Source of the DNA: a virus
Taxonomy: Duplodnaviria; Heunggongvirae; Uroviricota; Caudoviricetes
IMG/VR virus record: IMGVR_UViG_3300007072_000340
Location: 30,216 to 94,215 of that record
Length of the DNA stretch: 64,000 nucleotides
Strand: one strand, 5' to 3'
In this document: in pieces, positions 1-64,000 of the stretch
Numbering within the stretch: position 1 is the first letter of the stretch
How the letters are laid out: each line of letters begins with the position of its first letter
Program-made: the position numbers and the translations under genes
Notes under the pieces: generated by a model
Told to the model about the DNA's origin: nothing
Database searches by the model: none
What the model saw: the letters and a program-made list of their open reading frames with translations, nothing else

Positions 1-480
1 GACCTCCTCGGGCCGCACGACCTGATCGTGGTGGCCGTCCGACAGATGCAAGACGCAGTGCTCGACAATCTGGGCCTTGCGGCGGTATTCCAGTTGCGAA
101 GGCAGCGCCGAAAACGGCTTGATCCGCTGCTCCATTTCCGCCACGACCGCCTTGAAGAGGCCCGCGATCTTGGCACTGGCCTTGACCTTCTGCCGCTCAC
201 GGTTCCGCTCATCCGTCAGGTGGATGACTTCGGCTTCCAGTTCCAGGATGCGCTTGTCCGTGGGGTCATAATCCAGGATGACCTTGTGCTGGCCGCCGGC
301 CCGCTTCGGCGCAGGCGGCTCGCCATTGGGCCACTGCACGTCTTTGTGGACCCGGCCGGTGGCAATGTCGGACACGGTGCTGCGACTGACCTTGAATCGT
401 TTGGCAATCGCCGGCTGCGTGGTGCCGTCCGCGATGGCTTGCTTGATCTTCGCGACTTTCTTCTTTGTCAACTTCTTCAT
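1..480 (-). CDS. HTH-domain protein (N-terminal part; gene runs off window start)
   Basis: ATG at 480-478 on minus strand; translation MKKLTKKKVAKIKQAIADGTTQPAIAKRFKVSRSTVSDIATGRV... has a resolvase/Hin-type HTH followed by a coiled-coil-like region; no stop before position 1. The + strand ORF 28..1776 is antisense noise. Confidence 0.5.
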   Translation of the reverse strand, partial: MKKLTKKKVAKIKQAIADGTTQPAIAKRFKVSRSTVSDIATGRVHKDVQWPNGEPPAPKRAGGQHKVILDYDPTDKRILELEAEVIHLTDERNRERQKVKASAKIAGLFKAVVAEMEQRIKPFSALPSQLEYRRKAQIVEHCVLHLSDGHHDQVVRPEEV

Positions 481-597
481 GGTCTCTCCGTGTCGCGCTG
501 GCCGGTGAATGATGCAAGAGGGGAGGGGTGGCGCTGCCCCGTCACCGCCCGGCTCAAGTGCTGTCGGTCACAGGAAGCAGAAAATGGGGCAACCGAT

Positions 598-1584
598 TTA
601 CGGCCGACGAGCGCGACCGAGGAGACTGTCCAGGCCGTCTTGCAGCGGATGGCGAGCGTACTTCTCCACCCAACGGATAACGCTCTCGAAGTCGAACGGC
701 GGCTTGGCAGCGGGACCGCCGAACTCCGGCTCGCCGCCCGTGGGCCGACCGTTCGGAGCGACGGCCGCGTCTTCCACGGAAATGGCGTCGATTTCCTTCA
801 TCGTCGGCATTTCGACGCTGGGGTCGATGGCCCACTCGATCTTGCTGGCCTTCGCCCATTCGTGGATGCGCCGCACGGGAACGATGAAATTGAAGCCTTG
901 GAGCTTCTTCACGCCCTGGGTGAGCATCCCGATGTAGACGCCATCCGCCTTGAGGAACATGCCGCCGCCGGACGAACCGGGGAAGGCCACGGCCGTCACC
1001 TGGTCGAAGACCTTGACGTTGGCACCCTTCATCGGCAATGTCCGACCGGTTTGGCTCAAGACGCCGGTGGTATAGCTGTTGGCCCCAAACTGACCGAGCA
1101 GGCTGCCGCAGTGGCTCAACTCGACGCCGATGGGCGGAACGTAGTGGGCATCCTGATGGAACTTGGCGCACACGCTCGACGGATACGCGCCTTTGCAGCG
1201 GACCATCAGCAGGGCCAGGTCTTCACCGTAGTCGGCGTCGCTGACCTTGATTACCCTGCAATCGTACTTGACCTCGCCCACCCGGCGGCCATTCTGTTGC
1301 CGCTCCTGGACGATTTCGGCGTCGCGGTACTCGACGAGTATCTTCACCGTCCCCGCAGGCGTGACGACCGTGCGCGTGGTGCGCAGGCCATCGACGACAT
1401 GAGCGGCCGTCCATACGAAGGTCACGGTGTCGTCGCCGATCTTCCGGGTGACGAGGGTGCCGGAGCCTTGGGCGTTGCCGGCCTTGATGGTGACGCTCAC
1501 CCGCTGCAAATCATCAGGGACGCTGGCCACCGCCGGGGCGACGGCCAGAGCAACCAGGGTCAGGACCAACAGCACGTACTTCAT
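598..1584 (-). CDS. Trypsin-like (S1 family) serine protease, secreted
   Basis: Signal peptide MKYVLLVLTLVALAVAPAVA at the internal ATG (1584); His motif TAAHVV, Asp DLALL, Ser motif GSSGGG in canonical order. Confidence 0.7.
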   Translation of the reverse strand: MKYVLLVLTLVALAVAPAVASVPDDLQRVSVTIKAGNAQGSGTLVTRKIGDDTVTFVWTAAHVVDGLRTTRTVVTPAGTVKILVEYRDAEIVQERQQNGRRVGEVKYDCRVIKVSDADYGEDLALLMVRCKGAYPSSVCAKFHQDAHYVPPIGVELSHCGSLLGQFGANSYTTGVLSQTGRTLPMKGANVKVFDQVTAVAFPGSSGGGMFLKADGVYIGMLTQGVKKLQGFNFIVPVRRIHEWAKASKIEWAIDPSVEMPTMKEIDAISVEDAAVAPNGRPTGGEPEFGGPAAKPPFDFESVIRWVEKYARHPLQDGLDSLLGRARRP

Positions 1585-1624
1585 CGTTGCAATCTCCAGA
1601 GGTTGAAAAGGTTTCGCGCACAGA

Positions 1625-1990
1625 TCAATGCCGGACTTGGGCGGATTCGCTTTCGCATTCGTCCTCGTCCCGATCGACCGATTCGTCCGGCCCATTGGCA
1701 ATCTCTACTTCCACTTGGCTCTCGTATTCAGGCTGCAACCGGTTCACGAGGGCCGTGGCGATCCTGTCACGAATAGCCTCGTCGTGCCCCCAACGCCGGA
1801 GGCGCGAATTCAGCCGCACTACGACCTCGCCTTCCACGGCCACGTCGTCCCCATCTGAGGCATGGGACTCCCATTCGCACGGCGAATGCGAGAAAAGCCG
1901 TTGCAGCACATCGAGGACGCTAGCCTCCGTTCCAGCGCGACCGTTGTACTTGCCTTTGGCGATGGTGATGTGGCAGCGAACATAGTTCAC
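1625..1990 (-). CDS. Small acidic hypothetical protein (GTG start overlapping helicase stop)
   Basis: GTGA start/stop overlap with upstream helicase; about 120 aa, acidic C-terminus (DESVDRDEDECESE). Rest of the 1625..2716 ORF lies inside the helicase and is not coding. Confidence 0.35.
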   Translation of the reverse strand: MNYVRCHITIAKGKYNGRAGTEASVLDVLQRLFSHSPCEWESHASDGDDVAVEGEVVVRLNSRLRRWGHDEAIRDRIATALVNRLQPEYESQVEVEIANGPDESVDRDEDECESESAQVRH

Positions 1991-4023
1991 GATGCGACCT
2001 CCTCCACCGACATCTCGCCCTCCTCGCCGGCATCCTTCCAATCGACGCCTTGGAGGATTTCGCCCATTGTCATTAGCTCCAGCTTTCGGTTGGCGCGAAT
2101 CACGTCCAACACACGGTCGTCGCTGGGCAGATGGATCAGGTCCACGATGGTACAGCCCAGGTTCTCGTCCATGCCTTTGCGGTGGATGCGATCCTCGCTC
2201 TGGACGCGGTACTCCGGCTTCCACGAATTGGACCAATAGACCGCCATGCGGGCCTCCACCAGCGTCAGGCTCATGCCGCCCGACTCCGGGTTGGCGACAA
2301 AGACGACCTTGCCGTGGTCTTCCAGGTTGCCCCAGTAGTCCAGCGGCTCTTCGCCGGTTACAGGGACGCCCTCCGGGCTGTCGCTCTTGGACGCGAGAAC
2401 CTGAAAGCTGCCCTGATCGCAGCGCACCACGTCCCACTTTTCCTTCAGACACAGCTTGACGATGCGATCCACGGAGCCGGTGAAGCCGGCGAAGACCACC
2501 AGCCGCCCGACTTCCTCGTTTTCGTCCAGCAACATCTTCAAGGCGGCGTCCTTCGGGCAGGGCACTTCCCGAGTGACGCGCACCATCCTGGGGACTTCCC
2601 GCTTGCCATTGCACAGCGGGCAGGGGACGGTCTGTTTGACGAGGCGGGCCAGCAGGTCCGGGTCCAGCATGTCGATGGCCTGATAGCGGGCCTCGGGAGC
2701 TTCCGGGTCCAACCACTGGGCAACGGTGCCGTCCGTGCAGTGCGTACAGGGCGTCATGCCGTCCTGAACTTCGCGGTATTGGAATCCGTCGCTCAGTTCC
2801 CGCAGCAACGTCATGCCGGTCACGGCGTTCGGGGCGGCACGGACGATGGATTCCGCCACGCGCAGGATGCTGGCCGTAGGCTTGCAGACGACCTTGCGGT
2901 ATCGTTTCTCGGGCAGGTGCAGGCAGTCCTTCTTGTGCTTGACGACCACCAGCCCCTTGAGCCGTTCGTAGAGGTAGGCGACCTCGTTCTTGCTGGCCTC
3001 AAACGGGTGGTAGTCTTCCGGGTCCGTCGCGCCGTCCAACTCGTGCGGCCCTTCCTCGAACGTGTCGCCGCACTTGGCGCACTTGCGTTCGTCGTCCTTC
3101 CAGCCGATGCGCTTCTTGAACTTGCCGGCATCGAATTGCTGCTCGACCATGAAGGCCAGCCGTTCCTCCATCGCCCGGCGGCTGCCCTCTTTCAGGAAGC
3201 CCGGCCAAGTGATCTCGCACTGACTCCACCAGTCGCACGGCGTCTTCGGCGACGGCGTGCCGGACATGAGGATCACGTAGCCGTCGTAGCCGTGTTTCTC
3301 GCGGATCAGGTCGGCGAGTTTCTGGCAGGCTTTCGAGCGTTGCGACGTGTCGTTCTTGCATCGGCTCGATTCGTCCGCCACGAAGAATCGCGGTGGCGGC
3401 TGGGTGCCGTCCCATTCATCCATCACCCGGACCAGCCCTTCGTAGGTGAAGAACTCGACCTGGATGCGATCGAAGGGAAAGCCCCAGAGCTTGAACTCGC
3501 GTTTGATGTTCGGGATGCTGGTCTTCGGTCCCGCCCACCACACCAGATCGACGCCCGACTTCTCAATCACCATCTGGGCGGCCAAGGTCTTGCCAACACC
3601 CATTTCCGCGCCGAATATCTGGTAGTGGTATGTCAGGCCGGTATCGGCCATGTCCGCTTGGTGCGGCATCAATGTCTGCGGTACGCCGCCGCGCATTAAC
3701 GGACGATACTCGTGCCGCACAACCGGCCGATCGAACCAGGCGTAAACGTCCTCGCCGCAGAGGTAGCCGATCTGGAACCGATTGCGATGGCAGTCGTCCA
3801 CCGACCAGACCATCTTCTTGGCGTACTCGCCCTCGTGGTCGTAGCCGTGGAAGTGTGCGCCGCGCATGGCCCGGACTTCCGCCGAAAGGCCGTAGCGGGT
3901 CTTCGTGCCCACCTTGCCGTCCCAGAAGTAGATGCGGCCGTCCTTCCGCTCCAACAGCACCGGCACGCGGATGCGCGTACCGCTGGAGGTGGTGGCTTCA
4001 ACCTTGACTGCCTCAACCGACAT
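1987..4023 (-). CDS. SNF2-family (SF2) helicase
   Basis: Walker A-like GAEMGVGKT, DEAH-like DESSRC, motif VI QSEDRIHRKG; C-terminal helicase domain; Zn-ribbon-like CxxC pairs in the insertion. Confidence 0.8.
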   Translation of the reverse strand: MSVEAVKVEATTSSGTRIRVPVLLERKDGRIYFWDGKVGTKTRYGLSAEVRAMRGAHFHGYDHEGEYAKKMVWSVDDCHRNRFQIGYLCGEDVYAWFDRPVVRHEYRPLMRGGVPQTLMPHQADMADTGLTYHYQIFGAEMGVGKTLAAQMVIEKSGVDLVWWAGPKTSIPNIKREFKLWGFPFDRIQVEFFTYEGLVRVMDEWDGTQPPPRFFVADESSRCKNDTSQRSKACQKLADLIREKHGYDGYVILMSGTPSPKTPCDWWSQCEITWPGFLKEGSRRAMEERLAFMVEQQFDAGKFKKRIGWKDDERKCAKCGDTFEEGPHELDGATDPEDYHPFEASKNEVAYLYERLKGLVVVKHKKDCLHLPEKRYRKVVCKPTASILRVAESIVRAAPNAVTGMTLLRELSDGFQYREVQDGMTPCTHCTDGTVAQWLDPEAPEARYQAIDMLDPDLLARLVKQTVPCPLCNGKREVPRMVRVTREVPCPKDAALKMLLDENEEVGRLVVFAGFTGSVDRIVKLCLKEKWDVVRCDQGSFQVLASKSDSPEGVPVTGEEPLDYWGNLEDHGKVVFVANPESGGMSLTLVEARMAVYWSNSWKPEYRVQSEDRIHRKGMDENLGCTIVDLIHLPSDDRVLDVIRANRKLELMTMGEILQGVDWKDAGEEGEMSVEEVAS

Positions 4024-5635
4024 TCAATCTCCCTCGTGCGATCTCGCAGTTGTGTTCGGTCAACTCGACACCAATGCAACGGCGGCCAAGGCGCTTGGCT
4101 GCCAGTAGCGTCGAACCGCTACCGGCAAAGGGATCGAGAATCACACCGCCATCCGGGGTCGAGAGCAGCGTCAGCAGGTACTCCATAAGAGCAACTGGTT
4201 TAACGCACGGATGCAGATTGCCTCGCCTTCCTCTTGCGCTTATCTGCGATAGCACTCGCAATACAGCACTGACGGCACCAAGGAGAGATGCAAGTTCGTC
4301 GCCTGTAGAAGTCCGCAATCGGTCGATGTTGTCCGCAACGTCGGCAGGGTTTAATCCAGCCGCCAGCAGCGTCTTGATAGCACCCAGAATGGATGCGCTT
4401 GTGTTCGAGGAAACTGAGAAGTTGCAGGTTCTCAATTCGGTTGTCAGTCTTGTCAAGGTTGACATGGTGAACGCAATGGCCGTCCGGGATTGGTCCGTAA
4501 TGCCGCTCCCAGACAACATCGTGTTCCATTCGGAGCCGCCCAGACGGTCCATGCCGATAGCGGATATAGCCCTTACGTGTCGGAGCGTATCGTCCATCTC
4601 TTGGCTTAGGTCCACGTCGTCCCATGTCACCACCTTGTCGCAACCTCTGTTTCGCTCTTTCGTGGTGGCCTTGGCCGTATAGAAAAACCGGCTCGCCCCG
4701 CCGGAGTCGCCGTAGGCCACCTGCGCATCGCCGGCCTTGCCCATGCCGCCGTGGTAGCCGTCGCCGGCCTTCGTTCGCACGACACCGGTGCCGCTCTTGA
4801 GCGTCCCGGTCTGAGCATCGAGAAGGCGGGCGGCCTCTTCATCCAGCAAGAGATTGGCCGGCCAGCGTCCTTTGGTGGACTCGATGAACTGGCTGCCCTT
4901 CTTCTCGGCCGATTGCTTGATCCGCTCGCCTTGCTTGCCGTGGAAGGTCGTGCCGTTGCGGTCGGCGTTGTACTTGTAGCCGGGGTTGTCGCCGATGCGG
5001 CAGGCGTCGATGTTCATCCCCGCCACGCCCCACGTCAGGGCATTGTGGGCGATGGTGCCATCCATCGGCTTCATCGCCAGGGTTATCGGTTCCCAGCAGG
5101 GTTTCAGGGCATTAGCCCAGCCCGTCCACTTGGCGGCCTCGGGGGTCGCCGGAGCGGTAATGGCGCACTCGGCTTCGGGGTTGTGCAGATCGCCGTAGAC
5201 CTCGTTCGTGCGGCCGTTGTCCGCCAGCGAGTAACCCGGCCGTCCGAGTTTCGTGCCGACGACTTCGCGCACCGCGCCCCTCGCTTTGTCGATCATCTTG
5301 CCGATGTCGGCCGCTTTAGGGAAACCTTGCCCGTAGAGCCACATGAGGCAGTCCCGAATCTCCCACCCGGCATCCTCGATGGCGCAGGCCAGCCGGTGAT
5401 AGGTTCGCGTGCCGCCAAAGGCCAGCATCAGCGCGCCAGGCTTACACACCCGACCGATGGCCCGCCAGAACTCGGGACCAGGAACCTCATGGTCCCAGTC
5501 CTTTTCCATGAATGAATACCCGTAGGGCGGGTCCGTCACCACGCAATCCACGCTGTTCTCCGGCAGCGTCGGCAGCACTTGCCGCAGATCGCCGCAGTAC
5601 AGAGTCAGCTTGTCTTGCTCGAAGCAGGGTTGCAT
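4013..5635 (-). CDS. DNA methyltransferase (beta-class N6-adenine/N4-cytosine, phage type), with a ~140-codon atypical insertion
   Basis: Motif IV DPPYGY near N-terminus, GASRFFYTAKATTKER block, C-terminal HPCVKP...VILDPFAGSGSTLLAA (motif I, FxGxG). Start taken at MQPCFEQDKL (ATG 5635). The reading frame passes through the HNH ORF region (4200-4643) in a different frame. Confidence 0.75.
   Translation of the reverse strand: MQPCFEQDKLTLYCGDLRQVLPTLPENSVDCVVTDPPYGYSFMEKDWDHEVPGPEFWRAIGRVCKPGALMLAFGGTRTYHRLACAIEDAGWEIRDCLMWLYGQGFPKAADIGKMIDKARGAVREVVGTKLGRPGYSLADNGRTNEVYGDLHNPEAECAITAPATPEAAKWTGWANALKPCWEPITLAMKPMDGTIAHNALTWGVAGMNIDACRIGDNPGYKYNADRNGTTFHGKQGERIKQSAEKKGSQFIESTKGRWPANLLLDEEAARLLDAQTGTLKSGTGVVRTKAGDGYHGGMGKAGDAQVAYGDSGGASRFFYTAKATTKERNRGCDKVVTWDDVDLSQEMDDTLRHVRAISAIGMDRLGGSEWNTMLSGSGITDQSRTAIAFTMSTLTRLTTELRTCNFSVSSNTSASILGAIKTLLAAGLNPADVADNIDRLRTSTGDELASLLGAVSAVLRVLSQISARGRRGNLHPCVKPVALMEYLLTLLSTPDGGVILDPFAGSGSTLLAAKRLGRRCIGVELTEHNCEIARGRLNVG
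4200..4643 (-). CDS. HNH endonuclease ORF embedded out-of-frame inside the methyltransferase gene
   Basis: Classic HNH core EHDVVWERHYGPIPDGHCVHHVNLDKTDNRIENLQLLSFLEHKRIH plus Cys-rich tail; frame offset -1 relative to the MTase; its TAA stop overlaps the V-K codons just before MTase HPCVKP. Confidence 0.6.
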   Translation of the reverse strand: MRQGGDMGRRGPKPRDGRYAPTRKGYIRYRHGPSGRLRMEHDVVWERHYGPIPDGHCVHHVNLDKTDNRIENLQLLSFLEHKRIHSGCYQDAAGGWIKPCRRCGQHRPIADFYRRRTCISPWCRQCCIASAIADKRKRKARQSASVR

Positions 5636-5709
5636 GGCAACGACGATTAGGATGAAAGACGCGCTGGTCGCTACAAGGGACAACGCAGGACGCCGGCAAA
5701 TCCCGAGTG

Positions 5710-6237
5710 CTACCGGCCCCTTTTGTCTTCCAGCAGCAGGTAGGTCTGGTCCGGGCTGCTGCGGGTCGTGCAATCCGGCCAGACATTCAGGCCGGCGGCC
5801 GTGAACAAGCCGTGCAGCTTGTTGAAGCAGTGGCGCACCGTAGTCGGCACGCCCTTGGCACAGCCGGAAAGGACGGCATCCCGCCATTGGGCAAGGGTGC
5901 CGGTGACGACTGCCGCCTGTACGCCCCGCACGATGGTTTCCACCGCTACAAACGGAAGGCCCGCGCAAAGCTGAAGTATGTCGAGCATGTCTCGCTCGTC
6001 GGCAGCGATAAACGCGCTGAACGAAACGTGCTGCAATAGGTGGGGTGACAGCCCCACCGGTGCCCGCACGTCCCGAAGTGCTGCCAAGCAGCTCAGGAAC
6101 CGCTCGGCGTCCGATAGCTCCCGCCGGCAGGCGTCCGTAGATGCAGCGGGCGAGCGGCCCAACACCTTATGGCTGAGGCCAATGAAGGTGCGGAAGTCGA
6201 TGGATGGAACCTGGATTAGGACTGCATCAGGCATCAT
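5710..6237 (-). CDS. Hypothetical protein
   Basis: 175-aa ORF directly upstream of the MTase on the same strand; no recognisable motifs. Confidence 0.4.
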   Translation of the reverse strand: MMPDAVLIQVPSIDFRTFIGLSHKVLGRSPAASTDACRRELSDAERFLSCLAALRDVRAPVGLSPHLLQHVSFSAFIAADERDMLDILQLCAGLPFVAVETIVRGVQAAVVTGTLAQWRDAVLSGCAKGVPTTVRHCFNKLHGLFTAAGLNVWPDCTTRSSPDQTYLLLEDKRGR

Positions 6238-6394
6238 GGTTTAGTGGACGCCGCTTGCTGGAATCCCATTCACTGACGATCCGGTAGAGGCCGTGGCACG
6301 CCCGGTCCAGGTTCCCGCGGTCCGGCCGCGGCCAAGCGAAAGAGAGCAAGAAGCCGAGGGCGGTCGCCGTCGCCACCCTCGGCCGAAGAGGGGA

Positions 6395-7132
6395 CTACCG
6401 GGCGCGGGCCGGCTTGCTGTCCTGGACCTTCTCGACGCCGTTGTCCTTGATCGTGAGGAACTTGGTGATTTCCCGCACGATTACCTCCTGCGGAGGCAGC
6501 TTCGTGAACGGCGCGGAGCACATCACCACGACCGGGACATGCCACGTCCCCTTGCGGTTCTCGGCCACCTTCGTCTTCAGCGTGACCGGGATCGGGCCGT
6601 GCGGCTTGAGATCGCCCACGTCGTTGCCGGCCGCCGCCTTGGCGTCGATGTCGGCCTGGGTGAGCGGCAGGAACGGAAAGATTTTCTTCGCCTCGATGCG
6701 GCTCGACTTGTTGCCGCAGAAGAACTCCAGGAAGCGGCCGGTCGAGCGCTCGTAGACGAGGAACGACGGGCCGTACTGGCAGTGGGAATCGGCCTCGGCG
6801 GACTTCGTGGCGATCCGGTTGAACTCCTCCGATTCCATATCGTAGGAAATCACCAGCGCCTCCATGTCGGTCATGTCGATGGCCTTCGGCCGGCGGGCCA
6901 GCGGGAGCAGGTCCACGGACGGCCCCAGGTCGATGATCTCTTCATCGGACTCCGGGATGCCGTAGTGGCCCGAGGGGATCAGGCCCTTCATGTTGGCCTT
7001 GCTCTTGGTGTACAGTTGCATCCGGCCGATGTAGTCGCCTCCCTTCGCCAGTTCGGCGAACTGGTCGTCGGTGCCGAGTTGGGTGCTGGGAAGCTGGCCG
7101 AGATTGACGGGGACCATTGCGGTGTTGGACAT
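6395..7132 (-). CDS. Hypothetical phage protein
   Basis: 245-aa ORF with ordinary amino-acid composition (MSNTAMVPVNLGQL...), unlike the overlapping GC-rich + strand ORF 6293..7363 (R/G/A-rich, judged noise); function not recognised. Confidence 0.55.
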   Translation of the reverse strand: MSNTAMVPVNLGQLPSTQLGTDDQFAELAKGGDYIGRMQLYTKSKANMKGLIPSGHYGIPESDEEIIDLGPSVDLLPLARRPKAIDMTDMEALVISYDMESEEFNRIATKSAEADSHCQYGPSFLVYERSTGRFLEFFCGNKSSRIEAKKIFPFLPLTQADIDAKAAAGNDVGDLKPHGPIPVTLKTKVAENRKGTWHVPVVVMCSAPFTKLPPQEVIVREITKFLTIKDNGVEKVQDSKPARAR

Positions 7133-7152
7133 GGTTGTGGTCTCTGTTGGGT

Positions 7153-8175
7153 TCAGGGTTCGGGACTCAAGAAGGTGGGCTGCTCGTCGTTGTCGTTCAG
7201 GTTCTCGTTGCTCGGCTCTTCGTCACATGGCTCTACCCTCCGCTTCAATTCCGCGCTGGTCCGCGCTAGGATTTTCTCTCGCTGTTCACGGATGCTCTCT
7301 TCGTCCAGGTGCAGTGCCCATTGCAGAGCCAAGTACCAGCCGTCCAGCGGCGTCTTGCACTGAGCGGTTGTCAGCGCCAAGCCGCCGAGGCGATGCTCGC
7401 GGTACTCAGCCAGCACGTCCTTCAACGGCCGCAAGTAGGGCACCGGCTCGAAGTCCCGGCAGAAGTCGTGCAGCTTCCCTTGTCGGGCGTCCTCCTGAAT
7501 CCGCCGCAGCAGTCGGGCCGCGATCGGCGCGAACTCTCTTGCCGGGGCTGTTTTCGCCAACGCCAGGAGTTGCGCCTGACGAACGTGCGGCAGCTTGGCG
7601 AGCACGTAGGCCGACCTCAGCGGTATCTCGCCCCGCTCCACCGCCTTCTGGATGTCCGCCCGCAGGCCGAGCAGATTGAGCTGCTGCCGTATCCATTCCG
7701 GGGCCTTGTGAGTCAGGTTGCTCACCTCCGCCAAGGTGGCATCTCTTCCCTCCCGGGCGGCCACGGCATCCATGATCCGCTGAATCTGCCGGGCGTACTC
7801 GATGACCGTCGTCTCGGGCCGCAGCGCGTTGGCCTGAATCTGAATCGCCAATACGTCTTCGTCCGTGAGGTTGTGCTTGACGACGCAGGGCAGCGCCGGC
7901 AACCGCAATTCCACCGCGGCCGTCCGCCGATAGAGGCCATCCACCACTTCGTAGTAGCCTGGCCGCCGCGGGGCCGGGCGCACGCAGATGGAATTGAGGA
8001 GGCCCTGATGGGCGATGGAATCCCGCAGTTCCAGGTACTCGACGGACTCGCGGTTCACGACTCGCAGGATCACCCACGGTTCGACGATCTTGGCCAGAGG
8101 AATCAGGCGGAACTCGTCGGTCGGTGGACGGGGCATCGTCGGTCCTACGCGGGCATCCGCGTCATTCGTAGACAC
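7153..8175 (-). CDS. ParB-like nuclease domain protein
   Basis: N-terminal ParB/Srx motifs: LIPLAKIVEPWVILRVVNRESVEYLELRDSIAHQGLLNSICVRP...YEVVDGLYRRTAAV; helical C-terminal DNA-binding region. Confidence 0.75.
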   Translation of the reverse strand: MSTNDADARVGPTMPRPPTDEFRLIPLAKIVEPWVILRVVNRESVEYLELRDSIAHQGLLNSICVRPAPRRPGYYEVVDGLYRRTAAVELRLPALPCVVKHNLTDEDVLAIQIQANALRPETTVIEYARQIQRIMDAVAAREGRDATLAEVSNLTHKAPEWIRQQLNLLGLRADIQKAVERGEIPLRSAYVLAKLPHVRQAQLLALAKTAPAREFAPIAARLLRRIQEDARQGKLHDFCRDFEPVPYLRPLKDVLAEYREHRLGGLALTTAQCKTPLDGWYLALQWALHLDEESIREQREKILARTSAELKRRVEPCDEEPSNENLNDNDEQPTFLSPEP

Positions 8176-8250
8176 CTATAAAAGACTGCCAAACCGGCCG
8201 TTTTTTCAGCAATTCCTGAAATTCGCGGGCATTTGGCAGTCTTTTATAGG
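8175..8250. promoter_or_regulatory. Divergent intergenic region with 19-bp inverted repeat (cctataaaagactgccaaa / tttggcagtcttttatagg) and conserved ~50-bp motif
   Basis: Arms at 8175-8193 and 8232-8250; the motif cctataaaagactgccaaaNcgccgttttttcag recurs at 48801-48850. Confidence 0.5.
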
Positions 8251-8324
8251 TATCTACCCAGACCAGTTTCGATGGTCTGCGCCCGGCGCGTTGACGCGCC
8301 CGACGAGAATCGCCCGACGCGGCC

Positions 8325-18800: not shown

Positions 18801-18901
18801 CGCCCCGGCACCCAATCCACCTCGATTATCAGAATCGACTCTAGGCCATGCCGTTGAGCCAACCTCGCCAAACCTTGAGGCGAAATGCTACGCATTGGCA
18901 T
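15890..18901 (-). CDS. Large tail protein (distal tail, host-specificity or hub candidate)
   Basis: 1003 aa; last large gene of the tail block, downstream of the fibre paralogues; G-rich loop regions typical of tail-tip proteins. Confidence 0.5.
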   Translation of the reverse strand: MPMRSISPQGLARLAQRHGLESILIIEVDWVPGRAPRSYADRDVDTIPGRIIEVGDLDNVIGVSQNNSSQSLDVTLDDTDGTIKAIFDGHDVHKRDARVYQWFEGLDLSDKFLLFAGKISSPVVWNERDRTVKFTVVSQLEDREIGFSAEEGQFPYLPADLVGKAWPMIFGTVQDCPALQINHAVTGTTLTGVGVIAGSDLYGRFPLYNTGSNEDAGIFASLCQISAQISTLWCAMACWEGVDDAKADDMLDQINQLEEQRGKIVAQAMARKLCAQWQRQKQLADANAKGLGPNPIKVLGGEDFPQDTPLVIDINGAWFWGHFHGQDFFVTRRYSEQLAQQAQDSYNQQTEECPYEDRGGSVIKYDYRQEVPCSCMWADFGTCECRHHGFIIQTGSGSADQKSADPILQQFWADAGATVRIHSGEPITYIVSITPGQVLAVKAYKQFTGERRLIAVPNNLYRVETKTYGSVTAVQIVFDKPLSTITDQGWSDDIYVTFQATAPTYGPNVVDILIHLITTYTDLGYDATSFNYVKEKLGRFPANFPILDRKNTLQVLQEIAYQARCALWISNGKFYIKYLPEEPAAADTITVSDMDADKGVEVALTPTEDLVTKMTVKWRVSWAPGPTDREKDKSEKTMILRHNVTRYGIQEEEYDWYIYNQPDTILKCATFWLIRKSHTWKRIKFQTFLPKLNLETFDCVNLNFAGGYVASAAVKALVEKANYNSADNTVDFECLVPVKAGTMSLYPFFWPANLEASATWPPSEDVLNNDCGGGGIGMGAAGTLPVGITEGIGSGGVVWVGGPNVVFRPQSDWGDRHPADTGYTAQTVINPAVYAELDASPKPRLNLRTYTVRPSDPPALMPLPGGISIDIARTKFVDSSGDNPQAHATLNTLLKGISENGELMLRDDALVASDAVPDGAPLNTLIYVTSDNYVALSSDAYVADDAHPMGAALRDALAIGESEYLCLQSDVWITGGDGEETSFDFRYDDETGVYGAGTAFLQD

Positions 18902-19598
18902 ACTCCCACGTCAGGCCGTGATGCGTCTTACGCCGACCACGTAGACACGCGACCACGTGCGCCGGTTGATGCCCTGCGGTTCTCACAGCGTTGATCGAGT
19001 CAAACTGATGAACGCACACACCAAACAAGTCAAATGCACGCACCGGTGTGAAGAGATGCCGCTTCTTGTCTCGCAGTCGCAGCTTTGTCGCCGCGCTGTG
19101 CTTTCGCCCTATTTGACTTTGGGACATTCTCTGGCGTGTTTCACTCGTGTGGCGGCTGCCACGCTTACCGGCACTGATCTTGGCGCGGATGTCTACGCTG
19201 ACCATCTTGCCTCTGTGAGCGGCACCGATCTTGCGTCGAGTCTCCTCGGCGACCACAAATCCTGACCGACCCTCGCCACCATCGGTAAGATTGCACAGCG
19301 GACCGCGCCGCAAGTCCCGCCGACCGATACAACGGATCAACTGCTTCTCAAACGCAAAAGCCTCTTCTTCCAATAGATGATCCATCACGATCTCAATCTC
19401 GGGCTGAACGCCAGCCACGAGCATCTTCCTCAACGTAGCATAGAAGAATCGGCAGCCACCGGACCGCGGCAAGGACTCCTGGCAGCGCGCCAAGTGAACA
19501 TAGGCTCGCTCGCCGCTGCCCTTGCCAACATAAAATGGAGGCCCATACTCGGGGTCTACGTCTGGTTTGTAGTAGGCGTAGATGTAGAAGTCACTCAC
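18888..19598 (-). CDS. GIY-YIG homing endonuclease with NUMOD3-like repeats
   Basis: FYIYAYYKPD...PFYVGKGSGERAYVH (GIY-YIG); C-terminal SEETRRKIGAAHRGK / SETRQRMSQSQIGRK repeats; inserted between two tail genes. Confidence 0.75.
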   Translation of the reverse strand: MSDFYIYAYYKPDVDPEYGPPFYVGKGSGERAYVHLARCQESLPRSGGCRFFYATLRKMLVAGVQPEIEIVMDHLLEEEAFAFEKQLIRCIGRRDLRRGPLCNLTDGGEGRSGFVVAEETRRKIGAAHRGKMVSVDIRAKISAGKRGSRHTSETRQRMSQSQIGRKHSAATKLRLRDKKRHLFTPVRAFDLFGVCVHQFDSINAVRTAGHQPAHVVACLRGRRKTHHGLTWEYANA

Positions 19599-19993
19599 TG
19601 CTCCACTCCCTCGAACTCGATTTCGACGACCTGCGACTCGCCGCGCGGGAGCGGTGCAATCGCCGGGGCCGCCCGGTCGGACGTGTCAAACTCGAACGGG
19701 TTGTTCACGAAGTTGCCGATCCAGACTCGCCCGTTGTGGTCGGTGACGCGAATCTTGGAGGCGAAGTAGGACCGGAAGAAGGCCCGGACTTCCAGGCCCT
19801 TATTGCGCGTGAGCTTGAAGGTCCACCTCAGCTTCCGCCTGGCGTTGCGGCGCTTGACGTAGGTGTAGCGCGTGCCGTCCATCGCCAGCTTCCGTGTCAC
19901 GGTGGCCAGCAGCCCCTCCTGGTCGCTGAACTGTGGGTTGGGGAGCAGCGAGGTGGTCTGGATCGCCGGGTGGGGTGCCTCAAACGTGAACAT
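19595..19993 (-). CDS. Hypothetical tail-associated protein
   Basis: Start taken at MFTFEAPHP; sits between tail genes. Confidence 0.4.
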   Translation of the reverse strand: MFTFEAPHPAIQTTSLLPNPQFSDQEGLLATVTRKLAMDGTRYTYVKRRNARRKLRWTFKLTRNKGLEVRAFFRSYFASKIRVTDHNGRVWIGNFVNNPFEFDTSDRAAPAIAPLPRGESQVVEIEFEGVEQ

Positions 19994-19995
19994 CG

Positions 19996-22452
19996 CTACG
20001 GCTCCCAGGTGGCGGGTTCGCACTCAAGCTCGAAGCTAATCGTGAAGCCGCTGCGGTCGTCCTGCACGGTGGGCTCGGCCGGGTTCATAATCACGCCCTT
20101 CCAGTAGAATCCCTCCCAATCCACGAACCCCACCTCCAGCCCGAGGTGGCCTTCCACGAAGTCCAGGTACGCCTGGACCTGCTTCCGGCTCAGGCCCTTG
20201 ATGGTGAGCACCTGGGTCTCGACCTTCGGCCAAATGGGATCGGCGAAGACGACCAGCGTGCCGCCCCGCGTCTCACGGCTGATGCGGTTGAATTGCAGCC
20301 GATCCTTGTTGCCGAACTCGGGGTTCCGCAGGTCCACGTGCTCGGTCGGGTGCGACACGGGGTAGACCAGCCGGCAATTGCCGATCCCTGATAAGGGCGT
20401 CGGGCAGGTCGCCGAGGGCGGGGTCGGCGCACCAGGAACGCCCTCCCCAACGAAGGGGTGGTACTGGTGCAGGACATCCGCCGAAACCAGCACGAACGCA
20501 ACGGCCTGCCCGAGGTTCAGCGAGTCGGATACCGCCAACGTGGCCCGGCTGATGACCACCGTGGCCGCATGGGCAAGCGCCAGGGTGCTGGAGACAACCT
20601 TGGAGGCGACGACCTCGGCCGCCTGCACAAGCGAAAGGCTGTCTGCCGCCTGCTGAGCGGTGCGGAAAAACGGCAACTGGGCTACGACGTTGCTGTCGGT
20701 CAGGCTCAGGACATCCGTCGCCTCGCAGGCGATGGCGTCCGCGTGAATCACGACGCCCAGCGCCCGATCCGACAGCGACAGCACGCTCCGCGCTCCATAG
20801 GGCGCGCCATGGACCACCGCCACGTCGGCCCGGTCCTGGAGGCCGACGTAGTATGGAACCAATTGGCCTGTGACGGGATCGAAGTTGTAGTGAAGCTCCT
20901 GGAGGGTGCCGCCCGCCGAGCCGATCTCCACCCCGGAACGGGCCTTGTCCGTCAGGTGCAGCGTATTTGCCGCCGAGACCTGCTTGACGAAGCCGACCGT
21001 GGCCCGGTGCGACAGGCCGATGAGATCGTCGTGGGCCGCCAGGCGGGTATTTGTGGCGTCCGCCGAGTGATTCAGCATCAGCGTGCTCGACGCGCGGCGG
21101 ATGTTGTCCACCAGCGCCTCGTGCGACAGGCTGAGGGTATCCACCACCAGCTTCGCCACGCTGGCGGTTGCCTGGTGCGTCAGCGACAGCGCGGCAACGG
21201 CGCTCCGCGACCGCACTGCCGATTTCACGGCCATGTGCGTCAATGCGAGCGTGTCTGCGCGCCGACGAGTGAAAACCCAGTTGGACTCGGCCTGATGGGT
21301 CAAGGCCAGGTCGTCGTGAGCCAGCCGGATAACCGACGCCTCCGCCACATCGGTCAAGGTCAAGGTGTGCGTACCGACCTTGCACAGGTCGCCGACTGCC
21401 GTTTGGCCCAGTGCCAAGGTATCTGCGGCGGGGCGCAGATAGTCCACCTTGACCGTCGCCTGCTCGACCAGGGCCAGCGTCTCCTGGGCGACGGGCCGGG
21501 CGTAGACCACCAGGACGCTCGCCTCGTGGATCGGCGTCAAGGTGTCGAAGCCGCGCCGCAGCAGGTCCACCTGCGCCAGATGCGTCAGCGACAGCGATTG
21601 CTGGACCGGCTTGATGTGCTCGGCCACCGCCTCGTCCACGACCTCCAGCACGTCGATGCTATGGACCCGTTTCGCATAGGCGACCGTGGCCTCTTCGGTG
21701 ACGCTCAGAGTATCTACGGCCAGCCGGTCGAACACGGTCACTTGAGACGCCTCGTGCGCCACATCCACCATATCCACGACGGGCTTGATTACGTCGCCGG
21801 TCGCCACGTGCGACAACGACAACGTAGTCACCACCGGCCGGATGCAATCTCCTCCGGCCTCGTCGCTCAGCACAAGCGACTGCTCCGCCGAGACCTGGTA
21901 GATTTTCCCGCCCGTGGCCTCGTCGCTCAGCGCCAGGGTATGCTCGGCGACGACCTCGCGGACCAGGTTGCGCTCGGCCAGGTGCGCAATCGCAAGGGTG
22001 CTCGTGCTGCCGACGTTGATTGCGACCTGGGCCGTGTCCGCACTGTGCGTCAAGGCCAAGGTGTGGGCCGCGCTCAGACTATAGACACCCTGCGGGTTGC
22101 CTAGGACTTCAACGACCTGATGCTGGACGCGGGCGCTGCCGCCCGCGGGCGCGTTGCCCGCAATCTCGACGAACTGCTGGATGACGTGCTTAGCGGTCGT
22201 CTTCTCCGCGAGAACGGCCACTGCCTGGCGGGTGACGCGCAACCCGGAGGGCGGCGGGTCGCCAAGCACGGCCACGCACTGGCGGGTGACTTGTGCGGGG
22301 CCGGCGGACGAAAGCACTTCCACGTACTGCCGGCTGACGCGCAACTTCGAGTCGCCCGATGCGAGCACCTCAACGTACTGCCGAGTGACCCGCGCTTTGC
22401 CGTCTCCGGTGCCCAGCACGTCGGCATACTGTCGTGTGACTCGCAGTGCCAT
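19996..22452 (-). CDS. Tail protein with N-terminal tandem RVTRQYVEVL repeats and internal L(S/T)LTH repeats
   Basis: About five N-terminal ~17-aa repeats (LRVTRQYADVLGTGDGKA, RVTRQYVEVLASGDSKL...) and about 20 degenerate ~13-aa repeats; C-terminal ~150 aa globular domain. Confidence 0.6.
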   Translation of the reverse strand: MALRVTRQYADVLGTGDGKARVTRQYVEVLASGDSKLRVSRQYVEVLSSAGPAQVTRQCVAVLGDPPPSGLRVTRQAVAVLAEKTTAKHVIQQFVEIAGNAPAGGSARVQHQVVEVLGNPQGVYSLSAAHTLALTHSADTAQVAINVGSTSTLAIAHLAERNLVREVVAEHTLALSDEATGGKIYQVSAEQSLVLSDEAGGDCIRPVVTTLSLSHVATGDVIKPVVDMVDVAHEASQVTVFDRLAVDTLSVTEEATVAYAKRVHSIDVLEVVDEAVAEHIKPVQQSLSLTHLAQVDLLRRGFDTLTPIHEASVLVVYARPVAQETLALVEQATVKVDYLRPAADTLALGQTAVGDLCKVGTHTLTLTDVAEASVIRLAHDDLALTHQAESNWVFTRRRADTLALTHMAVKSAVRSRSAVAALSLTHQATASVAKLVVDTLSLSHEALVDNIRRASSTLMLNHSADATNTRLAAHDDLIGLSHRATVGFVKQVSAANTLHLTDKARSGVEIGSAGGTLQELHYNFDPVTGQLVPYYVGLQDRADVAVVHGAPYGARSVLSLSDRALGVVIHADAIACEATDVLSLTDSNVVAQLPFFRTAQQAADSLSLVQAAEVVASKVVSSTLALAHAATVVISRATLAVSDSLNLGQAVAFVLVSADVLHQYHPFVGEGVPGAPTPPSATCPTPLSGIGNCRLVYPVSHPTEHVDLRNPEFGNKDRLQFNRISRETRGGTLVVFADPIWPKVETQVLTIKGLSRKQVQAYLDFVEGHLGLEVGFVDWEGFYWKGVIMNPAEPTVQDDRSGFTISFELECEPATWEP

Positions 22453-22453
22453 G

Positions 22454-23509
22454 CTAGCCCACCTTTATGCCGAACTGAGTCGCATCGAAGGCACCGGGCG
22501 TCCAATCGGCCCCCTCCGTGTCGCTCTCCATGACGCGCACGTGGGTCTCGTAGCTGGTGCCGGCAACGTCCCTTGCAGACCCCTCCGAGACTGAGGTTCC
22601 CTCTGCGCGCTGGAGCAGCGTGAAGTTGTTGGCGTCCGTTTCCCGGCAATCGGCGCACAACCCCACCCCCTTCAAGGCCGTGAAGCCAGCGCTGCTGACA
22701 TCGCCGTACTCGAACTGGTCCAGATGGCCGCTGGTGCTCGACTCCACGTAATCGGTGTCGTCGTTGCACGGATTCTCGTCGAGCATCGCGCAATGGTCCG
22801 TGCCGGACTGCGGCGTCCAGTCTTGCTTTCCCGCGACATCCGACGCCGGGCGGCACGTCACCACCTTCACGACCCCGAGGAAGTCGTTGCACTTCGATCC
22901 CGTGGCGTCGCAGACGTAGAAGTCGTCAACATACAGCGTGAAGCCGTTGGTCTGTTCGAGTCTCACCTTGTCGTGGTAGCCGTGCGTCAGATAGCCTGAC
23001 TTCGTGTCAATGCCGGAGAGGCTCAGTTTGGTCGTCCCATTGACCCGCACCTCAACCGTGCCGGCTGTGTCGTGGCAGTAGACCTTAGCCTCAACATAGG
23101 TCCAGCAGCCCCGGCGCAGGTTGGAACCGCTCGTGCAACCCAGAAGCACATCGGTTCCTTCGTTCCGCCAGACCTCGATCTCCCCGGACCAGCCGTTGTA
23201 CCACAGATAGATGCCGAGGGCCGAACCGTCGCGCAGGCCGATAATGTAGCCGTTGTAGCCCGTGTCACTGAGGCAAATGCCCAAGCCGACGATCAACGTC
23301 GGGTCCGTGGTCAAGGCCGGTGTTTCCACGTAATAGGCTGTTGCAAGGCTCCGTCCATTACCAGGGATGCGGGGGTCCCGAACGTAGAGGCTTGAACTGC
23401 CAGTGGCATACTTCCGGCCGACGATCCCAGCCGGCTGGGCGGATGACCCTACCGTGGTGCCGTAACTGTCGAAGCCGTCAATCCACAGAAGAGCCATACC
23501 TACCTCCAC
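22454..23509 (-). CDS. Jelly-roll (ConA/LamG-like) tail fibre / receptor-binding candidate, paralogue 5
   Basis: MALLWIDGFDSYGTT... N-terminus and WTPGAFDATQFGIKVG C-terminus shared with paralogues; variable middle. Confidence 0.5.
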   Translation of the reverse strand: MEVGMALLWIDGFDSYGTTVGSSAQPAGIVGRKYATGSSSLYVRDPRIPGNGRSLATAYYVETPALTTDPTLIVGLGICLSDTGYNGYIIGLRDGSALGIYLWYNGWSGEIEVWRNEGTDVLLGCTSGSNLRRGCWTYVEAKVYCHDTAGTVEVRVNGTTKLSLSGIDTKSGYLTHGYHDKVRLEQTNGFTLYVDDFYVCDATGSKCNDFLGVVKVVTCRPASDVAGKQDWTPQSGTDHCAMLDENPCNDDTDYVESSTSGHLDQFEYGDVSSAGFTALKGVGLCADCRETDANNFTLLQRAEGTSVSEGSARDVAGTSYETHVRVMESDTEGADWTPGAFDATQFGIKVG

Positions 23510-24564
23510 TACGCCAACTTCACGCCAAACTGGGTCGAGTCCAGATTGGATTTTGTCCAGCCTGCGCCTTCGGGATCGGCTGCCATCAGACGCACGAGCG
23601 TCCGAAACCCCGTGCCCCCGATCTCGCGGGCCTCACCGTCCGATTGGGTCGTCAGCTTCGCCGGCATCTTGATGCTGAAGGGCTGGGCGTCCGTTTCAGC
23701 GCATTCCGTGCAAATGTTGAGGCCGCGGATTGTGCCAATATCGGCAGGTGAGTCTGCGTACTCGAAAAGGTCGGTGTTCCCGGACGCGCCCGTCTCGATA
23801 TAGTCCGTGTTGTCGTTGGCCGGGTTTTCGTCCACCATCGCGTAATGATCGCCGCCAGATTGCGGTGTCCAGTCCTTCGCGCCGGCCACATCGGCGCTGG
23901 GCCGCAGTGCCACCACCTTGACTGGACCAAGAAAATCGTTGGCTGAACCGCCGGTCCCGTCGCATACGTAGAAGTCGTCGTAAAGCGGGCCGTAGTTTGG
24001 CCCAAGACTGGCCATTCCCGCCCGGTCGTAGTACGCCAGCGTGTCGCGCTTCGTGTCCACATTGGTAAGGCTTAGCTTCGTCTTTCCGTTGACCCGGACT
24101 TCAACCGCCCCTGCTGCATCGTGGCAGTAGACCTTCAGTTCGACGTAGTTCCAACGGTGATTGGCAATCCGTGCCCCCGACGTTGTGCCAAGCAGCACCG
24201 CTGTCCCGCCGTCACGGTACACCGATAGTTCGCCTGTCCGCGCCGTAAGGTAAAGGTAAATGCCTCGGGTCGCGCCGTTATAGAGGCCCATCAGGGTAGC
24301 CGATACTCCCGTGGCAATGTCGCCGTTGTACTGCCGGTAGGCAAAGCCGACGATCAATGTCGGGTCGGTGGTCAACGACGGGGTGATGAACGTTCCCGTG
24401 TAGGAGCCTTGAAGCGAGAAGCCGTTGTTTGGAATGCGGGGCGTATCACTGCGGAATGGGTCGTAACACGGCATGTACCGCCGCTCCATGCACCGCGACG
24501 GTGAATGGAGCGAACCGGCAACGCTGCCGTAGTTGTCGAAGCCATCAAACCAGAGCAGAGCCAT
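23509..24564 (-). CDS. Jelly-roll tail fibre / RBP candidate, paralogue 4
   Basis: MALLWFDGFDNYGSV...WTKSNLDSTQFGVKLA. Confidence 0.5.
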   Translation of the reverse strand: MALLWFDGFDNYGSVAGSLHSPSRCMERRYMPCYDPFRSDTPRIPNNGFSLQGSYTGTFITPSLTTDPTLIVGFAYRQYNGDIATGVSATLMGLYNGATRGIYLYLTARTGELSVYRDGGTAVLLGTTSGARIANHRWNYVELKVYCHDAAGAVEVRVNGKTKLSLTNVDTKRDTLAYYDRAGMASLGPNYGPLYDDFYVCDGTGGSANDFLGPVKVVALRPSADVAGAKDWTPQSGGDHYAMVDENPANDNTDYIETGASGNTDLFEYADSPADIGTIRGLNICTECAETDAQPFSIKMPAKLTTQSDGEAREIGGTGFRTLVRLMAADPEGAGWTKSNLDSTQFGVKLA

Positions 24565-24573
24565 AGCCCACCT

Positions 24574-25605
24574 CTAGCCTACCTTCACGCCGAACTGGTA
24601 CGAGTTGAGGGCCGCCGCAGTCCAGGCGTCGGAGCCGCCGGGCTGCGCCTCCATGATTCGCACGACCTCGCTGTAATCGACGCCGACCGTCTGGGCTGAA
24701 TCCTCCGATTCGTAGCCGCCGCCGGACTTCGCCAACGTCTTCAAGTCGGAACACTGTGCATCCGTTGCACGGGCCAGCGTGACCACTTGAACGGCATGGA
24801 TGGTGTCGCCGATGTCCGTTGCGTCCGTGTAGTGCCACAACTCCTTCCGGTCAGCCACAGCGCTCTCCACGTAGTCGCTGTCGTCGTTGGCGAGCGGGAA
24901 GTCATCGACATACGTGTGGTGCTCCCCGCCACCGCTGGCATCCCAGTGGGCCGCGTCTCCTGCCGCATTCGGCGTGATCGTGGTAATCTTCACCGGGCCT
25001 AGGAAATCGTTGTTTCGGGACCCGGTGGAGTCACACACATAGAAGTTGTCGATCGTGGAGCCGCGAGTGAAGTACAGGGTGTTGTGGTAATTGATCGACG
25101 CATCCGCCTGGGTGTCGCCGGTGAACGTGTAGATGGTTCTGCCGCCGTAGCGAACCTCGATCGTCCCGGCCGTGTCGTCACAGTACACCTTCAGTTCGAT
25201 CCAATGCCAGCGATTGATCTGAAAGGCGTTTCCCGTGCTCGTCGTGCCAAGGAGTGTCCCACCGCGGTACACACGTAACTCGCGGGTCGAACCTGATACG
25301 TAATACTCCAGGCTGACGCCGACCGTGTTGTCGGAGCACATGCGGACCAGCCAGTTGGTGGAAGCGCTGTTGGGCCTGAACGCGAAGCCGACGATCAACG
25401 TGCGGTCGGTCGTCAACGGGGGCGTCCCACAGAAGTTGTAAGTGGCGTACATATTGACGGCGCTGCCGCCACACTGGCCAGCCGCCCAAGGGTAGCTGTT
25501 GTTAACAACGTCAGCGCCGGTCCAGTCGTACCGCCGCGCCACGTAGGCGTTCAAGTAGCCGGACGATCCGCCTCCCTCAAAGCCGTCCATCCAGAGAAGC
25601 GCCAT
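24574..25605 (-). CDS. Jelly-roll tail fibre / RBP candidate, paralogue 3
   Basis: MALLWMDGFEGGGSS...WTAAALNSYQFGVKVG. Confidence 0.5.
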   Translation of the reverse strand: MALLWMDGFEGGGSSGYLNAYVARRYDWTGADVVNNSYPWAAGQCGGSAVNMYATYNFCGTPPLTTDRTLIVGFAFRPNSASTNWLVRMCSDNTVGVSLEYYVSGSTRELRVYRGGTLLGTTSTGNAFQINRWHWIELKVYCDDTAGTIEVRYGGRTIYTFTGDTQADASINYHNTLYFTRGSTIDNFYVCDSTGSRNNDFLGPVKITTITPNAAGDAAHWDASGGGEHHTYVDDFPLANDDSDYVESAVADRKELWHYTDATDIGDTIHAVQVVTLARATDAQCSDLKTLAKSGGGYESEDSAQTVGVDYSEVVRIMEAQPGGSDAWTAAALNSYQFGVKVG

Positions 25606-25616
25606 GCTGCACCCCG

Positions 25617-26648
25617 TTAGCCCAAAAGCACGCCGAATTGAGCCAAACCGATGTTGTCCAGCGTCCAGGCGTTGTTGCTCGGGTCTTTCTCCATGACGCG
25701 GGTCTTCGTCAGAAAGCCGTCATTGTCCACCGCCACCGCGCTGCCGTCGCTTTGGACCCCGGACAGCTTGCACGGCTGAAGCAGGTTAAACGTGGTCGCC
25801 TGCGTCCGCCGCGTTTCCGAGTTGATTTGGACGCCGATCACGTCGTTCTCCATAGCCGTGGCCGGAATGTCCTCGTAGGCATACAGGTCCAGGTTCCCGG
25901 AACCGGCTGTAGCGACGTAGGTGCCGTTGTCGTCCATGACTGGCTCTTCGACGCAATCCCAATTGTTGCCCGCCGAGGGTGTCCACTGCGCCGCATCGCC
26001 GGCCCCGTTCGGGAAGATCGTGACAACGTGCTTGACGCCGAGAAAGGTGTTCGCCGGCGCGCTGCCGCTGCCGTCCAGGCAGTAGAGATCGTCGAACGTC
26101 GGGTTCTCGCCCCACACGTCCTGGATGCGGAACGTCGTGTGATAGTTGTTCGAGCCCGCCTTCGTGTTCACGCTGGTGGCGCTCAGCACGTTGACGGTAT
26201 CGACACGGACCTCGTAGCTGCCCGTGGTGGCGTTGCACACCACCTTGAATTCGACGTAGTACCAAGTGTTCGTCTGAAGACCGAGGCCCGTTGTAACGCC
26301 GAGTTGCGTGTCCGCCCGGTAGACCGCGAGGTTCCCGCCCGAAACCCACCGCAGGTTCACGCCTCGCGTGGCCCCGTCGTAGAACGTCAGAAACTCGTGG
26401 TTCAGGCCGTTCAGCGTCTTGTACGCCAGTCCAACAAATAGCGTGGCATTGGTCGTCAGATCAGGCGCTTTGAACGCACAGGTGTCCAGGACAAACTTGA
26501 GGGCATAGCCTGCCCATCGGCCCGTCACCACCTGAAAGCCATTCTCGGACACAACCGTGTATTTACGCCCGTAGACGCCGCTCGGCGACGGCGCGCTGCC
26601 GACCGTCGTACCGAATCCCTCGAAGCCTTCGATCCAGAGCAATGCCAT
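25617..26648 (-). CDS. Jelly-roll tail fibre / RBP candidate, paralogue 2
   Basis: MALLWIEGFEGFGTT...WTLDNIGLAQFGVLLG. Confidence 0.5.
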   Translation of the reverse strand: MALLWIEGFEGFGTTVGSAPSPSGVYGRKYTVVSENGFQVVTGRWAGYALKFVLDTCAFKAPDLTTNATLFVGLAYKTLNGLNHEFLTFYDGATRGVNLRWVSGGNLAVYRADTQLGVTTGLGLQTNTWYYVEFKVVCNATTGSYEVRVDTVNVLSATSVNTKAGSNNYHTTFRIQDVWGENPTFDDLYCLDGSGSAPANTFLGVKHVVTIFPNGAGDAAQWTPSAGNNWDCVEEPVMDDNGTYVATAGSGNLDLYAYEDIPATAMENDVIGVQINSETRRTQATTFNLLQPCKLSGVQSDGSAVAVDNDGFLTKTRVMEKDPSNNAWTLDNIGLAQFGVLLG

Positions 26649-26659
26649 GTTTCACCTCG

Positions 26660-27697
26660 CTACGCCAGTTTGACGCCGAACTGGGCCGCGTTCAGTTCGT
26701 CCAGCGTCCAGGGACTCCCCGTGTCGGGATTCGTTTCAAGGAGCCGGGTGATGTACCGGCCGGTGTTGGTTGACGTGACGAGCGTGGCGATTCCGTCGTT
26801 CTGCGTGGCGGACTTGACGGGCTGCTTGACGTTCCACGGTACGCCATCCACCGTCGAAAGCACCTGGGTGTTGACCTGCACCCCCACAATCCCGCCCGTC
26901 AGGTCGGGGACGCTCTCGTAGTTGTACAGGTCCGCGTTGTCGGTCACGTCCGTGGAGACATAATCGCTGCTGCTCGGCGGGACCTCATCGACGCAGGCGT
27001 AGTTGCTACCGGCCGAAGGGGTCCACTGGGTCAAGTCCCCGGCTGCATTCGGCTTGATGGCGACTACTTGCTTGCGGCCAATGAAATCGTTGTTCGCCGC
27101 ACCCGTGCCATCGAGAATGTAGAGATCGTCGAACCGCAGCACGCAGGATGAATTGATGCCGCGAAACTGAACCTTGCAGTGGTAATCATCGCTTCCACCC
27201 TTGGTGTTGATGCCGGTGAGGTTCAGCTTCTCTTGCTCATTGACGCGAATCGTCACGGTGCCGTTTGTATTGTGGCAGTAGACCTTCAGCTCGATATGAC
27301 ACCAGACGCCGGCCTGAATGTTGGCCCCGGAAGTCGTGCCCAGGAGATTCCCTTCGCCCCGGTAAACGCTGATTTCCCCCGTGGACCGGAGACAAAAGTG
27401 TATGGACCTGGTGGTGCGGTCCCAGAGGGCAACATTTGACAGGTAGTAGACGGCATCTGCCAACTGTGCCGTCTTGAAATTGAATCCGACGATCAACGTC
27501 GGGTCAGTGGTCAGGACGCCGGGCGTGGTGAAGTAGATGTCACTGTCGTACAACTCCACGGCGAGCCCGCTCCAGCGGCCTGCGCGCAGCAAGTAATAGC
27601 TTGACCAACTGGACATGCCGTACTTGCCCGTCATGGGCGTGTAAGCGGAAGCGTTAAGCGTGTTGTACGCCTCGAAGCCGTCGATCCAGAGCAACAT
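26660..27697 (-). CDS. Jelly-roll tail fibre / RBP candidate, paralogue 1
   Basis: MLLWIDGFEAYNTL...WTLDELNAAQFGVKLA. Confidence 0.5.
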   Translation of the reverse strand: MLLWIDGFEAYNTLNASAYTPMTGKYGMSSWSSYYLLRAGRWSGLAVELYDSDIYFTTPGVLTTDPTLIVGFNFKTAQLADAVYYLSNVALWDRTTRSIHFCLRSTGEISVYRGEGNLLGTTSGANIQAGVWCHIELKVYCHNTNGTVTIRVNEQEKLNLTGINTKGGSDDYHCKVQFRGINSSCVLRFDDLYILDGTGAANNDFIGRKQVVAIKPNAAGDLTQWTPSAGSNYACVDEVPPSSSDYVSTDVTDNADLYNYESVPDLTGGIVGVQVNTQVLSTVDGVPWNVKQPVKSATQNDGIATLVTSTNTGRYITRLLETNPDTGSPWTLDELNAAQFGVKLA

Positions 27698-27773
27698 GGC
27701 GCGCCCCCAAGGAAGAGATGGCCGGGCCGGGAAAGCGCCTCCCGGCCCGGCCGCGGCGAGGGAGTACGGTGGG

Positions 27774-28355
27774 TTAGGCGTTGACGGTGTAGGTCACCTT
27801 CAACTGGTCGCCGTTGAGCACCGAGACGGTGCCGCTGGAGAACTGGGCAGCCGCCCAGAGGGTGCCGCCGCCGGCCGCGTCGTTTTTCGTCGAGGGGGCC
27901 GAGCCGCCACCGACCACGCCCAAGCCGTAGACGCTCCCCGAACCGTTGATGTTGAAGACCACGGGGCTGGAGTTGGTGATCGACTGGTTGGCCGCCGCGC
28001 CCTCGGTCCACTCCTGACGGGTGGCCTCGCTGTAGGCGGTGAACTCGTCCCAGCCGTTGGTCCCATTGATCTGGGCGTAGGTGTCGCCGGCCGCCAGCGT
28101 GGGAGAACCGGCCCCGTCCACCAACAGGATGTACCACGTCCCGATGGCCGTCACGCCGTGGAACATCACGTCCAAGAGCTTGTTCTTACCCTCGTTCGTG
28201 ATGGCGTTGCGGATGTCGTACTTGCCGATCAACTGGCCGCCGCGCCAGTGCTCCACCTGGAAGCGGCCACGGGCGTGAATTTGATCGGAAACCTTGGCGG
28301 TGGGGCGAACCAACTGGCAAGCCGCCTCTTGCTGGACATGGATGGTGTCGTTCAT
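27774..28355 (-). CDS. Tail protein (hypothetical)
   Basis: Start at MNDTIHVQQ; sits between tape measure and fibre paralogues. Confidence 0.45.
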   Translation of the reverse strand: MNDTIHVQQEAACQLVRPTAKVSDQIHARGRFQVEHWRGGQLIGKYDIRNAITNEGKNKLLDVMFHGVTAIGTWYILLVDGAGSPTLAAGDTYAQINGTNGWDEFTAYSEATRQEWTEGAAANQSITNSSPVVFNINGSGSVYGLGVVGGGSAPSTKNDAAGGGTLWAAAQFSSGTVSVLNGDQLKVTYTVNA

Positions 28356-28380
28356 GGATGTTCCTCGATGAAAAAAGGGG

Positions 28381-31300
28381 TTACAGGGTTGACGTGCCAC
28401 GCCGCAGTTCCCTTCGCAACTCGGCGGCGATGGACCTTGCCGTCTGGCGGCTTGATCCGCCGCCGTTCACAGTCACGTTGATGTCGCCGATGTTGGTGAT
28501 GCTGCCTCCTTCGCTCCGGTAAGCCGGCCGCACACCGGCGTTGATGGCGGTCAGTTCCGAGGCGAAGCGCCGCGCTGAGGCGGCGTTGATGACCACTTCC
28601 CCAGGCGAGAGCATCGCCGGAATCACGTCCGTGCCCTGGGGAGGCCCGCCGAAGGCCAGAAAACTCCAGACCTTCCTCCCCTGCGCCGCCGTCACCGCGG
28701 GCGGCGGCTCGACCGCCCAGGAGGCCGCCGCCAGGTCCCACATCGCGGAGGCCGCCGCTTGAATCTCGCCGGCCAGGCCCGCCATGCTCGGGATCGCGCT
28801 CAGCGCCGCCTGGGCCTGCTGCGCGCCCTCGCCCATCTCGGTCGCCGCCTGGGGATTCAGTTGGTCGATGATCCCCTTCAGCCGGTCGGCCTCCTGCCGC
28901 GCCTTCTCCAATTCAGCTCGGATGTCTCGGCGCTGACCCTCGGGCGTCCGCTGGATCGTCTTCATCCGCTCCGCCTCATCCGCCAGGGACTTCGCCCAGC
29001 CCAGTTGGCTGGTGATGAAATCCTTGTCGAACTGGGTCAGGGTCGGACTCTTGAGCAGTTCCGTGGCCTTCTTCTGTAGGTCCAGGAACTGGTCCATCCC
29101 GAATCCCTTGGGAGCCTGGGACAGCTTTTTGAACTGGTCGAACAGCTCGCCCAGGGCCTTCGCGTCCTTCTGGATGTCCCCGCCGCCGAAGATCGTGCTG
29201 ATGCCTTTCTTCGTGGCCTGGGCGAGGAACGTCCGCCAGTCTTCCATCGCGGCCCTGTAGACCTCCAGATTGGCCCCCAAGGCACCTTGAGCCGCCCTTT
29301 GGGCAATGGTGGACTGCGAGATCGCGTCCTGCTCGCGCTGCAACCGGGCTGCCAGATCGACCTGCTTCTGGTACTCCCTGGTGACGATCTCCGTCTGCTC
29401 GGCGGGGGTCTTGCCGGCGAGCATTTCCGGCGTGATAGTCCCGCCCGGCTTGACGAAGGGCTTCAGGGCGACCGAGACGGCGCCCAAGCCGTTTTCGATC
29501 TGGCTTCGCAGGGCATCAATCGTCTGGGGGGCGGCAAAGAGCTTCTGGACTTCCAGGTCCGAGATGCCGCCCTCCAGGGCCGCATTCACGCGCCGCCTGA
29601 GCGTGTCAAACTTGAGCATCTCGCCCAAGTCGATCTGGGTGGTGCCCGCCGTCCAGAGGCGCTGGAACTCGTCCATCTTCCTCTTCAAGTCTTCCGACTT
29701 GGCGGCCGACTTGAGCGGGTCGATGGGGCCTTTCTTGTCGAAGAGGTCAAGGTCTTCGAGGATGCCCTTCATCAAGACCTTCATGCGGTCCACGCGGACC
29801 TGCTCCTGGGCCGCCGCCTGGGCCGCCCGTGCGGCGCGGTTCTCGCTGTTCGTCTGGAATTGCCTTTCCGCGTCGATCTGTTGTCGAATGATCGACAGCG
29901 ACACCCGCTGGGCGTCGTCCAGAAGCCACTCGTTCTTCGTCGAGGAGGCAATCGACTCGGCCTCCTGGGCGTGGGCCATCGCCCGCTGGAAGATGGCCTG
30001 CGCCGCCTGCTGTTGGTCCGGGGTCTCGGCCCTGGCCAGTTGCGCGGCCGCCTCCCGCGCCAGGGAGAGGGCGTGCCGGCTATACTGCTCCTCCAGGTAG
30101 TAGGCGTTCTTGTACCCCAGCAACCGATTCTTCAATAGCAGGTCGTCATAGCGGCCTTGCAGGTCCGCCTGGCGCTTCATGGAATCGACGGCCGCCTGGT
30201 TGGCGGCGTTGGCGGCCGAACGGAACTGCTGGACGATCTTCTCGCGGGTCGAGATCATCTGCTGCATTGTGGTTCGCGACGAGGTGATTAGCTCTTCGTT
30301 GCTCTTCCGCGCTAGATCGACCTGCGCGTTGTACGCCTGCCGCACCACGGCCATGTACTGCTCCAGACGGCGGCTGGCCTCTTCATAGACCTTCTTGTTG
30401 GCGGCGATCCGCTCCTCGCTCGCCTTCTCTTCCGCCGCCAGCCGCTCTTGGACGGACTTGCGGAAGTTCTCGTTGGCGTTGGTGAGCACCGAGGCCAACC
30501 GTTGGTCCAGGAAGTCGGCACCCCAGACGACCATCGCAATCGGGGCCAGCACGTTGTTGAAAGCGTTGCCCAGCAGGCCGGCGTTGGCAGCCGCCAGCTT
30601 GGCGCGGAGCGAGAAGGCCATTAGCGCGCCGCCGGCAACGGCCAGCGGTTCGGCCAGCGTCGTCAAGGCGGTGGCGATGCCCTTCAAGCTGGCGACCAGC
30701 CCATCCGCCCCGCCCACCGCCTTGAGCAAGCCGCTGAGGAACTTGACCAGTTCCGGGCCGACCTCCGTGGCCAAGGCGACCTTGATCCTGTTCAGTTCTT
30801 TCGTGTACTGCTCGGCGTCGCTGGAGGTGAACGTCTTGAACGCCTCGTTCAAGGTGTCCCGCGAAGTCTTGCCCATCACGGCCAGGGCTTGCTCAGCCTG
30901 CTGGGCACCGGAGCCAGTCAAGCGGAGTTCCGCGTTCAAGGCGCGGATGTTACGGAACAAAGTGGCCGTCCCTGCCACATCTTCATTCTGGCTGTGGCGC
31001 AGCTTCTCAAAGGCCCCCTGGAGGCCCTCTGCACGAATGAGCTGCTGACCCGTCTCGTAGCCCAAGGCTCGCAACTCTTCCCGCATGTCCGTGGAGGGCT
31101 TGATGAGCGCAGCCAAGGCAGCCCGGAAGCCCGTGGCGGCCTCCGGGACGCGCTGCGAGCCGATCGTCAGGGCGATGATCGACGAGTTGACCTCATCCAG
31201 GCTGACCCCCAACTCGCTGGCGATTGGGACGATGCGGCCAATCACCGGCGTCAGGTCGGCACCGCGGGTGCGGCCCAACTCAATCGTCTTGAAGAACTTG

Positions 31301-32145
31301 GCCGCCACGTCTTCGGCCTGGCTGGACGACATGCCGTAGCCGTTGAGCGTGCCGGTCAGAAGCAGCACGGCCTCGTTCAACTCCATCACGCCGACCTTCG
31401 CCAGCTTGGCGGAGGCCGTCATAATGTCCGAACGCTGCTTGACCGTGGTGAACTGGTTGGACAGCGTTTGGTAAATCGCCTCCGCCACGTCCGGCAGAGG
31501 GAAATTGAACGCCCGCGAGAAGTCGGCGACCTCCTTGCTCAACCCCTGGAAGTTCTTGTCGATCTTCGGGGCGATGGTCTGGATTTCCGAAATGCTCTTG
31601 GAGAACTTGAGGGCTTCGTCCACGGACTCCCGGAGCAGGTCACGAAGCTGGCTCAAGGCGCGGACGATGAACTGGGTCATCACGACCCGCGCGAGCGTTT
31701 CCCAGGTCACGGTGAGCCGCGCGGTATGCGTGGCCGCGGCCTGTGCGCCGCTGGCCGCCTGCTGCCCGGCCAGAGCCGCCTGCTGGCCGGTGGTCTGGGC
31801 GGCCTGGCCGGCACGCCCGATGGCACCGGTAAACTGCTGGGCCGAGGTGGTTGCCTGGGAGTAATCGGGCGGCAGCCAGAGCTTCGAGGCGGGCGCAGTC
31901 TGCGCGGCGGGCATTGCCGGCCCTGTGCCCATCTTCGACATCGACGAGGCGAGCCGCGAGGCGGCCGAGGCCATCTGGCGCATCGTGGCCAGGGCACTGG
32001 CCGCCTGGCTGTTCCAGGCGTCTATGACCGCGCCCAGCGCCTGGAACGCCGCGCCGGAGGCTTGCAGCGCAGAGTCCAACCGCTGCAAAGCGCTTAAGGC
32101 GCTTTCCACGTCGAAGCCGAGTTTATTGATGATCTCGTCAGCCAT
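28381..32145 (-). CDS. Tail tape measure protein
   Basis: 1254 aa, A/Q/L-rich predicted coiled coil throughout; position after the tail chaperone-like genes. Confidence 0.8.
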   Translation of the reverse strand: MADEIINKLGFDVESALSALQRLDSALQASGAAFQALGAVIDAWNSQAASALATMRQMASAASRLASSMSKMGTGPAMPAAQTAPASKLWLPPDYSQATTSAQQFTGAIGRAGQAAQTTGQQAALAGQQAASGAQAAATHTARLTVTWETLARVVMTQFIVRALSQLRDLLRESVDEALKFSKSISEIQTIAPKIDKNFQGLSKEVADFSRAFNFPLPDVAEAIYQTLSNQFTTVKQRSDIMTASAKLAKVGVMELNEAVLLLTGTLNGYGMSSSQAEDVAAKFFKTIELGRTRGADLTPVIGRIVPIASELGVSLDEVNSSIIALTIGSQRVPEAATGFRAALAALIKPSTDMREELRALGYETGQQLIRAEGLQGAFEKLRHSQNEDVAGTATLFRNIRALNAELRLTGSGAQQAEQALAVMGKTSRDTLNEAFKTFTSSDAEQYTKELNRIKVALATEVGPELVKFLSGLLKAVGGADGLVASLKGIATALTTLAEPLAVAGGALMAFSLRAKLAAANAGLLGNAFNNVLAPIAMVVWGADFLDQRLASVLTNANENFRKSVQERLAAEEKASEERIAANKKVYEEASRRLEQYMAVVRQAYNAQVDLARKSNEELITSSRTTMQQMISTREKIVQQFRSAANAANQAAVDSMKRQADLQGRYDDLLLKNRLLGYKNAYYLEEQYSRHALSLAREAAAQLARAETPDQQQAAQAIFQRAMAHAQEAESIASSTKNEWLLDDAQRVSLSIIRQQIDAERQFQTNSENRAARAAQAAAQEQVRVDRMKVLMKGILEDLDLFDKKGPIDPLKSAAKSEDLKRKMDEFQRLWTAGTTQIDLGEMLKFDTLRRRVNAALEGGISDLEVQKLFAAPQTIDALRSQIENGLGAVSVALKPFVKPGGTITPEMLAGKTPAEQTEIVTREYQKQVDLAARLQREQDAISQSTIAQRAAQGALGANLEVYRAAMEDWRTFLAQATKKGISTIFGGGDIQKDAKALGELFDQFKKLSQAPKGFGMDQFLDLQKKATELLKSPTLTQFDKDFITSQLGWAKSLADEAERMKTIQRTPEGQRRDIRAELEKARQEADRLKGIIDQLNPQAATEMGEGAQQAQAALSAIPSMAGLAGEIQAAASAMWDLAAASWAVEPPPAVTAAQGRKVWSFLAFGGPPQGTDVIPAMLSPGEVVINAASARRFASELTAINAGVRPAYRSEGGSITNIGDINVTVNGGGSSRQTARSIAAELRRELRRGTSTL

Positions 32146-32157
32146 GAGATACGCTTG

Positions 32158-32691
32158 CTACGTGCTAGCGCGCACCGCGCGCACATGGGGCTTGACCGGC
32201 GGAAGGTCCACGGTGTCTGCAAATCGGAGGAAGGCCCTGGCGCCTACGGCCTGGAAGTTGTAGGGGCCTTCCTTAATCACGCGATAGAAGAGGGTCGGGT
32301 CGGGATCGACGTTGGCGTTGTGGTACTCGTTCCAGATCAGCCACGGCAGCGTCGTGCTGTAGCTGAAGGTGTACTCGCCGGTCTCCTTATCCGCCGTCAG
32401 TTTGCCGTCGCTTTCCGCCATCCCCATCCCCGTGCGGTCGATCCGGCTGCTAAACAGCCCGTGTGCTGCCTGAACGGCCGCCGGTGCGACAGGCAGACCG
32501 TACCCGATCTGTTGGGCCAGCTTCACGAACGTGGCCCGCGATGCCCCGCTCCACACCGGAATCTCCGCCAGGACCGCCTCCAGCCAGGCCATGAGCCCCT
32601 GGGCGATTCCCTGGGTCATGTGCTTGTCCAGGGCGTTGCGGTAGGCCGACACGTCGATGCGCGGTGCGGAGAACTGGGCGGTGAACTTCAT
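32158..32691 (-). CDS. Hypothetical (tail assembly chaperone region)
   Basis: 177-aa ORF immediately upstream of the tape measure. Confidence 0.4.
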   Translation of the reverse strand: MKFTAQFSAPRIDVSAYRNALDKHMTQGIAQGLMAWLEAVLAEIPVWSGASRATFVKLAQQIGYGLPVAPAAVQAAHGLFSSRIDRTGMGMAESDGKLTADKETGEYTFSYSTTLPWLIWNEYHNANVDPDPTLFYRVIKEGPYNFQAVGARAFLRFADTVDLPPVKPHVRAVRAST

Positions 32692-32869
32692 GGTCAGGAA
32701 CCTTGCTCCGGCCGATGCCGGGACGCCGCAAGGGGCATCCGTGCCCCGGCCAGTTGAGCCTCCCGCTCCGCTTCGTCGTAACTCCGCAGTTGGTCGAAGG
32801 CGACGATCAAAGCCTGGGTCTCAACGCCGCACTCGTCCCACGACGGCTTGACGCCCGGCGGCCGGATGC

Positions 32870-33397
32870 CTAGCCGCTGGCAGGCCCGCCAGATGGCGAA
32901 CTCTCCCGTTCGGTGAGGGGGCCAGAGAATTGATCGGGCATCGGTTCCTGACCAGCAAGAAAAACCTCGCGGGCCTTTTGCAGCTTGGCCTCGTCCAGGG
33001 CGTTCGCCTCAAGCACCAGGGCCAGGACGCGATTGGCCTCCACTTGGGTCAGGCCGCCGTTCTTCAGGTCGTCCTCCCAATTCGGCCAGGTCCGCGGGTC
33101 GTTCTCCTTCACGCTGTCCCATTCGATCTCGGACGGGGCCAGGGACTTGACGACCATGTAGCCGAGGCGCTTCTTGGCCCAGATGCCCAGGACTTGCTGG
33201 TAGGTGGGATCGTTGAGGTTGGGCACCCAGCCCTCTTTGGTGTACTTGCCCGGCGGCTTCGGCGTCGGGCAAAGGGCGTTGAATTCGTCCATGTCGGGCA
33301 GCCCCCTGGCACGGAACACGAGGTTCTCGTCGCCGCGAGGCAGGACGAGGACGACTTCGTTGGAGAGCCCTTTCGGGTCGATACCGGCAATCTTCAT
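32870..33397 (-). CDS. Hypothetical (tail assembly chaperone candidate)
   Basis: 175-aa ORF between tube candidate and tape measure. Confidence 0.4.
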   Translation of the reverse strand: MKIAGIDPKGLSNEVVLVLPRGDENLVFRARGLPDMDEFNALCPTPKPPGKYTKEGWVPNLNDPTYQQVLGIWAKKRLGYMVVKSLAPSEIEWDSVKENDPRTWPNWEDDLKNGGLTQVEANRVLALVLEANALDEAKLQKAREVFLAGQEPMPDQFSGPLTERESSPSGGPASG

Positions 33398-33532
33398 GTT
33401 GTTCCCTCACGGAGAAAGGGGAAGAAGGCGGTGCCGGCACCGGTGCCGGCACCGCGGGACTGGTCTGTTGACAAAGAGGCCAGTCGAACCGGCTCGCAAG
33501 CCGGGGAGTCGTTCAGAATCGACGCTGGCCGT

Positions 33533-34303
33533 TTATTGCACGTCCGGCCACGGGTCGGCGGAGCCCACCCGATCCACTTGCGGCTCGGTGCGCTTGCACT
33601 TGCCGCTGACCGAGATCGACGCCTCCTTGTAGTTCACCTCCCGACTCTCGGAACGAAAGTCAGGGAAGGCGACTTGCTCCCTCTGGGCCGTTCCGCAGGG
33701 CGGGGTGTGGCGGACAATCATGTGGACGCAGTACGGCTCGCACAGGTCGTCGGACGCACTGACCCACTCGGCTGCGCCGCCAATGCCCTTGAGGGCATCC
33801 ACCGGGCTCACCGGCTCGCTCGTGCCCTGGGTGATGTGCTCGAAGACGGCCTCCAGCTTCACGTCCATCGGCACCTGGTTGCCTTCCCGCACGGTGTCCA
33901 GGTCGCCCCGGTCCAACTCATACTTGTACTCGTTGTGTTCGGTGTACGTGACGTTGCCGTCGCCGATCTTGATTTCCAACTCCTGCGGATAGAACGTCAC
34001 CAGGCCGCCGTCCGTGTACGTGCCGGCCCCAAGCGCGGGGCTGAAGGTAATCTGGGTCGTGGGGCTGCTCCCGCTTGGGGTCCGCGCCGTGACGGTGTGG
34101 TACACCGGGGTCGTCTCGCCTGCGATCTTGAAGCGAGCGCCCAGCGGCACCAGATCACTGTCTTTGGTGTTCAACACGATGGTGTCGATGGTCAGTTGCG
34201 TGTCGTTCTCGGCCGGAGGGGTGACGGGCTGGTTGACGGCCGCCGCCCCGTTCAGACCGTCCTGGAGAATGACATCGCAGTCTCTCAACTCGATGCGTGC
34301 CAT
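33533..34303 (-). CDS. Major tail (tube) protein candidate
   Basis: 256 aa; position upstream of the chaperones and tape measure. Confidence 0.4.
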   Translation of the reverse strand: MARIELRDCDVILQDGLNGAAAVNQPVTPPAENDTQLTIDTIVLNTKDSDLVPLGARFKIAGETTPVYHTVTARTPSGSSPTTQITFSPALGAGTYTDGGLVTFYPQELEIKIGDGNVTYTEHNEYKYELDRGDLDTVREGNQVPMDVKLEAVFEHITQGTSEPVSPVDALKGIGGAAEWVSASDDLCEPYCVHMIVRHTPPCGTAQREQVAFPDFRSESREVNYKEASISVSGKCKRTEPQVDRVGSADPWPDVQ

Positions 34304-34324
34304 GTGTGGTATCTCCTCGTTTAC

Positions 34325-34822
34325 TTACTTGGTGGTAATCTCCATCCGGTAGCGAGCGTCTACCATTGACTGCTTCAACCGGTCGGTCGGATTGATCTGG
34401 CCGAAGTGCATGACCCGGATGGCCTCGTGTCGGCCTTGGACCGGCGAGAGGCAGCCGACTAGGGCGTGCTCGTCGTCCTCCGGCCCGGTGCCGTACTTGT
34501 AGACGGCGATGCTGGCATCCATTGCCTCCTGGAATACGCCGGTCTTCTGGATGATGGCGTACTGATTCTTCTGCTCTTCGTAGCGGCTGAGGAGCAGCAC
34601 GTTCACCACGACTTCGATCTGGAAGTAGTTGTGGCTGAGTTCCTTCGTGAACGGTCCCGTGATGCGGACCTCGCACCGATCCGTGGCGCTCATAAACTCC
34701 GTGGTCCGCTCGTCCAAGCCTTCGATCAGGACGGGAAGCTGCTGGCCTTCGGCCACTTGCTTCAAGTAAGTGGCGACGGACGCGAACACCCAGCGTGCCC
34801 AGTTGGGATTGGCGGGCATGGC
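34325..34822 (-). CDS. Head-tail joining / tail completion candidate
   Basis: Start at MPANPNWARW (ATG overlapping previous stop); the N-terminal extension in the ORF track is GC-rich noise. Confidence 0.4.
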   Translation of the reverse strand, partial: AMPANPNWARWVFASVATYLKQVAEGQQLPVLIEGLDERTTEFMSATDRCEVRITGPFTKELSHNYFQIEVVVNVLLLSRYEEQKNQYAIIQKTGVFQEAMDASIAVYKYGTGPEDDEHALVGCLSPVQGRHEAIRVMHFGQINPTDRLKQSMVDARYRMEITTK

Positions 34823-35334
34823 TACACCCCTCTTTGGGCCTGGGTGCTGAGAGTCAGGGCGTCCATGGCCGAGCCTTCGAGGATCGACCCCGCCACGCCG
34901 ACCGCCTCGCCCACCAGTTCTTTGCCGTGGATGATGTAGGCCGCATCGAACTCGTACTCCTCGAAGTTCTCGATGGCGTACTTGCGGCCGTGGTAGACGA
35001 GCCAATCGCTCTGCTTCAAGACCAGGTTCGGGCAGTCGCGGCGCTCGATGATGAACAGACGCTTGCCCGCCTCGTAGCCGCCGCCCGTGACCATCTGCTT
35101 ATTGGCAGAGATCAGCGAGATCGACTGCTTCACCTCGCGGCTAACGGTCTCGGGCAGAACAATGGCCCGCTGAATCCGGGTCGCCGTCTTCGTCCGTGTC
35201 ACTTCGCCGGTCTTCGTGTCCGTAGTCACCGCCCCGTTCTGATAGACGGTGATCGTGCCGCCGTACTGCCGCTTCAGCGCATAGAGCACCTGGCGAATCC
35301 GCTGGTTCAAGCTGTAATTCGCAGGGTACGTCAT
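34822..35334 (-). CDS. Head completion / neck protein candidate
   Basis: 170-aa ORF in neck position. Confidence 0.4.
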   Translation of the reverse strand: MTYPANYSLNQRIRQVLYALKRQYGGTITVYQNGAVTTDTKTGEVTRTKTATRIQRAIVLPETVSREVKQSISLISANKQMVTGGGYEAGKRLFIIERRDCPNLVLKQSDWLVYHGRKYAIENFEEYEFDAAYIIHGKELVGEAVGVAGSILEGSAMDALTLSTQAQRGV

Positions 35335-35338
35335 GGCC

Positions 35339-35644
35339 TCAGTCTCGCTTCCGTTGATCGCACGTCGGTCGCCACGGGCAGTCGAACCGCTCGTCCAGGG
35401 CCTTCTCCAATCGCTCCATCATCAAGGTGTTTTGAGCAATCACGTCCGCACACCTCTCCACCAGCGGCATCAACACATGCCGCTGTTCGTCTTCCAGTTT
35501 CGAGATGCGTTTGCTCATGCGGCCTTCCCGGACCCAGCCTTGCCACAGCAAGAAGACGACGACCAGCACCAGCGGGCCGTACTGCTTCAACAGCGCGACG
35601 GCATCGGCAAACGTGTCCGCCTGCGCCAAGAGTAGGAAGTCCAT
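35339..35644 (-). CDS. Small hypothetical protein
   Basis: Start at MDFLLLAQ; hydrophobic N-terminus. Confidence 0.35.
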   Translation of the reverse strand: MDFLLLAQADTFADAVALLKQYGPLVLVVVFLLWQGWVREGRMSKRISKLEDEQRHVLMPLVERCADVIAQNTLMMERLEKALDERFDCPWRPTCDQRKRD

Positions 35645-35747
35645 GAGGCAACCCCGTCCGCCCAAGGGCGCAGTTGAGGGTAAACAGTGGCCGCCCGTCC
35701 GGGTCTGGCCCGGACGGGCGACCGCAACTCGCTCGGGACAGACAGGA

Positions 35748-37145
35748 TTAGCCGAGCACGGGGACGCAGAGGGCGCTTTCCAGCACGGCCACGCCAGCCA
35801 GGATGTCGCAGTTCACGACGGTCCCGCCCGCGTTGATGTCGTACTGCATCAGGACGCGCATCCCGATCCCGTTGTGCGGGACCACGGCGGCCATGACGCC
35901 CATGCGGGTGTCCGGCAGGGCCAGCGGCCGGGTGACCAGCGCCAGCGCGTCCCGGTGGAACGCCAGGTTCATCGAGCCGTAGGGGCCGGGGTAGGCCGCC
36001 GCATCGGCGTTCACGCCCGCTTCCAGCGGCCGATCCAGGTACACCGTGCAGGTCGCGCCGGCGTCTTCCGACTCGATCACCGTGTAGGTCTTGCGGCCCG
36101 AACCGGTGCCGAAGGCGAGCAACTGGCCGACCTGCGGAGCCTTGCCGGCGGTGTAGCTCTTCAGGACGACGCCCTTGCTGTACCCGGCGGCGTAGCTCGC
36201 GTTGGCCGCGCACGCCTTGTAGCGCGTGACCACGGCGTTGTCCAGCGTGGCGTACTTGTTCGCTTCGTTCAGGGTGAACGAAACGCCCGCGTCCACGGCC
36301 GTCACGTAGGTCGGCTGGTCGTTGCCGGCCACGACCGCGAACTCGCCCACCGCGATGTCGGCGATGGCCGACTCCTGGATGCCCGTGTAGCCGGCGGGTT
36401 TCGGTTCCGTGACCGTGCCCTCGGCGGTGTCGGCACCGGTCAGAACGCAGTTGACGTTCTGGCACATGAACGTGTCGAAGCCGAGGATGCGGCCCAGGGT
36501 GGCGTTCTCCAGCGCCGAGCCGCCGTCGCCGCGCTCGTTGGCCTTCAAGAAGATGTCGGTCTTGAGCATGGCCGTCTCCGCCGTGGGAGCCATGACCAGC
36601 CGGCGGCCGTCCATCGGGGCCTTGTTGACGTTCAATCGCTCGCGGGCCTCTAGCACCCAGTCCTTGGCGTTCGAGGCGCTGAGGGCACCGAGCCGACCGA
36701 TGCGGCTCGCCGGGGTGCCGAAGTAGGAGTGAACCCGGCCGAGCAAGGCGCGATCAACGCCGCGGGCGATGGTGAGCATCGCAGGCCGGAGGTAGATGTC
36801 GGTCAACTCCTGGAAGGACTTGCTGCCTTCCCCGTCCCGGATCACGAACGACGAGTAGAACCACTGGTCCAGGGCGACCGGCACGTTGGTGGCGATGGCG
36901 TCCTGCTGGGTGAGCGTGGTCCCGTCCGTCTTCCGGCGAATCCTGAACTCGCCGGGCTTCCGGGTGTTCACCACGTCGCCGAACTTGGCGATCTCGTTCT
37001 CGAAGTCGCGGTGGACGAGGTTCGCCATGACCATGTTCTCTTCGAGGATGGCCAGGCCCTCTTGTGCCCACAACTCCGGGATGTAGGCGTCCAGGTTGTT
37101 TTCGTAACAAGCCACGAACGGCTGGCTGAGGTAGAGACGATTCAT
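35748..37145 (-). CDS. Major capsid protein
   Basis: Start at MNRLYLSQPF; about 465 aa immediately downstream of the scaffold-like gene. Confidence 0.6.
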   Translation of the reverse strand: MNRLYLSQPFVACYENNLDAYIPELWAQEGLAILEENMVMANLVHRDFENEIAKFGDVVNTRKPGEFRIRRKTDGTTLTQQDAIATNVPVALDQWFYSSFVIRDGEGSKSFQELTDIYLRPAMLTIARGVDRALLGRVHSYFGTPASRIGRLGALSASNAKDWVLEARERLNVNKAPMDGRRLVMAPTAETAMLKTDIFLKANERGDGGSALENATLGRILGFDTFMCQNVNCVLTGADTAEGTVTEPKPAGYTGIQESAIADIAVGEFAVVAGNDQPTYVTAVDAGVSFTLNEANKYATLDNAVVTRYKACAANASYAAGYSKGVVLKSYTAGKAPQVGQLLAFGTGSGRKTYTVIESEDAGATCTVYLDRPLEAGVNADAAAYPGPYGSMNLAFHRDALALVTRPLALPDTRMGVMAAVVPHNGIGMRVLMQYDINAGGTVVNCDILAGVAVLESALCVPVLG

Positions 37146-37242
37146 TGTTGTTCTCCAAGGCTGGGTTCTCCGCTCGGCGCTGCAAGTCACCGCGACTCGT
37201 TCAGCCGCCGGAGCGACCTTTCACCGAACCCCTGAGAGGTTT

Positions 37243-38133
37243 CTAGCGGCGCTTGGGAGCGAGACCGAGCAATTCAGGGTTCTTGGCTCGAATCTCTCGA
37301 TACTGCTGCGGAGTCAGCTTCCGCACGTCGATCTTGCCGCCTTGACCCGGCATGAGGCCGCCGGTGGCCGAACTCGAACCGATGCCCGACACCACGCCCG
37401 ACTTGAACAAGTTGCCGTACTGGTCGGGCAGTTCCTTCATCCGCGCCACCGCCTCTTCGGGGGTGCGGATCATCTCCTCCTGCTGACCGGTCTTGGGATT
37501 CACGTCGAGCATCACGACTTTGACTTCGTACTGGCCGTTGGGCCGATTCGTGACCGGATCGACGCCTTCCACCAGTTTCGTCATGGGCTTCAGGAGCGTG
37601 ACGATCTGGCTCGGGCTGAAGGCGTCATTCTTGACCGCGGCGTCCTGCAACGCCCGCTGGACGGTGGACTCGCGGTACAGACCCTCCCAAACCTGGATCT
37701 TCTTCTCGCTCTCCACGAGTTTCGCCTGGTACTGCTGTTCCAGCGCCTGCTTCTCCTTGGCCGCAGCCGCTTCGGCCGACCGCAACTGGCCCTGGACCGC
37801 CGCCAGGTTCTCCTGCAACACCCTGCGGTCCTGCTCAGTCAGTTGGCTGCTCTTCAGCACGCTTTCCAGCTTCTCGGCTTGCTCCTTGAGCTGGGCCTGG
37901 TACTTCCGGCGGTCTTCGGCGAGAAAGCGGTTCACGTCTTCCTGAGTGAACGTCTTCTGCTGGCCGCCGCCGGTGCCGGCACCTGCGCCAGCGCCCGCGC
38001 CGCCATCACTGGCACCTGCATCGGCACCCGCGCCGGCACCTGCGCCACCATCACCCGCCGCTCCATCACCCTCGAAACAAGCACACCACGGACGAGACAG
38101 ATACAGAGAACGGAACATGCAGACATTCCTCAA
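37243..38133 (-). CDS. Scaffolding protein
   Basis: G/A-rich N-terminus followed by long coiled coil (QAQLKEQAEKLESVLKSSQLTEQDRRVLQENLAAVQGQLRSAEAAAAKEKQALEQQYQAKLVESEKK). Confidence 0.6.
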   Translation of the reverse strand: MRNVCMFRSLYLSRPWCACFEGDGAAGDGGAGAGAGADAGASDGGAGAGAGAGTGGGQQKTFTQEDVNRFLAEDRRKYQAQLKEQAEKLESVLKSSQLTEQDRRVLQENLAAVQGQLRSAEAAAAKEKQALEQQYQAKLVESEKKIQVWEGLYRESTVQRALQDAAVKNDAFSPSQIVTLLKPMTKLVEGVDPVTNRPNGQYEVKVVMLDVNPKTGQQEEMIRTPEEAVARMKELPDQYGNLFKSGVVSGIGSSSATGGLMPGQGGKIDVRKLTPQQYREIRAKNPELLGLAPKRR

Positions 38134-38229
38134 CCCGAATGGAACTGATACCAGACTGTCCGCCTATTCGGTTTCGGCGGGGTCCGACCCGGCACAATCG
38201 CCGGTAGGAAAGGGAGCCAGGTCAAATGC

Positions 38230-39507
38230 CTAGCTCAAGCGTGACAACTTCAAGGCGTCCGAGTCGCGCAAGAAAGGCTTGAGCAAGCGCCACGCGACAG
38301 AACTCGGCACCATATTGACGATGTGTTCGATGGGCAGTTGCGACCGCTCGTAGCTCGTCTTCACCGCCCCGTAGCCCATTGCGCTGACGGCCAGGTTCTC
38401 CAACTCCAGTTCGGGGTCTTTGCCGTCCAGCAGAGCGTGGGCGATCTCGTACTCGGCGATGCGGATGGCCTCGGGAACCTCCATGTCGGTCCCGCGCGGG
38501 AACTCAAGCGGCTGGCTGGCCTCGGCAGCTCTGATCTGCTCTTGGGTGGCGGATGGGTTCACCTGCAAGAGCGTATGAACGCTGTGCTTGTAGCCCTTGT
38601 AACTCAAGGCGTCGATGATCTGCGTGGCTGCCCAAAGGGCCTTCGGCCGATCGGCCGGATCGGCGTTAGACCAAGCGCTCTCATGGAGGCGTGAGGCGAA
38701 ATAAGAGTCAGCTTGGACCAGCGTGCCGTAGTAGATCATGCCCAGCCCGTAGTAAGGTGCGTCCGCCAGGAGTTCGAGAAGCAGTGTCGTGACTCGAAGC
38801 GCTGGAGGACCGAACTCTCCCAGTACCTCGCCCTGAATCTGCGTGCTTTGGACGCGGTTGGTGTTGCCTCGGCCCAATACCTCCGCGCCCAGGGCCGTAA
38901 CATGGAGCGTAGGGACGAACCGCTCGCCCAGAATCTCGCACTGGACCTGAGTCGCTCGAACGGCAGCAGTCTCAGTGGGACCCAGTATCTCGGCAGCAAC
39001 CGCCGTGACCCGAATCCCTGGAACGCTTTCTTCGCCAAGGACTTCGCACTGGACTTGGGTAACCCGGACACTAGGGGCCTCGGCGGACCCCAACACCTCC
39101 GAGCCTAGCGCGGTGATCCGAAGCGAGGGGACAGTCGGCTCACCGAGGATTTCACACTGGACTTGGGTTGTGCGAAGGCCGTCGTTGTCTCCGTTGCCCA
39201 CCACCTCCGAATCGAGCCGGGTGACCCGAATCGTTGGAACGACCTGTTCGCCGAGGATTTCGCACTGAACCTGGGTCGTCTGGACGCCATCGGTAGTGCC
39301 ATGCCCCAACATTTCGGCACGAAACGTCGTGACTACGCCCGCCGAAAGGACGTACTCACCAAGTACCTCGCATTGGACCCGCGTTACGTGAGTACGATTG
39401 GTTGAACCACGCCCCAACACCTCGGCGGCTACGCGAGTGGCATTCAGCCGGGTCGTAGCGCCACAGCCGAGGACTTCCAGCGCGGCACGAGTGGCGCGAA
39501 GGCTCAT
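38230..39507 (-). CDS. Repeat protein: ~10 tandem VRVTQVQCEVLGE-type repeats fused to a gp6/DnaT_2-like head-tail connector domain
   Basis: N-terminal ~18-aa periodic repeats; C-terminal YYGTLVQADSYFASRLHESAWSNADPADRPKALWAATQIIDALSYKGYK...EFPRG recalled as the gp6-like head-tail adaptor family. Confidence 0.55.
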   Translation of the reverse strand: MSLRATRAALEVLGCGATTRLNATRVAAEVLGRGSTNRTHVTRVQCEVLGEYVLSAGVVTTFRAEMLGHGTTDGVQTTQVQCEILGEQVVPTIRVTRLDSEVVGNGDNDGLRTTQVQCEILGEPTVPSLRITALGSEVLGSAEAPSVRVTQVQCEVLGEESVPGIRVTAVAAEILGPTETAAVRATQVQCEILGERFVPTLHVTALGAEVLGRGNTNRVQSTQIQGEVLGEFGPPALRVTTLLLELLADAPYYGLGMIYYGTLVQADSYFASRLHESAWSNADPADRPKALWAATQIIDALSYKGYKHSVHTLLQVNPSATQEQIRAAEASQPLEFPRGTDMEVPEAIRIAEYEIAHALLDGKDPELELENLAVSAMGYGAVKTSYERSQLPIEHIVNMVPSSVAWRLLKPFLRDSDALKLSRLS

Positions 39508-40556
39508 ACATGCTCAATGCCTATCTGCATGGCCGCAACCTCAGCGGGCGTCCACAGCGCGCCGGTCGCCGGATTGTATTGGGCCACGACCGGGAAGACC
39601 TTGTATCCCGTACTGGTCACCGTATGGCTGCCGCCGGGCGTTTCAAAATCACCTGACTTGGCGAGCGGACGTAGACCCTGCGGCGTCGTGTCGGTCACCC
39701 GGGCATCCGCATTGAGTTGCACGCCCTTGATATTGGCGTTGATGCGCGTGCAACCGGTCACCCCGTACAGGTCCTTGTTTCCCACGGTCGTCGAGTACAC
39801 GTAGTCCGTGTCGTCGTTCGACGGATTCTCGTCCACGCACGCGGCATTGTTGGTTCCGGTGCTCGGCGACCAGTTGCTCTGCGCGTTGGAATTGGGGAAC
39901 ACGGCTTCGACGATCTGGCTGCCGAGGAACGTGTTGTTGTCGGTTCCCGTCGTGTCCAGCACATACACGTCGTCGAAGGTGACGTAGATCGAGGCGGTGC
40001 TGCCGTACCAACCCCGGAACTGCACGCGATCAATCAACCCGCTCCCGCTGTTGCGTGTGTCAATCCCCGACGCCGAGGCGACTGTCGTGCCGTTGACGCG
40101 GACTTCGTAGGCACCGTCCGAGTCGCCGATCGTCACCTTGACCTCGACATAGTACCACTGGCCGGCGGCTATCGTGTTCGGCAGGCTCTCGCCAGGCAGC
40201 GTCGTACCGGCGCGATTCAACCGGATGATCCCCGAACCGACGATCTGGAGTCCGACGTGATACACCGACTCGCCGTCGTAGAACCGCAGGATGTCATACG
40301 GATAGGTGATGTTGTCAACCTTTAGCGCGAAACCCACGATGACCGTTGCGGTCGGCGTGAAGGCCGGAGTCGAGAAGCACAGCACAGGCGATGTCACGCG
40401 AAGGGAACCGGCAGCGCCGAAGAAACGCCCGGCAGCCAGGACGGCACTGCCGGCAGAAAGGTCCAGCGGGGATGCGTACTTCCTCACCAACAGCGCGGTG
40501 ATGTTGGCCCCGACACTGCCCAGCGTTTCAAAACCTTCGATCCAACGTAAAGCCAT
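39504..40556 (-). CDS. Jelly-roll protein, sixth paralogue of the tail fibre family, located in the head module
   Basis: MALRWIEGFETLGSV...WTPAEVAAMQIGIEHV; same N- and C-terminal signatures as the five tail paralogues. Confidence 0.5.
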   Translation of the reverse strand: MALRWIEGFETLGSVGANITALLVRKYASPLDLSAGSAVLAAGRFFGAAGSLRVTSPVLCFSTPAFTPTATVIVGFALKVDNITYPYDILRFYDGESVYHVGLQIVGSGIIRLNRAGTTLPGESLPNTIAAGQWYYVEVKVTIGDSDGAYEVRVNGTTVASASGIDTRNSGSGLIDRVQFRGWYGSTASIYVTFDDVYVLDTTGTDNNTFLGSQIVEAVFPNSNAQSNWSPSTGTNNAACVDENPSNDDTDYVYSTTVGNKDLYGVTGCTRINANIKGVQLNADARVTDTTPQGLRPLAKSGDFETPGGSHTVTSTGYKVFPVVAQYNPATGALWTPAEVAAMQIGIEHV

Positions 40557-40568
40557 AGCTACCGTCCG

Positions 40569-42380
40569 TCAGGTCTGGTTCCCTTTGATTTTGGTGCCCC
40601 GGCCGCGCACGCGCGGGGCCGTCGTGGGCTGCAAGTCCGTATTGCGGCTCACCGCCTTCTCCTCCTCGCCCGCGTTCGGATTCGCCGACAAGTCGGCTAC
40701 ACCGCGAGCCGAAGGGTCGCTCCCGCCTTTGTTTCCGCGCGCCACGCCCTGGGCCTCGGCAATGCGTTTCACACGCTCCAGATGGTCGGCGCGGGCTTGC
40801 AGGTACTCGTCCTCATCGAAGCCCAAGGCCATCGAACCCGTCTTTTCGCCGACCAGTCCGGCTTGCACGGCCTGAATGACCGTCTGCGGGTCGCTGTTGG
40901 TGTAGTGGGCGCTGTCGATCTCCTGGTTGATCGCCTCCAGATCGTCCACGCTGACCTTGCCGCCCAGGAGGGCCTGGACGATCCCCTTCGACAACTCCCG
41001 CTTCACCTTGCGGCCCGGAACGGCTGACATCAGCTTGTTCAAGTCCTGTGCCTCCTTGATCCGGTCGGCGTCGGTCTTGAGCGAGTACCGATCCGGGTAC
41101 TTGATCGTTGCGATCTCGCGCTTGGCCGGCGTCCGCTCTTCGTAGGCGGCCCAGTGCTCGCAAAGCTGCCGCTCAGCGCTTTCCAGCAGAAGGCCGATGT
41201 AGCTCAGGCCCGCTTCGAGGCCCTGGTTGTCCATCGCCTTCGATTCGGCCGAGGCGCGAACGGCCAGACTCGACACGGCAAGATTGACCAGCTCGCGGAT
41301 GTCCCTCTTCAACCGGTCTTGTAGCTCCAAACTCGCCCGCAGCGGCTCGGCCGAGGGATTGATGAAGCCGGGGGGATTCATCCCTTTGTCGTAGGCCCGG
41401 CCGTGGGTCGCGCCGACCTTGATGTCGGTCTCAGCGGCACCTTGGCCGCCCGTGGTCGCCGTACCGTCCGCCGTGGCGGCGTGCTTCAAGTGGGCACCGA
41501 CCGCCCGCAAGTCCTTCTGCTCGATGTAGAAGGGGAAGTTGCTGCGCAGCGCGTAGCTCACGTCGCTTGAGCCGAGGTTCAGCAGTGCGATCTGGTGCTG
41601 GCACACGTCCTTAATCAGGCTGCTGCCGATGTCCAGCATCACGAACGGGATGCGGGTCAGTTCCAACGCGACGGCACCGGCGGGTCCGCCGAACTGATCG
41701 ACCGGCTCGCCCTTCAGGCTGTAGAATTGCAGATTGACTTTGCCCGTCGCCGGGTCGATCCAAAGGTAACGATACCGCTGCACCTCGATGGTCGGCAGGA
41801 AACTGCCCTGGTCGAACTGCATCACCGTGTCCCGCAGCAGAATCGCCTGGAACTCGGACGGGGCTTCCGGCTTCGAGCAGGTCCACGAAAGGATGTCTTC
41901 GATGTCGTACTTGTAGAGGTACGGGGCCACGCCGCCCACGTCCGCCAAGGTCACGCCCGCCGGCACCGGCGGGGCATCCACGAAGATGCCGACCCGGCCC
42001 ATGACCAACAGCTCGGTCAAGACCTTCACGCCGATGAATGCGTTCATGGTCGAGCCGCGCCGATCCACGCCCAGGTTTAGGCCATTGACCGCGTATTGGT
42101 AGGCTTTGCTTCCTCCCTTGCGCGTGATGTCCCGCATCCTTTGATAGATCGCGTTGCGGATGTCGTTGACGGCCGCACCTGCAAACTTCGGGATCGGCGT
42201 CATGGCCTTGCGGGCGTTGAACTCCGTCTGGTCTTCCCGTGCGGAGAACTTCTCCAGGTAGACCTCCCGGAACTCGTCGCCGCCGCCATAGGTCAAACGC
42301 CACTTGCGCCAATCGGTCATCCCACTGAGATAGCCAGGATGGCGGCTGTCAACCAAGCTGATCGTCTGACTCTCAGGCAT
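40569..42380 (-). CDS. Portal protein
   Basis: 603 aa directly downstream of TerL. Confidence 0.65.
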   Translation of the reverse strand: MPESQTISLVDSRHPGYLSGMTDWRKWRLTYGGGDEFREVYLEKFSAREDQTEFNARKAMTPIPKFAGAAVNDIRNAIYQRMRDITRKGGSKAYQYAVNGLNLGVDRRGSTMNAFIGVKVLTELLVMGRVGIFVDAPPVPAGVTLADVGGVAPYLYKYDIEDILSWTCSKPEAPSEFQAILLRDTVMQFDQGSFLPTIEVQRYRYLWIDPATGKVNLQFYSLKGEPVDQFGGPAGAVALELTRIPFVMLDIGSSLIKDVCQHQIALLNLGSSDVSYALRSNFPFYIEQKDLRAVGAHLKHAATADGTATTGGQGAAETDIKVGATHGRAYDKGMNPPGFINPSAEPLRASLELQDRLKRDIRELVNLAVSSLAVRASAESKAMDNQGLEAGLSYIGLLLESAERQLCEHWAAYEERTPAKREIATIKYPDRYSLKTDADRIKEAQDLNKLMSAVPGRKVKRELSKGIVQALLGGKVSVDDLEAINQEIDSAHYTNSDPQTVIQAVQAGLVGEKTGSMALGFDEDEYLQARADHLERVKRIAEAQGVARGNKGGSDPSARGVADLSANPNAGEEEKAVSRNTDLQPTTAPRVRGRGTKIKGNQT

Positions 42381-42389
42381 GGCCTAACC

Positions 42390-44063
42390 TCACGTCACTT
42401 TCCCGATGTCTTCCCCGCCCGTCGTAATTGGAGCCAGCGTCAGGCCGATGTCTGCGTAGCACAATGAATGCGCGTAATGATCGGGACCTGTATTGACGAA
42501 ACATGCCACCATGTTGCCGGTGTCGTCCTTCACGTAGGTCCGCACCAGGTTCTTGACGTGCTCGCGGTACTCCAGGCTGATGTCGCGCGGCAGCAGGATG
42601 CGGGGCGGATTCGTCTTGAAGCGGCCAAGCGTGCAACTCAACCAGCTTGTGCGGTCCACCGTGGCGAATGGCGCGCCCGTCTCTTCCTCGCTGATCGAAA
42701 CCTCTTTCGCCGTCTGCCCGCGCCGGTAACGGGTCAGCCAGACGTAGCCGTGGAACTTCTTGGCAAACCGCCGGGCGTCGTTGACGTTCGGGTCGGCGTC
42801 CACGACGCACGCCAACACCTGCCACTCCCGCATTAGCTCGCCCAGGTAGTTCCAATCGTCCTCCGCGAACTTGCCGAACCAGAGCAGCTTGCCGATCGCC
42901 GCCGCGCTCACGTCGCTGCCGGGGTGCCGGTCAAACAGCCAATCGACGACCGAGATGTAACCTGTCTTCCCCTGATCCACGCCCATCGTTATCAGACGGT
43001 CGCCGCCGATCTGCGGCCGGGCGTCGTTGATCGTGTGCCCCTTCAGGCACGCCTCGATCATCTCGTCCGTCACCTGGGCACCCACACCGATGAACGGCAC
43101 GCCCAGCTTGCTGCAATGAAACTCCGTCGCCGCCGCTTCGTCACCCAGGCCGCGGTGGTAGGCGATCACCAATTCGCCCGGCGTCACCGTGGAGGAGTAC
43201 AGTTGGTTGATGTAAAAGCCCCGCGACTCCTCCGCCGCGACGTTCGTTTCCGTCGCCTTCCATTGCCCGCCGGCCAGGAAGAGCGGCTTGTCCGCGTGTT
43301 CCAGCTTGTGCTTGCACTCCTTACACTTCAGGAACGATTCCTTGCAGCGCGGGTCGTTGACCGATTCGCCAATGATCTCCGCGCAATCCGGCCAGAGCAA
43401 TTCCGTCCATCGGCCGCAGTGGGGGCATTGGAAGTGAAAATGCTCTTGCGTGCTGGTCAGGTACAGCTTGTGGATGCCGTACTTGGGCACGGTTGGCGTG
43501 GAGACCGCCAGGATGTGCTTCTCCACCTGGCCCGACAGCCGCTCCAGCGCGAGCCACACCGCATGGGTGTCCATCTCATCCAGCTCGTCCAAGACCAACT
43601 CGGACACCGGGATGGACTTCAAGTTGCTGTCGCCACGGCTCCCACGAATGTACAGGACGTTCGTGCCGGTCGATTTCAGCCCCACGGTGTTCGTATCGAC
43701 GAACAGGTCCTTGAGGTACGGGCTGAGCTTCAGGGCGGTCGCAAACCGGGCCTTGGAAAAGTCGCTCGCGTTCAGCGTGGTCGGCAGGACATACAGCACG
43801 TCCCGCTTCAACTGATCGAGCGTGTAGAAGGCCCGATTGATTCCCGTCTCCGTTACGCCCAACTGGGCGGCCTTCATCGCAATCGTCCAGGCCGCCTTGC
43901 TGTCGTGTATCTCACGGCACCACGGGTGACGCCGGAAACCATAAGCTCCGTTGAAGGGTGCTCCCATGACCCGACGATTCTCGGCCCATCGGCTGCAAGA
44001 CGTGAGGGTCTTGCTTTTCAATCCCTCCGTAATGGTCTGCTTCAGAACGTCTACAAGACTCAT
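42390..44063 (-). CDS. Terminase large subunit (GpA-like)
   Basis: Walker A-like AMKAAQLGVTETG, Walker B VLDELDEMD, C-terminal nuclease region GVDQGKTGYISVVDW; Zn-binding CPHCGRW. Confidence 0.8.
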   Translation of the reverse strand: MSLVDVLKQTITEGLKSKTLTSCSRWAENRRVMGAPFNGAYGFRRHPWCREIHDSKAAWTIAMKAAQLGVTETGINRAFYTLDQLKRDVLYVLPTTLNASDFSKARFATALKLSPYLKDLFVDTNTVGLKSTGTNVLYIRGSRGDSNLKSIPVSELVLDELDEMDTHAVWLALERLSGQVEKHILAVSTPTVPKYGIHKLYLTSTQEHFHFQCPHCGRWTELLWPDCAEIIGESVNDPRCKESFLKCKECKHKLEHADKPLFLAGGQWKATETNVAAEESRGFYINQLYSSTVTPGELVIAYHRGLGDEAAATEFHCSKLGVPFIGVGAQVTDEMIEACLKGHTINDARPQIGGDRLITMGVDQGKTGYISVVDWLFDRHPGSDVSAAAIGKLLWFGKFAEDDWNYLGELMREWQVLACVVDADPNVNDARRFAKKFHGYVWLTRYRRGQTAKEVSISEEETGAPFATVDRTSWLSCTLGRFKTNPPRILLPRDISLEYREHVKNLVRTYVKDDTGNMVACFVNTGPDHYAHSLCYADIGLTLAPITTGGEDIGKVT

Positions 44064-44164
44064 GGAAAGGCGTCATGTGATTCAATGAGGTTGCAGGTCG
44101 GGTTCGCGTGGGTCAGCGGCAAGTGCGGCGCGCTGGTTGCTTCGGCGTTCGGCCCGGCGCAACC

Positions 44165-44470
44165 TCATGGTTCGCTTGCGGCCTCGGCGACGGTCTCAGC
44201 CGGCTTGACAGCCGGTTCGGGTTCTGGTGCCGGAGCAGTACGCTCGACGGCCGCCTTGATTAGCACGGGACCGGAGCCGCCCAACGGCTGGCCGTCACGC
44301 CCCAAGCCGAGCCCGACGATTTCGACCTCATCCTCGCTCACGCTGGGCGGGATCGGGATGTCCACCTCGCGATGCGTGTCGTCGATCGTCAGCGTGCGCC
44401 CGCAAGCCGGTGTGCGGACAATGACTTGAAACTGCGAAAAGGCGTCATTCCACGGAATCAGCAGCCGCAT
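44165..44470 (-). CDS. Small hypothetical protein (TerS position)
   Basis: Start at MRLLIPWND; P/A/E-rich acidic tail. Confidence 0.35.
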   Translation of the reverse strand: MRLLIPWNDAFSQFQVIVRTPACGRTLTIDDTHREVDIPIPPSVSEDEVEIVGLGLGRDGQPLGGSGPVLIKAAVERTAPAPEPEPAVKPAETVAEAASEP

Positions 44471-44673
44471 GTCGGTTCTCACACGTGTGGATGATCTCGT
44501 CCAGTCGCGCCGCCAGCTTCCGCATCTGAGGCAACGGATTGCCGGGCACGCCAGTCGCCGCACAGCGGGCCATCGCCTCCAACGCATCGCTGCATCGTAT
44601 CAGCGTCTTCTGCCACAGCGTCTCGGCTTCAGTCGGCTTGTCGGGGCAGTTGCGGCAGCGGCGACGCGCCATA

Positions 44674-45042
44674 TTAGTGTCCGAAGTGTGTCAACGAAAC
44701 GACTACGAACACGTCGTCAGTCCGCACAGGCTTCTTGCCGCAGACATAGACGATGAAAGTCGGCACGCTGGTGACGTTGTACTGCCGAGCCAGGTCCGGC
44801 CGCTCGTCGATGTCGATGATCTGCACGTCCACCCCTCGGGTCTGGACTTGGACCAGCACCGGTTTGGCTTGCAGGCACGGGCCGCACCACGAGGCGGTGA
44901 ACGCCAGCACCTTGGGGCGCTCGCAAGGGCCGTTGGGCAAGCCCGGTTGGTCCGGCATGTCGCAACCAGCCAGCAGCACCAGCAGTCCAATCAAGACGGA
45001 CAGCGGCAGCAAAACGCACGGCACGAAGGTCTTGACTTTCAT
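44674..45042 (-). CDS. Thioredoxin-like lipoprotein
   Basis: Lipoprotein signal MKVKTFVPCVLLPLSVLIGLLVLLAGC; WCGPC active site (LAFTASWCGPCLQAKPVL). Confidence 0.75.
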   Translation of the reverse strand: MKVKTFVPCVLLPLSVLIGLLVLLAGCDMPDQPGLPNGPCERPKVLAFTASWCGPCLQAKPVLVQVQTRGVDVQIIDIDERPDLARQYNVTSVPTFIVYVCGKKPVRTDDVFVVVSLTHFGH

Positions 45043-45211
45043 CGCGGGTCTCCGGTTTTCGGGTGGCTCGCGGAGGGTCCGGGAGCCATCGGAGAACCGG
45101 CCCGGTCGCGTATGACCGCAACCGGGCGCGGAAGTCAGGTCTGCCTGCCCTTGATGCACGTCACCCGAAGGGAGCGGTGCGGCAGGTGTGTTTCGAGGCG
45201 TTGGCCGATGC

Positions 45212-45619
45212 CTACACCTTGGCCGAGGCCGGTTGCTCGGCCGCAGCCGGCGGGGCTTCGAGCGCGGCGATCTTCGCCTTGATAAAGGCCAGACCCTCGG
45301 GGGTCGCCAGTTTCGCGTTCAGCACGTTCTCGTAGGTGGCCTCCAGTTCCTTCTTGATGGCATCACTGCCGGACTCGACCAGCTTGGCGACATCGTGAAT
45401 CTTCTCCACCATGTCCTGGATGTCGCCCACGGCGAAGTCTTCGAGCAGGGCCGGAAGCAGCTTCAGGCCGGCGGCCCGCAGTTCGCCCGCGAGCACCTGG
45501 GCGGCCCGCTTCTTCTGCATCAGCTTGGCGTTCTTGCCGAAGAGCCACTTGCCGACTTCACGGCCCACGAGGATGGCGCACGCGACGGCGAGAATCCAGA
45601 TCACGACGATGGGGTTCAT
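45212..45619 (-). CDS. Membrane-anchored hypothetical protein
   Basis: N-terminal TM helix MNPIVVIWILAVACAILVG; helical C-terminus. Confidence 0.5.
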   Translation of the reverse strand: MNPIVVIWILAVACAILVGREVGKWLFGKNAKLMQKKRAAQVLAGELRAAGLKLLPALLEDFAVGDIQDMVEKIHDVAKLVESGSDAIKKELEATYENVLNAKLATPEGLAFIKAKIAALEAPPAAAEQPASAKV

Positions 45620-45701
45620 GTTCTTCTCCGTTGTTTCGAGGATGGCTGTCTTTCAGCCGAAAGGTCAAAGACGCAGGACACACGCACGCAAACGAGACGA
45701 C

Positions 45702-46400
45702 TTACTTCACCGGCGGATGCAGCTTGTCGTAAAGCTGCCGGCCGTAGGCCCCCGCAAGGCCGCCGACAAAACCCAGCACGCATAGCACCGGGAGCCAGAC
45801 CCACTGCACCGCACTTTCCACCGCCGGCTCGTCAACATTAGGCGCACCGCCGTCATCAATCGGCTGTGGTTCGGGATCGGGCTGCGGCTGCGGTTGCGGG
45901 TTCGGCTGCGGGCTCGGACAGGGACCGGGGCACCGGCGCTCCATTTCCCGCCGCCACGGCAGAACAGGGCGAAGTCCCGAGGCCGTGTTCACTGCACCGG
46001 CCAGGGCACCATTCAGTCCGCCCGCCGTCAACGGAATGTTCTTCCCGGCAGCCTCGTAGATCACGGTGCCGTCCGGCTTCTGCATCCGCACGGTCGGCAG
46101 GGCCTTCACGTTACCGGCATAGCGGGCTTTGTAGATCGCCGTGTCGTTTGTGACGGGGCAGAAATGGACCTGGTTCTTAAGCTTCCTCAGACTGGCGTAG
46201 GTGTCGAACCAACCGACAATCTTGCGGTAGCGAGCGTCCGTCGCGTTGCCGACCACGCTGACGTACCACTTGCCCTGGTCTTGCGGAAGGTTGACGATCC
46301 GCTCTTCGGCCAGGACACCGTTGACGGTATCCGCCACGCACGGCACGACCGCCGCAAATACTGCGAGCAAGCACAGCACACACAGCAGCAGCTTGTTCAT
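45702..46400 (-). CDS. Secreted protein with C-terminal TM helix (unimolecular spanin candidate)
   Basis: Signal peptide MNKLLLCVLCLLAVFAAVVPC, proline-rich linker PQPNPQPQPQPDPEPQP, C-terminal TM VQWVWLPVLCVLGFVGGLAGAY. Confidence 0.45.
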   Translation of the reverse strand: MNKLLLCVLCLLAVFAAVVPCVADTVNGVLAEERIVNLPQDQGKWYVSVVGNATDARYRKIVGWFDTYASLRKLKNQVHFCPVTNDTAIYKARYAGNVKALPTVRMQKPDGTVIYEAAGKNIPLTAGGLNGALAGAVNTASGLRPVLPWRREMERRCPGPCPSPQPNPQPQPQPDPEPQPIDDGGAPNVDEPAVESAVQWVWLPVLCVLGFVGGLAGAYGRQLYDKLHPPVK

Positions 46401-46432
46401 GGTTTCCTCTCTTGTTGGAACGTGTTTCGGGA

Positions 46433-47005
46433 CTATAGTGGAAGCGGAGCCGCCGGAGTGTATAGCGGCGTCACCGCCCATCCGTAGCTCGCCTTCCACT
46501 CAGCGATCAGCGTCTCTCGCGGGACCCAGATAAACTTCTCGACGTTGTTGTTGTCGAGGAGGGCAGCCCACCTGTCGTCGAGATGCACAAGTGCGACCAT
46601 GTGCGCCCCACCCATGACCGTGATACCGCAGCCGCGCCGCGTGCGACAACTCCACTCAAGGAAGCGAACGTCCCCGTTGGTCACGTAGGCGTAACGGATG
46701 CCCTCTTTGTCGAACTTCGCGGCCAAGTCGTCCGGCCACTCTCCATTGGCGTACCTCCAACGCCAGTAGTTGGCTGTCGCCAGGCGGCCTTGCCAGCGGA
46801 GCAGGCTAATCATCGTGGCGTGGACGCACGACCCCTCACGGCGGTTGCCTAGCCAGTTGCTCTGCCGCAACGCCAGCGGGATATTGACCACCGGACGCTC
46901 CTTCTTGACCACGCGGCTTCTGGTGTTCTCGGTGGCTTCGCAGCCCACGACCACGACCAGCAAGACCAGCGCAAAGAAGACTCGTGTCAGACGGGGTTGA
47001 GACAT
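46433..47005 (-). CDS. Lipoprotein, possible C39-like papain-fold peptidase
   Basis: Lipobox LLVVVVGC; Cys...His arrangement GSCVHATMISLL...GGAHMVALVHL. Confidence 0.4.
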   Translation of the reverse strand: MSQPRLTRVFFALVLLVVVVGCEATENTRSRVVKKERPVVNIPLALRQSNWLGNRREGSCVHATMISLLRWQGRLATANYWRWRYANGEWPDDLAAKFDKEGIRYAYVTNGDVRFLEWSCRTRRGCGITVMGGAHMVALVHLDDRWAALLDNNNVEKFIWVPRETLIAEWKASYGWAVTPLYTPAAPLPL

Positions 47006-47475
47006 GCGAACTCTCCGAAGTGTTTGAGCACGGCCTCGTTATAGGCCCGTGCGGCATCCCGCGGATCATCGAAAGTGCCGAGATATACACGGCGGCCGTC
47101 CACACCGATTTGGGCGACTGGCTTTCCGTCCCAGGATCGCGGGTAAACGCCTTTGAAGCCGGAGGTATTGTTCTTCGGACGCTTCGAGTTCACGTTATTC
47201 TGGGACCGCGATGCTATCCGCAGATTGCCACGCTGATTGTTCAAGCCGTTGCCGTCAACGTGGTCAACATCGCCCGCTTCGATGTCCAATCCGCATCTGT
47301 CCGCGATAAGGCGGTGCATGAAGACGTATTGGCGGCCGTTCTCGGTGTAGTTGATGCGTTTCGCATAACCCGTTTGGCCGCGACGGTGAAACTGCCACTT
47401 CCACCGCATCAGGTCCTCGTAATCGCAATCGTCTACCAACACCTCCTTGCCCCCAGCCAACGGAATCGTCCTCAC
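46987..47475 (-). CDS. HNH homing endonuclease with AP2 DNA-binding domain
   Basis: HNH_3 core MHRLIADRCGLDIEAGDVDHVDGNGLNNQRGNLRIASRSQN; AP2 domain SGFKGVYPRSWDGKPVAQIGVDGRRVYLGTFDDPRDAARAYNEAVLKHFGEFA. Confidence 0.75.
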   Translation of the reverse strand: MRTIPLAGGKEVLVDDCDYEDLMRWKWQFHRRGQTGYAKRINYTENGRQYVFMHRLIADRCGLDIEAGDVDHVDGNGLNNQRGNLRIASRSQNNVNSKRPKNNTSGFKGVYPRSWDGKPVAQIGVDGRRVYLGTFDDPRDAARAYNEAVLKHFGEFACLNPV

Positions 47476-48086
47476 TACTTCAGTCTCCGAGGTTTCAGCA
47501 GAATCTCAGCCCGACGAAGACGACGTACAAGCATATTGGGCGACCAGCGACTCACGTTATCCGTCGCAAGCAATCCCACCGTCGCATACGCGGCTGCCAC
47601 CATTTCCGAGCAGAAGATCGAGGTTAGGTCCTGCTCACGAAACAGGGATTCGACCCACGACAGCCCCACGCCGGCCGACCGGAACGCCCCCATTGCGTCG
47701 TAGGGCGTCCCAATGGTTTCCATCAGAAACTCGGTCAACCGCTCGTCCTCCTGTGGATACAGCGGCCGATATAGTGGGTAGTGGTACGCCTTGCCCGAAT
47801 AGTGTCGCAGGATGAAGTCGAGTCCGTGGGCCTGCGTGCCGCAGATCGCCTTGCCCGTGATTTCGCACGGGATGTCGCCGTCCAGGGACGTGCTCTCGAA
47901 GATCAGCAGGCGGCCGTCCGGGGCGTTCCCCATGATCCCCACATGACTGATTCCCCATAGCGGAATCCCGTAGGTGGCGATGTTGACGGCCGCGCTGATC
48001 CAACTCCGCCCGCTGAAGCCGATGATGTCACCGGGCTTGATTCCGGCCTCGCCGGGCAGTACGAGTCTCCGCGTGAATGGGAACAT
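47475..48086 (-). CDS. Permuted papain-fold (YiiX/NlpC-P60-like) cysteine peptidase; endolysin candidate
   Basis: GIKPGDIIGFSGRSWISAAVNIATYG...SHVGIM (His) precedes FCSEMVAAAYA (Cys): permuted order. Confidence 0.45.
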   Translation of the reverse strand: MFPFTRRLVLPGEAGIKPGDIIGFSGRSWISAAVNIATYGIPLWGISHVGIMGNAPDGRLLIFESTSLDGDIPCEITGKAICGTQAHGLDFILRHYSGKAYHYPLYRPLYPQEDERLTEFLMETIGTPYDAMGAFRSAGVGLSWVESLFREQDLTSIFCSEMVAAAYATVGLLATDNVSRWSPNMLVRRLRRAEILLKPRRLK

Positions 48087-48233
48087 CGCAACCCTCCCGG
48101 CTCGACTGCGCCATTGTGTTGATGTTGCCGACCTTCCGCCGGTGATAGCGGGCCTGATCGTCGGCCCAGCAGTCTTCGCAGCGGAACTCGCCGGGATAGG
48201 TCACGAGTCTGCCGCAAGCACACCAGACGAGGT

Positions 48234-48782
48234 TCATTCAGCGGATTCGTCTTCGGAATTGTCAGCCTTGGAGATCGTCGCCACGATGTCGGCGATGATC
48301 GCATCGACGGTCTGCTCGTAGTTCGGGATGCCTTCCAACCGATCCACGATGACCTGACAGATTTGCTGGCCGACCCGAAGCACGGCGTTCCGCGCAAGCA
48401 ACGTGCCCAGACTCTTTTCGATGGCGTGTGCTGATTTCACCAGACGCTCAACGGTCAACAAGAGCGTGTTGAGCGGAGCGCAGGCTTGCATGAGATCGGC
48501 GTCGTTCTGGATCAAGTTGAAACGCCGCTCGATCAGCATACGAGCCAGCGCTATCTCGTCCCGGAGCGACTTGACTTCCTCGTGTTCGGCAAGGTCGGCC
48601 AGCCGAACCCGATCCTGAGCCTTCGCTAGAAGGTACTGCCGCAACCGCCGGGCGGGCGCTCGATTCACCCCGCCGCAGGCCAGGCAGTAGTCCGAGCCGT
48701 CTTCCGCACGATTCCGGCATTGCCCGTCAGGCTGGGCACCCTTACAGCGGAGCGGATCGGCCAGGTCGGTGACACGTTGCAT
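48234..48782 (-). CDS. Zn-ribbon hypothetical protein
   Basis: Start at MQRVTDLADPL (ATG 48782) so the conserved intergenic motif stays non-coding; CKGAQPDGQCRNRAEDGSDYCLACGG. Confidence 0.45.
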   Translation of the reverse strand: MQRVTDLADPLRCKGAQPDGQCRNRAEDGSDYCLACGGVNRAPARRLRQYLLAKAQDRVRLADLAEHEEVKSLRDEIALARMLIERRFNLIQNDADLMQACAPLNTLLLTVERLVKSAHAIEKSLGTLLARNAVLRVGQQICQVIVDRLEGIPNYEQTVDAIIADIVATISKADNSEDESAE

Positions 48783-48800
48783 TGCGCACCATCTCCTCAC

Positions 48801-48850
48801 CCTATAAAAGACTGCCAAAACGCCGTTTTTTTCAGAGATTCTGGAAGTTT
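48801..48850. promoter_or_regulatory. Second copy of the conserved ~50-bp intergenic motif
   Basis: cctataaaagactgccaaaacgccgtttttttcagagattctggaagttt, near-identical to 8175-8223; sits between divergent genes. Confidence 0.5.
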
Positions 48851-48906
48851 CAACGCCGCCGCCACTCGGGATGCGCCCTTCTTCGGCGTTGTCCAGATAG
48901 AGGATC

Positions 48907-49134
48907 ATGCGGCGATTCATCGTCTACTACCGACACGGCCGAAACCGCTGGCGACAGTTGCAGCCCGGCGTCCACGATGATCTCTGCGCCCGCCCCGAGG
49001 TGCAGCAGGCAATCCGCTACCTGCGGGGCAACCCCTCCACCGAGGGGATCGCCGTGCGGCTGGGCGACGACCTGTTCAACCTGATGGCCGCCGTCCCAGC
49101 CGACTGCTACGAATTCACCTTCCCCGAGGGCTAA
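48907..49134 (+). CDS. Small hypothetical protein
   Basis: 75-aa ORF about 60 bp downstream of the conserved motif, plus strand. Confidence 0.35.
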   Translation: MRRFIVYYRHGRNRWRQLQPGVHDDLCARPEVQQAIRYLRGNPSTEGIAVRLGDDLFNLMAAVPADCYEFTFPEG

Positions 49135-49135
49135 G

Positions 49136-49501
49136 ATGCAGCGCCACTTCCACCGCAACCGGCCACCCGCCGAGCCCCCGGCCGCCGGCTCCAAGCCGAG
49201 ACTAGAAATGGTGCGGCTTCCGATCTTCCGGGTCCACTACCGCCGGCTGGAAGAGTATCTCGCGGCGGTTTACCGGATGGAGGGCTTCGACTTCCTGCTG
49301 GCCTCTGGGGCGGTCCCTGGGCTGGTGCCGGAGTACGCCGTCAGCCCGACCCTACCGCTTTCCGAAGACGCCCGGCGGCGGGCCGACGCCATCCGCGCGG
49401 GCCGGCGCACCCGCGACGTGGCCCTGATCCTCAACGTGCTTTGCCTTGACGGCTACATCCCGGCCGGCAAGTACATCATCGACACCCGGCCCGAGCCGTG
49501 A
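49136..49501 (+). CDS. Small hypothetical protein
   Basis: Tightly coupled to the previous ORF; start possibly internal at MVRLPIFRV. Confidence 0.3.
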   Translation: MQRHFHRNRPPAEPPAAGSKPRLEMVRLPIFRVHYRRLEEYLAAVYRMEGFDFLLASGAVPGLVPEYAVSPTLPLSEDARRRADAIRAGRRTRDVALILNVLCLDGYIPAGKYIIDTRPEP

Positions 49502-49609
49502 AATCACGAAATGAGCGCGGCATGGCTTTCTGAACCAAGCTCTGTGCGTCTAACCAAAAAGGAAGGCCCGAAGGCCAAGATGATACCCGGCCTTCGGGCC
49601 TCAGTTTCG

Positions 49610-50722
49610 TCAGAGCAGGTTCACGACCCGCTCGGCCAGGCCCTTTTCGCCCAGCACGACGTTCAGCTTGCCGCTGGTGGCCACCTTCTCCAGGACTTCC
49701 AGTTCCCGGAGCCGCATGAGCGTCGGGTTGCCTTCCAGCACCTTGGCGGTGTTGGCCTGGCTGCGCATGGCCGCCGTCTCCTCACGGCGGACGATCAGGT
49801 TGGCCTCGGCCGCCTTCTTGGCCTCCGTGACCTTGTTCATCAGGTCCTTCATGTCACCCGGCAGGATCACGTCCCGGATTCCCACCGAGATCACCTCCAG
49901 ACCCAGCGCAGCCACCCGCTGCCGAACGATGGCCTCCAACTCCTTGGCCACGGCATCCTTGTCGGCGAGGAACTGGTCGAGTTCGCGAGCGCCAACCACG
50001 GCCCGCAGCGCCAACTGCGCCTCGCGGTAGAGCGCCTGACGGGCGTCGTCGGCCGCGCTCAGGGCCTTGTGGGCGTCGGCCACGCGGTAGGCGGCCACCG
50101 CGTTAAGCCGCAGCGTCACCTTGTCGGCGGTCATAATCTCCTGGCCGCCGATGTCCAGCATGGTCTCGCGCAGGTCCACCGGCACGAGCATGACCTTGGC
50201 CATGTTCTTCCAGAAGGCGTACTTGCCCGGCGGCAGGGTCTCGACGTAGCGGCCGTCCTCGAACAGCACGCCCACGTGGCCCTGCTCCACGGCAAAGGCG
50301 TCCAGGAGCCGGTCGGCCAACGCCGAGCGGACAATCACCTGAAGGTCCTTGTGCTCGAAGCGGACCTTGCGGGCGTCGATCACTTCCGTGGTGACCTCCC
50401 GGAAGGTGGTCCAGTAGGCGTACAGGCCCGGCGGCAGGATGTGGCTGAAACGGCCATCCACCCACACCAGCGCCCGCTCGTAGTCCTTCAGGTCCAGCAC
50501 GACTGCGCGGTCCTTCAGCGCACCCGACTTGACGATCACGTCGAGATTCTCGTGGGCGAGCCACGGCGCGCGCTGCGAGACGACCTCCACCTTGACCTTG
50601 CCCAGCGGGTCGAAGAACCAGTGGCGACCAGCGCCGAGCAAGCCCTTGAACTCGCCGTCGTGGAAGTACAGACCCATTTCGTAGCTGCGAATCCTGATGA
50701 TCTTCAGCGCAAGCACAGTCAT
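49610..50722 (-). CDS. SPFH/Band-7 domain protein
   Basis: Stomatin-like core plus C-terminal ELEVLEKVATSGKLNVVLG typical of band-7 proteins. Confidence 0.6.
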   Translation of the reverse strand: MTVLALKIIRIRSYEMGLYFHDGEFKGLLGAGRHWFFDPLGKVKVEVVSQRAPWLAHENLDVIVKSGALKDRAVVLDLKDYERALVWVDGRFSHILPPGLYAYWTTFREVTTEVIDARKVRFEHKDLQVIVRSALADRLLDAFAVEQGHVGVLFEDGRYVETLPPGKYAFWKNMAKVMLVPVDLRETMLDIGGQEIMTADKVTLRLNAVAAYRVADAHKALSAADDARQALYREAQLALRAVVGARELDQFLADKDAVAKELEAIVRQRVAALGLEVISVGIRDVILPGDMKDLMNKVTEAKKAAEANLIVRREETAAMRSQANTAKVLEGNPTLMRLRELEVLEKVATSGKLNVVLGEKGLAERVVNLL

Positions 50723-51157
50723 CCTTCACCTTCCTTCCTACCGCTTGTTGCGGCAGTCTCCGTCTCATTTCCGGTCATGTCAGGCAAAGCCGTTGGGCGG
50801 CGGAACCAGTGGCGATCACACGGAGGAATGCGGAATGTCGCTTGAGCATCGACGTAGCCTTGGGCGGCACGGCAGCTTCCATCGGGCTAGTCGTCGCCGG
50901 GGGCAAGCCCCGGCGGAAGTCACCCGACATCCGCTGCCACTTGCCGAAGGTCCGACGAAGCGGTATCCACGCACTGCATGGCACTCGGCCGTGCTGCCAC
51001 CCGCGATGGCGTGCCGAGCTTGCGCCGATTCCTCCGGGAGTCGCCCGATGGGCGGACTGCCCGGATTCCTCAACGCCGCCGGTCGTTCATTCGCCGGTGG
51101 CCGATCACACATTGGCCCGCCTCCCTCGGGCCGCTTGGAGCAGGGTTTCAGCCTGCG

Positions 51158-51230
51158 GTCTTGGTACGGGAGTCGAACCCGCGACAGCCAGATTCACGGT
51201 CTGGTGCTCTATCCGCTGAGCTAACCTGGT
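51158..51230 (-). tRNA. tRNA-like (anticodon GUG, His-like), probable pseudogene
   Basis: T-arm GCGGG/TTCGACT/CCCGT and D-arm present, anticodon loop CCGTGAA (C33); acceptor stem pairs poorly. Confidence 0.3.
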
Positions 51231-51339
51231 TGACACGACCTTCGGTCAGAACCCATTGACGGAACAAACGCCGCCAACCGCCTCATGTGAGGACGGGGCA
51301 ACGTGCGCCGTTGGCCTGGCCGTATCATTGCTTATGAAG

Positions 51340-51410
51340 AGACGCCGGTGGGAATCGAACCCACTTGAACCGGGTTGCGGCCGGTCGCCTTGCCATCTGG
51401 CTCCAGCGTC
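51340..51410 (-). tRNA. tRNA-Cys(GCA)
   Basis: Acceptor GACGCUG/CGGCGUC, T-loop TTCGATT, anticodon loop CCGCAAC (C33). Confidence 0.65.
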
Positions 51411-51413
51411 AAG

Positions 51414-51486
51414 CGTCCTCGCCAGGAGTCGAGCCTGGTCTTCGACCTTCGCAAGGTCGCGTGCGAATCCCCCACACTCCGAGGAC
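51414..51486 (-). tRNA. tRNA-Arg(GCG)
   Basis: Perfect 7-bp acceptor GTCCTCG/CGAGGAC; anticodon loop TTGCGAA; T-loop CTCGACT (C54). Confidence 0.55.
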
Positions 51487-51499
51487 CTTCGTTACTCAG

Positions 51500-51571
51500 C
51501 GCCCCGCCGAGGAATTGAACCCCGTCTTGCAGTTCCGAAGACTGCCGTGCTGTCCGGCACACTCGCAGGGC
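51500..51571 (-). tRNA. tRNA-Arg(UCG)
   Basis: Anticodon arm ACTGC/TTCGGAA/GCAGT... read as codon CGA on + strand; T-loop TTCAATT; acceptor with one G-U. Confidence 0.55.
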
Positions 51572-51583
51572 TTTTGCGTCGAG

Positions 51584-51676
51584 TATCCCGACCAGGAATC
51601 GAACCCGGGCACCGCCGCGCAGCGGTGGTCGCTGGAGCTTCGGAGGCTCCGATGCGATCCGCTACACCATCGGGAC
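51584..51676 (-). tRNA. tRNA-Arg(CCG)-like with 18-nt palindromic hairpin (caccgc cgcgca gcggtg) in the variable region
   Basis: T-arm CCGGG/TTCGATT/CCTGG, anticodon arm GGAGC-TTCGGAG-GCTCC on + strand (codon CGG); 93 nt total. Confidence 0.4.
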
Positions 51677-51762
51677 ATGAACCAAGGAGCCGACGACTGG
51701 ACTTGCACCAGCATCAAGCGGTTTACAGGACCGCTGCCTTTCTGTTCGGCCATGTCGGCAAG

Positions 51763-51832
51763 CACGAGCGCGAGGAGTCGAACCCCGTGCGGCAGGGTTG
51801 GAGTCTGCCTGCTCTCCCAAGAGCACGCTCGT
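51763..51832 (-). tRNA. tRNA-Trp(CCA)
   Basis: + strand anticodon loop gttggag (codon TGG, U33); acceptor ACGAGCG/CGCTCGT; T-arm CGGGG/TTCGACT/CCTCG. Confidence 0.5.
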
Positions 51833-51876
51833 GTATTGCCCCCGGCCACGAGGACCGGGGGCTTCTGGCGTAACGA

Positions 51877-52473
51877 CTACTTCTGCAACTCCACGTTCCA
51901 GTAGGCTTCGCTGATGAACTTGGACCAGCTTGCGATCCGCATGGTGTGGTCCGCGTACAGCGGCTTCCACGTGGGCCGGACGGGCTGCTTGCGCACGCGC
52001 ATCCGGGCCTGCTCCGGCGTCCGGTCAGCCTTCCGCTTGTTGCAGGCCATGCAAGCCAGCACGCAGTTTTCCCAACACGACACGCCACCTTGTGACCGCG
52101 GCAGCACGTGGTCGATCGTCAACTCCTCACTGCCCGGCTGCGCGCCGCAGTATTGGCAGGTGTAATGGTCCCGCTTGAACACGTTGCGACGGCTGAAGGT
52201 CACCGCGCCCAGCGGAAGCCGATCGTAGCCGGTCAATGCCACGACCTCCGGCACCCGCAGCCGGAACCGAACTGCCTGGACGAACGCCTCGCCATCCTTC
52301 GGCTTCAGCTTCGACCAGTCCGCCCAGGTGTAAAGCTGGAAGTCTTCGGGGTCCACCACGCGGGCCGACTCGTTCCAGAGCAGCACCAACGCACGCTCCA
52401 CGGTCGCTACGTGGACCGGCTGCCAGTTGCGGTTCAGGACCAGCGTCGGTTGCTCAAGGACCTTGGTGACCAT
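51877..52473 (-). CDS. HNH endonuclease embedded in the tRNA array
   Basis: HNH core CQYCGAQPGSEELTIDHVLPRSQGGVSCWENCVLACMACNKRKADR; flanked by tRNA-Trp (downstream) and tRNA-His (upstream). Confidence 0.8.
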   Translation of the reverse strand: MVTKVLEQPTLVLNRNWQPVHVATVERALVLLWNESARVVDPEDFQLYTWADWSKLKPKDGEAFVQAVRFRLRVPEVVALTGYDRLPLGAVTFSRRNVFKRDHYTCQYCGAQPGSEELTIDHVLPRSQGGVSCWENCVLACMACNKRKADRTPEQARMRVRKQPVRPTWKPLYADHTMRIASWSKFISEAYWNVELQK

Positions 52474-52492
52474 TGTGATCTCCGTCAGTAAG

Positions 52493-52567
52493 GGTGTCCG
52501 GGGAGAGTCGAACTCCCACCCTCTGGTTCACAGCCAGCCGTGCAGTGACCGCTACACCACGGACACC
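52493..52567 (-). tRNA. tRNA-His(GUG)
   Basis: Anticodon loop CTGTGAA, extra 5' G(-1) opposite C73 (His hallmark), acceptor GTGTCCG/CGGACAC. Confidence 0.7.
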
Positions 52568-52585
52568 ATGCGATTGTTGTCAGCA

Positions 52586-52655
52586 CCCCGACCGGGACTC
52601 GAAGTGCGGAACACCTCGGTAGAAACGAGGCATGATGTCCATTTCACCATCGGGG
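52586..52655 (-). tRNA. tRNA-Arg(UCU)-like, irregular T-arm
   Basis: Clean anticodon arm cctcg-gtagaaa-cgagg (codon AGA) and acceptor ccccgac/atcgggg, but T-stem does not pair. Confidence 0.35.
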
Positions 52656-52659
52656 CAAG

Positions 52660-52749
52660 CGGAAGGCATGGGATTTGAACCCACATGACACCTTTCGGCG
52701 TCGCACGGTTTAGCAAACCGGCCCGGCCAACCGTATCCGGCTACCTTCC
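52660..52749 (-). tRNA. tRNA-Ser(GCU)
   Basis: Type II, 90 nt; anticodon loop ttagcaa on + strand (codon AGC); long variable hairpin gacacc-tttc-ggcgtc; G73. Confidence 0.65.
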
Positions 52750-52764
52750 GTAATCACGCATCAG

Positions 52765-52835
52765 TGGACCGACCGGGAATTGAACCCGGATCTCCAGAAT
52801 GCCGTTCTGGTGTCTTCCCCTTGGACCATGAGCCC
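52765..52835 (-). tRNA. tRNA-Ala(GGC)
   Basis: G3:U70 pair present, A73; anticodon loop ACGGCAT (C33); T-arm CCGGG/TTCAATT/CCCGG. Confidence 0.7.
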
Positions 52836-52864
52836 GTTGTCGTTGTAGTGGACCCGACCACCGC

Positions 52865-52940
52865 TTCGCGGCGGTGCCCGGAGTCGAACCCATCGCACCG
52901 ATCTTGCACCCGATCAGTCGCCTCCACGGAACATGCCAGC
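52865..52940 (-). tRNA. tRNA-like element, unresolved (degenerate T-arm)
   Basis: gagtcgaaccc T-loop signature at 52882 but no consistent cloverleaf found by hand. Confidence 0.2.
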
Positions 52941-52951
52941 CCACGAATCGA

Positions 52952-53042
52952 AAGGTCTGTCCGGGAATTGAACCGGGCACCATGCGCAGCATGGTCCTTC
53001 CGCCTTACCGAGGAGGTGTGCTACCGAAACACCTACAGACCC
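52952..53042 (-). tRNA. tRNA-like element with palindromic insertion accatgc-gca-gcatggt, unresolved identity
   Basis: aattgaa T-loop signature, D-arm gtg-tgctaccgaaa-cac, acceptor aggtctg/cagaccc; anticodon not assignable. Confidence 0.25.
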
Positions 53043-53047
53043 TCAAG

Positions 53048-53120
53048 TGATCCCCGCTGGCATCGAACCAGCACTTTCCTGGTTGTCACCCAGGCGTCTT
53101 TGCCATTGGACCAGGGGATC
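53048..53120 (-). tRNA. tRNA-Val(GAC)
   Basis: Acceptor GATCCCC/GGGGATC perfect; anticodon loop ttgtcac on + strand (codon GTC); A73. Confidence 0.7.
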
Positions 53121-53127
53121 ATTCCAG

Positions 53128-53201
53128 TGACCGGAGTGGGAGTCGAACCCACAGGCACGAGGCTCTCGACCTCGCCGCTATGCCAGTTTGCGTACCCGGT
53201 C
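53128..53201 (-). tRNA. tRNA with Leu anticodon GAG but short (5-nt) variable loop
   Basis: Anticodon arm cgagg-ctctcga-cctcg (codon CTC, C33), D-arm cgc-tatgccagttt-gcg, A73; 74 nt. Confidence 0.5.
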
Positions 53202-53285
53202 GTGGCGGGTCCGGGGGTCGCACCCGGCGTTCCCGGCTTATGAGGCCGGGCTGAGCACTGGCCCACCCGCAGCATGTTTCCGAGT

Positions 53286-53372
53286 TGCAGGCCCCGGTAT
53301 CGAACCGGGCGCACCGGCCCGACCAACCTTCGGTCGGTGCCCGGAGCCAGTTGGGCACCTGCCGCGCCTGCA
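53286..53372 (-). tRNA. tRNA-like element, unresolved (about 85 nt)
   Basis: Perfect T-arm cccgg-tatcgaa-ccggg and acceptor tgcaggc/gcctgca; internal arms not resolved. Confidence 0.25.
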
Positions 53373-53408
53373 ATTCCTCAATGACCACCCGCGCCTGCAA
53401 TTCCTCAA

Positions 53409-53492
53409 TGACCACGGGGAGAGTCGAACTCCCAATGCCGCAAGGGCACGACGTTCTGACCGTCGCGTGTCTGCCAATTCCACCACATGGTC
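53409..53492 (-). tRNA. tRNA-Leu(CAG)
   Basis: Type II with 15-nt variable arm; anticodon loop ttctgac on + strand (codon CTG); D-arm gtg-tctgccaattc-cac; A73. Confidence 0.7.
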
Positions 53493-53501
53493 ATGCTGCC
53501 T

Positions 53502-53594
53502 GAGTGGCCCGTGCGGGAGTTGAACCCGCCTTTCCGGCTGACCATGCTGCGCATGGTGCCCGGGCCGGCGTCCTGTACCGATAGACGAACGAGC
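53502..53594 (-). tRNA. tRNA-like paralogue of tRNA-Glu(55603) carrying an 18-nt palindromic insertion in the anticodon loop
   Basis: Shares acceptor, T-arm, D-arm (gtc-ctgtaccgata-gac ga acgagcc) with 55603..55675; anticodon stem ccggc/gccgg encloses 25 nt including ccatgc-tgc-gcatgg. Confidence 0.35.
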
Positions 53595-53602
53595 CAGTTG
53601 AG

Positions 53603-53686
53603 TGCGCCGGGCAGGAGTTGAACCTGCATAGCCTTTCGGGCTGGCTGCTTTACAGGCAGTTGGGCACGCCGATGCCCAGCCGACGC
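53603..53686 (-). tRNA. tRNA-Tyr(GUA)
   Basis: Type II; variable hairpin agcc-tttcg-ggct; anticodon loop tttacag (codon TAC); A73. Confidence 0.7.
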
Positions 53687-53700
53687 ATGTTGTTCGTGAG

Positions 53701-53774
53701 TGGCGCAGGTGGGACTCGAACCCGCAATCACCAAGGTTTGAGCTTGGCCGCTTTGCCGATTTGCGTACCGCGCC
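53701..53774 (-). tRNA. tRNA with Leu anticodon CAA but short variable loop
   Basis: Anticodon arm ccaag-gtttgag-cttgg (codon TTG, U33); D-arm cgc-tttgccgattt-gcg; A73; 74 nt. Confidence 0.5.
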
Positions 53775-53788
53775 GCCACTGGTCGAAA

Positions 53789-53864
53789 GCGCCCTCGACG
53801 GGATTTGAACCCGCGATCTCCTGCGTGACAGGCAGGCGAGCACTCCAGGCTGCTCCACGAGGAC
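53789..53864 (-). tRNA. tRNA-Asp(GUC)
   Basis: Anticodon arm cctgc-gtgacag-gcagg (codon GAC); T-loop TTCAAAT; G73. Confidence 0.7.
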
Positions 53865-53876
53865 AAACATTTCCAG

Positions 53877-53951
53877 TGGCCCAGGCGGGACTCGAACCCA
53901 CAGCATCCCTGGTTCTAAGCCAAGGTGGTCTGCCAGATTGCCTACGGGGCC
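53877..53951 (-). tRNA. tRNA with Leu anticodon UAG but short variable loop
   Basis: Anticodon arm cctgg-ttctaag-ccaag (codon CTA); D-loop tctgccagatt like 53128 and 53701; A73. Confidence 0.45.
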
Positions 53952-53952
53952 G

Positions 53953-54046
53953 TGCCCAGGGCCGGAGTCGAACCCGAAACCGCCTGCCACCACCGCTACG
54001 CGGCGGTGCCCGAGCCAAGCCGCTCTGCCAATTGGCGTACCTGGGC
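53953..54046 (-). tRNA. tRNA-like element with hairpin caccgc-tacgcg-gcggtg, unresolved
   Basis: D-arm cgc-tctgccaattg-gcg and acceptor gcccagg/cctgggc match the 53128/53701/53877 family; T-stem and anticodon arm irregular. Confidence 0.25.
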
Positions 54047-54053
54047 GATCAAG

Positions 54054-54125
54054 TAGCCCCGGATGGAGTCGAACCATCGTTTCCTGGGTGTGGACCAAGC
54101 GTCGTTGCCGTTGGACCACGGGGCT
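54054..54125 (-). tRNA. tRNA-Val(CAC)
   Basis: Anticodon arm cctgg-gtgtgga-ccaag (codon GTG, C33); D-arm gtc-gttgccgttg-gac as in Val(GAC); A73. Confidence 0.65.
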
Positions 54126-54137
54126 GAGTCGCCAAAG

Positions 54138-54208
54138 TGGAGTCACCGAGAGTCGCACTCGGATTTCCATCTTGCGGAGGTGGCGTCGTCCTGTTGGACC
54201 ATGACCCC
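54138..54208 (-). tRNA. tRNA-Ala(CGC)
   Basis: G3:U70, A73; anticodon loop ttgcgga (codon GCG, C33); T-loop TGCGACT non-canonical. Confidence 0.55.
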
Positions 54209-54214
54209 AAAAGG

Positions 54215-54300
54215 CGGAAGCCGTGGGACTCGAACCCACAAGCGGCTGCTGGCCGCCACCTGTTTTCAAGACAGGCCCCTCATCCGGCCGGATGACTTCC
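54215..54300 (-). tRNA. tRNA-Ser(UGA)
   Basis: Type II; variable hairpin gcggc-tgctg-gccgc; anticodon arm cctgt-tttcaag-acagg (codon TCA); G73. Confidence 0.7.
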
Positions 54301-54309
54301 GTATTGAAG

Positions 54310-54380
54310 CTGCGGAGGCTGGAATCGAACCAACATGAAGACGTTCAGAGCGTCTCATCCTACCGTTAGATGACTCCGCA
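54310..54380 (-). tRNA. tRNA-Gln(CUG)
   Basis: Anticodon arm agacg-ttcagag-cgtct (codon CAG); perfect acceptor tgcggag/ctccgca; G73. Confidence 0.7.
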
Positions 54381-54418
54381 TTGCGTTGCTCATCGAGACA
54401 CCGCCATGTCGTCGCAAG

Positions 54419-54489
54419 TTCGGGGAGGAGGGGTCAAACCTCCGTCTCCTGGTTCAAAGCCAGACGGCCTACCACTAGCCGATCCCCGA
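54419..54489 (-). tRNA. tRNA-Gln(UUG)
   Basis: Anticodon arm cctgg-ttcaaag-ccaga (codon CAA); T-loop TTTGACC atypical. Confidence 0.55.
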
Positions 54490-54490
54490 G

Positions 54491-54562
54491 AGTGCCCTGC
54501 GGGAATCGAACCCGCCTAGCCAGCTTGGAAGGCTGGAGCCTTTGCCGATCGGCCAAGGGCAC
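54491..54562 (-). tRNA. tRNA-Gly(UCC)
   Basis: Fully canonical cloverleaf checked base by base; anticodon loop CTTCCAA; U73. Confidence 0.8.
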
Positions 54563-54567
54563 GAAGG

Positions 54568-54651
54568 CGGAAGGTGAGGGAGTCGAACCCCCAAGGCTCG
54601 TCGCTCGGCCGCTTTCGGGGTGGCTGCCATCGCCAGTTGGCTTGACCTTCC
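54568..54651 (-). tRNA. tRNA-Ser(CGA)
   Basis: Type II; anticodon arm gccgc-tttcggg-gtggc (codon TCG, C33); G73; perfect acceptor ggaaggt/accttcc. Confidence 0.55.
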
Positions 54652-54666
54652 GTTCTCTCCAAAAGG

Positions 54667-54754
54667 CTCCGGCGGCTGGACTCGAACCAGCGGTGGGGCA
54701 AACGCCACGTCGCCTTAACAGGCCGATCCCTGCTACCAACTCGGGTACACCGGA
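54667..54754 (-). tRNA. tRNA with Asn anticodon GUU carrying a 16-nt hairpin in the variable region
   Basis: Anticodon arm tcgcc-ttaacag-gccga (codon AAC); D-arm ccc-tgctaccaactc-ggg; 88 nt. Confidence 0.4.
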
Positions 54755-54762
54755 TCACAAAG

Positions 54763-54836
54763 TCAGGACGGCGGGATTTGAACCCGCGCTCTCGTGCTCC
54801 CGAAGCACGCGGAATACCGGGCTTTCCTACGTCCTG
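54763..54836 (-). tRNA. tRNA-Pro(CGG)
   Basis: Anticodon arm cgtgc-tcccgaa-gcacg (codon CCG); D-arm ggaa-taccgggct-ttcc; A73. Confidence 0.7.
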
Positions 54837-54846
54837 TTAATCAAGA

Positions 54847-54916
54847 GCGCCCAGCGGGAGTTGAACCCGCGCTTCCGCCTCGGCAAGGCGGCAGGCTGCC
54901 GCTACATCATGGGCGC
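54847..54916 (-). tRNA. tRNA-Gly(GCC)
   Basis: Anticodon arm ccgcc-tcggcaa-ggcgg (codon GGC); perfect acceptor; U73. Confidence 0.7.
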
Positions 54917-54949
54917 GATCTCATGTGGGCCGGATTGTCAAAGATCAAG

Positions 54950-55021
54950 AGCACCGGGCGGGACTCGAACCCGCGTCGCCGCATTACGGGTGCGGTGTCC
55001 TTGCCGCTGGACGACCAGTGC
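54950..55021 (-). tRNA. tRNA-Thr(CGU)
   Basis: Anticodon arm ccgca-ttacggg-tgcgg (codon ACG, C33). Confidence 0.6.
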
Positions 55022-55032
55022 GTTTCTCGCAG

Positions 55033-55105
55033 TGGGACCAGAGGAACTTGAACCCTCACCTGGCGGATTAAGAGTCCGCTGTGCTGCCGCTAGCACCTTG
55101 ATCCC
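55033..55105 (-). tRNA. tRNA-Lys(CUU)
   Basis: Anticodon arm gcgga-ttaagag-tccgc (codon AAG); T-loop TTCAAGT; A73. Confidence 0.7.
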
Positions 55106-55121
55106 GTCTTTTGTCCACCAG

Positions 55122-55194
55122 TCGGCGCGGAGGGAGTCGAACCCTCGACCTGACCCTTATAAGAGGTCTGCTCTCACCGCTGAGCTACACGCCA
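55122..55194 (-). tRNA. tRNA-Ile(UAU)
   Basis: Anticodon loop CTTATAA (codon ATA on + strand); D-arm gctc-tcaccgct-gagc; A73. Confidence 0.6.
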
Positions 55195-55199
55195 GCGAG

Positions 55200-55271
55200 T
55201 AGGGCCGGAGGGGATCGAACCCACATCTGCCGGATTAAAAGTCCGGTGTGCTGCCATTACACCACGACCCT
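55200..55271 (-). tRNA. tRNA-Lys(UUU)
   Basis: Anticodon arm ccgga-ttaaaag-tccgg (codon AAA); A73. Confidence 0.7.
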
Positions 55272-55341
55272 GTACTTGGTCGGGCGTATGCGTTTCAACC
55301 GGGTCAACATCGTTTCACTCCTCGTGTTTGTTCGCGCCAAG

Positions 55342-55413
55342 TGGTAGTCCTGAGAATCGAACTCAGCGCCGCGCGGTTATCAGCCGCGTTCGGGCAACCA
55401 GCCCTCGACTACC
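55342..55413 (-). tRNA. tRNA-Ile(GAU)
   Basis: Anticodon arm cgcgg-ttatcag-ccgcg (codon ATC); perfect T-arm ctgag-aatcgaa-ctcag; A73. Confidence 0.65.
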
Positions 55414-55439
55414 TCGTGCCAACGTCGTTGTCGATCCAG

Positions 55440-55512
55440 TCGGGATGGCAGGACTCGAACCTGCGTCTCCGTGCTCCCAAAGCACGTGGGCTCGCCGCTA
55501 CCCTACATCCCG
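55440..55512 (-). tRNA. tRNA-Pro(UGG)
   Basis: Anticodon arm cgtgc-tcccaaa-gcacg (codon CCA); same anticodon stem as Pro(CGG); A73. Confidence 0.7.
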
Positions 55513-55520
55513 CACCTCAG

Positions 55521-55595
55521 TCAGAACGGCCGGATTTGAACCGGCGATCTCCTGCACCCCGAGCAGGCGCGATACCCAGGCTTCGCTACGTTCTG
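55521..55595 (-). tRNA. tRNA-Pro(GGG)
   Basis: Anticodon arm cctgc-accccga-gcagg (codon CCC, C33); perfect acceptor cagaacg/cgttctg; A73. Confidence 0.6.
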
Positions 55596-55602
55596 ATCGC
55601 AG

Positions 55603-55675
55603 TAGCCCGTGCGGGAGTCGAACCCGCCTTTTCGGCTTGAAGGGCCGATGTCCTCAACCGATAGACGAACGAGCC
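55603..55675 (-). tRNA. tRNA-Glu(UUC)
   Basis: Anticodon arm tcggc-ttgaagg-gccga (codon GAA, C33); D-arm gtc-ctcaaccgata-gac. Confidence 0.6.
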
Positions 55676-55734
55676 GCGTCGGCGCGCACCTTCCACGCAG
55701 CCGGAACCCAGGTTGGCGCGCACGCTCAGCGTAG

Positions 55735-55806
55735 TGGGCCGGGAGGTGCTCGAACCCTCGTCTGCTGCTTTTCAGGCCGCCGCTACACCATCTCAGCTAC
55801 CAGCCC
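55735..55806 (-). tRNA. tRNA-Phe(GAA)
   Basis: Anticodon arm gctgc-ttttcag-gccgc (codon TTC); D-arm gct-acaccatctc-agc; first tRNA of the array in transcription order. Confidence 0.55.
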
Positions 55807-55810
55807 AACG

Positions 55811-55852
55811 AAAAAACCCGGTGTCACTTCCACTTGTGACACCGGGTTTCTT
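55811..55852 (-). terminator. Rho-independent terminator (strong on minus strand, bidirectional-like)
   Basis: 11-bp perfect stem cccggtgtcac/gtgacaccggg, loop ttccactt, A-run one side and T-run the other; sits upstream of the tRNA array, downstream of the 56.2-57.5 kb genes. Confidence 0.7.
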
Positions 55853-56242
55853 GAAACCCATCGTGACGTAAGGTCAAGCGTCACAAGCGCAAAGGATGCA
55901 CGGGCAGGGTATTCGCCGGTTGACCGGCGTAACGCCCTGTGCATCGTGGTTCGCTTGCTATACTTGACCTAAACGAAGTCATCGCCCTTCTCGCAAGTTC
56001 TGGTGCTCCTGGAAACCGGCCGACTGCATCCGTCGGCCCTTATACGTATAGACGCCGCAGGGGCCAAGAAGGTTCATCGGATTTTTCGTCGTCGTCGCCC
56101 CAGTAATAGTATAGATACTCTTCGAGGGCGGCTTATTCCCTCGAAAATGCCGAAAAGCCGCTACCAGCCTGCCGCTTGGCCCTGTTGCCTGCCGGCTCGC
56201 GCCGGCCGGTGGAGGACTCTCCGCGCGGGGACGCGACCGCGG

Positions 56243-56533
56243 CTATGGCCGTTGTTTCTTCTTGCCGGCGGTCTCGGCCGCCGTCCGCATCTCTGTTTGC
56301 ACAGCTCGCGTGTCGGCGATGATCGCCGACAGGGCCTCGCAGAAAGTCTGCGCATCCAGCAATCGCAAGGGGTTCTGCATCGACGCAGCCGGAAAGGTGA
56401 CAATAATCTCAGAGCCACGACCGGCCCTGTAGTTCCTGATCTCGGAACGAATCACCATCGCGCTGCTTGCGGTCCCCTGGAAAGGTTGCGCCGTCAATCG
56501 AACGCCCCAGTCAAAGTCCTCACGCTCGATCAA
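56243..56533 (-). CDS. Hypothetical protein
   Basis: 96-aa ORF MIEREDFDWGVRLTAQ... Confidence 0.4.
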   Translation of the reverse strand: MIEREDFDWGVRLTAQPFQGTASSAMVIRSEIRNYRAGRGSEIIVTFPAASMQNPLRLLDAQTFCEALSAIIADTRAVQTEMRTAAETAGKKKQRP

Positions 56534-56553
56534 CTTCCGCTCCTCCGTGACGG

Positions 56554-56910
56554 CTACGGCCTTCGTTTTTCCTTTTCCTGTCGGACTCTTTCGTTTTGTA
56601 GTCGTAGTTCTGTCTCCAAGTCAGCGAGGTACTGCCGCTGGGCGCGATATAACGGATCGACGCGCTGATACGCCACTCCATACACGACCACGGCTACGAA
56701 GACACCAAAGGCCGGATGGCCATGCCAAACGCAAAGCAGCCCGGCAGCCACGGCCGCCAGGATACTCCACGCAACACCTCTATAGTAACCCGCGCGTTCG
56801 CGGGAAGTCATTTGCTCCCGGAGGCACTGCTTCAACTCCGACTTGCTCTCGACGCTGCCGACGCCTCGATAGTAGGCGATCGTCCGCCAGCTTCGATGGG
56901 ACAGTCTCAT
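56554..56910 (-). CDS. Hypothetical membrane protein
   Basis: Two predicted TM helices (WSILAAVAAGLLCVW; FGVFVAVVVYGVAY). Confidence 0.4.
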   Translation of the reverse strand: MRLSHRSWRTIAYYRGVGSVESKSELKQCLREQMTSRERAGYYRGVAWSILAAVAAGLLCVWHGHPAFGVFVAVVVYGVAYQRVDPLYRAQRQYLADLETELRLQNERVRQEKEKRRP

Positions 56911-57251
56911 ACGGCCTCCAACATCGGGTCCAACCGGACGCGAGAGCCATCCTTGAGCCGCACGAAGTTGTACACCTTTGGCAGATAGTGGCCGCTTGCC
57001 AACCGCTCGCCGGTGTACGGGGCCGGTCCCCCGCGCAGGACTGCCCTCCGAGCCTCAGCCGCCTGCTTTGGCGTCAGCAAGGCCGGATCAAATCCCCAGC
57101 GATCCACCGCATCCGCGGCGATCCCCTGGGCCTGCACGGCAGCCCACAAGTCGAGTTGCCGCAGCAGCCAGTCCCGTTCGGCTTGCTTCGCACGGATGTC
57201 GGCGAGTAGCCTCTGAGCGGGAGACATGGCCAATTCTACCTCAGTATTCAT
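56907..57251 (-). CDS. Hypothetical protein
   Basis: 114-aa ORF, stop/start overlap with neighbour. Confidence 0.4.
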   Translation of the reverse strand: MNTEVELAMSPAQRLLADIRAKQAERDWLLRQLDLWAAVQAQGIAADAVDRWGFDPALLTPKQAAEARRAVLRGGPAPYTGERLASGHYLPKVYNFVRLKDGSRVRLDPMLEAV

Positions 57252-57528
57252 CGGGCAGCAAGATGCAGGTCGAAGATCGGTCAGCCTCGGTAATCACCCA
57301 GACTTTCACTCCTTTAGAGGTACGGTATACGCTAAATATGCGGGCACCATCCTTGAGCGCCTGCTCGTTCGCCCCTTCGTCGTCAGGGTGAATGTCTCCC
57401 CACTCGCCGCGGACATGGCGGTTAAGGAAATCGGCCGGCGATTGACCAGCCTCTTCCAGGGCCGCCAGGGCTCCGGGGGTGGCCACGCACTGGCCGAGCG
57501 AAAACAACGGTCGCACAGAATCTACCAT
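57241..57528 (-). CDS. Hypothetical protein
   Basis: Start at MVDSVRPLFS. Confidence 0.35.
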   Translation of the reverse strand: MVDSVRPLFSLGQCVATPGALAALEEAGQSPADFLNRHVRGEWGDIHPDDEGANEQALKDGARIFSVYRTSKGVKVWVITEADRSSTCILLPDEY

Positions 57529-57624
57529 CGTGACACCCCATCTACACAGCGTCAAGCGAGGCTTGCGCCCGCAGGTCACCTCCCATGTGAGGCCGTCTCT
57601 GCGGTCGGACTGCCGCCACCGTAT

Positions 57625-59055
57625 TCAAGCAACGATCTCTACGATGCACTGAATCAAGAAGTTCTGAAAATCCCGGCTCATGTCCGTCGCCCCGGTGACG
57701 TAGTGGGCGACCTCCTCGAAAGCCGTTTGCAGCAGATACTTGTTGACGGCCGTGGCAATATCCTCCTTGAAGCAGACCACGCCTTCGCGGCAGTAGCCCA
57801 TTACTTCGGAGCCAGCCTGCATGATGTCCCGGAAGCAAGCCACAGTCGGCTTCTTCTTGCCTTGCGTCATGTTGATCTGCTGCAACCACGACCAGACAGT
57901 ATCAACCGCCTTGATGGCGGCATCCGTCGCCGGCACAATCTGCTTCCCGTTGCTCTCGTGGCCGTCCAGGACCGAGGCGGCCGTCTTGACGCCACAGCGG
58001 GCGGCAGCCGTAATCCAGGACGCGGCCTTCGTCGGCTTCGGCCGAAAGCCCTTCTTCTCGACGAACTCGGACGTATGGCCCAGGCTGGCGTCACACAGGA
58101 CCGCGTTCGGGCCGGCCGCCAACTCCCACGCTTGCTGCCACGCTTCTTTCTGGGCCGGCTCGGGGTCTGAGTAGGACGCGGCCATGTAGTAGGAGTCAAA
58201 GGTCGCCTCATAGGTCTGCTCCTGGGCGACAAGGCTCTTGAACACTGGGACAAGCTGTTGGGCCGTGGCCTTGCGGAACAGCCGGGCCGCAGCCCCCTTG
58301 ATGTCGTACTCACTCGAATTGCGCGATTCGTCGAGCCGCAATTCGCCGTCGTGGAAGTTGTAGTCGTAGACCGACGCCTCTTCGTCTTCTGCGATCTCGC
58401 GGATCAACACGCCCTCCTTGTAGACCATCGCCGTCCGCTTGCCGCTCAGGTTCCGGTCGGCCTTCGGCAGGAGCGACTCCTTCACCAGCGACGGGTTGCC
58501 GGAGAAATGCAGGAACCGCCGGGGCAGTTCGCCGTAGAACCGCTGGACATCAGGGTTCACCTCGACGAACACGCGCGTGTAGCCGTCCCGCGCCCGCACC
58601 GCCCCGTCCTCGACGATGGCGACACGCAGGTCTTCGCTCCGCAGCGCCGGCAGGAAGTCGCCGTTCTCACGCACCGTCCGGTCGATGGCATTGGCAACGA
58701 ACTCCCGTAGGGCCATTGACAGGTCGGTCCAGTCGATCGCCCCGAAGTCCAGGCACCAACCCATGTCGAGCGTCTTGCTGCTGGTCCCGCCCAGTTTGCA
58801 GACCACGCGCTTGATGCTCTGCGTCACCAGACCGTCGCGGATCGTTTCCTCGCGCGTGGCAAATTCCAGACGGGTCTTGCCGCAGTAGATCAGCAGTTTC
58901 AGTCCCGCGCGGAGCAAGGTGTTGATGGCGTGCTTCGCCCCGCTGCCGAACTGGCCGATGGTGCCGGCCACGCCACAGTCGCGGGTGGTCGAGACGCCGA
59001 GTAGAGTAAAGCCCTCCACGGGGGCGACACCAGGGTTCTGGATGCACAGGAACAT
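57625..59055 (-). CDS. GHKL (Bergerat-fold) ATPase-like protein; candidate type IIB topoisomerase B subunit
   Basis: N-box-like REFVANAIDRTV (ExxxNxxD), weak G1-like AIVEDGAVRARDG; adjacent to a Spo11/TopVI-A-like gene. Confidence 0.35.
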   Translation of the reverse strand: MFLCIQNPGVAPVEGFTLLGVSTTRDCGVAGTIGQFGSGAKHAINTLLRAGLKLLIYCGKTRLEFATREETIRDGLVTQSIKRVVCKLGGTSSKTLDMGWCLDFGAIDWTDLSMALREFVANAIDRTVRENGDFLPALRSEDLRVAIVEDGAVRARDGYTRVFVEVNPDVQRFYGELPRRFLHFSGNPSLVKESLLPKADRNLSGKRTAMVYKEGVLIREIAEDEEASVYDYNFHDGELRLDESRNSSEYDIKGAAARLFRKATAQQLVPVFKSLVAQEQTYEATFDSYYMAASYSDPEPAQKEAWQQAWELAAGPNAVLCDASLGHTSEFVEKKGFRPKPTKAASWITAAARCGVKTAASVLDGHESNGKQIVPATDAAIKAVDTVWSWLQQINMTQGKKKPTVACFRDIMQAGSEVMGYCREGVVCFKEDIATAVNKYLLQTAFEEVAHYVTGATDMSRDFQNFLIQCIVEIVA

Positions 59056-59314
59056 GGCTTGTGTCTCAGGGCTGAAGATCAGTGCTGTCGTTCAACTCTA
59101 TTCAAGCATATCATAGAAGATACGCAAGTCAAGCCGCGGTCATAGATTTTCTTCAGAAGACGTGAAACTACGGCGAGACCGAGGGAGACCACTTGGATTG
59201 TGAGGATTATGACGACGAAGGCGATGGCCTTCTGGCGGAGGGCAAATCCGGCGCGCCTTCCGCGGACAACCAGGGCCGATCGAACGGCGGATGCCCCACG
59301 CACGCCAGGCGAAA

Positions 59315-60187
59315 TCACTCTTGCTCGCCATCGCCGCTCCCATTGCTGCCCAAGAACTCCACGACTGTCTGCCACCGGCGGCTGACGGCGCTCAACTGAT
59401 CGCGGCCGGTCTGCTGACGTTCTAGCGCTTCATGCCAATGGTCCTGGTCGATCCGCGCCTGAACCGCATCGCGGATCAGGTCCGCCATGACTTGCGGCTC
59501 TAAGGCGTCCAACTCCCACGAGTCGTCGCCGAACTGCTCCCGGTATTTCTCGTAGCGCGCATCCGTGGTCTTGGCGGGATTTGGCGGCGGCCCATACTCT
59601 TCAATCTGTTCCCACGTCAAAGCAATCCGGTCGATATTGGCTGTGGAGCCAAACAACTCCAACCGCTCTTGGATGTCGCGGGTCATGTCTAGGCCGGACG
59701 GATCATGGTCGCCCAGGTGAATCACCACCGTGTCCCGCCCCGCTTTCTCGTACCGTTTGAGGCGTTGGGCGGCTTCCCACATCTCCGACTGCGACGTGTA
59801 ACCCTTGCAGGCGCAGTAGGGCACCCGCAACTCGGTGCAGATGCCCTCGATCACGCCTATCAATGCCTCTTTCTCGATCCACACTTCGACGTGGTGGGAC
59901 TGCCCGGCCCATAGGTCCACGGTGTACTGGTCGGCGCACGCGCGGATGATCGAGTGCGGGCTGGCCCACGAGGCGTGCATCTGCAAGTTGCGGGTGCGAT
60001 CCTCAATCGCCAGCCAGTCGATCAAGCCGGCCAGGCGACCGTCGTTGATGATGTCGCCCAGGTGCTTGTAGTTCTTCATCGTGTTCTTCGTGTCCGCCGG
60101 CAGCCCGTGCTTGAGGTTGTAGTCCCGGTCGATCCACAACTCGGGGAGCAAGTCTTTGGCGATGAACTGATAGTACAACTGCCGCAA
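59315..60187 (-). CDS. Topoisomerase VI subunit A / Spo11-like (5Y-CAP catalytic Tyr region + Toprim), N-terminally disrupted
   Basis: LRQLYYQF (cf. Spo11 RDIYY catalytic Tyr), Toprim acidic motifs VEVWIEKEAL and VVIHLGDHDPSGLDM (cf. TDADPHG). ORF begins at TTG immediately after an in-frame TAA; upstream same-frame segment MPCIAYVTKNFRQDTLAIIAKANAVIAEYQR (60298-60206) and a -1 frame segment MADPAKDLL... from 60450. Confidence 0.5.
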   Translation of the reverse strand: MRQLYYQFIAKDLLPELWIDRDYNLKHGLPADTKNTMKNYKHLGDIINDGRLAGLIDWLAIEDRTRNLQMHASWASPHSIIRACADQYTVDLWAGQSHHVEVWIEKEALIGVIEGICTELRVPYCACKGYTSQSEMWEAAQRLKRYEKAGRDTVVIHLGDHDPSGLDMTRDIQERLELFGSTANIDRIALTWEQIEEYGPPPNPAKTTDARYEKYREQFGDDSWELDALEPQVMADLIRDAVQARIDQDHWHEALERQQTGRDQLSAVSRRWQTVVEFLGSNGSGDGEQE

Positions 60188-60202
60188 GGTCAGCTTGAAC
60201 CC

Positions 60203-60450
60203 TTATCGCTGGTACTCGGCAATGACGGCGTTGGCCTTGGCGATGATCGCCAGGGTGTCCTGGCGAAAGTTCTTCGTCACGTAAGCAATGCAGGGCATTG
60301 TCTTGCTGCTCTTACCCAGCAGCATCGAATGTTGCGGTACTCGTCGTGAAGTTCCTTCGCCAAGGGGTCATTCATTTTGCCCCGCAACATTCCATGCAAC
60401 TGCTCCTCCGTGACTCCAGCATCGAGAAGGTCTTTCGCCGGGTCCGCCAT
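60203..60450 (-). pseudogene. N-terminal fragments of the Topo VI-A-like gene, separated by a frameshift and an in-frame TAA
   Basis: ATG 60450 opens MADPAKDLLDAGVTEEQLHGMLRGKMNDPLAKELHDEYRNIRCCW...; a -1 shift gives MPCIAYV...AEYQR; TAA at 60205-60203 lies 6 codons before LRQLYYQ. Confidence 0.4.
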
Positions 60451-60470
60451 CGGTTCACAGATGCGTCTCC

Positions 60471-61271
60471 CTAGCTGCAAGCGGCACAAGCCGGCTGTCG
60501 TTTCGTCACGTTGCCCAGGTACTCCCTGCCGAGATAGCGGTCGATTAGCCGCCAGACCATCATGTGCGTGAACACGCCCCCTTCGGGCCGGCGCTTCGTC
60601 GGCCGTGTCTTGAAACCCTGTTCGTTGAGCCAGGTCACGATCTTGTCGAGCGTCTGGCCTTCTTCTCGCCGGCGCTTGATCTCGGGCACGAGAACCTGCT
60701 GATACCGCTCCCTTGCCTTCTGGGCATTGGCGGCCGAACCCAGCGGTTGCGCCTTCCTGACGCCTCGCAGGTGCTCGCGTCCGTCCCAATGACCGGGCCG
60801 CGCCGAACCGAGCAGCTTGCCCCTGGCCTTCGTTGCCGCCAAGGCCGCCTTCGTGCGGGCCGCGATCTGGCGGGCCTCGTGTTCCGCTACGGCCGCGAGG
60901 ACTTGAATGTTGAACCGGTCGGCATACGGGTTGTCGCAGCACACGAAGTCCAATTCCGCGTGCAGCAGGCAATTCAGGAAGTAGCAGTTGCGGGCTAGCC
61001 GGTCCAACTTGGCGACCACCAACGTCGAATTGGTCAGCCGGGCATGGTGAATCGCCTCTTGCAGCTTCGGCCGCGCCGATTTCTTGCCGGTTTCGATCTC
61101 GATGTACTCAGCAATCACGGTCGCGCCGTGGGCGAGCACCAGTTGGCGGACCATTTCCTTCTGGGCTTCCAGGCCCAGGCCGCTCTTGCCTTGCTTCTTC
61201 GTGCTCACGCGGTAGTAGGCGACGATCTTGATGATCTTCTCGATGCTGATGCTCACGGTGGCTGTCTCCAA
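60471..61271 (-). CDS. Small serine recombinase (resolvase/invertase family)
   Basis: Catalytic region VAYYRVSTKKQGKSGLGLEAQ, LVVAKLDRLARN, C-terminal HTH-like region. Confidence 0.75.
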   Translation of the reverse strand: METATVSISIEKIIKIVAYYRVSTKKQGKSGLGLEAQKEMVRQLVLAHGATVIAEYIEIETGKKSARPKLQEAIHHARLTNSTLVVAKLDRLARNCYFLNCLLHAELDFVCCDNPYADRFNIQVLAAVAEHEARQIAARTKAALAATKARGKLLGSARPGHWDGREHLRGVRKAQPLGSAANAQKARERYQQVLVPEIKRRREEGQTLDKIVTWLNEQGFKTRPTKRRPEGGVFTHMMVWRLIDRYLGREYLGNVTKRQPACAACS

Positions 61272-61625
61272 GTCGTCGATTCGCGGCTGTCTAACTTAAG
61301 CATAGTCCAGAAGATGCGAAAGTCCAATCCCAAAACACAAGAATTGGGCCAGTTTGCCCGAGAACCGGCCGCTACGGGCCGTACTCCCAGCCTTCTTAGG
61401 CGTCCGCGGCCCTCGAACTCCCCCAGGACCAGGCCGGCGTCTTTGTCCACTTCGCCCACCTGCTCGATGCCCTTAGAATCAGCCGTGGCTGGCAAAACTC
61501 GCTGGCAGGTGCCGGTGATGACCAGGCGTGAAGATGTTGCTTTGGAGCTGATGTCCTCGCGCACTTTCACTGTCCTGTACCCACAGATGGGACGGCGCGA
61601 AGACACTGCTGCTACCCGACCGCGC

Positions 61626-61922
61626 TCACCAGTTGTTCGGGTTCAAGACCGCATACGCCGCCGTCTTTTCGGCCGGAGTCCTGTAAATCGCCGGATACAT
61701 CTTGTCGAACTTGCGGCGGCGTATCTCCTCTCGGGCGGCCTCGGCCGCAAGCCGGTCCAATTCGATCTCTACGCTGCGCGGAAGCTGCGTGTGGCTGCCG
61801 AGTCCGCGCACCGCGTGCTTCACCCTCATCCGGTACTGCTCGTCGAACCTCGCCCGTCGAGCCAGTTCCTCACGAACGATGTCGTCGTCCATATCGTTTG
61901 TCATTGTCGCGTGGCCGATCAC
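61626..61922 (-). CDS. Hypothetical protein
   Basis: 98-aa ORF between the two recombinase genes. Confidence 0.35.
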   Translation of the reverse strand: MIGHATMTNDMDDDIVREELARRARFDEQYRMRVKHAVRGLGSHTQLPRSVEIELDRLAAEAAREEIRRRKFDKMYPAIYRTPAEKTAAYAVLNPNNW

Positions 61923-62267
61923 TGTGTTCTGGTCGCGTTTATCGAGGACAACCCTTGAACCACCTCAACAAAAAGAGGAGCGGCAAACCGTGCTGCTCCT
62001 CCGGCCCCCGCCAAGGGGCTTCACAGAACAGCGCCGGCCGCCGCTCCCTTTCGGGAGCGAGGCACAAGCGCTGCTTCTGTGAATCAAGAGCCGAAGCTCA
62101 GGTGGCGGTTTCGGAGGAAGCAGTGACTCGACACACTCGCGTCAGTTCAGGCTGTCAACTCATCTTATGTCATGTGGTCGGTGGTCCTGGGGTGCGTGTT
62201 GATGACAATTCACGACTGGCACAGCAACGCCGGCCGAGGGACTTGCAGGTCCATTCGTCGGCGTGCA

Positions 62268-62711
62268 TCACTTGTAACCAAACTTCTTCCGAAACTCGGG
62301 ATTGGCCCGTTTGAGGGCCAGGCCAGAGAACACGCTATCGGAGTCCTTAGCCCCGGAGATCGCCCGCTTCCACTGCTCGACCATGTACCGGGTCACGCCC
62401 CAGTAGTGGGCGACGGTCAACTCGTCTTCCTCGCACACGGCCCGCACCAGGTCGCCGCAGAGGATCGGCAGCAGCGGGGCCTCGCTCCGGCCTTTCTGGT
62501 ACTCAGCCCCCGGCCAAGCGATTGGAGCATCGGTGAAGCCCTGCACCTTGATGTCGCCCCGATACTCGTCATGGAGCACGGCACCAACGCTCACGGCCGG
62601 GGCACGATATGGTCCGGCACGCCAATGGAACTCACCCGGCGGCGGAAACTTCGCCGCCATCGTTGCCCGCGTCTCGCCTTTCCGCTTTGGTTTCTTGGCC
62701 ATTGTAGTCAT
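62268..62711 (-). CDS. Hypothetical protein
   Basis: Start at MTTMAKKPKRKGE (ATG 62711); 147 aa. Confidence 0.4.
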   Translation of the reverse strand: MTTMAKKPKRKGETRATMAAKFPPPGEFHWRAGPYRAPAVSVGAVLHDEYRGDIKVQGFTDAPIAWPGAEYQKGRSEAPLLPILCGDLVRAVCEEDELTVAHYWGVTRYMVEQWKRAISGAKDSDSVFSGLALKRANPEFRKKFGYK

Positions 62712-62737
62712 ACGTGTCCTTGAATCGAGAAGGTCCT

Positions 62738-63481
62738 TCACGACGGCACCGCCACCTTGCTGCCCTGGGTCCGCTTCCTGATGTTGCCGAGCCATTCCTT
62801 TCCCAGGTAGCGGCCGATCAGCCGCCACACGGCCGTCTGGGTGAAGGGCTTGCCGGCCGTCGTAACCTTGCCTTGCTGGTTCAGCCACTCGACGATCTCC
62901 GGCAGGGTGTCGCCCCGTTCCCGCCGGGCCTTGATCTCCGGCATCAAGTAGGCATAGGTGTTTTTCGTCCGCTCCTTCTTCTTTCGGGCCGCTGCGGCAA
63001 TCGCCAGCTTCGTCCCCCGCAGGTGCTCCCGGCCCTTCCAGTGATTCGGGTTCGCCGATGCGAGTTTCACGCCCCGCGCCTTCGCCGCGGCCAACGCGGT
63101 CTTGGCCCGGTCACTGACTTTGCGGGTTTCTTCCTCAGCCACGTTCGCAATGATATGGATGGTCGTCCGATTGATGTCGTGGTTGTCCAGGCACACGAAG
63201 TCCACCTGGCTCTCCAACAGCAGCCGAGTTGCCGGGACGTTTCGAGCCAGCCGGCCCAGGTGGCAAACGACTAACGTAGCCTCAGACCGGAGCGCATGTT
63301 CGACGGCCTTGGGGAACTCCGTTCGCCGGTTGTGCTTTCCCTCCTTCTCCGTGTACGTGGCGATGATCCGTCCGTTGTTGTAGCTGACGAACCGCTCGGC
63401 TTCTTCTCGCTGCGCCGCAAGGTCAACGTGCAAACGGCTTTTCTTCGGCCAGGACCGGTAGTAGACGATGTAGCGTTTCAT
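62738..63481 (-). CDS. Small serine recombinase, paralogue of 60471..61271
   Basis: IVYYRSWPKKS...LVVCHLGRLARN...FVCLDNHD...NHWKGREHLRG parallels the first recombinase. Confidence 0.65.
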   Translation of the reverse strand: MKRYIVYYRSWPKKSRLHVDLAAQREEAERFVSYNNGRIIATYTEKEGKHNRRTEFPKAVEHALRSEATLVVCHLGRLARNVPATRLLLESQVDFVCLDNHDINRTTIHIIANVAEEETRKVSDRAKTALAAAKARGVKLASANPNHWKGREHLRGTKLAIAAAARKKKERTKNTYAYLMPEIKARRERGDTLPEIVEWLNQQGKVTTAGKPFTQTAVWRLIGRYLGKEWLGNIRKRTQGSKVAVPS

Positions 63482-63601
63482 GGGTTTCTCATGCTTTCCT
63501 TAAATCCGGTGGCGATCCAACCCCAGTGAACCTTACACTACAATCGGGCGGAATTCAAGCCGTGGCCTTGTGTTTCTGCAAGGGTAATCTATGATTGGGG
63601 C

Positions 63602-64000
63602 ATGAATACGATGGTCAGTCCGATGTTGCGGCTTTTTCGGGATGGCGTCCAGGACTACCAACCGGAAGCTCAGGAACTTGCCCGTGAAACCGGCGACCCG
63701 CAGGTTTCCTACGAGAACCTGGAACGCATCCTCGCCACCGGGCTGATGATCCGGGACATCCTGGTCCGCCCGACCGGCACGCTCTTTCTGTTCTCGACCG
63801 GTGAGCAGTATTACGCGCCCGGCTTCCGGCTCGGTACGGACGGTCCGGCGACCGAGGGCCTGGCCCGGATCGCCGCCAAGGCCCGATTCGGCAGCTTCGA
63901 GCGGCTGCTGCGGCATCTCCGTGCCATCGAGCCGGACTACTGCGGCCCGGTCTATCCGCTGGCCCCGGACGGGGCGACGGTCGGCGGCGACCCCCGCTGA
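63602..64000 (+). CDS. Hypothetical protein (probable flanking host gene)
   Basis: 132-aa ORF on the opposite strand after the last recombinase; stop at window end; very high GC. Confidence 0.35.
   Translation: MNTMVSPMLRLFRDGVQDYQPEAQELARETGDPQVSYENLERILATGLMIRDILVRPTGTLFLFSTGEQYYAPGFRLGTDGPATEGLARIAAKARFGSFERLLRHLRAIEPDYCGPVYPLAPDGATVGGDPR

Follow-up and report, generated by a model that had tools for sequence, protein, structure and literature searches.

Recurrent C33 in the anticodon loops of tRNAs from a mobile phage tRNA array

Twelve of the 39 intact tRNA genes in an array of a Caudoviricetes virus carry a cytidine at position 33, directly before the anticodon, where U33 is almost universal in tRNAs. 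Judged by how their sequences have diverged, these C33 genes are real tRNA genes under purifying selection. The array is part of a horizontally mobile cassette, which combines tRNAs, an HNH endonuclease and a Band_7 gene and occupies a phage hotspot. C33 may provide escape from enzymes reading the anticodon loop, or it may simply be tolerated.

Results

The analysed stretch of 64,000 nucleotides (the window) belongs to IMG/VR record IMGVR_UViG_3300007072_000340. ARAGORN detected 36 tRNA genes between 51157 and 55806, every one on the minus strand. Rfam RF00005 added Ala-CGC and Arg-UCU (52584-52656), and Ser-CGA was picked up via the related tRNA-Sec model. The 39 genes are packed into 4.65 kb in a single orientation and cover all 20 amino acids; the array also holds two to four disrupted tRNA-like sequences with hairpin insertions. 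U8 deviates as well, in about 11 of 36 array genes, and the array tRNAs are therefore unorthodox in more than one way.

C33 had been proposed for eight tRNAs by a sequence-only reading (Ala-GGC, Ala-CGC, Val-CAC, Cys-GCA, Thr-CGU, Pro-GGG, Glu-UUC and Ser-CGA), and each of them has a 7-nt loop with C33, closed by a 5-bp stem. The claimed recurrence across isoacceptors was borne out and extended by four more genes, His-GUG copy 1, Thr-UGU, Thr-GGU and Leu-GAG (Table 1). Position 33 of the window tRNAs is always a pyrimidine and never a purine. The identity features described earlier were also found: both Ala tRNAs exhibit G3:U70 and A73, and Val-CAC has a GUCC/GAC D arm in common with Val-GAC, which carries U33.

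Table 1. Features of the cassette and its C33 tRNA genes
Feature	Coordinates	Strand	Loop; C33 position	Evidence	Orthologs and remarks
Cassette insertion, ~6.7 kb: Band_7/SPFH gene, HNH gene, tRNA array	49500..56250	(-)		Related-contig alignment	
Band_7/SPFH-domain gene	49610..50722	(-)		Pfam Band_7, E = 3e-34	Downstream edge of cassette; identity 97% in L091, 38% in L093 and L098
tRNA array	51157..55806	(-)		ARAGORN, Rfam, manual folds, loop table	39 intact genes, 12/39 C33
HNH homing-type endonuclease gene	51877..52473	(-)		Pfam HNH/HNH_5, E = 2e-13	Within array; identity 83-92% in homologous, 48% in distant arrays
tRNA-His(GUG) copy 1	51157..51229	(-)	CCGUGAA; 51198	Rfam 46 bits	L091 100% identical
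tRNA-Cys(GCA)	51339..51410	(-)	CCGCAAC; 51379	Rfam 48 bits	U33 (CUGCAAA) in L091, L104, with 4 compensatory stem changes
tRNA-Thr(UGU)	51686..51759	(-)	CCUGUAA; 51728	Rfam 47.3 bits	C33 in L091
tRNA-Ala(GGC)	52764..52835	(-)	ACGGCAU (A32/U38); 52804	Rfam 45 bits	U33 (CUGGCAG) in L091, L104, L110
tRNA-Thr(GGU)	52952..53042	(-)	UCGGUAA; 53010		Palindromic hairpin insertion, ~20 nt, adjoining T arm; 72 nt without hairpin, all C33, in L091, L104, L110
tRNA-Leu(GAG)	53127..53201	(-)	UCGAGAG; 53168		Variable loop short, class I-like; C33 in L091, L099, L110, U33 in L104
tRNA-Val(CAC)	54053..54125	(-)	UCCACAC; 54093	Rfam 52 bits	C33 in L091, L110, L114; L104 counterpart is Val-UAC, likewise C33
tRNA-Ala(CGC)	54138..54208	(-)	UCCGCAA; 54177	Rfam 41.7 bits, fold	C33 in five genes (window, four orthologs) despite compensatory anticodon-stem and T-stem swaps
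tRNA-Ser(CGA)	54569..54651	(-)	CCCGAAA; 54618		C33 in 6/7 (L091, L095, L100, L107, L113, L114), U33 in L110
tRNA-Thr(CGU)	54949..55021	(-)	CCCGUAA; 54989	Rfam 57.4 bits	C33 in 8/8 orthologs found
tRNA-Pro(GGG)	55520..55595	(-)	UCGGGGU; 55561	Rfam 58 bits	C33 in 6 orthologs, identity 96-100%
tRNA-Glu(UUC)	55602..55675	(-)	CCUUCAA; 55642	Rfam 54 bits	D arm E. coli-like for Glu (GUCU/GGAC); variable loop 4 nt

A parsing artefact, with better cloverleaf registers that would put U at position 33, was rejected and is practically excluded. No support for it was found: none of the C33 genes offered an alternative register giving a 7-nt loop with U33, and their 5-bp stems and 7-nt loops are unambiguous. 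A MAFFT alignment built without any tRNA model, and the RNAalifold consensus cloverleaf derived from it, placed C in the U33 column, which makes the call parser-independent. Rfam match coordinates lay within 1-2 nt of those from ARAGORN; covariation among orthologs surrounds the same loop. Sequencing errors are not the cause either, because the array was 100% identical over 9.6-11 kb in four independent public assemblies.

In related IMG/VR contigs both flanks of the cassette align while the stretch itself is absent, and in L091, L104 and L110 the cassette has unrelated flanks. The closest prophage relatives of the phage are found mostly in MAGs of Thermoguttaceae and other Planctomycetota. 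Its close relatives contain no array and no tRNAs whatever, and the C33 load is therefore not lineage-wide; a high load is a property of the mobile cassette family. Published phage tRNA arrays resemble the window array in their dense genes of single orientation, an embedded HNH endonuclease, absence from close relatives and presence in unrelated contexts. What sets the window cassette apart from these is its Band_7 gene, together with a palindromic hairpin that has invaded it. Position-33 deviations are not mentioned in the phage tRNA array paper PMC8421152.

Comparison with nine homologous arrays (nucleotide identity 72-90%) revealed 7.6% mismatches in tRNAs versus 17.6% in alignable spacers. 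Positions 35 and 36 displayed no change at all, and the discriminator changed at 0.03 per site compared with 0.23 at position 33. C33 was stable in Thr-CGU, Thr-GGU, Thr-UGU, Ala-CGC, Pro-GGG, Val-CAC and Glu-UUC, and U/C flips occurred in Ala-GGC, Cys, Tyr, Val-GAC, Ile-GAU, Leu-GAG and Ser-CGA, never yielding A or G. Position 33 in the cassette family is thus restricted only to a pyrimidine, while the remainder of each gene diverges within the limits typical of tRNAs. It changed in approx. 6% of ortholog pairs by manual count (0.23 per group), which does not exceed the spacer transition rate of 9%, so that there is no signal of positive selection.

The same comparison bears on the idea of decay: the array would be a recent acquisition whose C33 members are pseudogenes or copies losing their function, and a GC content of 63% would drive T-to-C changes. 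Several imperfect members would be in line with such decay: His-GUG copy 1 has two acceptor-stem mismatches, Ala-CGC a C-A and Ser-CGA an A-C mismatch within the anticodon stem, Thr-UGU and Ala-CGC carry G55, and clearly disrupted tRNA-like sequences lie in the same array. However, the C33 genes are 96-100% conserved next to far more diverged spacers, their anticodons are invariant and no purine ever appears at position 33. In ortholog groups containing C33, compensatory (25) and G-U-type (18) stem changes far outnumbered broken pairs (43 to 6), a ratio matched by the all-U33 groups, and unpaired stem positions were equally numerous in C33 and U33 genes. Moreover, phages of 34-38% GC also carry C33, e.g. 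Leu-GAG with the loop CCGAGGA. Decay is largely refuted by these data and highly improbable.

C33 accounts for 31% of the window tRNAs, compared with approx. 4% (20/500) in other phage tRNA sets. With all Glu-UUC left out the difference persisted (11/38 versus 20/500; p = 1.6e-6), and a smaller collection gave 12/39 versus 12/358 (Fisher p = 1.7e-7). The suggestion that C33 is a phage-specific trait held insofar as other phage arrays contain it, but a high load (17-31%) was confined to the cassette family. Unrelated phages of 34-66% GC displayed C33 in Val-GAC (4/6) and Leu-GAG (4/7), also in Ile-GAU, Pro-GGG/CGG and His. Across 43 IMG/VR contigs, 12-13 different tRNA-Glu sequences share the loop CCUUCAA; where the stem context is the same, 12 distinct CCUUCAA sequences stand against 9 distinct U33 versions. 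C33 was coupled to A38 in tRNA-Glu (12 C33/A38 and 1 C33/C38 versus 3 U33/A38 and 6 U33/C38). A purine at position 35 was found in 20/24 C33 versus 167/373 U33 tRNAs (p = 2e-4) and, in a larger set, in 15/20 versus 215/480 (p = 0.01).

This distribution also bears on two explanations outside the cassette, namely that planctomycete tRNAs normally have C33, or that a deaminase converts C33 to U after transcription and so yields canonical mature tRNAs. The occurrence of the closest prophage relatives mostly in Planctomycetota MAGs would suit the former, and C-to-U editing of tRNA anticodon loops is reported from trypanosomes. Both are very unlikely: mycobacterial, Caulobacter, Microbacterium and gut phages have C33 as well, a Pfam scan of 52 window ORFs detected no deaminase domain, and an obligatory editing site would not fit the free alternation of U and C among orthologs.

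The closest known C33 phage array tRNAs are Val-GAC (UCGACAC) and Val-CAC (UCCACAC) of cluster C1 mycobacteriophages (PMC10264068, van den Berg et al. 2023, eLife, supplementary file 1a), with C33 in 144/161 and 142/161 phages, respectively. The Val-CAC loop is identical to that of the window, whereas the gene sequences are unrelated outside the loop, and C33 was present in only 2/42 sampled C1 tRNA sequences versus 12/39 in the window. The C33 changes are scored there merely as 'mutations', and the main text contains neither U33, C33 nor 'position 33'. Textbook exceptions to U33 are eukaryotic cytoplasmic initiator tRNA-Met (C33) and Candida tRNA-Ser(CAG) (G33) (PMC5041475). These are single specialised tRNAs of eukaryotes, whereas the C33 set of this one array from a bacterial virus comprises a dozen elongator tRNAs, spread over ten amino-acid families.

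Discussion

Overall, the interpretation first drawn from the sequence is partly supported. We propose that the cassette carries decoding-competent C33 tRNAs maintained by selection, in which C33 is kept for its effects on host enzymes; taken as a whole, this proposal has about an even chance of being correct. The C33 tRNAs would fold, be charged and decode the commonest codons of the phage (GCC 55 per 1000, GCG 33, GUG 32, ACG 30 and ACC 27). Loss of the bond from N3-H of U33 to phosphate 36 may be offset by a contact of the 2'-OH of residue 33 with N7 of purine 35, and retuned positions 32, 37 and 38 may also compensate. The purine-35 preference of the C33 tRNAs fits the described contact of U33 O2' with R35 N7 (PMC5041475).

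The least secure step is that C33 might be kept in particular phage isoacceptors, and not in cellular ones, by altering how host anticodon-loop enzymes view the tRNA. One candidate is the bacterial t6A37 synthase; the tRNA may also look different to anticodon nucleases or toxins. For t6A37 formation by E. coli TsaBCDE in vitro, C33 is an anti-determinant, and C33 of initiator tRNA-Met also interacts with t6A37 synthesis (PMC8887486). Alongside this role, all three Thr tRNAs of the array have C33. The other ANN-decoding tRNAs (Ile, Lys, Asn, Met, Ser-GCU and Arg-UCU) retain U33, and t6A avoidance is therefore not general.

Evasion of tRNases has been proposed for phage tRNAs with anticodon-loop changes (PMC10264068), T5 tRNAs against a retron (tRNA-Tyr; PMC11555353) and against PARIS (PMC11464382) among them. 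The window array resembles such putatively nuclease-evading tRNAs in being a near-complete phage set, plausibly a replacement pool, with loops off the cellular consensus. In contrast to them, the change affects the universal U-turn nucleotide itself and not a site mapped for cleavage or recognition. A stem-loop with C33 is cut by gamma-toxin just as well as the wild type (PMC2275089), and the reported losses of susceptibility to colicin E5 concern A or G at position 33 (PMC1635277); neither of these two nucleases with literature data is blocked by U33C.

The nuclease data are also what plain tolerance predicts, in which C33 tRNAs are functional without benefit and U and C drift almost neutrally at position 33, because decoding-speed selection on supplementary phage tRNAs is weak and purine 35 otherwise supports the loop. 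Two-way flips across seven or more ortholog groups, a rate at position 33 resembling the neutral transition rate and that of positions 32 and 38, and near-50% C33 in Val-GAC, Leu-GAG and Glu-UUC all agree with neutrality; confinement of C33 to purine-35 tRNAs resembles a tolerance rule, and U8 is relaxed, too. Yet C33 survives full stem turnover in Ala-CGC, is retained by every Thr-CGU ortholog and by most C1 mycobacteriophages, and is coupled to A38 in tRNA-Glu. Furthermore, the same isoacceptors in cells essentially never have C33 (PMC5041475), and neutral drift does not account readily for its enrichment in the cassette family. We regard tolerance as a serious possibility, albeit one that we lean against.

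If C33 is instead kept through its effect on host enzymes, the replacement tRNA set of the phage would thereby become distinguishable from that of the host while decoding is preserved. As the C33 tRNAs evolve like working tRNAs, the rule of an "invariant" U33 appears to give way to "any pyrimidine" in phage tRNA arrays, this one included.

Identification of C33 genes in the tRNA array

ARAGORN predicted 36 tRNA genes in the array, every one on the minus strand. Most of them were supported by the Rfam tRNA model RF00005, which added Ala-CGC and Arg-UCU, while Ser-CGA was matched by the related tRNA-Sec model. All 20 amino acids are represented among the resulting 39 intact genes, which are packed on a single strand into 4.65 kb, approximately 8 per kb; PMC4758250 defines long arrays by at least 20 tRNA genes and at least 2 per kb. 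Promoter and terminator sites across the array were no more numerous than in shuffled sequence.

Position 33, the base just 5′ of the anticodon, was called gene by gene from the 7-nt loop enclosed by the 5-bp anticodon stem. Twelve of the 39 genes carry C33 and thus depart from the U33 of canonical elongator tRNAs. These include all eight C33 tRNAs listed in the sequence-only reading, which had also rightly described G3:U70 and A73 in both Ala tRNAs and a D arm common to Val-CAC and the U33-bearing Val-GAC. Its opinion that a parsing artefact was unlikely is supported by a plain MAFFT alignment of 26 array genes folded with RNAalifold, a procedure without any tRNA finder, which placed the cytidines in the U33 column. 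The consensus fold was a cloverleaf with 19 of 20 pairs covarying. Moreover, the array was 100% identical over 9.6-11 kb in four assemblies of independent origin, two each from ENA and JGI, so that C33 is no sequencing error.

The C33 genes are tRNAs by all other criteria and non-canonical at position 33. ARAGORN and RNAalifold displayed a 7-bp acceptor stem, a D arm, a 5-bp anticodon stem, a 7-nt loop and a 5-bp T stem. Nine of the twelve scored between 41.7 and 58 bits on RF00005, above its gathering threshold of 29 bits. Thr-GGU, which contains a hairpin insertion, reached 24.5 bits and fell under that threshold, Ser-CGA scored 32.9 bits on the tRNA-Sec model (threshold 47 bits), and Leu-GAG was absent from the Rfam match list. 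Among the 36 ARAGORN genes, all of which have a purine at position 37, the T-loop residues G53, T54, T55, C56, A58 and C61 showed 0-2 deviations per position, a count favored by the program's preference for canonical T loops.

Coordinates of features in the window and anticodon loops (positions 32-38) of the C33 tRNA genes
Feature	Position	Strand	Loop or remark
dGTP_diPhyd_N ORF, 143 aa	11170-11601	plus	
RNase_T-type exonuclease	11594-12214		
Five successive ORFs, 343-351 aa	22454-27697	minus	
Tape-measure-like protein	28381-32145		
Portal protein	40569-42380		
Large terminase (TerL)	42390-44063	minus	
Insertion	~49.5-56.25 kb		
Band_7 gene	49610-50722		
tRNA array	51157-55806	minus	
HNH gene	51877-52473		
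His-GUG, copy 1	51157-51229	minus	CCGUGAA, C33
Arg-CCG	51583-51676	minus	94 nt
His-GUG, second copy	52492-52566	minus	U33
Arg-UCU	52584-52656	minus	
Leu-GAG	53127-53201	minus	UCGAGAG, C33
Leu-CAG	53408-53493	minus	long arm
Disrupted Glu-like tRNA	53494-53601		hairpin in anticodon loop
Leu-CAA and Leu-UAG	53700-53774, 53876-53951	minus	
Disrupted Leu-like tRNA	53953-54046		hairpin in anticodon loop
Ala-CGC	54138-54208	minus	UCCGCAA, C33
Ser-CGA	54569-54651	minus	CCCGAAA, C33
Asn-GUU	54665-54754	minus	90 nt
Cys-GCA		minus	CCGCAAC, C33
Thr-UGU		minus	CCUGUAA, C33
Ala-GGC		minus	ACGGCAU, C33
Thr-GGU		minus	UCGGUAA, C33
Val-CAC		minus	UCCACAC, C33
Thr-CGU		minus	CCCGUAA, C33
Pro-GGG		minus	UCGGGGU, C33
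Glu-UUC		minus	CCUUCAA, C33
Palindromic hairpin copies	51607-51632, 52855-52881, 52975-52998, ~53318-53342, 53537-53561, 53987-54011		

The C33 genes are maintained by selection

Homologous arrays were found by scanning metagenomes with a pattern derived from tRNA-Glu. Nine syntenic arrays (L091, L095, L099, L100, L104, L107, L110, L113 and L114) share 72-90% nucleotide identity with that of the window; as they are interrelated, counts of retention among them represent non-independent events. Across the nine arrays, tRNA positions differ by 7.6% and spacer positions by 17.6%, the latter value being an underestimate that covers alignable sites only. Within 31 ortholog groups no change occurred at positions 35 and 36. 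The changes per site amounted to 0.03 at the discriminator, 0.08-0.19 in the stems, and 0.26, 0.23 and 0.29 at positions 32, 33 and 38, respectively.

Stem changes in groups with a C33 member comprised 25 compensatory double, 18 G-U-type and 6 broken pairs, as compared to 31, 31 and 12 in groups consisting of U33 genes. Ala-CGC illustrates this pattern: its anticodon stem (CCACC/GAUGG, CUGGC/GCCAG or CCGGC/GCCGG) and T stem (CCGAG/CUCGG, CUGGG/CCCAG or CCGGG/CCCGG) vary, and the window gene and its four orthologs, five genes in total, all retain the C33 loop YCCGCAA. C33 genes are not worse copies either, given that unpaired stem positions are equally frequent in C33 and U33 genes. Furthermore, the codons read by C33 tRNAs are those most used by the phage (GCC 55 per 1000, GCG 33, GUG 32, ACG 30 and ACC 27).

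Divergence, stem changes, stem quality and codon usage led us to reject a pseudogene origin, which is at odds with 7.6% versus 17.6% divergence, 43 pair-preserving versus 6 broken stem changes and unchanged positions 35 and 36. Decay, a host trait or editing, and an artefact are, even when taken together, an improbable explanation of C33.

Position 33 alternates between U and C

C33 is kept in all eight orthologs of Thr-CGU, in four arrays for Thr-GGU, in two Thr-UGU genes, six Pro-GGG orthologs and five Ala-CGC genes, in three Val-CAC genes and a Val-UAC derivative, in six of seven Ser-CGA orthologs and also in Glu-UUC. At least seven ortholog groups show flips between U and C. Ala-GGC and Cys have C33 in the window and U33 in orthologs; Tyr, Val-GAC and Ile-GAU have U33 in the window and C33 in some orthologs. 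Leu-GAG and Ser-CGA, both C33 in the window, carry U33 in L104 and L110, respectively. The flips often coincide with a change at position 38 (Cys, Ala-GGC, Val-GAC and Tyr) or 37 (Ile-GAU). A purine at position 33 was seen neither in the window nor in the orthologs. By manual count, the base at position 33 differs in approximately 6% of ortholog pairs, no more than the spacer transition rate of 9%, which indicates a constraint relaxed to "pyrimidine only" without acceleration.

These results show that the C33 genes are functional tRNA genes in which position 33 is held only to a pyrimidine. Flips in both directions and a nearly neutral substitution rate at this position speak for plain tolerance of C33 in supplementary phage tRNAs, an explanation with a substantial, though somewhat less than even, chance of being correct.

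C33 is enriched relative to other phage tRNAs

In cellular tRNAs U33 is described as nearly invariant, the exceptions cited being eukaryotic initiator tRNA-Met (C33) and Candida tRNA-Ser(CAG) (G33) (PMC5041475). Six deposited array phages (Myrna, CcrColossus, RAS14, Cece, Wildcat and Rctr197k) carry C33 in 9 of 170 tRNAs. A second comparison comprised all distinct phage tRNAs gathered outside the cassette family except Glu-UUC, which had served as search probe, and gave 20 of 500 (4.0%). The C33 share in the window (12/39, 31%) exceeds that of the comparison phage tRNAs (p = 1.7e-7), also when Glu is omitted (11/38 versus 20/500, p = 1.6e-6), the comparison sets being no census but samples that number a few hundred tRNAs and were in part obtained by similarity to the window array. 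Among 42 published tRNA sequences sampled from cluster C1 mycobacteriophages, two have C33 (Val-GAC and Val-CAC); they are carried by 144 and 142 of 161 cluster C1 phages, respectively.

C33 in unrelated phages with GC contents of 34-66% concerns Val-GAC (4/6) and Leu-GAG (4/7) and furthermore Pro-GGG/CGG, Ile-GAU, His, Ala-UGC, Val-UAC and Glu-CUC. None was seen in Lys, Gln, Asn, Arg, Gly, Asp, Phe, Met or Trp tRNAs of the phages surveyed. GC pressure is excluded as cause by C33 in Leu-GAG and Glu-UUC of phages with 34-38% GC. Six IMG/VR contigs of 35-38% GC (L115, L116, L120, L124, L125 and L127) encode Leu-GAG with the C33 loop CCGAGGA beside a canonical U33 tRNA-Glu, and the Leu-GAG loop UCGAGAG of L134 (GC 61%) is identical to that of the window.

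C33 is associated with a purine at position 35, found in 20 of 24 C33 versus 167 of 373 U33 tRNAs (p = 2e-4) and, in a larger independent set, in 15/20 versus 215/480 (p = 0.01). This agrees with the structural account of PMC5041475, in which the contact made by the 2′-OH of residue 33 is stronger when position 35 offers N7 of a purine than when it offers C5 of a pyrimidine. The purine-35 contact may partly stand in for the bond from N3-H to phosphate 36, which is impossible for a cytidine. Distinct IMG/VR sequences of tRNA-Glu(UUC) in one fixed stem context revealed coupling of C33 to A38: the loop CCUUCAA (C33/A38) occurred in 12 distinct sequences from 43 contigs, CUUUCAA (U33/A38) in three, CUUUCAC (U33/C38) in six and CCUUCAC (C33/C38) in one.

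The array belongs to a mobile cassette

The array is absent from 12 IMG/VR and 9 prophage relatives that align with the window on both sides, and because of these relatives the region is regarded as an insertion at a variable spot. The relatives retrieved with a 476-aa neighbour gene (IMG/VR), with Band_7 or with TerL (genomes) contained no tRNA array, and provided context and the likely host, not orthologous tRNAs. Outside the cassette no DNA or protein match to the window was found in L091, L104 and L110, whose flanks are long enough. The HNH gene inside the array accompanies the tRNAs and is 83-92% identical in the homologous arrays; Band_7 does so in L091 (97% identical). Patchy distribution, unrelated flanks and a linked HNH gene mark the cassette as horizontally acquired, and it matches the horizontally spread long tRNA arrays with homing endonucleases described in PMC4758250 and PMC8421152.

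Many C33 genes also occur in the homologous arrays (L091 12/41, L114 7/25, L104 6/26, L110 5/30 and L099 4/24), which makes the high C33 load a property of the cassette family. Megablast and blastn searches of INPHARED with the array yielded no homologous array, only short matches generic to tRNAs. HNH relatives in IMG/VR belong mostly to unrelated low-GC phages; only L077 has a small array, with C33 in Val-GAC. In L008, a related IMG/VR phage whose neighbour gene is 78% identical, a tmRNA gene with the tag AKPSFAMAA (12661-13113) lies approximately 1.2 kb downstream of that gene, in the region of the window's cassette; no tRNAs are present there.

Other features of the array

A palindromic hairpin of approximately 24 nt (GGGCACC followed by GCCGCGNAGCGG or AUGCGCAGCAU and then GGU) occurs in at least six copies in both orientations. 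It is located in the variable region of Arg-CCG, accounting for the length of this gene, and of Thr-GGU, and in the anticodon loops of two disrupted tRNAs. As the 72-nt Thr-GGU orthologs in L091, L104 and L110 are without it, the hairpin looks like a small mobile element invading tRNA genes. L110 has 10 copies of its core motif.

Leu-GAG, Leu-CAA and Leu-UAG are only 75-76 nt long with a variable loop of 4-5 nt, unlike the long-arm class II tRNA-Leu of bacteria; Leu-CAG is the only long-arm Leu tRNA of the window. Short Leu tRNAs also exist in Wildcat (Leu-CAA 84% identical), Cece and cluster C1 phages. Asn-GUU is unusual for an Asn tRNA in its long variable arm, and the 90-nt form is kept in L091, L110 and L114, with 77-nt versions in L099 and L104. 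Approximately 11 of 36 array genes have G, A or C at position 8 in place of the normal U, some calls hinging on ARAGORN stem boundaries; for example, positions 8-9 read GA in Cys, Arg-GCG, Arg-UCG and Ile-GAU and AG in Lys-CUU. Such deviation amounts to 14% in six arrays of known phages and 7% in those from IMG/VR. His-GUG copy 1 is 100% identical in the diverged L091 despite two mismatches inside the acceptor stem (C-A and A-A); the second copy is canonical.

Phage genome and probable host

The window (63% GC) encodes a P22-type coat protein in addition to the tailed-phage proteins listed in the table. None of 50,697 deposited phage genomes is a close relative, the best TerL match being approximately 26% identical. 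The 476-aa neighbour gene is common to twelve IMG/VR contigs (58-93% identity) and TerL to ten genome loci, nine of them 58-91% identical. Eight of these nine are Thermoguttaceae or other Planctomycetota MAGs, and the host is probably a Thermoguttaceae-like planctomycete, as judged from these relatives.

A Pfam scan of 52 window ORFs detected resolvase domains in two ORFs and no tRNA nuclease, RNA ligase, deaminase or tRNA-modifying enzyme. The 143-aa ORF matches dGTP_diPhyd_N (dATP/dGTP diphosphohydrolase, MazZ-like; E = 1e-19) and adjoins the RNase_T-type exonuclease gene. Enzymes of the dGTP_diPhyd_N type go along with DNA base replacement in some phages. The five ORFs of 343-351 aa that directly follow the tape-measure region on its downstream side resemble tandem paralogs and may encode variants of a tail fibre or receptor-binding protein.

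Possible roles of C33 and significance

The C33 tRNAs retain identity elements, for example the Glu-type D arm and, in Ala, G3:U70, and from these features we infer that they would be charged and participate in decoding. As to why C33 persists in phage tRNAs and not in cellular ones, slightly preferred over tolerance is the reading that it alters how the tRNA is recognized by anticodon-loop-reading enzymes; its chances are about evenly balanced, an estimate that includes an inferred step. E. coli TsaBCDE does not form t6A37 on U33C initiator tRNA (PMC8887486), and all three Thr tRNAs of the array have C33. Tempering this, other t6A-dependent array tRNAs keep U33. Anticodon-loop-targeting tRNA nucleases and toxins are widespread, and phage tRNAs with changed loops have been proposed to evade them (PMC10264068; PMC13617354). 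Against altered recognition, U33C did not protect the stem-loop from gamma-toxin (PMC2275089), and for colicin E5 loss of activity was reported with A or G at that position (PMC1635277). Literature data on U33C for PrrC, VapC, Cas13a or others were not found. U-depleted loops as a protection from U-specific RNases were dropped, as other uridines remain in most C33 loops.

A more tentative proposal, for which we see a smaller chance, is that phage tRNAs bear C33 as an adaptive signature: selected isoacceptors (Val-GAC, Leu-GAG, Glu-UUC, Thr, Ala and Pro-GGG) would still decode and would be invisible to U33-reading host enzymes, namely the t6A37 synthase and at least one nuclease or toxin acting on the anticodon loop. 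If this were true, the cassette would be the most extreme mobile defence-resistant tRNA set so far.

It is already known that phages carry tRNA arrays, that these spread horizontally together with homing endonucleases and that phage tRNAs can have altered anticodon loops. Literature searches on C33 and U33 in phage tRNAs retrieved no paper on U33-to-C as a recurrent feature, and C33 in well-studied phages (tRNA-Val of cluster C1 mycobacteriophages) was not picked up in the literature searched. The terms U33, C33 and "position 33" are absent from the main text of the eLife paper PMC10264068, whose supplementary table contains C33 Val tRNAs. What is added here is a mobile phage tRNA cassette in which approximately 30% of the genes break the U33 rule and yet stay under selection.

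U33 is regarded as the one nearly invariant base of the anticodon loop, its U-turn being thought necessary for decoding. Here, a dozen elongator tRNAs for the phage's most used codons lack U33, are conserved as functional genes and have orthologs that switch between U and C. Ala-GGC, Cys, Tyr, Val-GAC, Ile-GAU, Leu-GAG and Ser-CGA provide natural matched C33/U33 pairs for experiments, which could measure the share of U33 in A-site binding, in t6A37 and other loop modifications and in recognition by defence nucleases. If C33 is an evasion device, position 33 would be a simple marker predicting counter-defence phage tRNAs.

Follow-up and report, generated by a model that had tools for sequence, protein, structure and literature searches.

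Small palindromic repeats, the Rickettsia palindromic elements (RPE) among them, invade genes, including RNA genes. Like the element described here, RPE are selfish palindromic repeats tolerated in functional genes at structurally permissive positions, but they differ in being ~100-150 bp long and typically in frame within proteins, and we know of no case in which they replace a hairpin loop or are shared with phages. Class II tRNAs and allo-tRNAs carry long variable arms. tRNA introns, of the bulge-helix-bulge type in Archaea and Eukarya and of group I in Bacteria, add nucleotides to the anticodon loop. Short GC-rich mobile hairpins recur in or beside tRNA and rRNA genes as the mitochondrial GC clusters of yeast and the hairpin-forming elements of sponges (PMC2800124). 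Repetitive extragenic palindromes (REP/REPIN) are mobilised by RAYT Y1 transposases and fall into GTAG- and CGTC-tagged superfamilies (PMC3733652, where RPE-1 is also mentioned).

Six hairpins in the tRNA array of a Caudoviricetes phage, all within the 64,000-nt stretch of DNA analysed (the window), are probably copies of a REP-like mobile or recombining DNA palindrome of Planctomycetota that hits unpaired loops. As in REP/REPIN, the element is an imperfect palindrome in the 20-40 nt range with many copies per genome, has conserved unpaired nucleotides at one end and a stem that varies by compensatory change, and outside arrays is mostly intergenic with occasional inverted doublets (L024, L036) and occasional gene insertions. 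Unlike REP/REPIN, it carries the tag CGGGC rather than GTAG or CGTC, its sequence is absent from the supplement of PMC3733652, and it tends strongly to tRNA-gene loops, whose bases it replaces. The yeast and sponge elements differ from it in belonging to eukaryotic organelles, in having no sequence relationship and in their insertion signatures.

A covariance model of the element gave exactly six matches in the 64 kb (E = 9e-14 to 2e-4), the seventh-ranked window match having E = 0.13. All six copies were inside the 4.65-kb tRNA array (P ~1.5e-7 under uniform placement), grouped within 2.4 kb (Table 1). They share the architecture CGGGC-ACC-[4-5 nt]-G-N-A-[complement]-GGT-C(G), with the consensus 5'-CGGGC ACC R-N3-4 G-N-A N3-4'-T GGT CG-3' and a length of 24-26 nt. 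The 8-mer CGGGCACC alone was not enriched across the window (10 matches vs 6.0 expected). The hairpins listed in the first-pass annotation were all present where it had placed them, but its two families turned out to be stem variants of one architecture, and its four copies became six with the addition of copies 2 and 4. The hairpin it had reported in tRNA-Asn(GUU) exists but did not match the family covariance model and is not a member; only L010 and L099, the closest arrays, share it, and in other arrays Asn genes are 71-77 nt. The region was 100% identical in contigs from ENA ERZ27245800, JGI 3300022554 and Logan SRR5580902; three independent assemblies thus agree, the hairpins are not an assembly artefact, and they are confirmed as real. 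The element matched no Rfam family, and no description of it was found in the literature.

Table 1. Hairpins, host genes and neighbouring features in the window.
Feature	Position	Strand	Sequence	Remarks
Element copy 1	51606..51631	+	CGGGCACCGCCGCGCAGCGGTGGTCG	Antisense to tRNA; 46.8 bits (covariance model)
tRNA-Arg(CCG), host of copy 1	51583..51676	-		94 nt; intact cloverleaf; 39.3 bits vs Rfam tRNA
Element copy 2	52855..52880	-	CGGGCACCGCCGCGAAGCGGTGGTCG	Sense; 46.4 bits (covariance model)
Ala(UGC)-derived pseudo-tRNA, host of copy 2	52848..52944	-		Uncalled by ARAGORN
Element copy 3	52974..52997	+	CGGGCACCATGCGCAGCATGGTCC	Antisense to tRNA; 26.9 bits (covariance model)
tRNA-Thr(GGU), host of copy 3	52952..53042	-		91 nt; 24.5 bits vs Rfam tRNA (threshold 29)
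Element copy 4	53320..53343	-	CGGGCACCGACCGAAGGTTGGTCG	Sense; 30.6 bits (covariance model)
Met/Ile2(CAU)-derived tRNA-like gene without anticodon, host of copy 4	53285..53372	-		
Element copy 5	53539..53562	-	CGGGCACCATGCGCAGCATGGTCA	Sense; 20.5 bits (covariance model)
Glu(CUC)-derived tRNA-like gene without anticodon, host of copy 5	53505..53595	-		
Element copy 6	53987..54012	-	CGGGCACCGCCGCGTAGCGGTGGTGG	Sense; 36.3 bits (covariance model)
'Leu'(UAA)-derived tRNA-like gene without anticodon, host of copy 6	53953..54046	-		22.7 bits vs Rfam tRNA
Asn hairpin	54693-54708	-	GTGGCGTTTGCCCCAC	Variable region of tRNA-Asn(GUU), 54665-54754
tRNA gene array	51157..55806	-		36 ARAGORN tRNAs, at least 4 element-disrupted tRNA-like genes, 3 weak Rfam tRNA hits
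SPFH/Band_7 gene	49610-50722			Adjoins tRNA array

Two copies were located where the variable loop meets the 5' T stem. Copy 1 replaces 5 nt (TGGAC, + strand) of tRNA-Arg(CCG) relative to the empty homologue of L010, and the T stem persists with one G.U pair; judged from its sequence, this is the only element-bearing gene in the window that could still be functional. In tRNA-Thr(GGU), copy 3 leaves the T stem with a C x C mismatch (compared with L024), and this gene, whose anticodon stem has a U x C mismatch as well and which carries C33, is probably decaying. Four of the six element-bearing genes have lost either their anticodon or half of their T stem. In the Ala(UGC)-derived pseudo-tRNA, copy 2 has taken the place of the T stem's 3' strand (CATCC); the T stem is destroyed, and the anticodon loop is mutated too, to 8 nt. 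The homologue is empty in L091 and filled in L108. Copy 4 replaces CCATAA, anticodon-loop positions 33-38 with the CAU anticodon included (Met-derived homologues are empty in L036 and filled in L024, 98.9%), copy 5 has overwritten ~5 anticodon-loop nt, among them the CUC anticodon (empty in L091), and copy 6 stands in place of the anticodon loop in a 75-nt 'Leu'(UAA)-type tRNA (empty in L010; filled in L091, L016 and L108). The first-pass annotation had rightly placed 18 extra nt in the anticodon loop of 53502-53594 (the host of copy 5, here 53505-53595); the closest intact homologue is, however, a Glu(CUC) gene (L091) and not the gene at 55603-55675 that it had named, and in the alignment to L091 the anticodon is replaced, not merely split. 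A 27-nt tandem duplication at 53354-53407 precedes the Met/Ile2(CAU)-derived gene.

Across 61 filled/empty comparisons, the element substitutes ~5-7 loop nt with no target duplication and a net gain of 18-21 nt. In every pair the element had substituted 1-5 nt (3-5 nt in 60 of 61) of the empty allele and the 2 nt that follow, and an identical signature was found at the tip of a non-tRNA palindrome, where TTTCG-TCTCA-GCGAAA became TTTCG-element-GCGAAA. Element sites comprised tRNA variable, anticodon, D and T loops as well as the tips of other palindromes. To our knowledge, target-base loss without duplication is the mark of no well-studied transposition pathway, and given this unusual signature, recombination could be at work instead of true transposition. 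In a further difference from REP/REPIN, no RAYT was found near the copies: tblastn with three Y1/RAYT transposase sequences gave no match in the genome loci analysed or the window, and the ORFs beside copies formed no recurrent transposase-like cluster.

When sought in other genomes, the palindromes were found widely in Planctomycetota and in some Gemmatimonadota. The exact 24-mer CGGGCACCGCCGCGNAGCGGTGGT matched more than 120 loci in bacterial genomes, a lower bound; among the matches listed, 72 of 80 titles (~90%) were Planctomycetota and six were Gemmatimonadota. Together with the window, the loci among the matches listed held 189 hairpin-forming copies at ~132 distinct flank contexts (61 tRNA, 71 non-tRNA), with 22 distinct inner stem-loop sequences and ~15 stem-arm types, copy frequencies being biased as the loci were picked by presence of one stem variant. 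The element termini were exactly conserved across phyla. About 79% of non-tRNA copies were intergenic; judged against the nearest gene, 25 ran sense and 26 antisense (genes being called crudely, by ORF length and GC3 only). Copies were also found inside IS3 orfA and nested within other repeats. The element-bearing tRNA genes of bacterial loci sit in dense arrays homologous to the phage array, which together with the SPFH gene forms a module common to Planctomycetota contigs (up to 2.6 Mb) at 75-90% nucleotide identity; planctomycetes are the presumed hosts of the phage and share its redundant tRNA array.

The window and L091 are ~95-97% identical, yet of the sites that could be compared, three (Glu-derived, Ala-derived and Arg) differ in occupancy and only the Leu-derived one is shared. 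One 767-kb contig carries both the filled (L024) and the empty (L036) Met-derived gene, and nine orthologous sites hold different stem subfamilies in different genomes. Both element orientations occur inside the single co-oriented window array. Orientation varied with position (23 antisense and 6 sense in the variable region; 16 sense and 9 antisense in the anticodon arm), a linkage that might reflect RNA-level constraints. The earlier suggestion of MITE-like mobile palindromes holds in spirit, with ~132 Planctomycetota/Gemmatimonadota sites that span tRNA and non-tRNA contexts and both orientations, and with variable presence in near-identical arrays. It fails in the strict sense, as the element is only 24-26 nt, makes no target-site duplication and removes target bases.

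The hairpin structure is, on comparative sequence grounds, selected: complementary arms were present in 52 of 59 non-searched pattern matches of the genome loci vs 3 of 82 chance matches in IMG/VR. The pair closing the GNA loop was C-G in every copy, and of 187 copies, 177 had G.T as the first variable pair and 10 had A-T; on the opposite strand the G.T pair becomes an A x C mismatch. GCGNAGC and CCGAAGG are extraordinarily stable DNA mini-hairpins (review PMC13037366). The conserved G.T pair and the C(GNA)G mini-hairpin loop point to folding of one strand, and since non-tRNA copies have no transcript-strand bias, action at the DNA level is likely. The element lands in unpaired loops of foldable sequences and overwrites ~5-7 nt; it would fold as single-stranded DNA on one particular strand and may be spread by a host enzyme in trans or by a break-and-templated-repair process attacking exposed loops.

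Alternatively, the tRNA bodies might be scaffolds that display a functional RNA hairpin as a decoy, ligand or guide for a host or phage protein; the partner could be a tRNA-targeting defence nuclease and the product a stable tRNA-shaped RNA with a CGGGC-bulged hairpin. Four of the six window copies are sense, three of these cap an otherwise intact anticodon stem exactly as a coaxial extension, and the conserved G.T is a legitimate G.U in the sense RNA. Four diverged arrays have the Leu(UAA)-derived gene in its filled form, with its stems, the anticodon stem included, still paired, a pattern that fits selection on a tRNA-like RNA equally well as neutrality. tRNA arrays have been proposed as anti-defence units (PMC12803027), and a known tRNA-cleaving defence system acts at the variable loop of a tRNA (PMC13096335). 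Such a role nevertheless seems unlikely, as the remaining sense copy (copy 2) ruins the T stem and hence the scaffold, the element also occurs antisense in tRNAs, intergenically without strand bias, in IS3 orfA and nested in repeats, occupancy varies between ~95% identical arrays, and no Rfam family matches it.

We give little credence to the hairpin being a functional DNA-level site that is spread by gene conversion or kept by selection, as opposed to a selfish mobile element. It might serve as a hairpin promoter or single-strand priming signal, modulate replication, or be a site for protein binding or topology of the kind proposed for REPs, and the C(GNA)G core is indeed the motif of N4 hairpin promoters and of priming signals (phage G4, ssiA) (PMC13037366). 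The exact conservation of the termini across phyla, the lack of target duplication and the negative transposase searches around the copies agree with such a site, but the disruption of tRNA genes and IS3 orfA is hard to view as selected placement, the six phage copies are packed rather than spaced along the genome, and presence varies among close relatives.

A further option raised in the first-pass annotation, that the hairpins are mini-introns excised from pre-tRNA to leave functional tRNAs, is highly improbable. The net extra 18-21 nt resembles an intron, with a size near that of short archaeal introns, several copies are in the anticodon loop, and the Glu-like gene offers one possible boundary at position 37/38. 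Compared with empty homologues, however, the filled alleles have no anticodon triplet (Glu CUC, Met CAU, Leu UAA and, in L010, Thr CGU), so splicing would yield no tRNA able to decode, and for the anticodon-loop copies an intron is rejected. When the best-fitting 18-20 nt are taken out, the loop reads N-CGGG-C-N with C33 and C37 whatever the tRNA body, with a spurious 'GGG' or 'CGG' anticodon. Copies that are antisense, in D or T arms, intergenic or otherwise outside tRNAs also speak against splicing; the element has no catalytic core, and a group I intron search of the region gave no match.

The hairpins of Arg(CCG) and Thr(GGU) protrude between the anticodon and T stems, exactly at the class II arm position, and ARAGORN accepts both genes as tRNAs, but there is very little chance that they are adaptive arms altering synthetase identity or resisting variable-loop nucleases such as the one cited above, as close orthologues (L010, L091, L024) have no arm, Arg and Thr are the wrong isotypes for ordinary class II arms, the sequence is a genome-wide repeat that partly overwrites the T stem and also occupies anticodon, D and T loops and non-tRNA DNA, the arm has an A x C mismatch in the tRNA sense, and Thr(GGU) has gathered stem mismatches.

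Most hits of the element in the redundant phage array kill the tRNA gene. Hits at the variable-loop/T-stem junction can be tolerated, giving tRNAs with a false 'long variable arm', e.g., Arg-CCG.

A dense array of tRNA genes occupies the minus strand at window positions 51157-55806, with 36 tRNAs called by ARAGORN and several additional weak matches found with Rfam. Lining up all occurrences of CGGGCACC in the window gave six sites with one architecture, C-CGGGC-ACC-[4-5 nt]-G-N-A-[complement]-GGT-C(G), and a covariance model of this element returned exactly six window matches (E 9e-14 to 2e-4; next E = 0.13). All six were within the 4.65-kb array, which has a probability of ~1.5e-7 under uniform placement. 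The region was 100% identical in contigs of three independent datasets (ENA ERZ27245800, JGI 3300022554, Logan SRR5580902), and the hairpins are therefore not assembly errors. The first-pass annotation had correctly placed hairpins within tRNA genes, while its two hairpin families proved to be the ATGC/GCAT and GCCGC/GCGGT stem variants of a single family; the copies it listed were present, and a third variant (GACC/GGTT) and one more GCCGC copy, both missed, bring the total to six. A further hairpin that it had reported in a tRNA-Asn gene (54693-54708) was present and common only to the two closest arrays, and the covariance model, which did not match it, ruled it out as a diverged copy of the element. 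A different hairpin, GGTGGGG-CTGTCA-CCCCACC, comes after CGGGCACC at window 6039-6066 (minus strand); it was absent from the covariance-model matches (E ≤ 10) and is probably unrelated and terminator-like. No Rfam family covered the element in the window or in 12 non-tRNA loci. A MAFFT alignment combining the 4-bp and 5-bp stem classes was inconsistent with the structure and was set aside.

Element copies in the window, the tRNA gene sequence each replaced, and the retrieved comparison locus (L-number) with the corresponding empty site
Copy	Position	Strand	Host gene	Sequence replaced	Empty homologue	State of host gene
1	51606-51631	+	Arg(CCG)	TGGAC, variable-loop/T-stem junction	L010	T stem retained, one G.U
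2	52855-52880	-	52848-52944, Ala(UGC)	CATCC, 3' half of T stem	L091	T stem destroyed
3	52974-52997	+	Thr(GGU)	variable-loop/T-stem junction	L024	C x C mismatch
4	53320-53343	-	53285-53372	CCATAA, including CAU	L036	without anticodon
5	53539-53562	-	Glu-like	CCTCA, including anticodon CUC	L091	without anticodon
6	53987-54012	-	53953-54046	anticodon loop of 75-nt 'Leu'(UAA) tRNA	L010	without anticodon

Scanning species-representative genomes for exact CGGGCACCGCCGCGNAGCGGTGGT retrieved at least 120 stretches. The 80 titles listed comprised 72 Planctomycetota (including Pirellulales, Planctomycetaceae and Thermoguttaceae), 6 Gemmatimonadota and 2 from other groups, and several MAGs had at least 5-9 loci each among the matches listed. 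The 122 genome loci, picked by a single stem variant with up to 8 kb visible per copy, contained together with the window 189 copies able to form the hairpin. These had 22 different inner stem-loop sequences and ~15 stem-arm types, and their flanks defined ~132 distinct contexts, of which 61 were tRNA genes and 71 lay elsewhere. Of the 122 loci, 39 carried tRNA arrays; these reached 39 tRNAs per 8 kb, with 13-39 in most. Copies outside tRNA genes were in intergenic DNA, at the tips of a longer palindromic repeat, in IS3 orfA and within a larger dispersed repeat of Gemmatimonadota. The exact ATGC-variant element had no match in IMG/VR.

Eighty-three of the 189 copies were inside tRNA genes, as ARAGORN called a tRNA once (element length minus 4) nt had been taken out, and a homologous site without the element was available among the loci for 61 sites. 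In all 61 filled/empty pairs, the 22-24-nt core together with the next CG replaced 1-5 nt (3-5 in 60 of 61) plus 2 nt, with a target loss of 5-7 nt across pairs and no target duplication in any of them. The same loop replacement was observed at the tip of a non-tRNA palindrome (TTTCG-TCTCA-GCGAAA compared to TTTCG-element-GCGAAA). CGGG was neither a motif already in place at the target nor a duplication of target bases, as the empty alleles have unrelated bases there. Copying of the inner stem from the target, raised by a GTGC case in Pro(CGG), was not general, as most stems were unrelated to their target; single sites also carried several stem types, which argues against such copying as a rule. 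On sequence grounds, four of the window genes are clearly dead as decoders, one element-bearing gene is probably decaying and one may still be working. The Thr(GGU) gene has a further anticodon-stem mismatch and scored under the Rfam threshold. A 27-nt tandem duplication (TGAGGAATTGCAGGCGCGG...) at 53354-53407 (minus strand) copies the leader and 5' acceptor strand of the Met-derived pseudo-tRNA.

Occupancy differed between close relatives. The window and L091, a comparison locus ~95-97% identical to it, differed in occupancy at the Glu, Ala and Arg element sites and among comparable sites had only the Leu site in common. The Met-derived gene has the element both in the window and in L024 (identity 98.9%) and lacks it in L036; L024 and L036 come from one contig. 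At nine orthologous sites the stem subfamilies differed among genomes, implying either recurrent hot-spot hits or conversion between copies. The tRNA copies that could be placed were most often in the variable region/5' T stem (29, 23 of them antisense to the tRNA gene) and in the anticodon arm (25, 16 sense), with 11 in the D arm, two in the T arm and two in class II arms. Mutually complementary flanks of at least 5 bp were found around 24% of copies compared to 8% of control positions.

The hairpin itself was constrained. Complementary arms were present in 52 of 59 outer-pattern matches in planctomycete loci, with the search stem left out, compared to only three of the 82 equal-arm pattern matches listed from IMG/VR, where a degenerate-pattern scan gave mostly chance matches among those listed and was used solely as a chance control. 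All 187 of 187 hairpin copies contained C(GNA)G (GCA 82, GAA 76, GTA 22, GGA 7). This matches the d(GCGNAGC)/d(CCGAAGG) motif, in which a C-G pair closes a triloop, G-N-A, containing a sheared G.A pair; known as 'mini-hairpin DNA', the motif is noted for extreme thermal and nuclease stability and occurs in single-strand priming signals (PMC13037366). Of 187 copies, 177 had G.T as the first variable pair and the remaining 10 had A-T. Since a G.T first pair leaves neither a Watson-Crick nor a wobble pair on the complementary strand, this pairing pattern indicates that the folding strand is specifically the one starting with CGGGC. The six window copies had predicted folding energies of -4.8 to -9.6 kcal/mol (z-scores -1.2 to -2.8) under standard DNA parameters that give no bonus for C(GNA)G.

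Among known systems, REP/REPIN sequences are the closest in kind. The element, at 24-26 nt, conforms to the REP/RAYT pattern of a short (20-40 nt) multi-copy imperfect palindrome. It differs in its ends, where the conserved 5' tag is CGGGC and the 3' end GGTCG, whereas one end of REP/RAYT repeats bears a conserved, unpaired tag, GTAG or CGTC; it also differs in insertion signature and target preference. REP/RAYT repeats are mainly extragenic; by crude heuristic gene calls ~79% of the non-tRNA copies were intergenic, and orientation to the genes nearby was balanced (25 sense, 26 antisense), yet 83 of all 189 copies were in tRNA genes. REP repeats also have a cognate RAYT (a Y1 HUH transposase), typically repeat-flanked, and none was identified for the element in loci of up to 8 kb. 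The sequence was absent from a published REP catalogue (supplement of PMC3733652), and searches of the literature with literal sequences and keywords found no description. We class the element with the small palindromic genome repeats.

A functional reading, in which sense copies on intact tRNA bodies would be expressed as tRNA-scaffolded hairpins, appears quite improbable. The first-pass annotation had suggested MITE-like mobile palindromes. A MITE carries terminal inverted repeats and a target-site duplication and is usually 50-500 bp; the element is far shorter, and the filled/empty pairs showed loss of target bases in place of duplication. Mini-introns, also proposed there, are ruled out where the copy sits in an anticodon loop, as comparison with the empty homologues reveals that the anticodon has been replaced and is gone: removal of a tRNA intron restores a 7-nt loop with a fitting anticodon, whereas the excised loops here read N-CGGG-C-N. 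The net insert of 18-21 nt is predicted to fold as a simple hairpin with a 5' bulge, apparently unlike tRNA introns, which have a group I catalytic core or, where exon meets intron, a bulge-helix-bulge (BHB) motif; no Intron_gpI match was found at 50500-56500 (E ≤ 1). Class II variable arms, which are isotype-consistent, conserved in orthologues and in bacteria typical of Leu, Ser and Tyr tRNAs, are excluded because the host genes are Arg(CCG) and Thr(GGU) and the orthologues in L010, L091 and L024 have no arm.

The observations fit a REP-like repeat that would act at the DNA level and enter loops left unpaired where DNA can fold; in a tRNA array with redundant genes it would be tolerated or neutral. 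A single-stranded DNA process is suggested by the strand-specific G.T pair and DNA mini-hairpin core, and by loop targets on either strand of the tRNA genes, the missing loop bases and the lack of duplication. Insertion could be the work of a nuclease, either HUH-type or structure-specific, coupled to joining; alternatively, a break in the loop could be repaired using another copy as template. ORF clustering across the loci found no mobilising enzyme, and tblastn with approximate query sequences (IS608 TnpA, E. coli RAYT, ISDra2 TnpA), a search of low sensitivity, gave no Y1 transposase match at E ≤ 0.1 in the window or in the loci of up to 8 kb per copy. We tentatively propose, as a possibility that we hold with some doubt, an undescribed class of ultra-small mobile DNA in which a pre-formed mini-hairpin module replaces the exposed loops of folded single-stranded DNA, namely tRNA-gene cloverleaves and palindrome tips. 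Excision of the loop with templated or ligated insertion would leave no target duplication and would not depend on an element-encoded protein. That such loop replacement is new in kind is conceivable, and we put it forward with equal reserve.

Several non-tRNA contexts showed features of their own. A second repeat family in Planctomycetaceae genomes has the form GGGACTGTCCC-GATTTTCG-loop-CGAAAATG-GGACTGTCCC (L029, L050, L052, L056, L060, L065, L067, L082, L093, L095, L124); its tip is either a 5-nt loop (TCTCA or TGTCA) or the 26-nt element replacing the loop, and in L017 it holds a different 41-nt insert. The Gemmatimonadota copies (L061, L069, L072, L073, L075, L092, L104-L106, L115, L120) are embedded in a longer dispersed repeat, of which the hairpin forms one internal module; the ends of this repeat are inverted and CAACGACGGAG / CTCGTCGTCG-like, and it contains additional hairpins with GGTGCCC. 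A conserved orthologous ncRNA was ruled out there, as the hairpin lies within this repeat and the outer flanks differ. In L021, L064, L098 and L117 the element is within the helix-turn-helix region of an IS3-family orfA (...YRWR-element-GGM...), where the reading frame, judged by eye, is apparently shifted.

The window is phage DNA: its genes include those for a large terminase of GpA type, a tape-measure protein and, within the array, an HNH endonuclease. Its TerL is at most ~26% identical to that of any isolate, the best being from Thermus phages, and megablast against INPHARED found no relative of the array among known phages. The array and the adjoining SPFH/Band_7 gene (window 49564-55984) have 75-90% nucleotide identity to Planctomycetota contigs of up to 2.6 Mb. 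This module was shared by ten loci (L010, L024, L036, L042, L065, L089, L091, L110, L121, L122); homology extends into the spacers of the planctomycete arrays and, within the 8-kb loci, ends at the module borders. Because array and SPFH gene are common to Planctomycetota contigs, the host is presumed to be a planctomycete, with the array passing as a module between phage and host genomes. The SPFH protein had one IMG/VR relative (L001), without tRNAs and without elements.

The HNH gene (window 51877-52473, minus strand) matched only generic HNH entries in PADLOC (PtuB, Cas9 HNH); L091 and L122 align to the window over this stretch at the DNA level and probably carry the gene too, and no connection between it and the hairpins was found. 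In the planctomycete loci L024, L036, L091, L121 and L122 the chromosomal array adjoins the gene of a large SMC/Rad50-like ATPase whose coiled coil carries a CxxC zinc hook. Its best PADLOC match was LmuB of Lamassu (E = 1.4e-9), and it may be a defence gene beside the tRNA array. Five tandem head-to-tail ORFs of 343-351 aa downstream of the tape-measure gene (window 22454-27697, minus strand) may be paralogous tail or fibre genes.

The array tRNAs were themselves unusual. U33 is almost universal in tRNAs, and where ARAGORN places the anticodon, C33 stands in its stead in 11 of the 36 tRNAs (window 51157-55675), including His-GUG, Cys, Thr-UGU, Thr-CGU, Ala-GGC, Leu-GAG, Val-CAC, Pro-GGG and Glu-UUC (at 51157, 51339, 51686, 52764, 52952, 53127, 54053, 54949, 55520, 55602 and others). 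This could reflect relaxed constraint, or an anticodon-loop change evading tRNA-targeting nucleases. A long variable arm is expected in bacterial tRNA-Leu; the tRNAs with Leu anticodons GAG, CAA and UAG (53127-53201, 53700-53774, 53876-53951) are only 75-76 nt and have none, a short type kept in related arrays (also L010:3209-3291), and Leu-CAG (53408-53493) is the sole class II Leu tRNA in the window array. ARAGORN also made spurious tRNA-Arg(CCG) and tRNA-Gly(ACC) calls at L099:1266-1358, L122:77-171 and many other loci, because the hairpin was taken for an anticodon arm where the element had replaced part of a Pro tRNA. Such false anticodon arms are a pitfall for the annotation of these arrays, and the phage 'tRNAs' described here, whose arms are long or whose anticodon loops reach 25 nt, result from insertion; they are mostly dead genes and not bacterial mini-introns or recoding tRNAs.

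Little is known of the phages of Planctomycetota, and the element and the array/SPFH module tie an otherwise unplaceable phage to this phylum. A signature in which loops are replaced, target bases are lost, nothing is duplicated and the same loops are hit repeatedly points to DNA movement outside the textbook pathways. If the ultra-small mobile DNA proposed here is real, the element would cross phyla (Planctomycetota, Gemmatimonadota) and pass between hosts and their phages, and tRNA arrays would be continually eroded and remodelled by it.

Follow-up and report, generated by a model that had tools for sequence, protein, structure and literature searches.

Three leucine tRNA genes lacking the long variable arm in the tRNA array of an uncultured phage

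Three tRNA genes with the leucine anticodons GAG, CAA, and UAG lack the long variable arm of canonical tRNALeu, and are in our judgement probably functional type I leucine isoacceptors carried in an accessory cassette of an uncultured siphovirus-like phage. They lie in a 64,000 nucleotide stretch of DNA from a Caudoviricetes virus (the window; positions 30,216 to 94,215 of IMG/VR record IMGVR_UViG_3300007072_000340). As documented below, the structure of the genes, their family membership, and the covariation within that family support an identity as leucine tRNAs, and the codons concerned mean leucine. Type I tRNALeu is rare in cellular bacteria, where Streptomyces and Kitasatospora are the known case and where, to our knowledge, a single Streptomyces tRNA is the only characterized exception to the long-arm rule; but short-arm Leu tRNAs are already annotated in many phages, and the window genes are an ordinary instance of a known but under-appreciated kind.

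Results

Structure of the short Leu tRNA genes

ARAGORN, Rfam, and the resulting cloverleafs bear out the earlier note on this DNA, which had described Leu-anticodon tRNAs without a long arm at these positions (Table 1). All three genes score above the gathering score of Rfam RF00005 (29 bits, the cut-off for tRNA membership), although a filtered Rfam pass skipped Leu(GAG), a filter effect rather than a true absence, and the gene was recovered on re-search. The variable loops are UGCCU in the GAG gene, UGAUU in the CAA gene, and (G)AUGCU in the UAG gene, hence 5 to 6 nt each as the note had stated, and shorter than the variable stem-loop of more than 10 nt that defines type II. Each gene has the A73 discriminator that the note had also reported, followed by an encoded C74 and then by T, so that CCA is incompletely encoded. 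The 3-bp D stem and 11-nt D loop attributed to all three are present in the GAG and CAA genes but not in the UAG gene, whose D stem has just two Watson-Crick pairs in a shifted register; and the D-loop motif quoted in the note is the plus-strand complement, the genes themselves lying on the minus strand.

Table 1. Features of the tRNA array and its surroundings, in window coordinates.
Feature	Position	Strand	Evidence
Accessory module, ~6.7 kb (SPFH/Band 7 gene, tRNA array, HNH gene)	49530..56250	.	missing in related phages
tRNA array including the Leu genes	51157..55806	minus	36 ARAGORN tRNAs
HNH endonuclease gene inside the array	51877..52473	minus	PHROG 16726, E 3.7e-33
Type I tRNA-Leu(GAG)	53128..53201 (ARAGORN 53127-53201)	minus	ARAGORN; Rfam 42.0 bits; R1 79.6 bits
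Canonical type II tRNA-Leu(CAG)	53409..53492	minus	ARAGORN; Rfam 45.1 bits; R1 55.9 bits
Type I tRNA-Leu(CAA)	53701..53774 (ARAGORN 53700-53774)	minus	ARAGORN; Rfam 54.3 bits; R1 83.3 bits
Type I tRNA-Leu(UAG), divergent subfamily	53877..53951 (ARAGORN 53876-53951)	minus	ARAGORN; Rfam 37.4 bits; R1 64.2 bits
Leu-scaffold tRNA-like gene	53953..54046	minus	R1 36.9 bits; Rfam 22.7 bits

U8, A14, G18G19, G53-U54-U55-C56, A58, and C61 are present in all three genes. The E. coli-type identity set (A73, A14, A15-U48, and the placement of G18G19) is complete in the GAG and CAA genes; the UAG gene has A73, A14, and G18G19, but U15.U48 at the Levitt pair. With canonical G18G19, a GUUCGA T loop, and a G+C content of 62 to 65%, the genes do not have the relaxed D and T loops and A/U-rich body of animal mitochondrial type I tRNAs; their short loops, A73, and Leu anticodons separate them from tRNASer, tRNATyr, and tRNASec (long arm, and G73 for Ser); and they have neither the G3.U70 of tRNAAla nor the combination of G73 and a long arm found in tRNASer. 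The weak points for an isoacceptor reading are the UAG gene, the weakest of the three (a C6.U67 mismatch, the 2-bp D stem, U15.U48, and a margin of 1.4 bits in the model comparison below); C33 instead of U33 in the anticodon loop of Leu(GAG), UCGAGAG; and a C50.A64 mismatch in the T stem of the CAA gene.

Canonical type II tRNALeu, whether from E. coli or the CAG gene of the window, shares with the short genes A73, A14, A15-U48, G18G19, an identity independent of the anticodon, and the 3-bp D stem with 11-nt D loop (GAAUUGGCAGA in the CAG gene versus AAAYYGGCAWA); it differs in having a variable stem-loop of 10 to 20 nt and a length of 83 to 95 nt, where the three short genes have loops of 5 to 6 nt. 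The window genes also have A37, whereas G37 is usual in tRNALeu species that read CUN codons. Single-sequence folding energies of the short Leu tRNAs are no better than those of shuffled sequences (z -0.8 to -1.6), and their minimum-free-energy folds are often not cloverleafs, so that the case for the structures is made by covariance models and by covariation across phages rather than by thermodynamics.

Covariation and family membership

We aligned 40 short Leu tRNAs including the three window genes, a sample collected by similarity and biased to that extent, and found 97.4% of stem cells paired, compensatory changes in 19 of 20 pairs, and a covariation score of 0.887 (versus 0.206 for shuffles and 0.08 to 0.16 for slid controls). 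U8, A14, G18, G19, A35, G53-U54-U55-C56, A58, C61, and A73 are invariant in 40 of 40 members, and the Levitt pair 15-48 covaries (A-U in 31, G-C in 5).

We scored the array with R1, a type I Leu covariance model trained without window sequences. It ranks the CAA, GAG, and UAG genes first, second, and third in the array, followed by Val(GAC) at 62.8 bits as the best non-Leu tRNA; the CAA and GAG genes clearly belong to the Leu family, standing 17 to 20 bits above all other array tRNAs, but the UAG gene leads Val(GAC) by just 1.4 bits. The long-arm Leu(CAG) obtains its R1 score even with a 10-nt insertion. When the anticodon was masked and the V region removed, 14, 12, and 12 of the top 14 neighbors of the three genes had Leu anticodons. 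A 3-bp D stem with GGCAAAG is found in the Val tRNAs of the array too, and the D arm by itself is therefore not specific to Leu. We considered whether the short genes might be Val-derived tRNAs with shifted anticodons, and rejected this: the CAA and GAG genes far outscore Val(GAC) on R1, and the neighbors are Leu tRNAs. Isotype covariance models, which the note had named as a possible refutation of Leu identity, do not decide the question: in Mycobacterium phage Knocker one family member bears the annotation 'tRNA-Gln(caa)', a label that looks like an isotype-model mismatch, plausibly caused by the long arm that is built into Leu models.

The tRNA array and its phage

Besides its 36 ARAGORN tRNAs the array contains at least three further Rfam matches and several disrupted tRNA-like genes, roughly 40 genes altogether. 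The type II tRNA-Leu(CAG) noted earlier is there, with its 15-nt variable arm (UGCCCUUGCGGCAUU); the Ser and Tyr tRNAs of the array also retain long arms, and C33 occurs in 10 of the 36 tRNAs. At least 16 IMG/VR relatives have both flanks of the accessory module, with the flanking homologs only ~190 to 440 bp apart in roughly a dozen, compared with 6.7 to 7.4 kb in the window phage; in none of 80 TerL relatives from IMG/VR does a tRNA lie within 10 kb of that gene. As judged by this comparison of gene neighborhoods, the array appears to be a horizontally acquired cassette. Neither an aminoacyl-tRNA synthetase nor a tRNA-repair gene came up when 30 window proteins were scanned against Pfam and PHROG, a promoter scan found no sigma-70-like promoter, and terminator-like sites were no commoner than in shuffled sequence.

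The phage itself cannot be placed by similarity, as matches of its TerL to cultured phages are at most 26% identical, its portal protein has no tblastn match, and when cultured phages were searched for near-identical copies of the array, only trivial 45-nt tRNA matches appeared. Similarity of the tRNAs points to Actinomycetota, while the HNH gene and one tRNA match point to an Acidobacteriota phage; the HNH gene has its best matches in a 595-kb uncultured phage, an Acidobacteriota phage, cyanophages, and rhizobiophages, and Mycobacterium phages supply the largest number of matches.

Several array genes are damaged. The tRNA-like gene at 53953-54046, which the earlier note had described as a fourth family member carrying a hairpin, does have a Leu-type acceptor stem, D arm, and A73, but in the R1 alignment a 24-nt GC-rich hairpin element interrupts its anticodon loop, the T stem has two mismatches, no anticodon can be read, and the Rfam RF00005 score is below the gathering score; it is probably not a decoding tRNA, to judge from its sequence. 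The hairpin is strong (z -3.28 in folding against shuffles), and the element is an inverted copy of one in the variable region of Arg(CCG). Other damaged genes are a hairpin-disrupted gene at 53505-53595, a remnant at 52836-52951, and an aberrant Met-like gene (18.9 bits). In intron mode ARAGORN reads the two hairpin-disrupted genes as 'tRNA-Thr(ggt)' with an 18- or 22-nt intron, an interpretation we reject as an artefact because the GGU is supplied by the inserted element itself, because one gene is a tRNA-Glu(UUC) paralog and the other has the Leu scaffold, and because we know of no bacterial machinery able to splice such inserts.

Leu codons in the window

The codon-usage analysis that the note had suggested gives CTG 48%, CTC 21%, TTG 19%, CTT 8%, CTA 3.6%, and TTA 0.7% of Leu codons, and the sole isoacceptor without a gene thus matches a codon that is essentially unused (TTA). 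When 10 conserved proteins were aligned with relatives that carry no tRNAs, window codons fell on Leu in 84% (CTC), 82% (CTT), 82% (TTG), and 83% (CTG) of cases; CTA fell on Leu in 72%, at few positions. As CTC, CTT, and TTG align with Leu as often as CTG does, these codons are not recoded, and nothing supports the alternative raised in the note, in which the short tRNAs would carry another amino acid.

Short Leu tRNAs in other phages

The note had called type I-like Leu tRNAs unusual in bacteria and phages, which holds for cellular bacteria but not for phages, since many cultured phages of Actinomycetota, an Acidobacteriota phage, cyanophages, and IMG/VR contigs carry them. Homologous Leu tRNA genes of 73 to 79 nt, mostly annotated tRNA-Leu, occur in records of Mycobacterium, Gordonia, Microbacterium, Rhodococcus, Curtobacterium, Tunturiibacter, and cyanophages; blastn matches are annotated tRNA-Leu genes of 73 to 76 nt in Wildcat, Bixzunavirus, Gordonia phage Boopy, Microbacterium phage Cece, Rhodococcus phage NiceHouse, M. 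abscessus prophages, and Yappy; Tunturiibacter phage Tunturi_5 and Prochlorococcus phage P-SSM7 also carry short Leu tRNAs; and a pattern scan of IMG/VR found 9 contigs with arrays carrying 75- to 81-nt Leu tRNAs, four of them consecutive in some. Enterobacterial phages did not appear among the similarity-search matches, a sample that is not an unbiased census. Among the mostly openly available papers covered by our literature searches, we found none on short-arm tRNALeu in phages and none that addresses the lack of the arm in the annotated phage genes.

The short tRNA-Leu genes of cultured phages (Wildcat 113/114, Bonray 86/87, Boopy, Cece, NiceHouse, Yappy, and P-SSM7) have the same scaffold as the window genes, UA-CGC-AAAnnGGCAAA-GCG-G, and likewise a 6-bp extended anticodon stem with G26.U44, a UGNUU variable loop, and A73. 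They comprise the same isoacceptor set and also lie within tRNA arrays, and Bixzunavirus Bonray, like the window phage, mixes a long Leu(CAG) (86 nt) with short GAG (74 nt) and CAA (75 nt) genes. The window phage itself is unrelated to these phages, given the low identity of its TerL to that of any cultured phage; the tRNAs are 75 to 88% identical. The closest relative of the CAA gene is Mycobacterium phage Wildcat gene 114 (88.5% identity over 61 nt), and tRNA-Leu genes from three phages, Yappy (Curtobacterium) and Zooman and Big4 (both Microbacterium), are 79.7% identical to the UAG gene. The atypical D arm of the UAG gene recurs in tRNA-Leu of Yappy, Cece, Zooman, and Big4 and is therefore a conserved variant.

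Each window gene is more similar to its best type I Leu match in other phages (0.75 to 0.78 identity) than to its array neighbors (0.64 to 0.69), which indicates old lineages rather than decaying local copies and rules out recent local duplication as their origin. Short and long forms in these arrays number 35 and 8 for Leu, 0 and 15 for Ser, and 1 and 8 for Tyr. Loss of the long arm is thus specific to Leu, as fits a SerRS that needs the arm and a bacterial LeuRS that does not (PMC9976931).

Type I tRNALeu in characterized systems

The LeuRS of Streptomyces coelicolor leucylates its own chromosomal type I tRNALeu(CAA) (Fan et al. 2019, NAR 47:6369, PMC6614811); charging needs A14 and a variable loop of at least 5 nt, and U8-A14 and the encoded C74 are important elements for this enzyme (PMC6614811). 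The relevant features (U8, A14, A73-C74, and a loop of at least 5 nt) are all present in the GAG, CAA, and UAG genes. The S. coelicolor tRNA resembles the window genes in its Leu anticodon, 5-nt variable loop, U8-A14, G18G19, 3-bp D stem, A73-C74, length of 74 nt, and coexistence with long-arm isoacceptors, and can be placed with them in one family alignment with a common covarying cloverleaf. It differs in that i) it belongs to a set of chromosomal genes conserved by vertical descent in Streptomyces and Kitasatospora (66 genes in 80 loci examined) and is not phage-borne; ii) it has a 10-nt D loop, G15-C48, and ACAGC where the window GAG and CAA genes have an 11-nt D loop, A15-U48, and UGNNU; and iii) its leucylation has been measured, whereas that of the window genes is predicted. 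Identity between them is ~0.68, and 74 nt is too short to resolve descent.

The LeuRS enzymes of E. coli and S. purpurogeneiscleroticus failed on Streptomyces type I tRNALeu (PMC6614811), and contact between Arg921 and the long arm has been proposed to be critical for M. tuberculosis LeuRS (PMC3561953); that not every LeuRS charges type I tRNALeu is a point against the isoacceptor reading. Engineered E. coli tRNALeu variants without the variable and anticodon arms can be charged by bacterial LeuRS if A73 and the tertiary contacts of the D and T loops are kept (PMC9976931), yet these are not natural tRNAs, and it was a natural one that E. coli LeuRS did not charge. Animal mitochondrial tRNALeu also has a short variable loop and relies on A73 and A14 for identity (PMC9976931), but it has an A/U-rich relaxed body and a dedicated LeuRS, and is not charged by S. 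coelicolor LeuRS (PMC6614811).

Discussion

The three genes most likely encode true Leu isoacceptors whose charging falls to a host LeuRS able to do without the long arm, the first of the two readings offered in the earlier note (true isoacceptors with altered recognition); it is favored by covariation, the A73/A14/G18G19/A15-U48 identity elements, the Leu-specific loss of the arm, the codon comparison, and leucylation of the Streptomyces tRNA. Expression, processing, charging by LeuRS, and the identity of the host are inferred. The short Leu tRNAs would be transcribed together with the array and excised by RNase P and 3′ processing, and the host CCA-adding enzyme would complete their 3′ ends, as only A73-C74 is encoded. 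[quoted passage not shown] Leu(GAG) would decode CUC and CUU, Leu(CAA) UUG, Leu(UAG) CUA, and the long-arm Leu(CAG) CUG, and the four together would cover every Leu codon used except the near-absent UUA.

Could at least one of the three genes, above all Leu(UAG), instead be a decaying or non-functional copy which keeps a cloverleaf by descent but is no longer charged or used? The array does hold damaged genes (53953-54046, 53505-53595, 52836-52951, and the Met-like gene), Leu(UAG) combines a mismatched acceptor stem with a weak D stem and a low R1 margin, and CTA makes up only 3.6% of Leu codons; but the D-arm variant of the UAG gene is conserved in four other phages, the GAG and CAA genes score 80 to 83 bits on an independent model, and the family has compensatory changes in nearly all of its pairs, and we consider decay unlikely. 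That the short tRNAs are charged with another amino acid, or ambiguously, so that CUC, UUG, and CUA are recoded or mistranslated, strikes us as highly improbable. A hallmark of tRNALeu is missing, the Knocker homolog is annotated as a Gln tRNA, and some LeuRS cannot charge type I tRNALeu (PMC6614811); against this stand the alignment of CTC, CTT, and TTG with Leu-conserved positions at the CTG rate (CTA less often, at few positions), the absence of Ala and Ser determinants, identity rules under which anticodon-reading synthetases would reject GAG, CAA, and UAG (review PMC9976931), and the fact that Streptomyces type I tRNALeu takes leucine (PMC6614811).

The short tRNAs might also be charged with leucine but serve mainly in anti-defence, an arm-less tRNALeu evading host nucleases, toxins, or quality control that read the type II arm and sustaining phage translation once the tRNALeu of the host has been depleted. 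A role as nuclease-insensitive replacements has been proposed for phage tRNAs (van den Berg et al. 2023, PMC10264068), the frequent C33 in the array would be another sign of selection on nuclease-exposed features, and the array appears to be a horizontally acquired cassette. We nevertheless think this quite unlikely, somewhat more so than gene decay: no bacterial nuclease that reads the tRNALeu arm is known in the papers we found, the Ser and Tyr tRNAs retain their arms and the phage keeps a long-arm Leu(CAG), and a neutral explanation is enough, in which arm deletions are tolerated in compact phage genomes because LeuRS does not need the arm. A wider version of the idea is that selection has made arm-less tRNALeu a general hallmark of phage tRNA cassettes in Actinomycetota, Acidobacteriota, and Cyanobacteria hosts, freeing decoding from arm-reading host factors (defence tRNases, toxins, and quality control), with Streptomyces tRNALeu(CAA) perhaps derived from a phage and C33 in the array part of the same evasion syndrome; we rate it about as doubtful as decay of one of the genes.

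Leu-anticodon tRNAs without the long arm are common in phage tRNA cassettes, where several often occur together while Ser and Tyr arms are kept, and annotation pipelines can misname them, as with the 'tRNA-Gln(caa)' of Knocker. Because some LeuRS do not charge type I tRNALeu, arguments about host range or codon supply that rest on phage tRNAs must include compatibility with the LeuRS of the host. Wildcat and Bixzunavirus on M. smegmatis are a ready system for asking whether mycobacterial LeuRS needs the long arm (compare Arg921 of the M. tuberculosis enzyme).

Three leucine tRNA genes with short variable loops

The earlier note's observation that three Leu-anticodon tRNAs lack the long variable arm holds up: ARAGORN draws each as a cloverleaf (its lengths of 75-76 nt count one extra 3′ base), all exceed the Rfam tRNA threshold of 29 bits (GAG 42.0, CAA 54.3, UAG 37.4), and the variable loops are 5 nt long, UGCCU in GAG, UGAUU in CAA, and (G)AUGCU in UAG. 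The A73 discriminator is likewise present in all three, followed by an encoded C74. The supposedly common D arm, a 3-bp stem with an 11-nt loop, is found in GAG and CAA (AAAYYGGCAWA) but not in UAG, where the D stem has only two pairs, in a shifted register; UAG also carries a C6·U67 mismatch, CAA a C50·A64 mismatch, and GAG a C33. Single-sequence folding of the three genes was uninformative. The long-arm tRNA-Leu(CAG) of the same array does have the described 15-nt variable arm, with D stem and loop of the same sizes (loop GAAUUGGCAGA). Upstream of Leu(CAG), a tandem duplication of 27 nt (93% identity) extends across the 5′ end of a tRNA-like stretch.

Positions of features in the window
Feature	Position	Strand	Remark
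Five tandem genes	22454-27697	minus	head to tail
Tape-measure protein	28381-32145
P22-type coat protein	35748-37190
Portal	40569-42380
Large terminase	42390-44063
Accessory cassette	49530-56250		~6.7-kb insertion
SPFH/Band 7 gene	49610-50722
tRNA array	51157-55806	minus	36 genes by ARAGORN
tRNA-His	51157-51229	minus	C33
tRNA-Cys	51339-51410	minus	C33
Hairpin element sites	51599-51640, 52855-52887, 52973-52996, 53540-53563, 53978-54012
HNH endonuclease	51877-52473		inside tRNA array
tRNA	52584-52656	minus	Rfam, missed by ARAGORN
tRNA remnant	52836-52951
tRNA-Leu(gag)	53127-53201	minus	ARAGORN
tRNA-Met(CAT)	53202-53271	minus	aberrant
Tandem duplication	53357-53410
tRNA-Leu(CAG)	53409-53492	minus	long arm
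tRNA-Glu paralogue	53505-53595	minus
tRNA-Leu(caa)	53700-53774	minus	ARAGORN
tRNA-Leu(tag)	53876-53951	minus	ARAGORN
Leu-family gene with hairpin	53953-54046	minus
tRNA, Ala(CGC)-like	54138-54208	minus	Rfam, missed by ARAGORN
tRNA, Ser/Sec-like	54569-54651	minus	Rfam, missed by ARAGORN
tRNA-Glu(UUC)	55602-55675	minus	C33
Serine recombinases	60471-61271 and 62738-63481	minus	resolvase/invertase-type

The earlier note had also raised charging with a different amino acid, and proposed examining CTC, TTG, and CTA usage. These codons make up 21%, 19%, and 3.6% of Leu codons in the window, alongside CTG (48%), CTT (8%), and TTA (0.7%); the sole missing Leu isoacceptor, UAA, is the reader of the effectively unused codon. 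In ten proteins common to the window phage and its tRNA-less relatives, the relatives have Leu at 84, 82, 82, and 72% of positions where the window has CTC, CTT, TTG, and CTA, respectively, and at 83% for CTG, which is read by the canonical tRNA; thus reassignment is not seen at CTC, CTT, TTG, or CTA in these proteins.

A family of short leucine tRNAs in phages

A degenerate pattern built from the D and T arms matched nine IMG/VR contigs (42-60% G+C), whose arrays contain Leu tRNAs of 75-81 nt, up to 4 isoacceptors side by side, and Ser/Tyr tRNAs of 83-94 nt. A blastn search of 50,697 phage records with Leu(CAA) matched 38, all from Actinomycetota phages and nearly all annotated as tRNA-Leu at the match, headed by Mycobacterium phage Wildcat (88.5% over 61 nt; annotated tRNA-Leu lengths 73 and 74 nt). 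Annotated tRNA-Leu lengths elsewhere are 86 (cag), 74 (gag), and 75 nt (caa) in Bonray (Bixzunavirus); 75, 76, and 75 nt plus one of 89 in Gordonia phage Boopy; 75, 82, 75, and 75 nt in Microbacterium phage Cece; 75 and 74 nt in Rhodococcus phage NiceHouse; and 76 and 76 nt in the M. abscessus prophage prophi86-1. Leu(UAG) is related to tRNA-Leu of Curtobacterium phage Yappy and Microbacterium phages Zooman and Big4, and more weakly to Acidobacteriota phage Tunturi_5, where Leu tRNAs of 78-79 nt occur alongside long ones; a 73-nt tRNA-Leu(UAA) is annotated in the T4-like cyanophage P-SSM7. Gene 88 of Mycobacterium phage Knocker (1499-1573 of the sequence examined), labelled "tRNA-Gln(caa)", is 77% identical to Leu(GAG) over 73 nt and belongs to the short Leu family; its label is probably wrong and looks like the output of an isotype model that expects the long arm.

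We aligned 40 short Leu tRNAs, comprising the window's three together with IMG/VR, cultured-phage, and Streptomyces/Kitasatospora genes. Specifically, i) 97.4% of cloverleaf cells are paired, with changes on both sides in 19 of the 20 pairs; ii) the covariation score is 0.887, compared with 0.206 for shuffles (none of the 500 scores that high) and 0.08-0.16 for slid partners; iii) U8, A14, G18, G19, A35, G53-U54-U55-C56, A58, C61, and A73 are invariant; and iv) the tertiary pair 15-48 covaries (A-U in 31, G-C in 5), with U·U in the UAG subfamily. The first acceptor pair is most commonly G1·U72 (23/40), and G1-C72 in the window's three genes.

Because a covariance model of type I tRNA-Leu built without window sequences scored CAA at 83.3 and GAG at 79.6 bits, compared with 62.8 for the best non-Leu tRNA of the array, Val(GAC), these two genes are clear members of the short Leu family. 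UAG scored 64.2 and the long-arm Leu(CAG) 55.9; UAG is placed in the family mainly on the strength of its closest relatives. When neighbors were ranked after masking the anticodons and removing the variable regions, Leu-anticodon tRNAs made up 12-14 of the closest 14 for each window gene, and each gene has an identity of 0.75-0.78 to a tRNA of another phage, as against 0.64-0.69 to its array neighbors. Family membership, covariation, and codons that mean Leu make genuine Leu isoacceptors, one of the options first offered, the best-supported reading; the three genes are probably Leu tRNAs, with less confidence for UAG.

An accessory cassette with disrupted tRNA genes

The window (~63% G+C) derives from an uncultured tailed phage whose terminase shares no more than 26% identity with any cultured-phage terminase and 60-94% with those of more than 80 IMG/VR contigs. 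The tRNA array, SPFH/Band 7 gene, and HNH gene form an accessory cassette missing from related IMG/VR phages; both flanks are present in at least 16 relatives, the homologues of the flanking genes (~49.4 kb and 56.26 kb) are 190-440 bp apart in about a dozen relatives compared with 6.7-7.4 kb in the window, and no tRNA lies within 10 kb of the terminase gene in any of 80 relatives. A few kb separate the two serine-recombinase genes from the array. The five tandem genes (343-351 aa) lie between tail genes, the second and fourth being 38% identical (E 8e-64).

Next to Leu(UAG), the gene previously described as a Leu-family member with a hairpin insertion does have a Leu-type acceptor stem, D arm, and A73, with a 24-nt GC-rich hairpin within the anticodon loop and two mismatches in the T stem; we regard it as a disrupted gene rather than a decoding tRNA. 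The palindromic GC-rich element (~24 nt, ending GGTGCCCGG) occurs in six copies, in the array only and in both orientations, one pair being complementary at 24/24 positions. In sense orientation it forms the long variable arm of Arg(CCG) and Thr(GGT); inserted variable arms bring these two tRNAs and Asn(GUU) to 90-94 nt. Inverted, the element truncates a tRNA remnant and breaks the anticodon loops of the Leu-family gene and of a paralogue of tRNA-Glu(UUC). The latter is 88-92% identical to tRNA-Glu(UUC) in both halves, has a 25-nt loop with the element in place of the 7-nt anticodon loop, and shows a compensatory U-A to C-G change in the first anticodon-stem pair.

Rfam adds at least three tRNA matches to ARAGORN's 36, and several sub-threshold tRNA-like stretches; one match looks like tRNA-Ala(CGC), with G3·U70 and an unusual T loop (UGCGACU), and another is a long-arm tRNA of Ser/Sec-like class. 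The aberrant tRNA-Met(CAT), which abuts Leu(GAG) with zero spacer, has 70 nt, a GUGCGAC T loop, and 18.9 bits against the Rfam tRNA model, its best match being a tymovirus tRNA-like element (33.6 bits), both below threshold. Anticodons unusual for a bacterial system (51121-55194 and 51413-51486, minus strand) are Ile(UAU), Arg(GCG) rather than ACG, and two His(GUG). U33 is near-universal in tRNAs; C33 is present in 10 of the array's 36 (His, Cys, three Thr, Ala, Leu GAG, Val CAC, Pro GGG, and Glu) and in 0-33% of tRNAs in 16 other phage arrays (0-17% where arrays have at least five). Several unrelated viral contigs likewise carry a Leu(GAG) with the loop UCGAGAG.

Precedent and proposed recognition by LeuRS

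A type I tRNALeu(CAA) of S. coelicolor has a variable loop of 5 nt, the length also seen in the window genes, with the sequence ACAGC; it is chromosomal and its leucylation has been measured, whereas the window genes are phage-borne and known from sequence. The single S. coelicolor LeuRS has a kcat/Km of 6.25 s-1 µM-1 on this tRNA and 14.2 on the long-arm UAA isoacceptor; at least five variable-loop nucleotides, A14, and C74 are important, but A73 is not; and neither E. coli LeuRS nor one Streptomyces LeuRS charges it (Fan et al. 2019, PMC6614811, which makes no mention of phages). Scanning genomes with that loop sequence gave 66 type I genes of 74-77 nt (80 loci, Streptomyces/Kitasatospora). 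A 2023 identity review describes tRNALeu as long-armed everywhere except animal mitochondria; the arm is dispensable for E. coli LeuRS, for which A73, A14, A15-U48, and G18G19 matter, and SerRS and bacterial TyrRS use the long arm while bacterial LeuRS need not (PMC9976931). In M. tuberculosis, a LeuRS-arm contact has been proposed as critical (PMC3561953).

Arm loss confined to Leu fits these recognition rules: in the arrays examined, a biased sample gathered by similarity, short and long variable arms number 35:8 for Leu, 0:15 for Ser, and 1:8 for Tyr. The only short Tyr of the nine is a 73-nt tRNA-Tyr(GUA) of Cece (5181-5253 of the sequence examined), adjoining a normal 84-nt tRNA-Tyr. The most economical mechanism is that host LeuRS would charge the short Leu tRNAs via the acceptor end plus the elbow and hinge architecture, the long arm having been lost because it was dispensable. 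Alternatively, loss could be adaptive if arm-less tRNAs escape factors that read the arm, by analogy with human SLFN11, whose cleavage of tRNA-Leu is poorer when the arm is missing, and in agreement with the proposal of nuclease-insensitive phage tRNAs (PMC10264068).

Type I tRNALeu, which the earlier note had thought unusual in phages, has an experimental precedent in Streptomyces and occurs in many phages, mostly under the annotation tRNA-Leu. The common presence of arm-less Leu tRNAs in phage tRNA cassettes seems to be an under-reported pattern.

Follow-up and report, generated by a model that had tools for sequence, protein, structure and literature searches.

The window analysed here, 64,000 nucleotides of a tailed-phage genome, probably carries an ordinary gene of the viral Mini-A family that has very recently become a pseudogene through a CAA-to-TAA nonsense change, together with an independent gene for a 476-aa protein. 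Mini-A is the viral type IIB topoisomerase A-subunit-like family described by Takahashi et al. (2019, NAR Genom Bioinform; PMC7671362). A sequence-only reading had taken the two genes for the subunits of a phage type IIB topoisomerase, the A-subunit gene being disrupted by an in-frame TAA and a frameshift. The features referred to below are as follows, B denoting the 476-aa protein:

57625..59055, minus strand: B, a 476-aa stand-alone phage protein of the PHROG 8203 family, similar to gp29 of phage YuA
57703..57717, minus strand: EEVAH of B, on a helix of the zincin-like domain (EExxH as against HExxH of zincins)
58678..58707, minus strand: REFVANAIDR of B, in which E118, N122 and D125 form an invariant ExxxNxxD (GHKL N-box-like)
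58933..58965, minus strand: GTIGQFGSGAK of B, a Gly-rich, G2-box-like loop followed by a helix; G34, F36 and G39 invariant
59056..59314, minus strand: spacer of 259 nt between Mini-A and B
59315..60298, minus strand: Mini-A gene (Top6A/Spo11-like, 5Y-CAP plus Toprim); homologues align end to end from MPCIAYV
59501..59518, minus strand: WELDAL (T2BI box, the published Mini-A signature); E262 invariant and L263-L266 nearly so in alignment A4
59693..59710, minus strand: Toprim D197-H-D199-P-S-G202 (DxDxxG metal-binding motif); G196, D197, D199, P200 and G202 invariant in A4
59873..59875, minus strand: Toprim Glu142 (in VEVWIEKE), invariant in A4, at the end of model strand 135-141
60170..60184, minus strand: R39-Q-L-Y42-Y43, the 5Y-CAP catalytic-tyrosine motif (RxxYY); R39 and Y43 invariant in A4
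60185..60187, minus strand: TTG (Leu38 codon), start of the mechanically called 290-aa ORF, 15 nt past the TAA
60203..60205, minus strand: premature TAA at Mini-A codon 32, Gln in 17/17 aligned homologues
60277..60450, minus strand: 57-aa ORF in another frame, separate from Mini-A, overlapping its start by 22 nt
60471..61271, minus strand: serine recombinase gene (Pfam Resolvase, E 2.7e-27)

The upstream gene, which reads from ATG 60298 to TGA 59317-59315 over 327 codons broken at codon 32, is by its motifs and by PHROG matching an ordinary member of the published Mini-A family. The 290-aa ORF at 59315-60187 (minus strand) does contain LRQLYYQF, VEVWIEKEAL and VVIHLGDHDPSGLDM, as had been noticed from the sequence. 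Read through, the gene places the tyrosine at position 43, the first half of 5Y-CAP being absent, and its length falls within the 303-332 aa of its homologues. The arginine four residues before the catalytic tyrosine (R39-Q-L-Y-Y43, both R39 and Y43 invariant across 24 diverse members) fits the RxxYY motif described for Mini-A and Topo VI (PMC7671362), and is followed by the Toprim glutamate (E142), the DxDxxG motif and, near the C-terminus, the xWELDAL T2BI box (SWELDAL, residues 260-266) that defines the Mini-A subfamily (PMC7671362). An AF2 model of the closest intact homologue (P0002; pLDDT 76.5) has the beta-alpha topology of a Toprim domain, with Glu after beta1 and DxD after beta3, and the same homologue is matched by PHROG 6247, "DNA topoisomerase", at E 1.8e-110. 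The gene thus shares with Mini-A a length of about 300-330 aa, the tyrosine, Toprim and WELDAL motifs, the missing N-terminal half of 5Y-CAP, a tailed phage as carrier (terminase, portal, major capsid and tape-measure genes are all present in the window) and the lack of a canonical B subunit nearby. It differs in its premature TAA and in coming from a GC-rich phage lineage, which the names of the MAG contigs holding homologues suggest is probably one of Planctomycetota phages.

Direct profile and fold comparisons with Top6A were non-significant. Pfam returned nothing for the window protein, PDB profile searches with alignments A1 and A4 were empty or matched no more than an unrelated chain (E 0.22), and Foldseek of the AF2 model against the PDB gave generic Rossmann/Toprim-like matches and no Top6A. 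Weak co-linear matches were seen to TP6A_N (E 0.034), TOP6A-Spo11_Toprim (E 0.092) and DUF2399 (E 0.0089); in the family member gp33 of Xylella phage Salvo, sub-threshold Pfam matches place TP6A_N at residues 15-54 and the DUF2399/JetD Toprim at 113-198. Kinship with Top6A therefore rests on motifs, topology, these co-linear matches and the published analysis, by which the gene is a phage-encoded, Top6A/Spo11-like protein of 5Y-CAP and Toprim domains. By analogy with Topo VI, a Mini-A dimer of about 327-aa subunits, with Y43 (and R39) as its 5Y-CAP tyrosine and E142, D197 and D199 as its Toprim metal site, would cut DNA via 5'-phosphotyrosyl links. Both this chemistry and its loss in the window copy are what we infer; a search of the literature found no biochemical data on any Mini-A.

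Comparison with better-known enzymes narrows the assignment. Topo VI (Top6A2-Top6B2) and Spo11 share the 5Y-CAP tyrosine, the Toprim Mg2+ ligands and the R-x-x-x-Y spacing (R99/Y103 in M. jannaschii Topo VI; PMC7671362), whereas the window Mini-A is about 100 residues shorter, lacks the Top6B-binding N-terminus, shows no significant HMMER or Foldseek similarity to them, carries WELDAL in place of the Topo VI T2BI sequence and has no Top6B gene (GHKL-H2TH-transducer) with it. The plasmid-borne Topo VIII, with fused or split B and A moieties, is likewise encoded by mobile elements and of the type IIB family, but its box is RVELNAM, the third residue past its Tyr is Arg, and it bears a Bergerat-fold/transducer moiety; the window protein has WELDAL, Y43-Q-F-I without Arg and no fused or conserved ATPase. 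JetD/MksG of the Wadjet/MksBEFG systems (DUF2399) share a Top6A-like Toprim domain, to which Salvo gp33 gave the match at E 0.0089; that match is sub-threshold, there are no SMC or kleisin partner genes here, and PADLOC gave no match. Of the original assignment to a Topo VI/VIII-like A subunit, the Top6A/Spo11-like character, the phage origin and the interruption by TAA have held, while the WELDAL box makes the gene Mini-A and neither Topo VI nor Topo VIII. Mini-A is also common: it forms at least 8000 protein clusters and occurs in 85 GenBank phage genomes, where homologues are labelled "DNA topoisomerase", and at more than 555 IMG/VR loci.

The frameshift did not survive comparison with homologues. 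All 17 aligned homologues start at MPxI(A/C)YV, corresponding to ATG 60298, and cover 97-100% of the read-through sequence, so an extension upstream is unneeded and the ORF from ATG 60450 is a separate small one. This 57-aa ORF has a single weak relative (in L007) and no match in a PHROG search. A frameshifted N-terminus reaching back to ATG 60450 was thus ruled out, and the TAA at codon 32 is the sole lesion of the window Mini-A.

The TAA itself is present as first described, at 60205-60203, after MPCIAYV...AEYQR and six codons ahead of TTG 60187. In most relatives read at the DNA level codon 32 is CAA or CAG, and a single C-to-T change turns CAA into TAA. The gene as it stands has no translatable intact ORF: translation would end after 31 residues, which makes it most likely a very recent pseudogene, yielding at best a truncated product from TTG38. 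The N-terminal part lies within one ORF at 80/80 other IMG/VR Mini-A loci. At otherwise invariant columns the window copy has one private change (F162C), within the range of intact relatives, so the lesion is a recent one; relaxed constraint on this copy was not seen. Such otherwise perfect conservation would also be seen if the gene still worked or if the base had been miscalled.

An error in the sequence or its consensus, or a minority allele, the phage itself having an intact (CAA) and functional Mini-A, is unlikely, although the conservation of all other residues with no excess of private substitutions would suit it and the contig name indicates a k-mer coverage of only about 6 for the SPAdes assembly. 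The same base was obtained with three different assemblers (SPAdes ERZ511474, MEGAHIT ERZ27245800 and Logan SRR5580902). Each of them matches the window at 100% identity across as much as 10.7 kb, so that one read set may underlie all three, and they are probably not independent. Consensus substitution errors are, however, rare, the protein collection contained no intact allele from this strain (its next best match is only 89% identical), and Mini-A has commonly been lost or has decayed in the lineage.

Of the three explanations first offered for the TAA (a pseudogene, recoding and assembly error), recoding fell as a property of the whole genome and the recent pseudogene stood as the most likely. 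TAA terminates the major capsid, tape-measure and other genes of this phage, which excludes general recoding; of the 36 tRNAs, not one carries an anticodon that reads UAA, in agreement with the earlier search by hand, and treating TAA as sense extended ORFs no more than did other stops. A GC3 screen for further interrupted genes was too noisy to use, the sole same-frame TAA pair flagged (34325) being two separate genes.

Bypass of this one stop is quite unlikely, whether by low-level, near-cognate reading of UAA by tRNA-Gln(UUG), which would restore the glutamine, or by re-initiation at TTG38 to give a 290-aa or two-piece protein. Both tRNA-Gln(TTG) and tRNA-Gln(CTG) are present in the phage tRNA array, the TTG lies a short way downstream of the stop with AAGGG overlapping the latter, so that TTG38 is a possible re-initiation site, and the gene shows no further decay. 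On the other side, TAA followed by G, as here, is not known to be a leaky context, TAA is an ordinary terminator in this genome, and the 17 aligned homologues keep a sense Gln codon at this place. The truncated product would, as modelled, lose helix 13-31 and residues 33-37 of the CAP domain. A further homologue (L160) with a 1-nt deletion at codon 31, adjoining codon 32, and a TTG-started ORF of 292 aa speaks for bypass as an independent lesion one codon away, but its assembly has "contig_N"-style names and is probably long-read, where indels are common; moreover, the homologue search has an ascertainment bias, since a lesion must be N-terminal for the remaining ORF to be long enough to rank high. 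That the L160 lesion lies one codon away might be a sign of something other than chance at this place.

The very recent pseudogene agrees with the history of the locus, since the Mini-A slot is a variable accessory-gene site from which relatives have lost Mini-A repeatedly. In the closest relatives of B (L118 at 93%, L097, L098, L102 and L094) the gene immediately upstream of B is the serine recombinase and Mini-A is missing, another locus (L103) retains a 36-aa Mini-A remnant (E 8.7e-7), and in a further one (L111) the Mini-A copy is frameshifted. An apparent N-terminal truncation in P0040 proved to be a scaffold gap of Ns. Repeats that would mark a mobile cassette or an invertible segment were sought around Mini-A, and those found were short, imperfect and at chance level. 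The nonsense change would then represent the loss of a dispensable accessory gene from a variable slot. Mini-A having been known since 2019 and widely annotated in phages as "DNA topoisomerase", a nonsense copy in such a slot is ordinary decay. Its dispensability and repeated loss in this lineage argue against an essential replication role.

The proposal that Mini-A and B form a type IIB topoisomerase A/B pair was not borne out. It has in its favour that the two genes adjoin on the same strand here and lie 0.5-6.6 kb apart in 15 related loci, that B has its invariant ExxxNxxD, a Gly-rich loop and a weak GHKL fold match, and that a non-canonical Mini-B might exist (PMC7671362). Nevertheless, B was found within 8 kb of only 7/80 Mini-A loci, and Mini-A within 10 kb of only 15/66 B loci, none of these where B was below 50% identity. 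Furthermore, B occurs without Mini-A in the searched parts of YuA (50 of 58.7 kb) and Brevundimonas phage MaInes (50 of 69 kb), and in the 41 kb around B in a 595-kb phage. Unrelated genes, some on the opposite strand, lie between the two in relatives, and no Rosetta-stone fusions were seen, the best 150 B representatives all measuring 254-552 aa. The low co-occurrence and lack of fusions leave the pair reading unsupported. B is not Top6B-like (Top6B being a GHKL-H2TH-transducer protein) and is not co-inherited with Mini-A, each occurring independently. A conserved pair was therefore ruled out from both sides, and also in complete phage genomes as far as their sequence was available; that the two proteins are subunits of a divergent phage enzyme, with B as an undiscovered "Mini-B", is very improbable. 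For B as the candidate, the co-occurrence result answers the question of a Mini-B partner in the negative.

It is also very improbable that in this phage clade B works with Mini-A, as a Mini-B ATPase or as a protease clearing Mini-A-DNA adducts, while the stop is bypassed by Gln read-through or re-initiation. The adduct-removal reading takes the zincin domain of B to be SprT/Wss1-like. The 476-aa gene is instead a synteny neighbour, an independent stand-alone phage gene and no topoisomerase B subunit. In the spacer before it lies a single sigma-70-like site (TTGACT-16-TATGCT, 59132-59105), where 0.7 would be expected by chance, so a promoter of its own for B is only suggestive.

The 476-aa ORF (57625-59055, minus strand) does contain REFVANAIDR, and the GHKL N-box-like motif recognised there was upheld: E118, N122 and D125 are invariant in 48 B sequences of 25-62% identity and lie on the first long helix (112-131), in a fold that weakly matches GHKL. 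The N-terminal 240 or so residues are thus weakly GHKL-like and, we infer, probably nucleotide-binding, and the C-terminal 100 or so are zincin-like. The canonical order of G1 and G2 after the N-box is not kept; in contrast to MORC, Hsp90/TRAP1, MutL and GyrB/ParE/Topo II, B has EVNPD and no DxGxG after its second strand (159-165), and its sole Gly-rich, G2-like motif, GxxGxFGxGxK at residues 31-41, precedes the N-box. Similarly, the C-terminal domain has EExxH where zincin peptidases such as BepA, minigluzincins, HtpX and SprT/Wss1 have HExxH. All sequence-profile matches of B to either group were sub-threshold, and searches against Pfam, NCBIfam, PADLOC and the PDB profiles returned no significant match. 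In its full architecture, GxFGxGxK, RE(F/L)xxNxxD and EExxH...D, B differs in no matter of substance from PHROG 8203 and Pseudomonas phage YuA gp29, and belongs to that uncharacterised family, some members of which GenBank records name "HATPase", "ATP-binding protein" or "metallopeptidase". This very large family, which counts 2556 clusters at 50% identity and combines strictly invariant ExxxNxxD and Gly-rich motifs with an EExxH zincin-like domain, would merit biochemical study for its own sake.

Translation of the window confirmed that the 290-aa and 476-aa open reading frames (ORFs), their motifs and the in-frame TAA are all present as claimed in the sequence-only reading, where they were taken for a type IIB topoisomerase pair. 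The A gene (Mini-A, Top6A/Spo11-like) and the B gene downstream of it are laid out as follows:

60205-60203, minus strand: in-frame TAA of Mini-A, codon 32
59315-60187, minus strand: 290-aa ORF with TTG start, carrying LRQLYYQF, VEVWIEKEAL and VVIHLGDHDPSGLDM
259 nt: spacer between the 290-aa ORF and the 476-aa ORF
57625-59055, minus strand: B gene, 476-aa ORF, carrying REFVANAIDR

Upstream of the 290-aa ORF, the same frame reads MPCIAYVTKNFRQDTLAIIAKANAVIAEYQR, the TAA (60205-60203) and then GFKLTLRQLYYQF. A search of protein clusters with the Mini-A sequence read through the TAA matched at least 8000 clusters, the best matches being 303-332 aa long and covering 97-100% of the query. In a 17-sequence alignment, MPxI(A/C)YV opened every full-length homologue, marking ATG 60298 as the start of Mini-A, and Gln occupied the position of the window TAA in all 17. 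The codon at this site is CAA or CAG in most relatives, and a single C-to-T change therefore accounts for the stop. As the homologues begin at MPxI(A/C)YV, the frameshifted N-terminus previously proposed for the A gene was not borne out; the ORF from ATG 60450 was rejected as that N-terminus, being a separate 57-aa ORF with one weak relative and no family match.

Mini-A proteins were defined by Takahashi et al. 2019 (PMC7671362) as viral Top6A homologues of about 300 aa without the N-terminal half of 5Y-CAP, featuring RxxY/FY, the Toprim E and DxDxxG, and a diagnostic xWELDAL box; that study reported no Bergerat-fold partner. The window protein carries R39-Q-L-Y-Y43, E142, D197-H-D-P-S-G202 and SWELDAL, and the motif residues were invariant or almost invariant among 24 aligned members sharing as little as 23% identity. 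An AF2 model of the 89%-identical intact homologue (pLDDT 76.5) displayed the Toprim beta-alpha-beta topology, with Glu after strand 1 and DxD after strand 3. Direct tests of the Top6A relationship were weak. Pfam gave no match for the window protein, PDB profile searches were empty or returned an unrelated chain as sole match (E 0.22), and Foldseek with the AF2 model gave no Top6A match. Salvo gp33 gave co-linear, sub-threshold Pfam matches to TP6A_N (residues 15-54, E 0.034) and the DUF2399/JetD Toprim (residues 113-198, E 0.0089). Given the weakness of these tests, assignment was made on the defining motifs, by which the A gene is filed as Mini-A, its link to the Top6A superfamily resting on the published analysis (PMC7671362). 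The closest intact homologue, P0002, was matched by PHROG 6247 "DNA topoisomerase" (E 1.8e-110), and tblastn hits came from 85 GenBank phages, among them Xylella Salvo and Sano, Salmonella SPN19, Pseudomonas PaMx25 and Listeria LWP01; many of these homologues are annotated "DNA topoisomerase". Literature searches turned up no subsequent study of Mini-A function or a Mini-B partner. One homologue, P0076 (415 aa), contains an internal tandem duplication of ~110 residues across the Toprim core, with two copies of VCGRWDVPFFACKGY...HLGDHDPSG...WELDALEPAFIDT, which could be an assembly artefact or real.

The 290-aa product was found on three contigs, from SPAdes, MEGAHIT and Logan assemblies, whose aligned stretches, up to 10.7 kb long, match the window at 100% identity. 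Since all three carry the same base, the TAA is reproducible across assemblers, but the three assemblies may share one read set; the protein collection held no intact allele of the window strain, the next match being 89% identical. A base-call or variant artefact was considered unlikely. The earlier hand search of the tRNA array for a UAA suppressor was upheld by ARAGORN, which detected no UAA-reading anticodon among 36 tRNAs. The major capsid gene ends in TAA, with a PHROG match extending to its final residue, the tape-measure gene and other window genes are also terminated by TAA, and reading TAA as sense merged ORFs no more than did reading other stops as sense. As the N-terminus was, in addition, uninterrupted in all 80 other IMG/VR Mini-A loci, general or programmed reassignment of TAA was not supported. 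At otherwise invariant columns, the window protein has one private change (F162C; codon 162, window 59813-59815; VPYC against VPYF, Phe in all 46 relatives compared), compared with 0-3 in intact relatives, so that either the nonsense mutation arose recently or the gene remains under constraint. Bypass of the stop, by near-cognate tRNA-Gln read-through or re-initiation at the Leu38 TTG (60187), was judged improbable.

The window gene is probably a recent pseudogene, the reading favoured because Mini-A has been lost repeatedly in the lineage. At one related locus (L103 9636-9740), it persists as a 36-aa C-terminal remnant (E 8.7e-7) between the serine recombinase and B; at another (L111 6230-7239), a frameshift splits it, leaving profile positions 1-169 and 157-300 in two frames. 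Together these point to repeated decay. A further lesion was observed in P0064, an independent, 70%-identical homologue (L160 2897-3010; ENA ERZ25039473 contig_115221), where a 1-nt deletion at codon 31 adjoins the window's TAA codon 32 and the ORF is likewise called from TTG, at Leu36. The contig name suggests long-read assembly, and detection favours N-terminal lesions, as lesions elsewhere shorten the ORF too much for a high rank. The proximity could be chance, an indel error of long reads or a site where lesions are tolerated; it was treated as coincidence and is flagged as an oddity.

The B gene, supposed to encode the ATPase subunit, matched PHROG 8203 (no function label). An indexed search returned 870 relatives and an exhaustive search 2556 clusters at 50% identity, the best 150 of which were all stand-alone (254-552 aa, mostly 430-550 aa). 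Relatives in GenBank include YuA gp29-like proteins from phages of Pseudomonas, Bordetella and Brevundimonas, named HATPase, ATP-binding protein or metallopeptidase in a few records. Across 48 sequences (25-62% identity), E118/N122/D125 (ExxxNxxD) and G34/F36/G39 were invariant and E447-E448-x-x-H451 nearly so, the family order being GxFGxGxK, W..(A)xRE(F/L)xxNxxD and a C-terminal EExxH...D.SRD.Q. Unlike GHKL proteins, B is missing the canonical G1 box and its Gly-rich loop precedes the N-box; it has EExxH where zincins have HExxH, and profile searches gave sub-threshold matches only. B is therefore a weakly GHKL-like, zincin-like protein, and was rejected as a Top6B homologue. The loop order points to a GHKL-like nucleotide site, permuted or non-canonical, fused to a variant zincin domain. 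A full-length, 38%-identical homologue lies in the 595-kb uncultured megaphage LR756511.1 (locus L086, 19959-21413). Downstream of B on the minus strand are two genes conserved in related loci, one of 112 aa (57241-57579; identity to 88%, no family match) and one of 114 aa (56907-57251; PHROG 27068, no function label).

A pairing of A with B was likewise not borne out. B lay within 8 kb at 7 of 80 IMG/VR Mini-A loci, all seven being the window's closest relatives, and a widened B profile found no further B genes at the 80 loci. Conversely, Mini-A lay within 10 kb at 15 of 66 B loci, and at none where B was <50% identical. The nearest B relatives (L118, 93%; L097, L098, L102 and L094, 86-88%) have a serine recombinase directly upstream of B and no Mini-A between. 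Mini-A was not found in YuA (50 of 58.7 kb searched) or Brevundimonas phage MaInes (50 of 69 kb), both with B, nor in 41 kb around B (<=20 kb each side) in the 595-kb phage. In loci that carry the two together, they can be separated by 0.45-6.6 kb of unrelated genes, among which are one for an ATPase-like protein, one for a methyltransferase and an ORF on the other strand; the window spacer holds one sigma-70-like site, about the number expected by chance. The two-subunit enzyme was rejected as very improbable. The adjacency is synteny in a variable accessory-gene slot between serine recombinase and B, and the window gene is a probably defective member of the already known Mini-A family, beside an unrelated phage gene.

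Two serine recombinase paralogues, ~40-47% identical to each other, stand in tandem upstream of B (60471-61271 and about 62738-63481, minus strand), an arrangement kept in relatives (L118, L097, L098, L102, L096). The interval from the proximal recombinase to B is a variable cargo slot, holding Mini-A, methyltransferase, ATPase-like genes or nothing. The tRNA array (51157-55806, minus strand) is dense, its 36 genes covering nearly all amino acids, with two tRNA-His genes and several isoacceptors for Arg, Leu and Pro, an unusual feature in a phage of roughly 77-89 kb.
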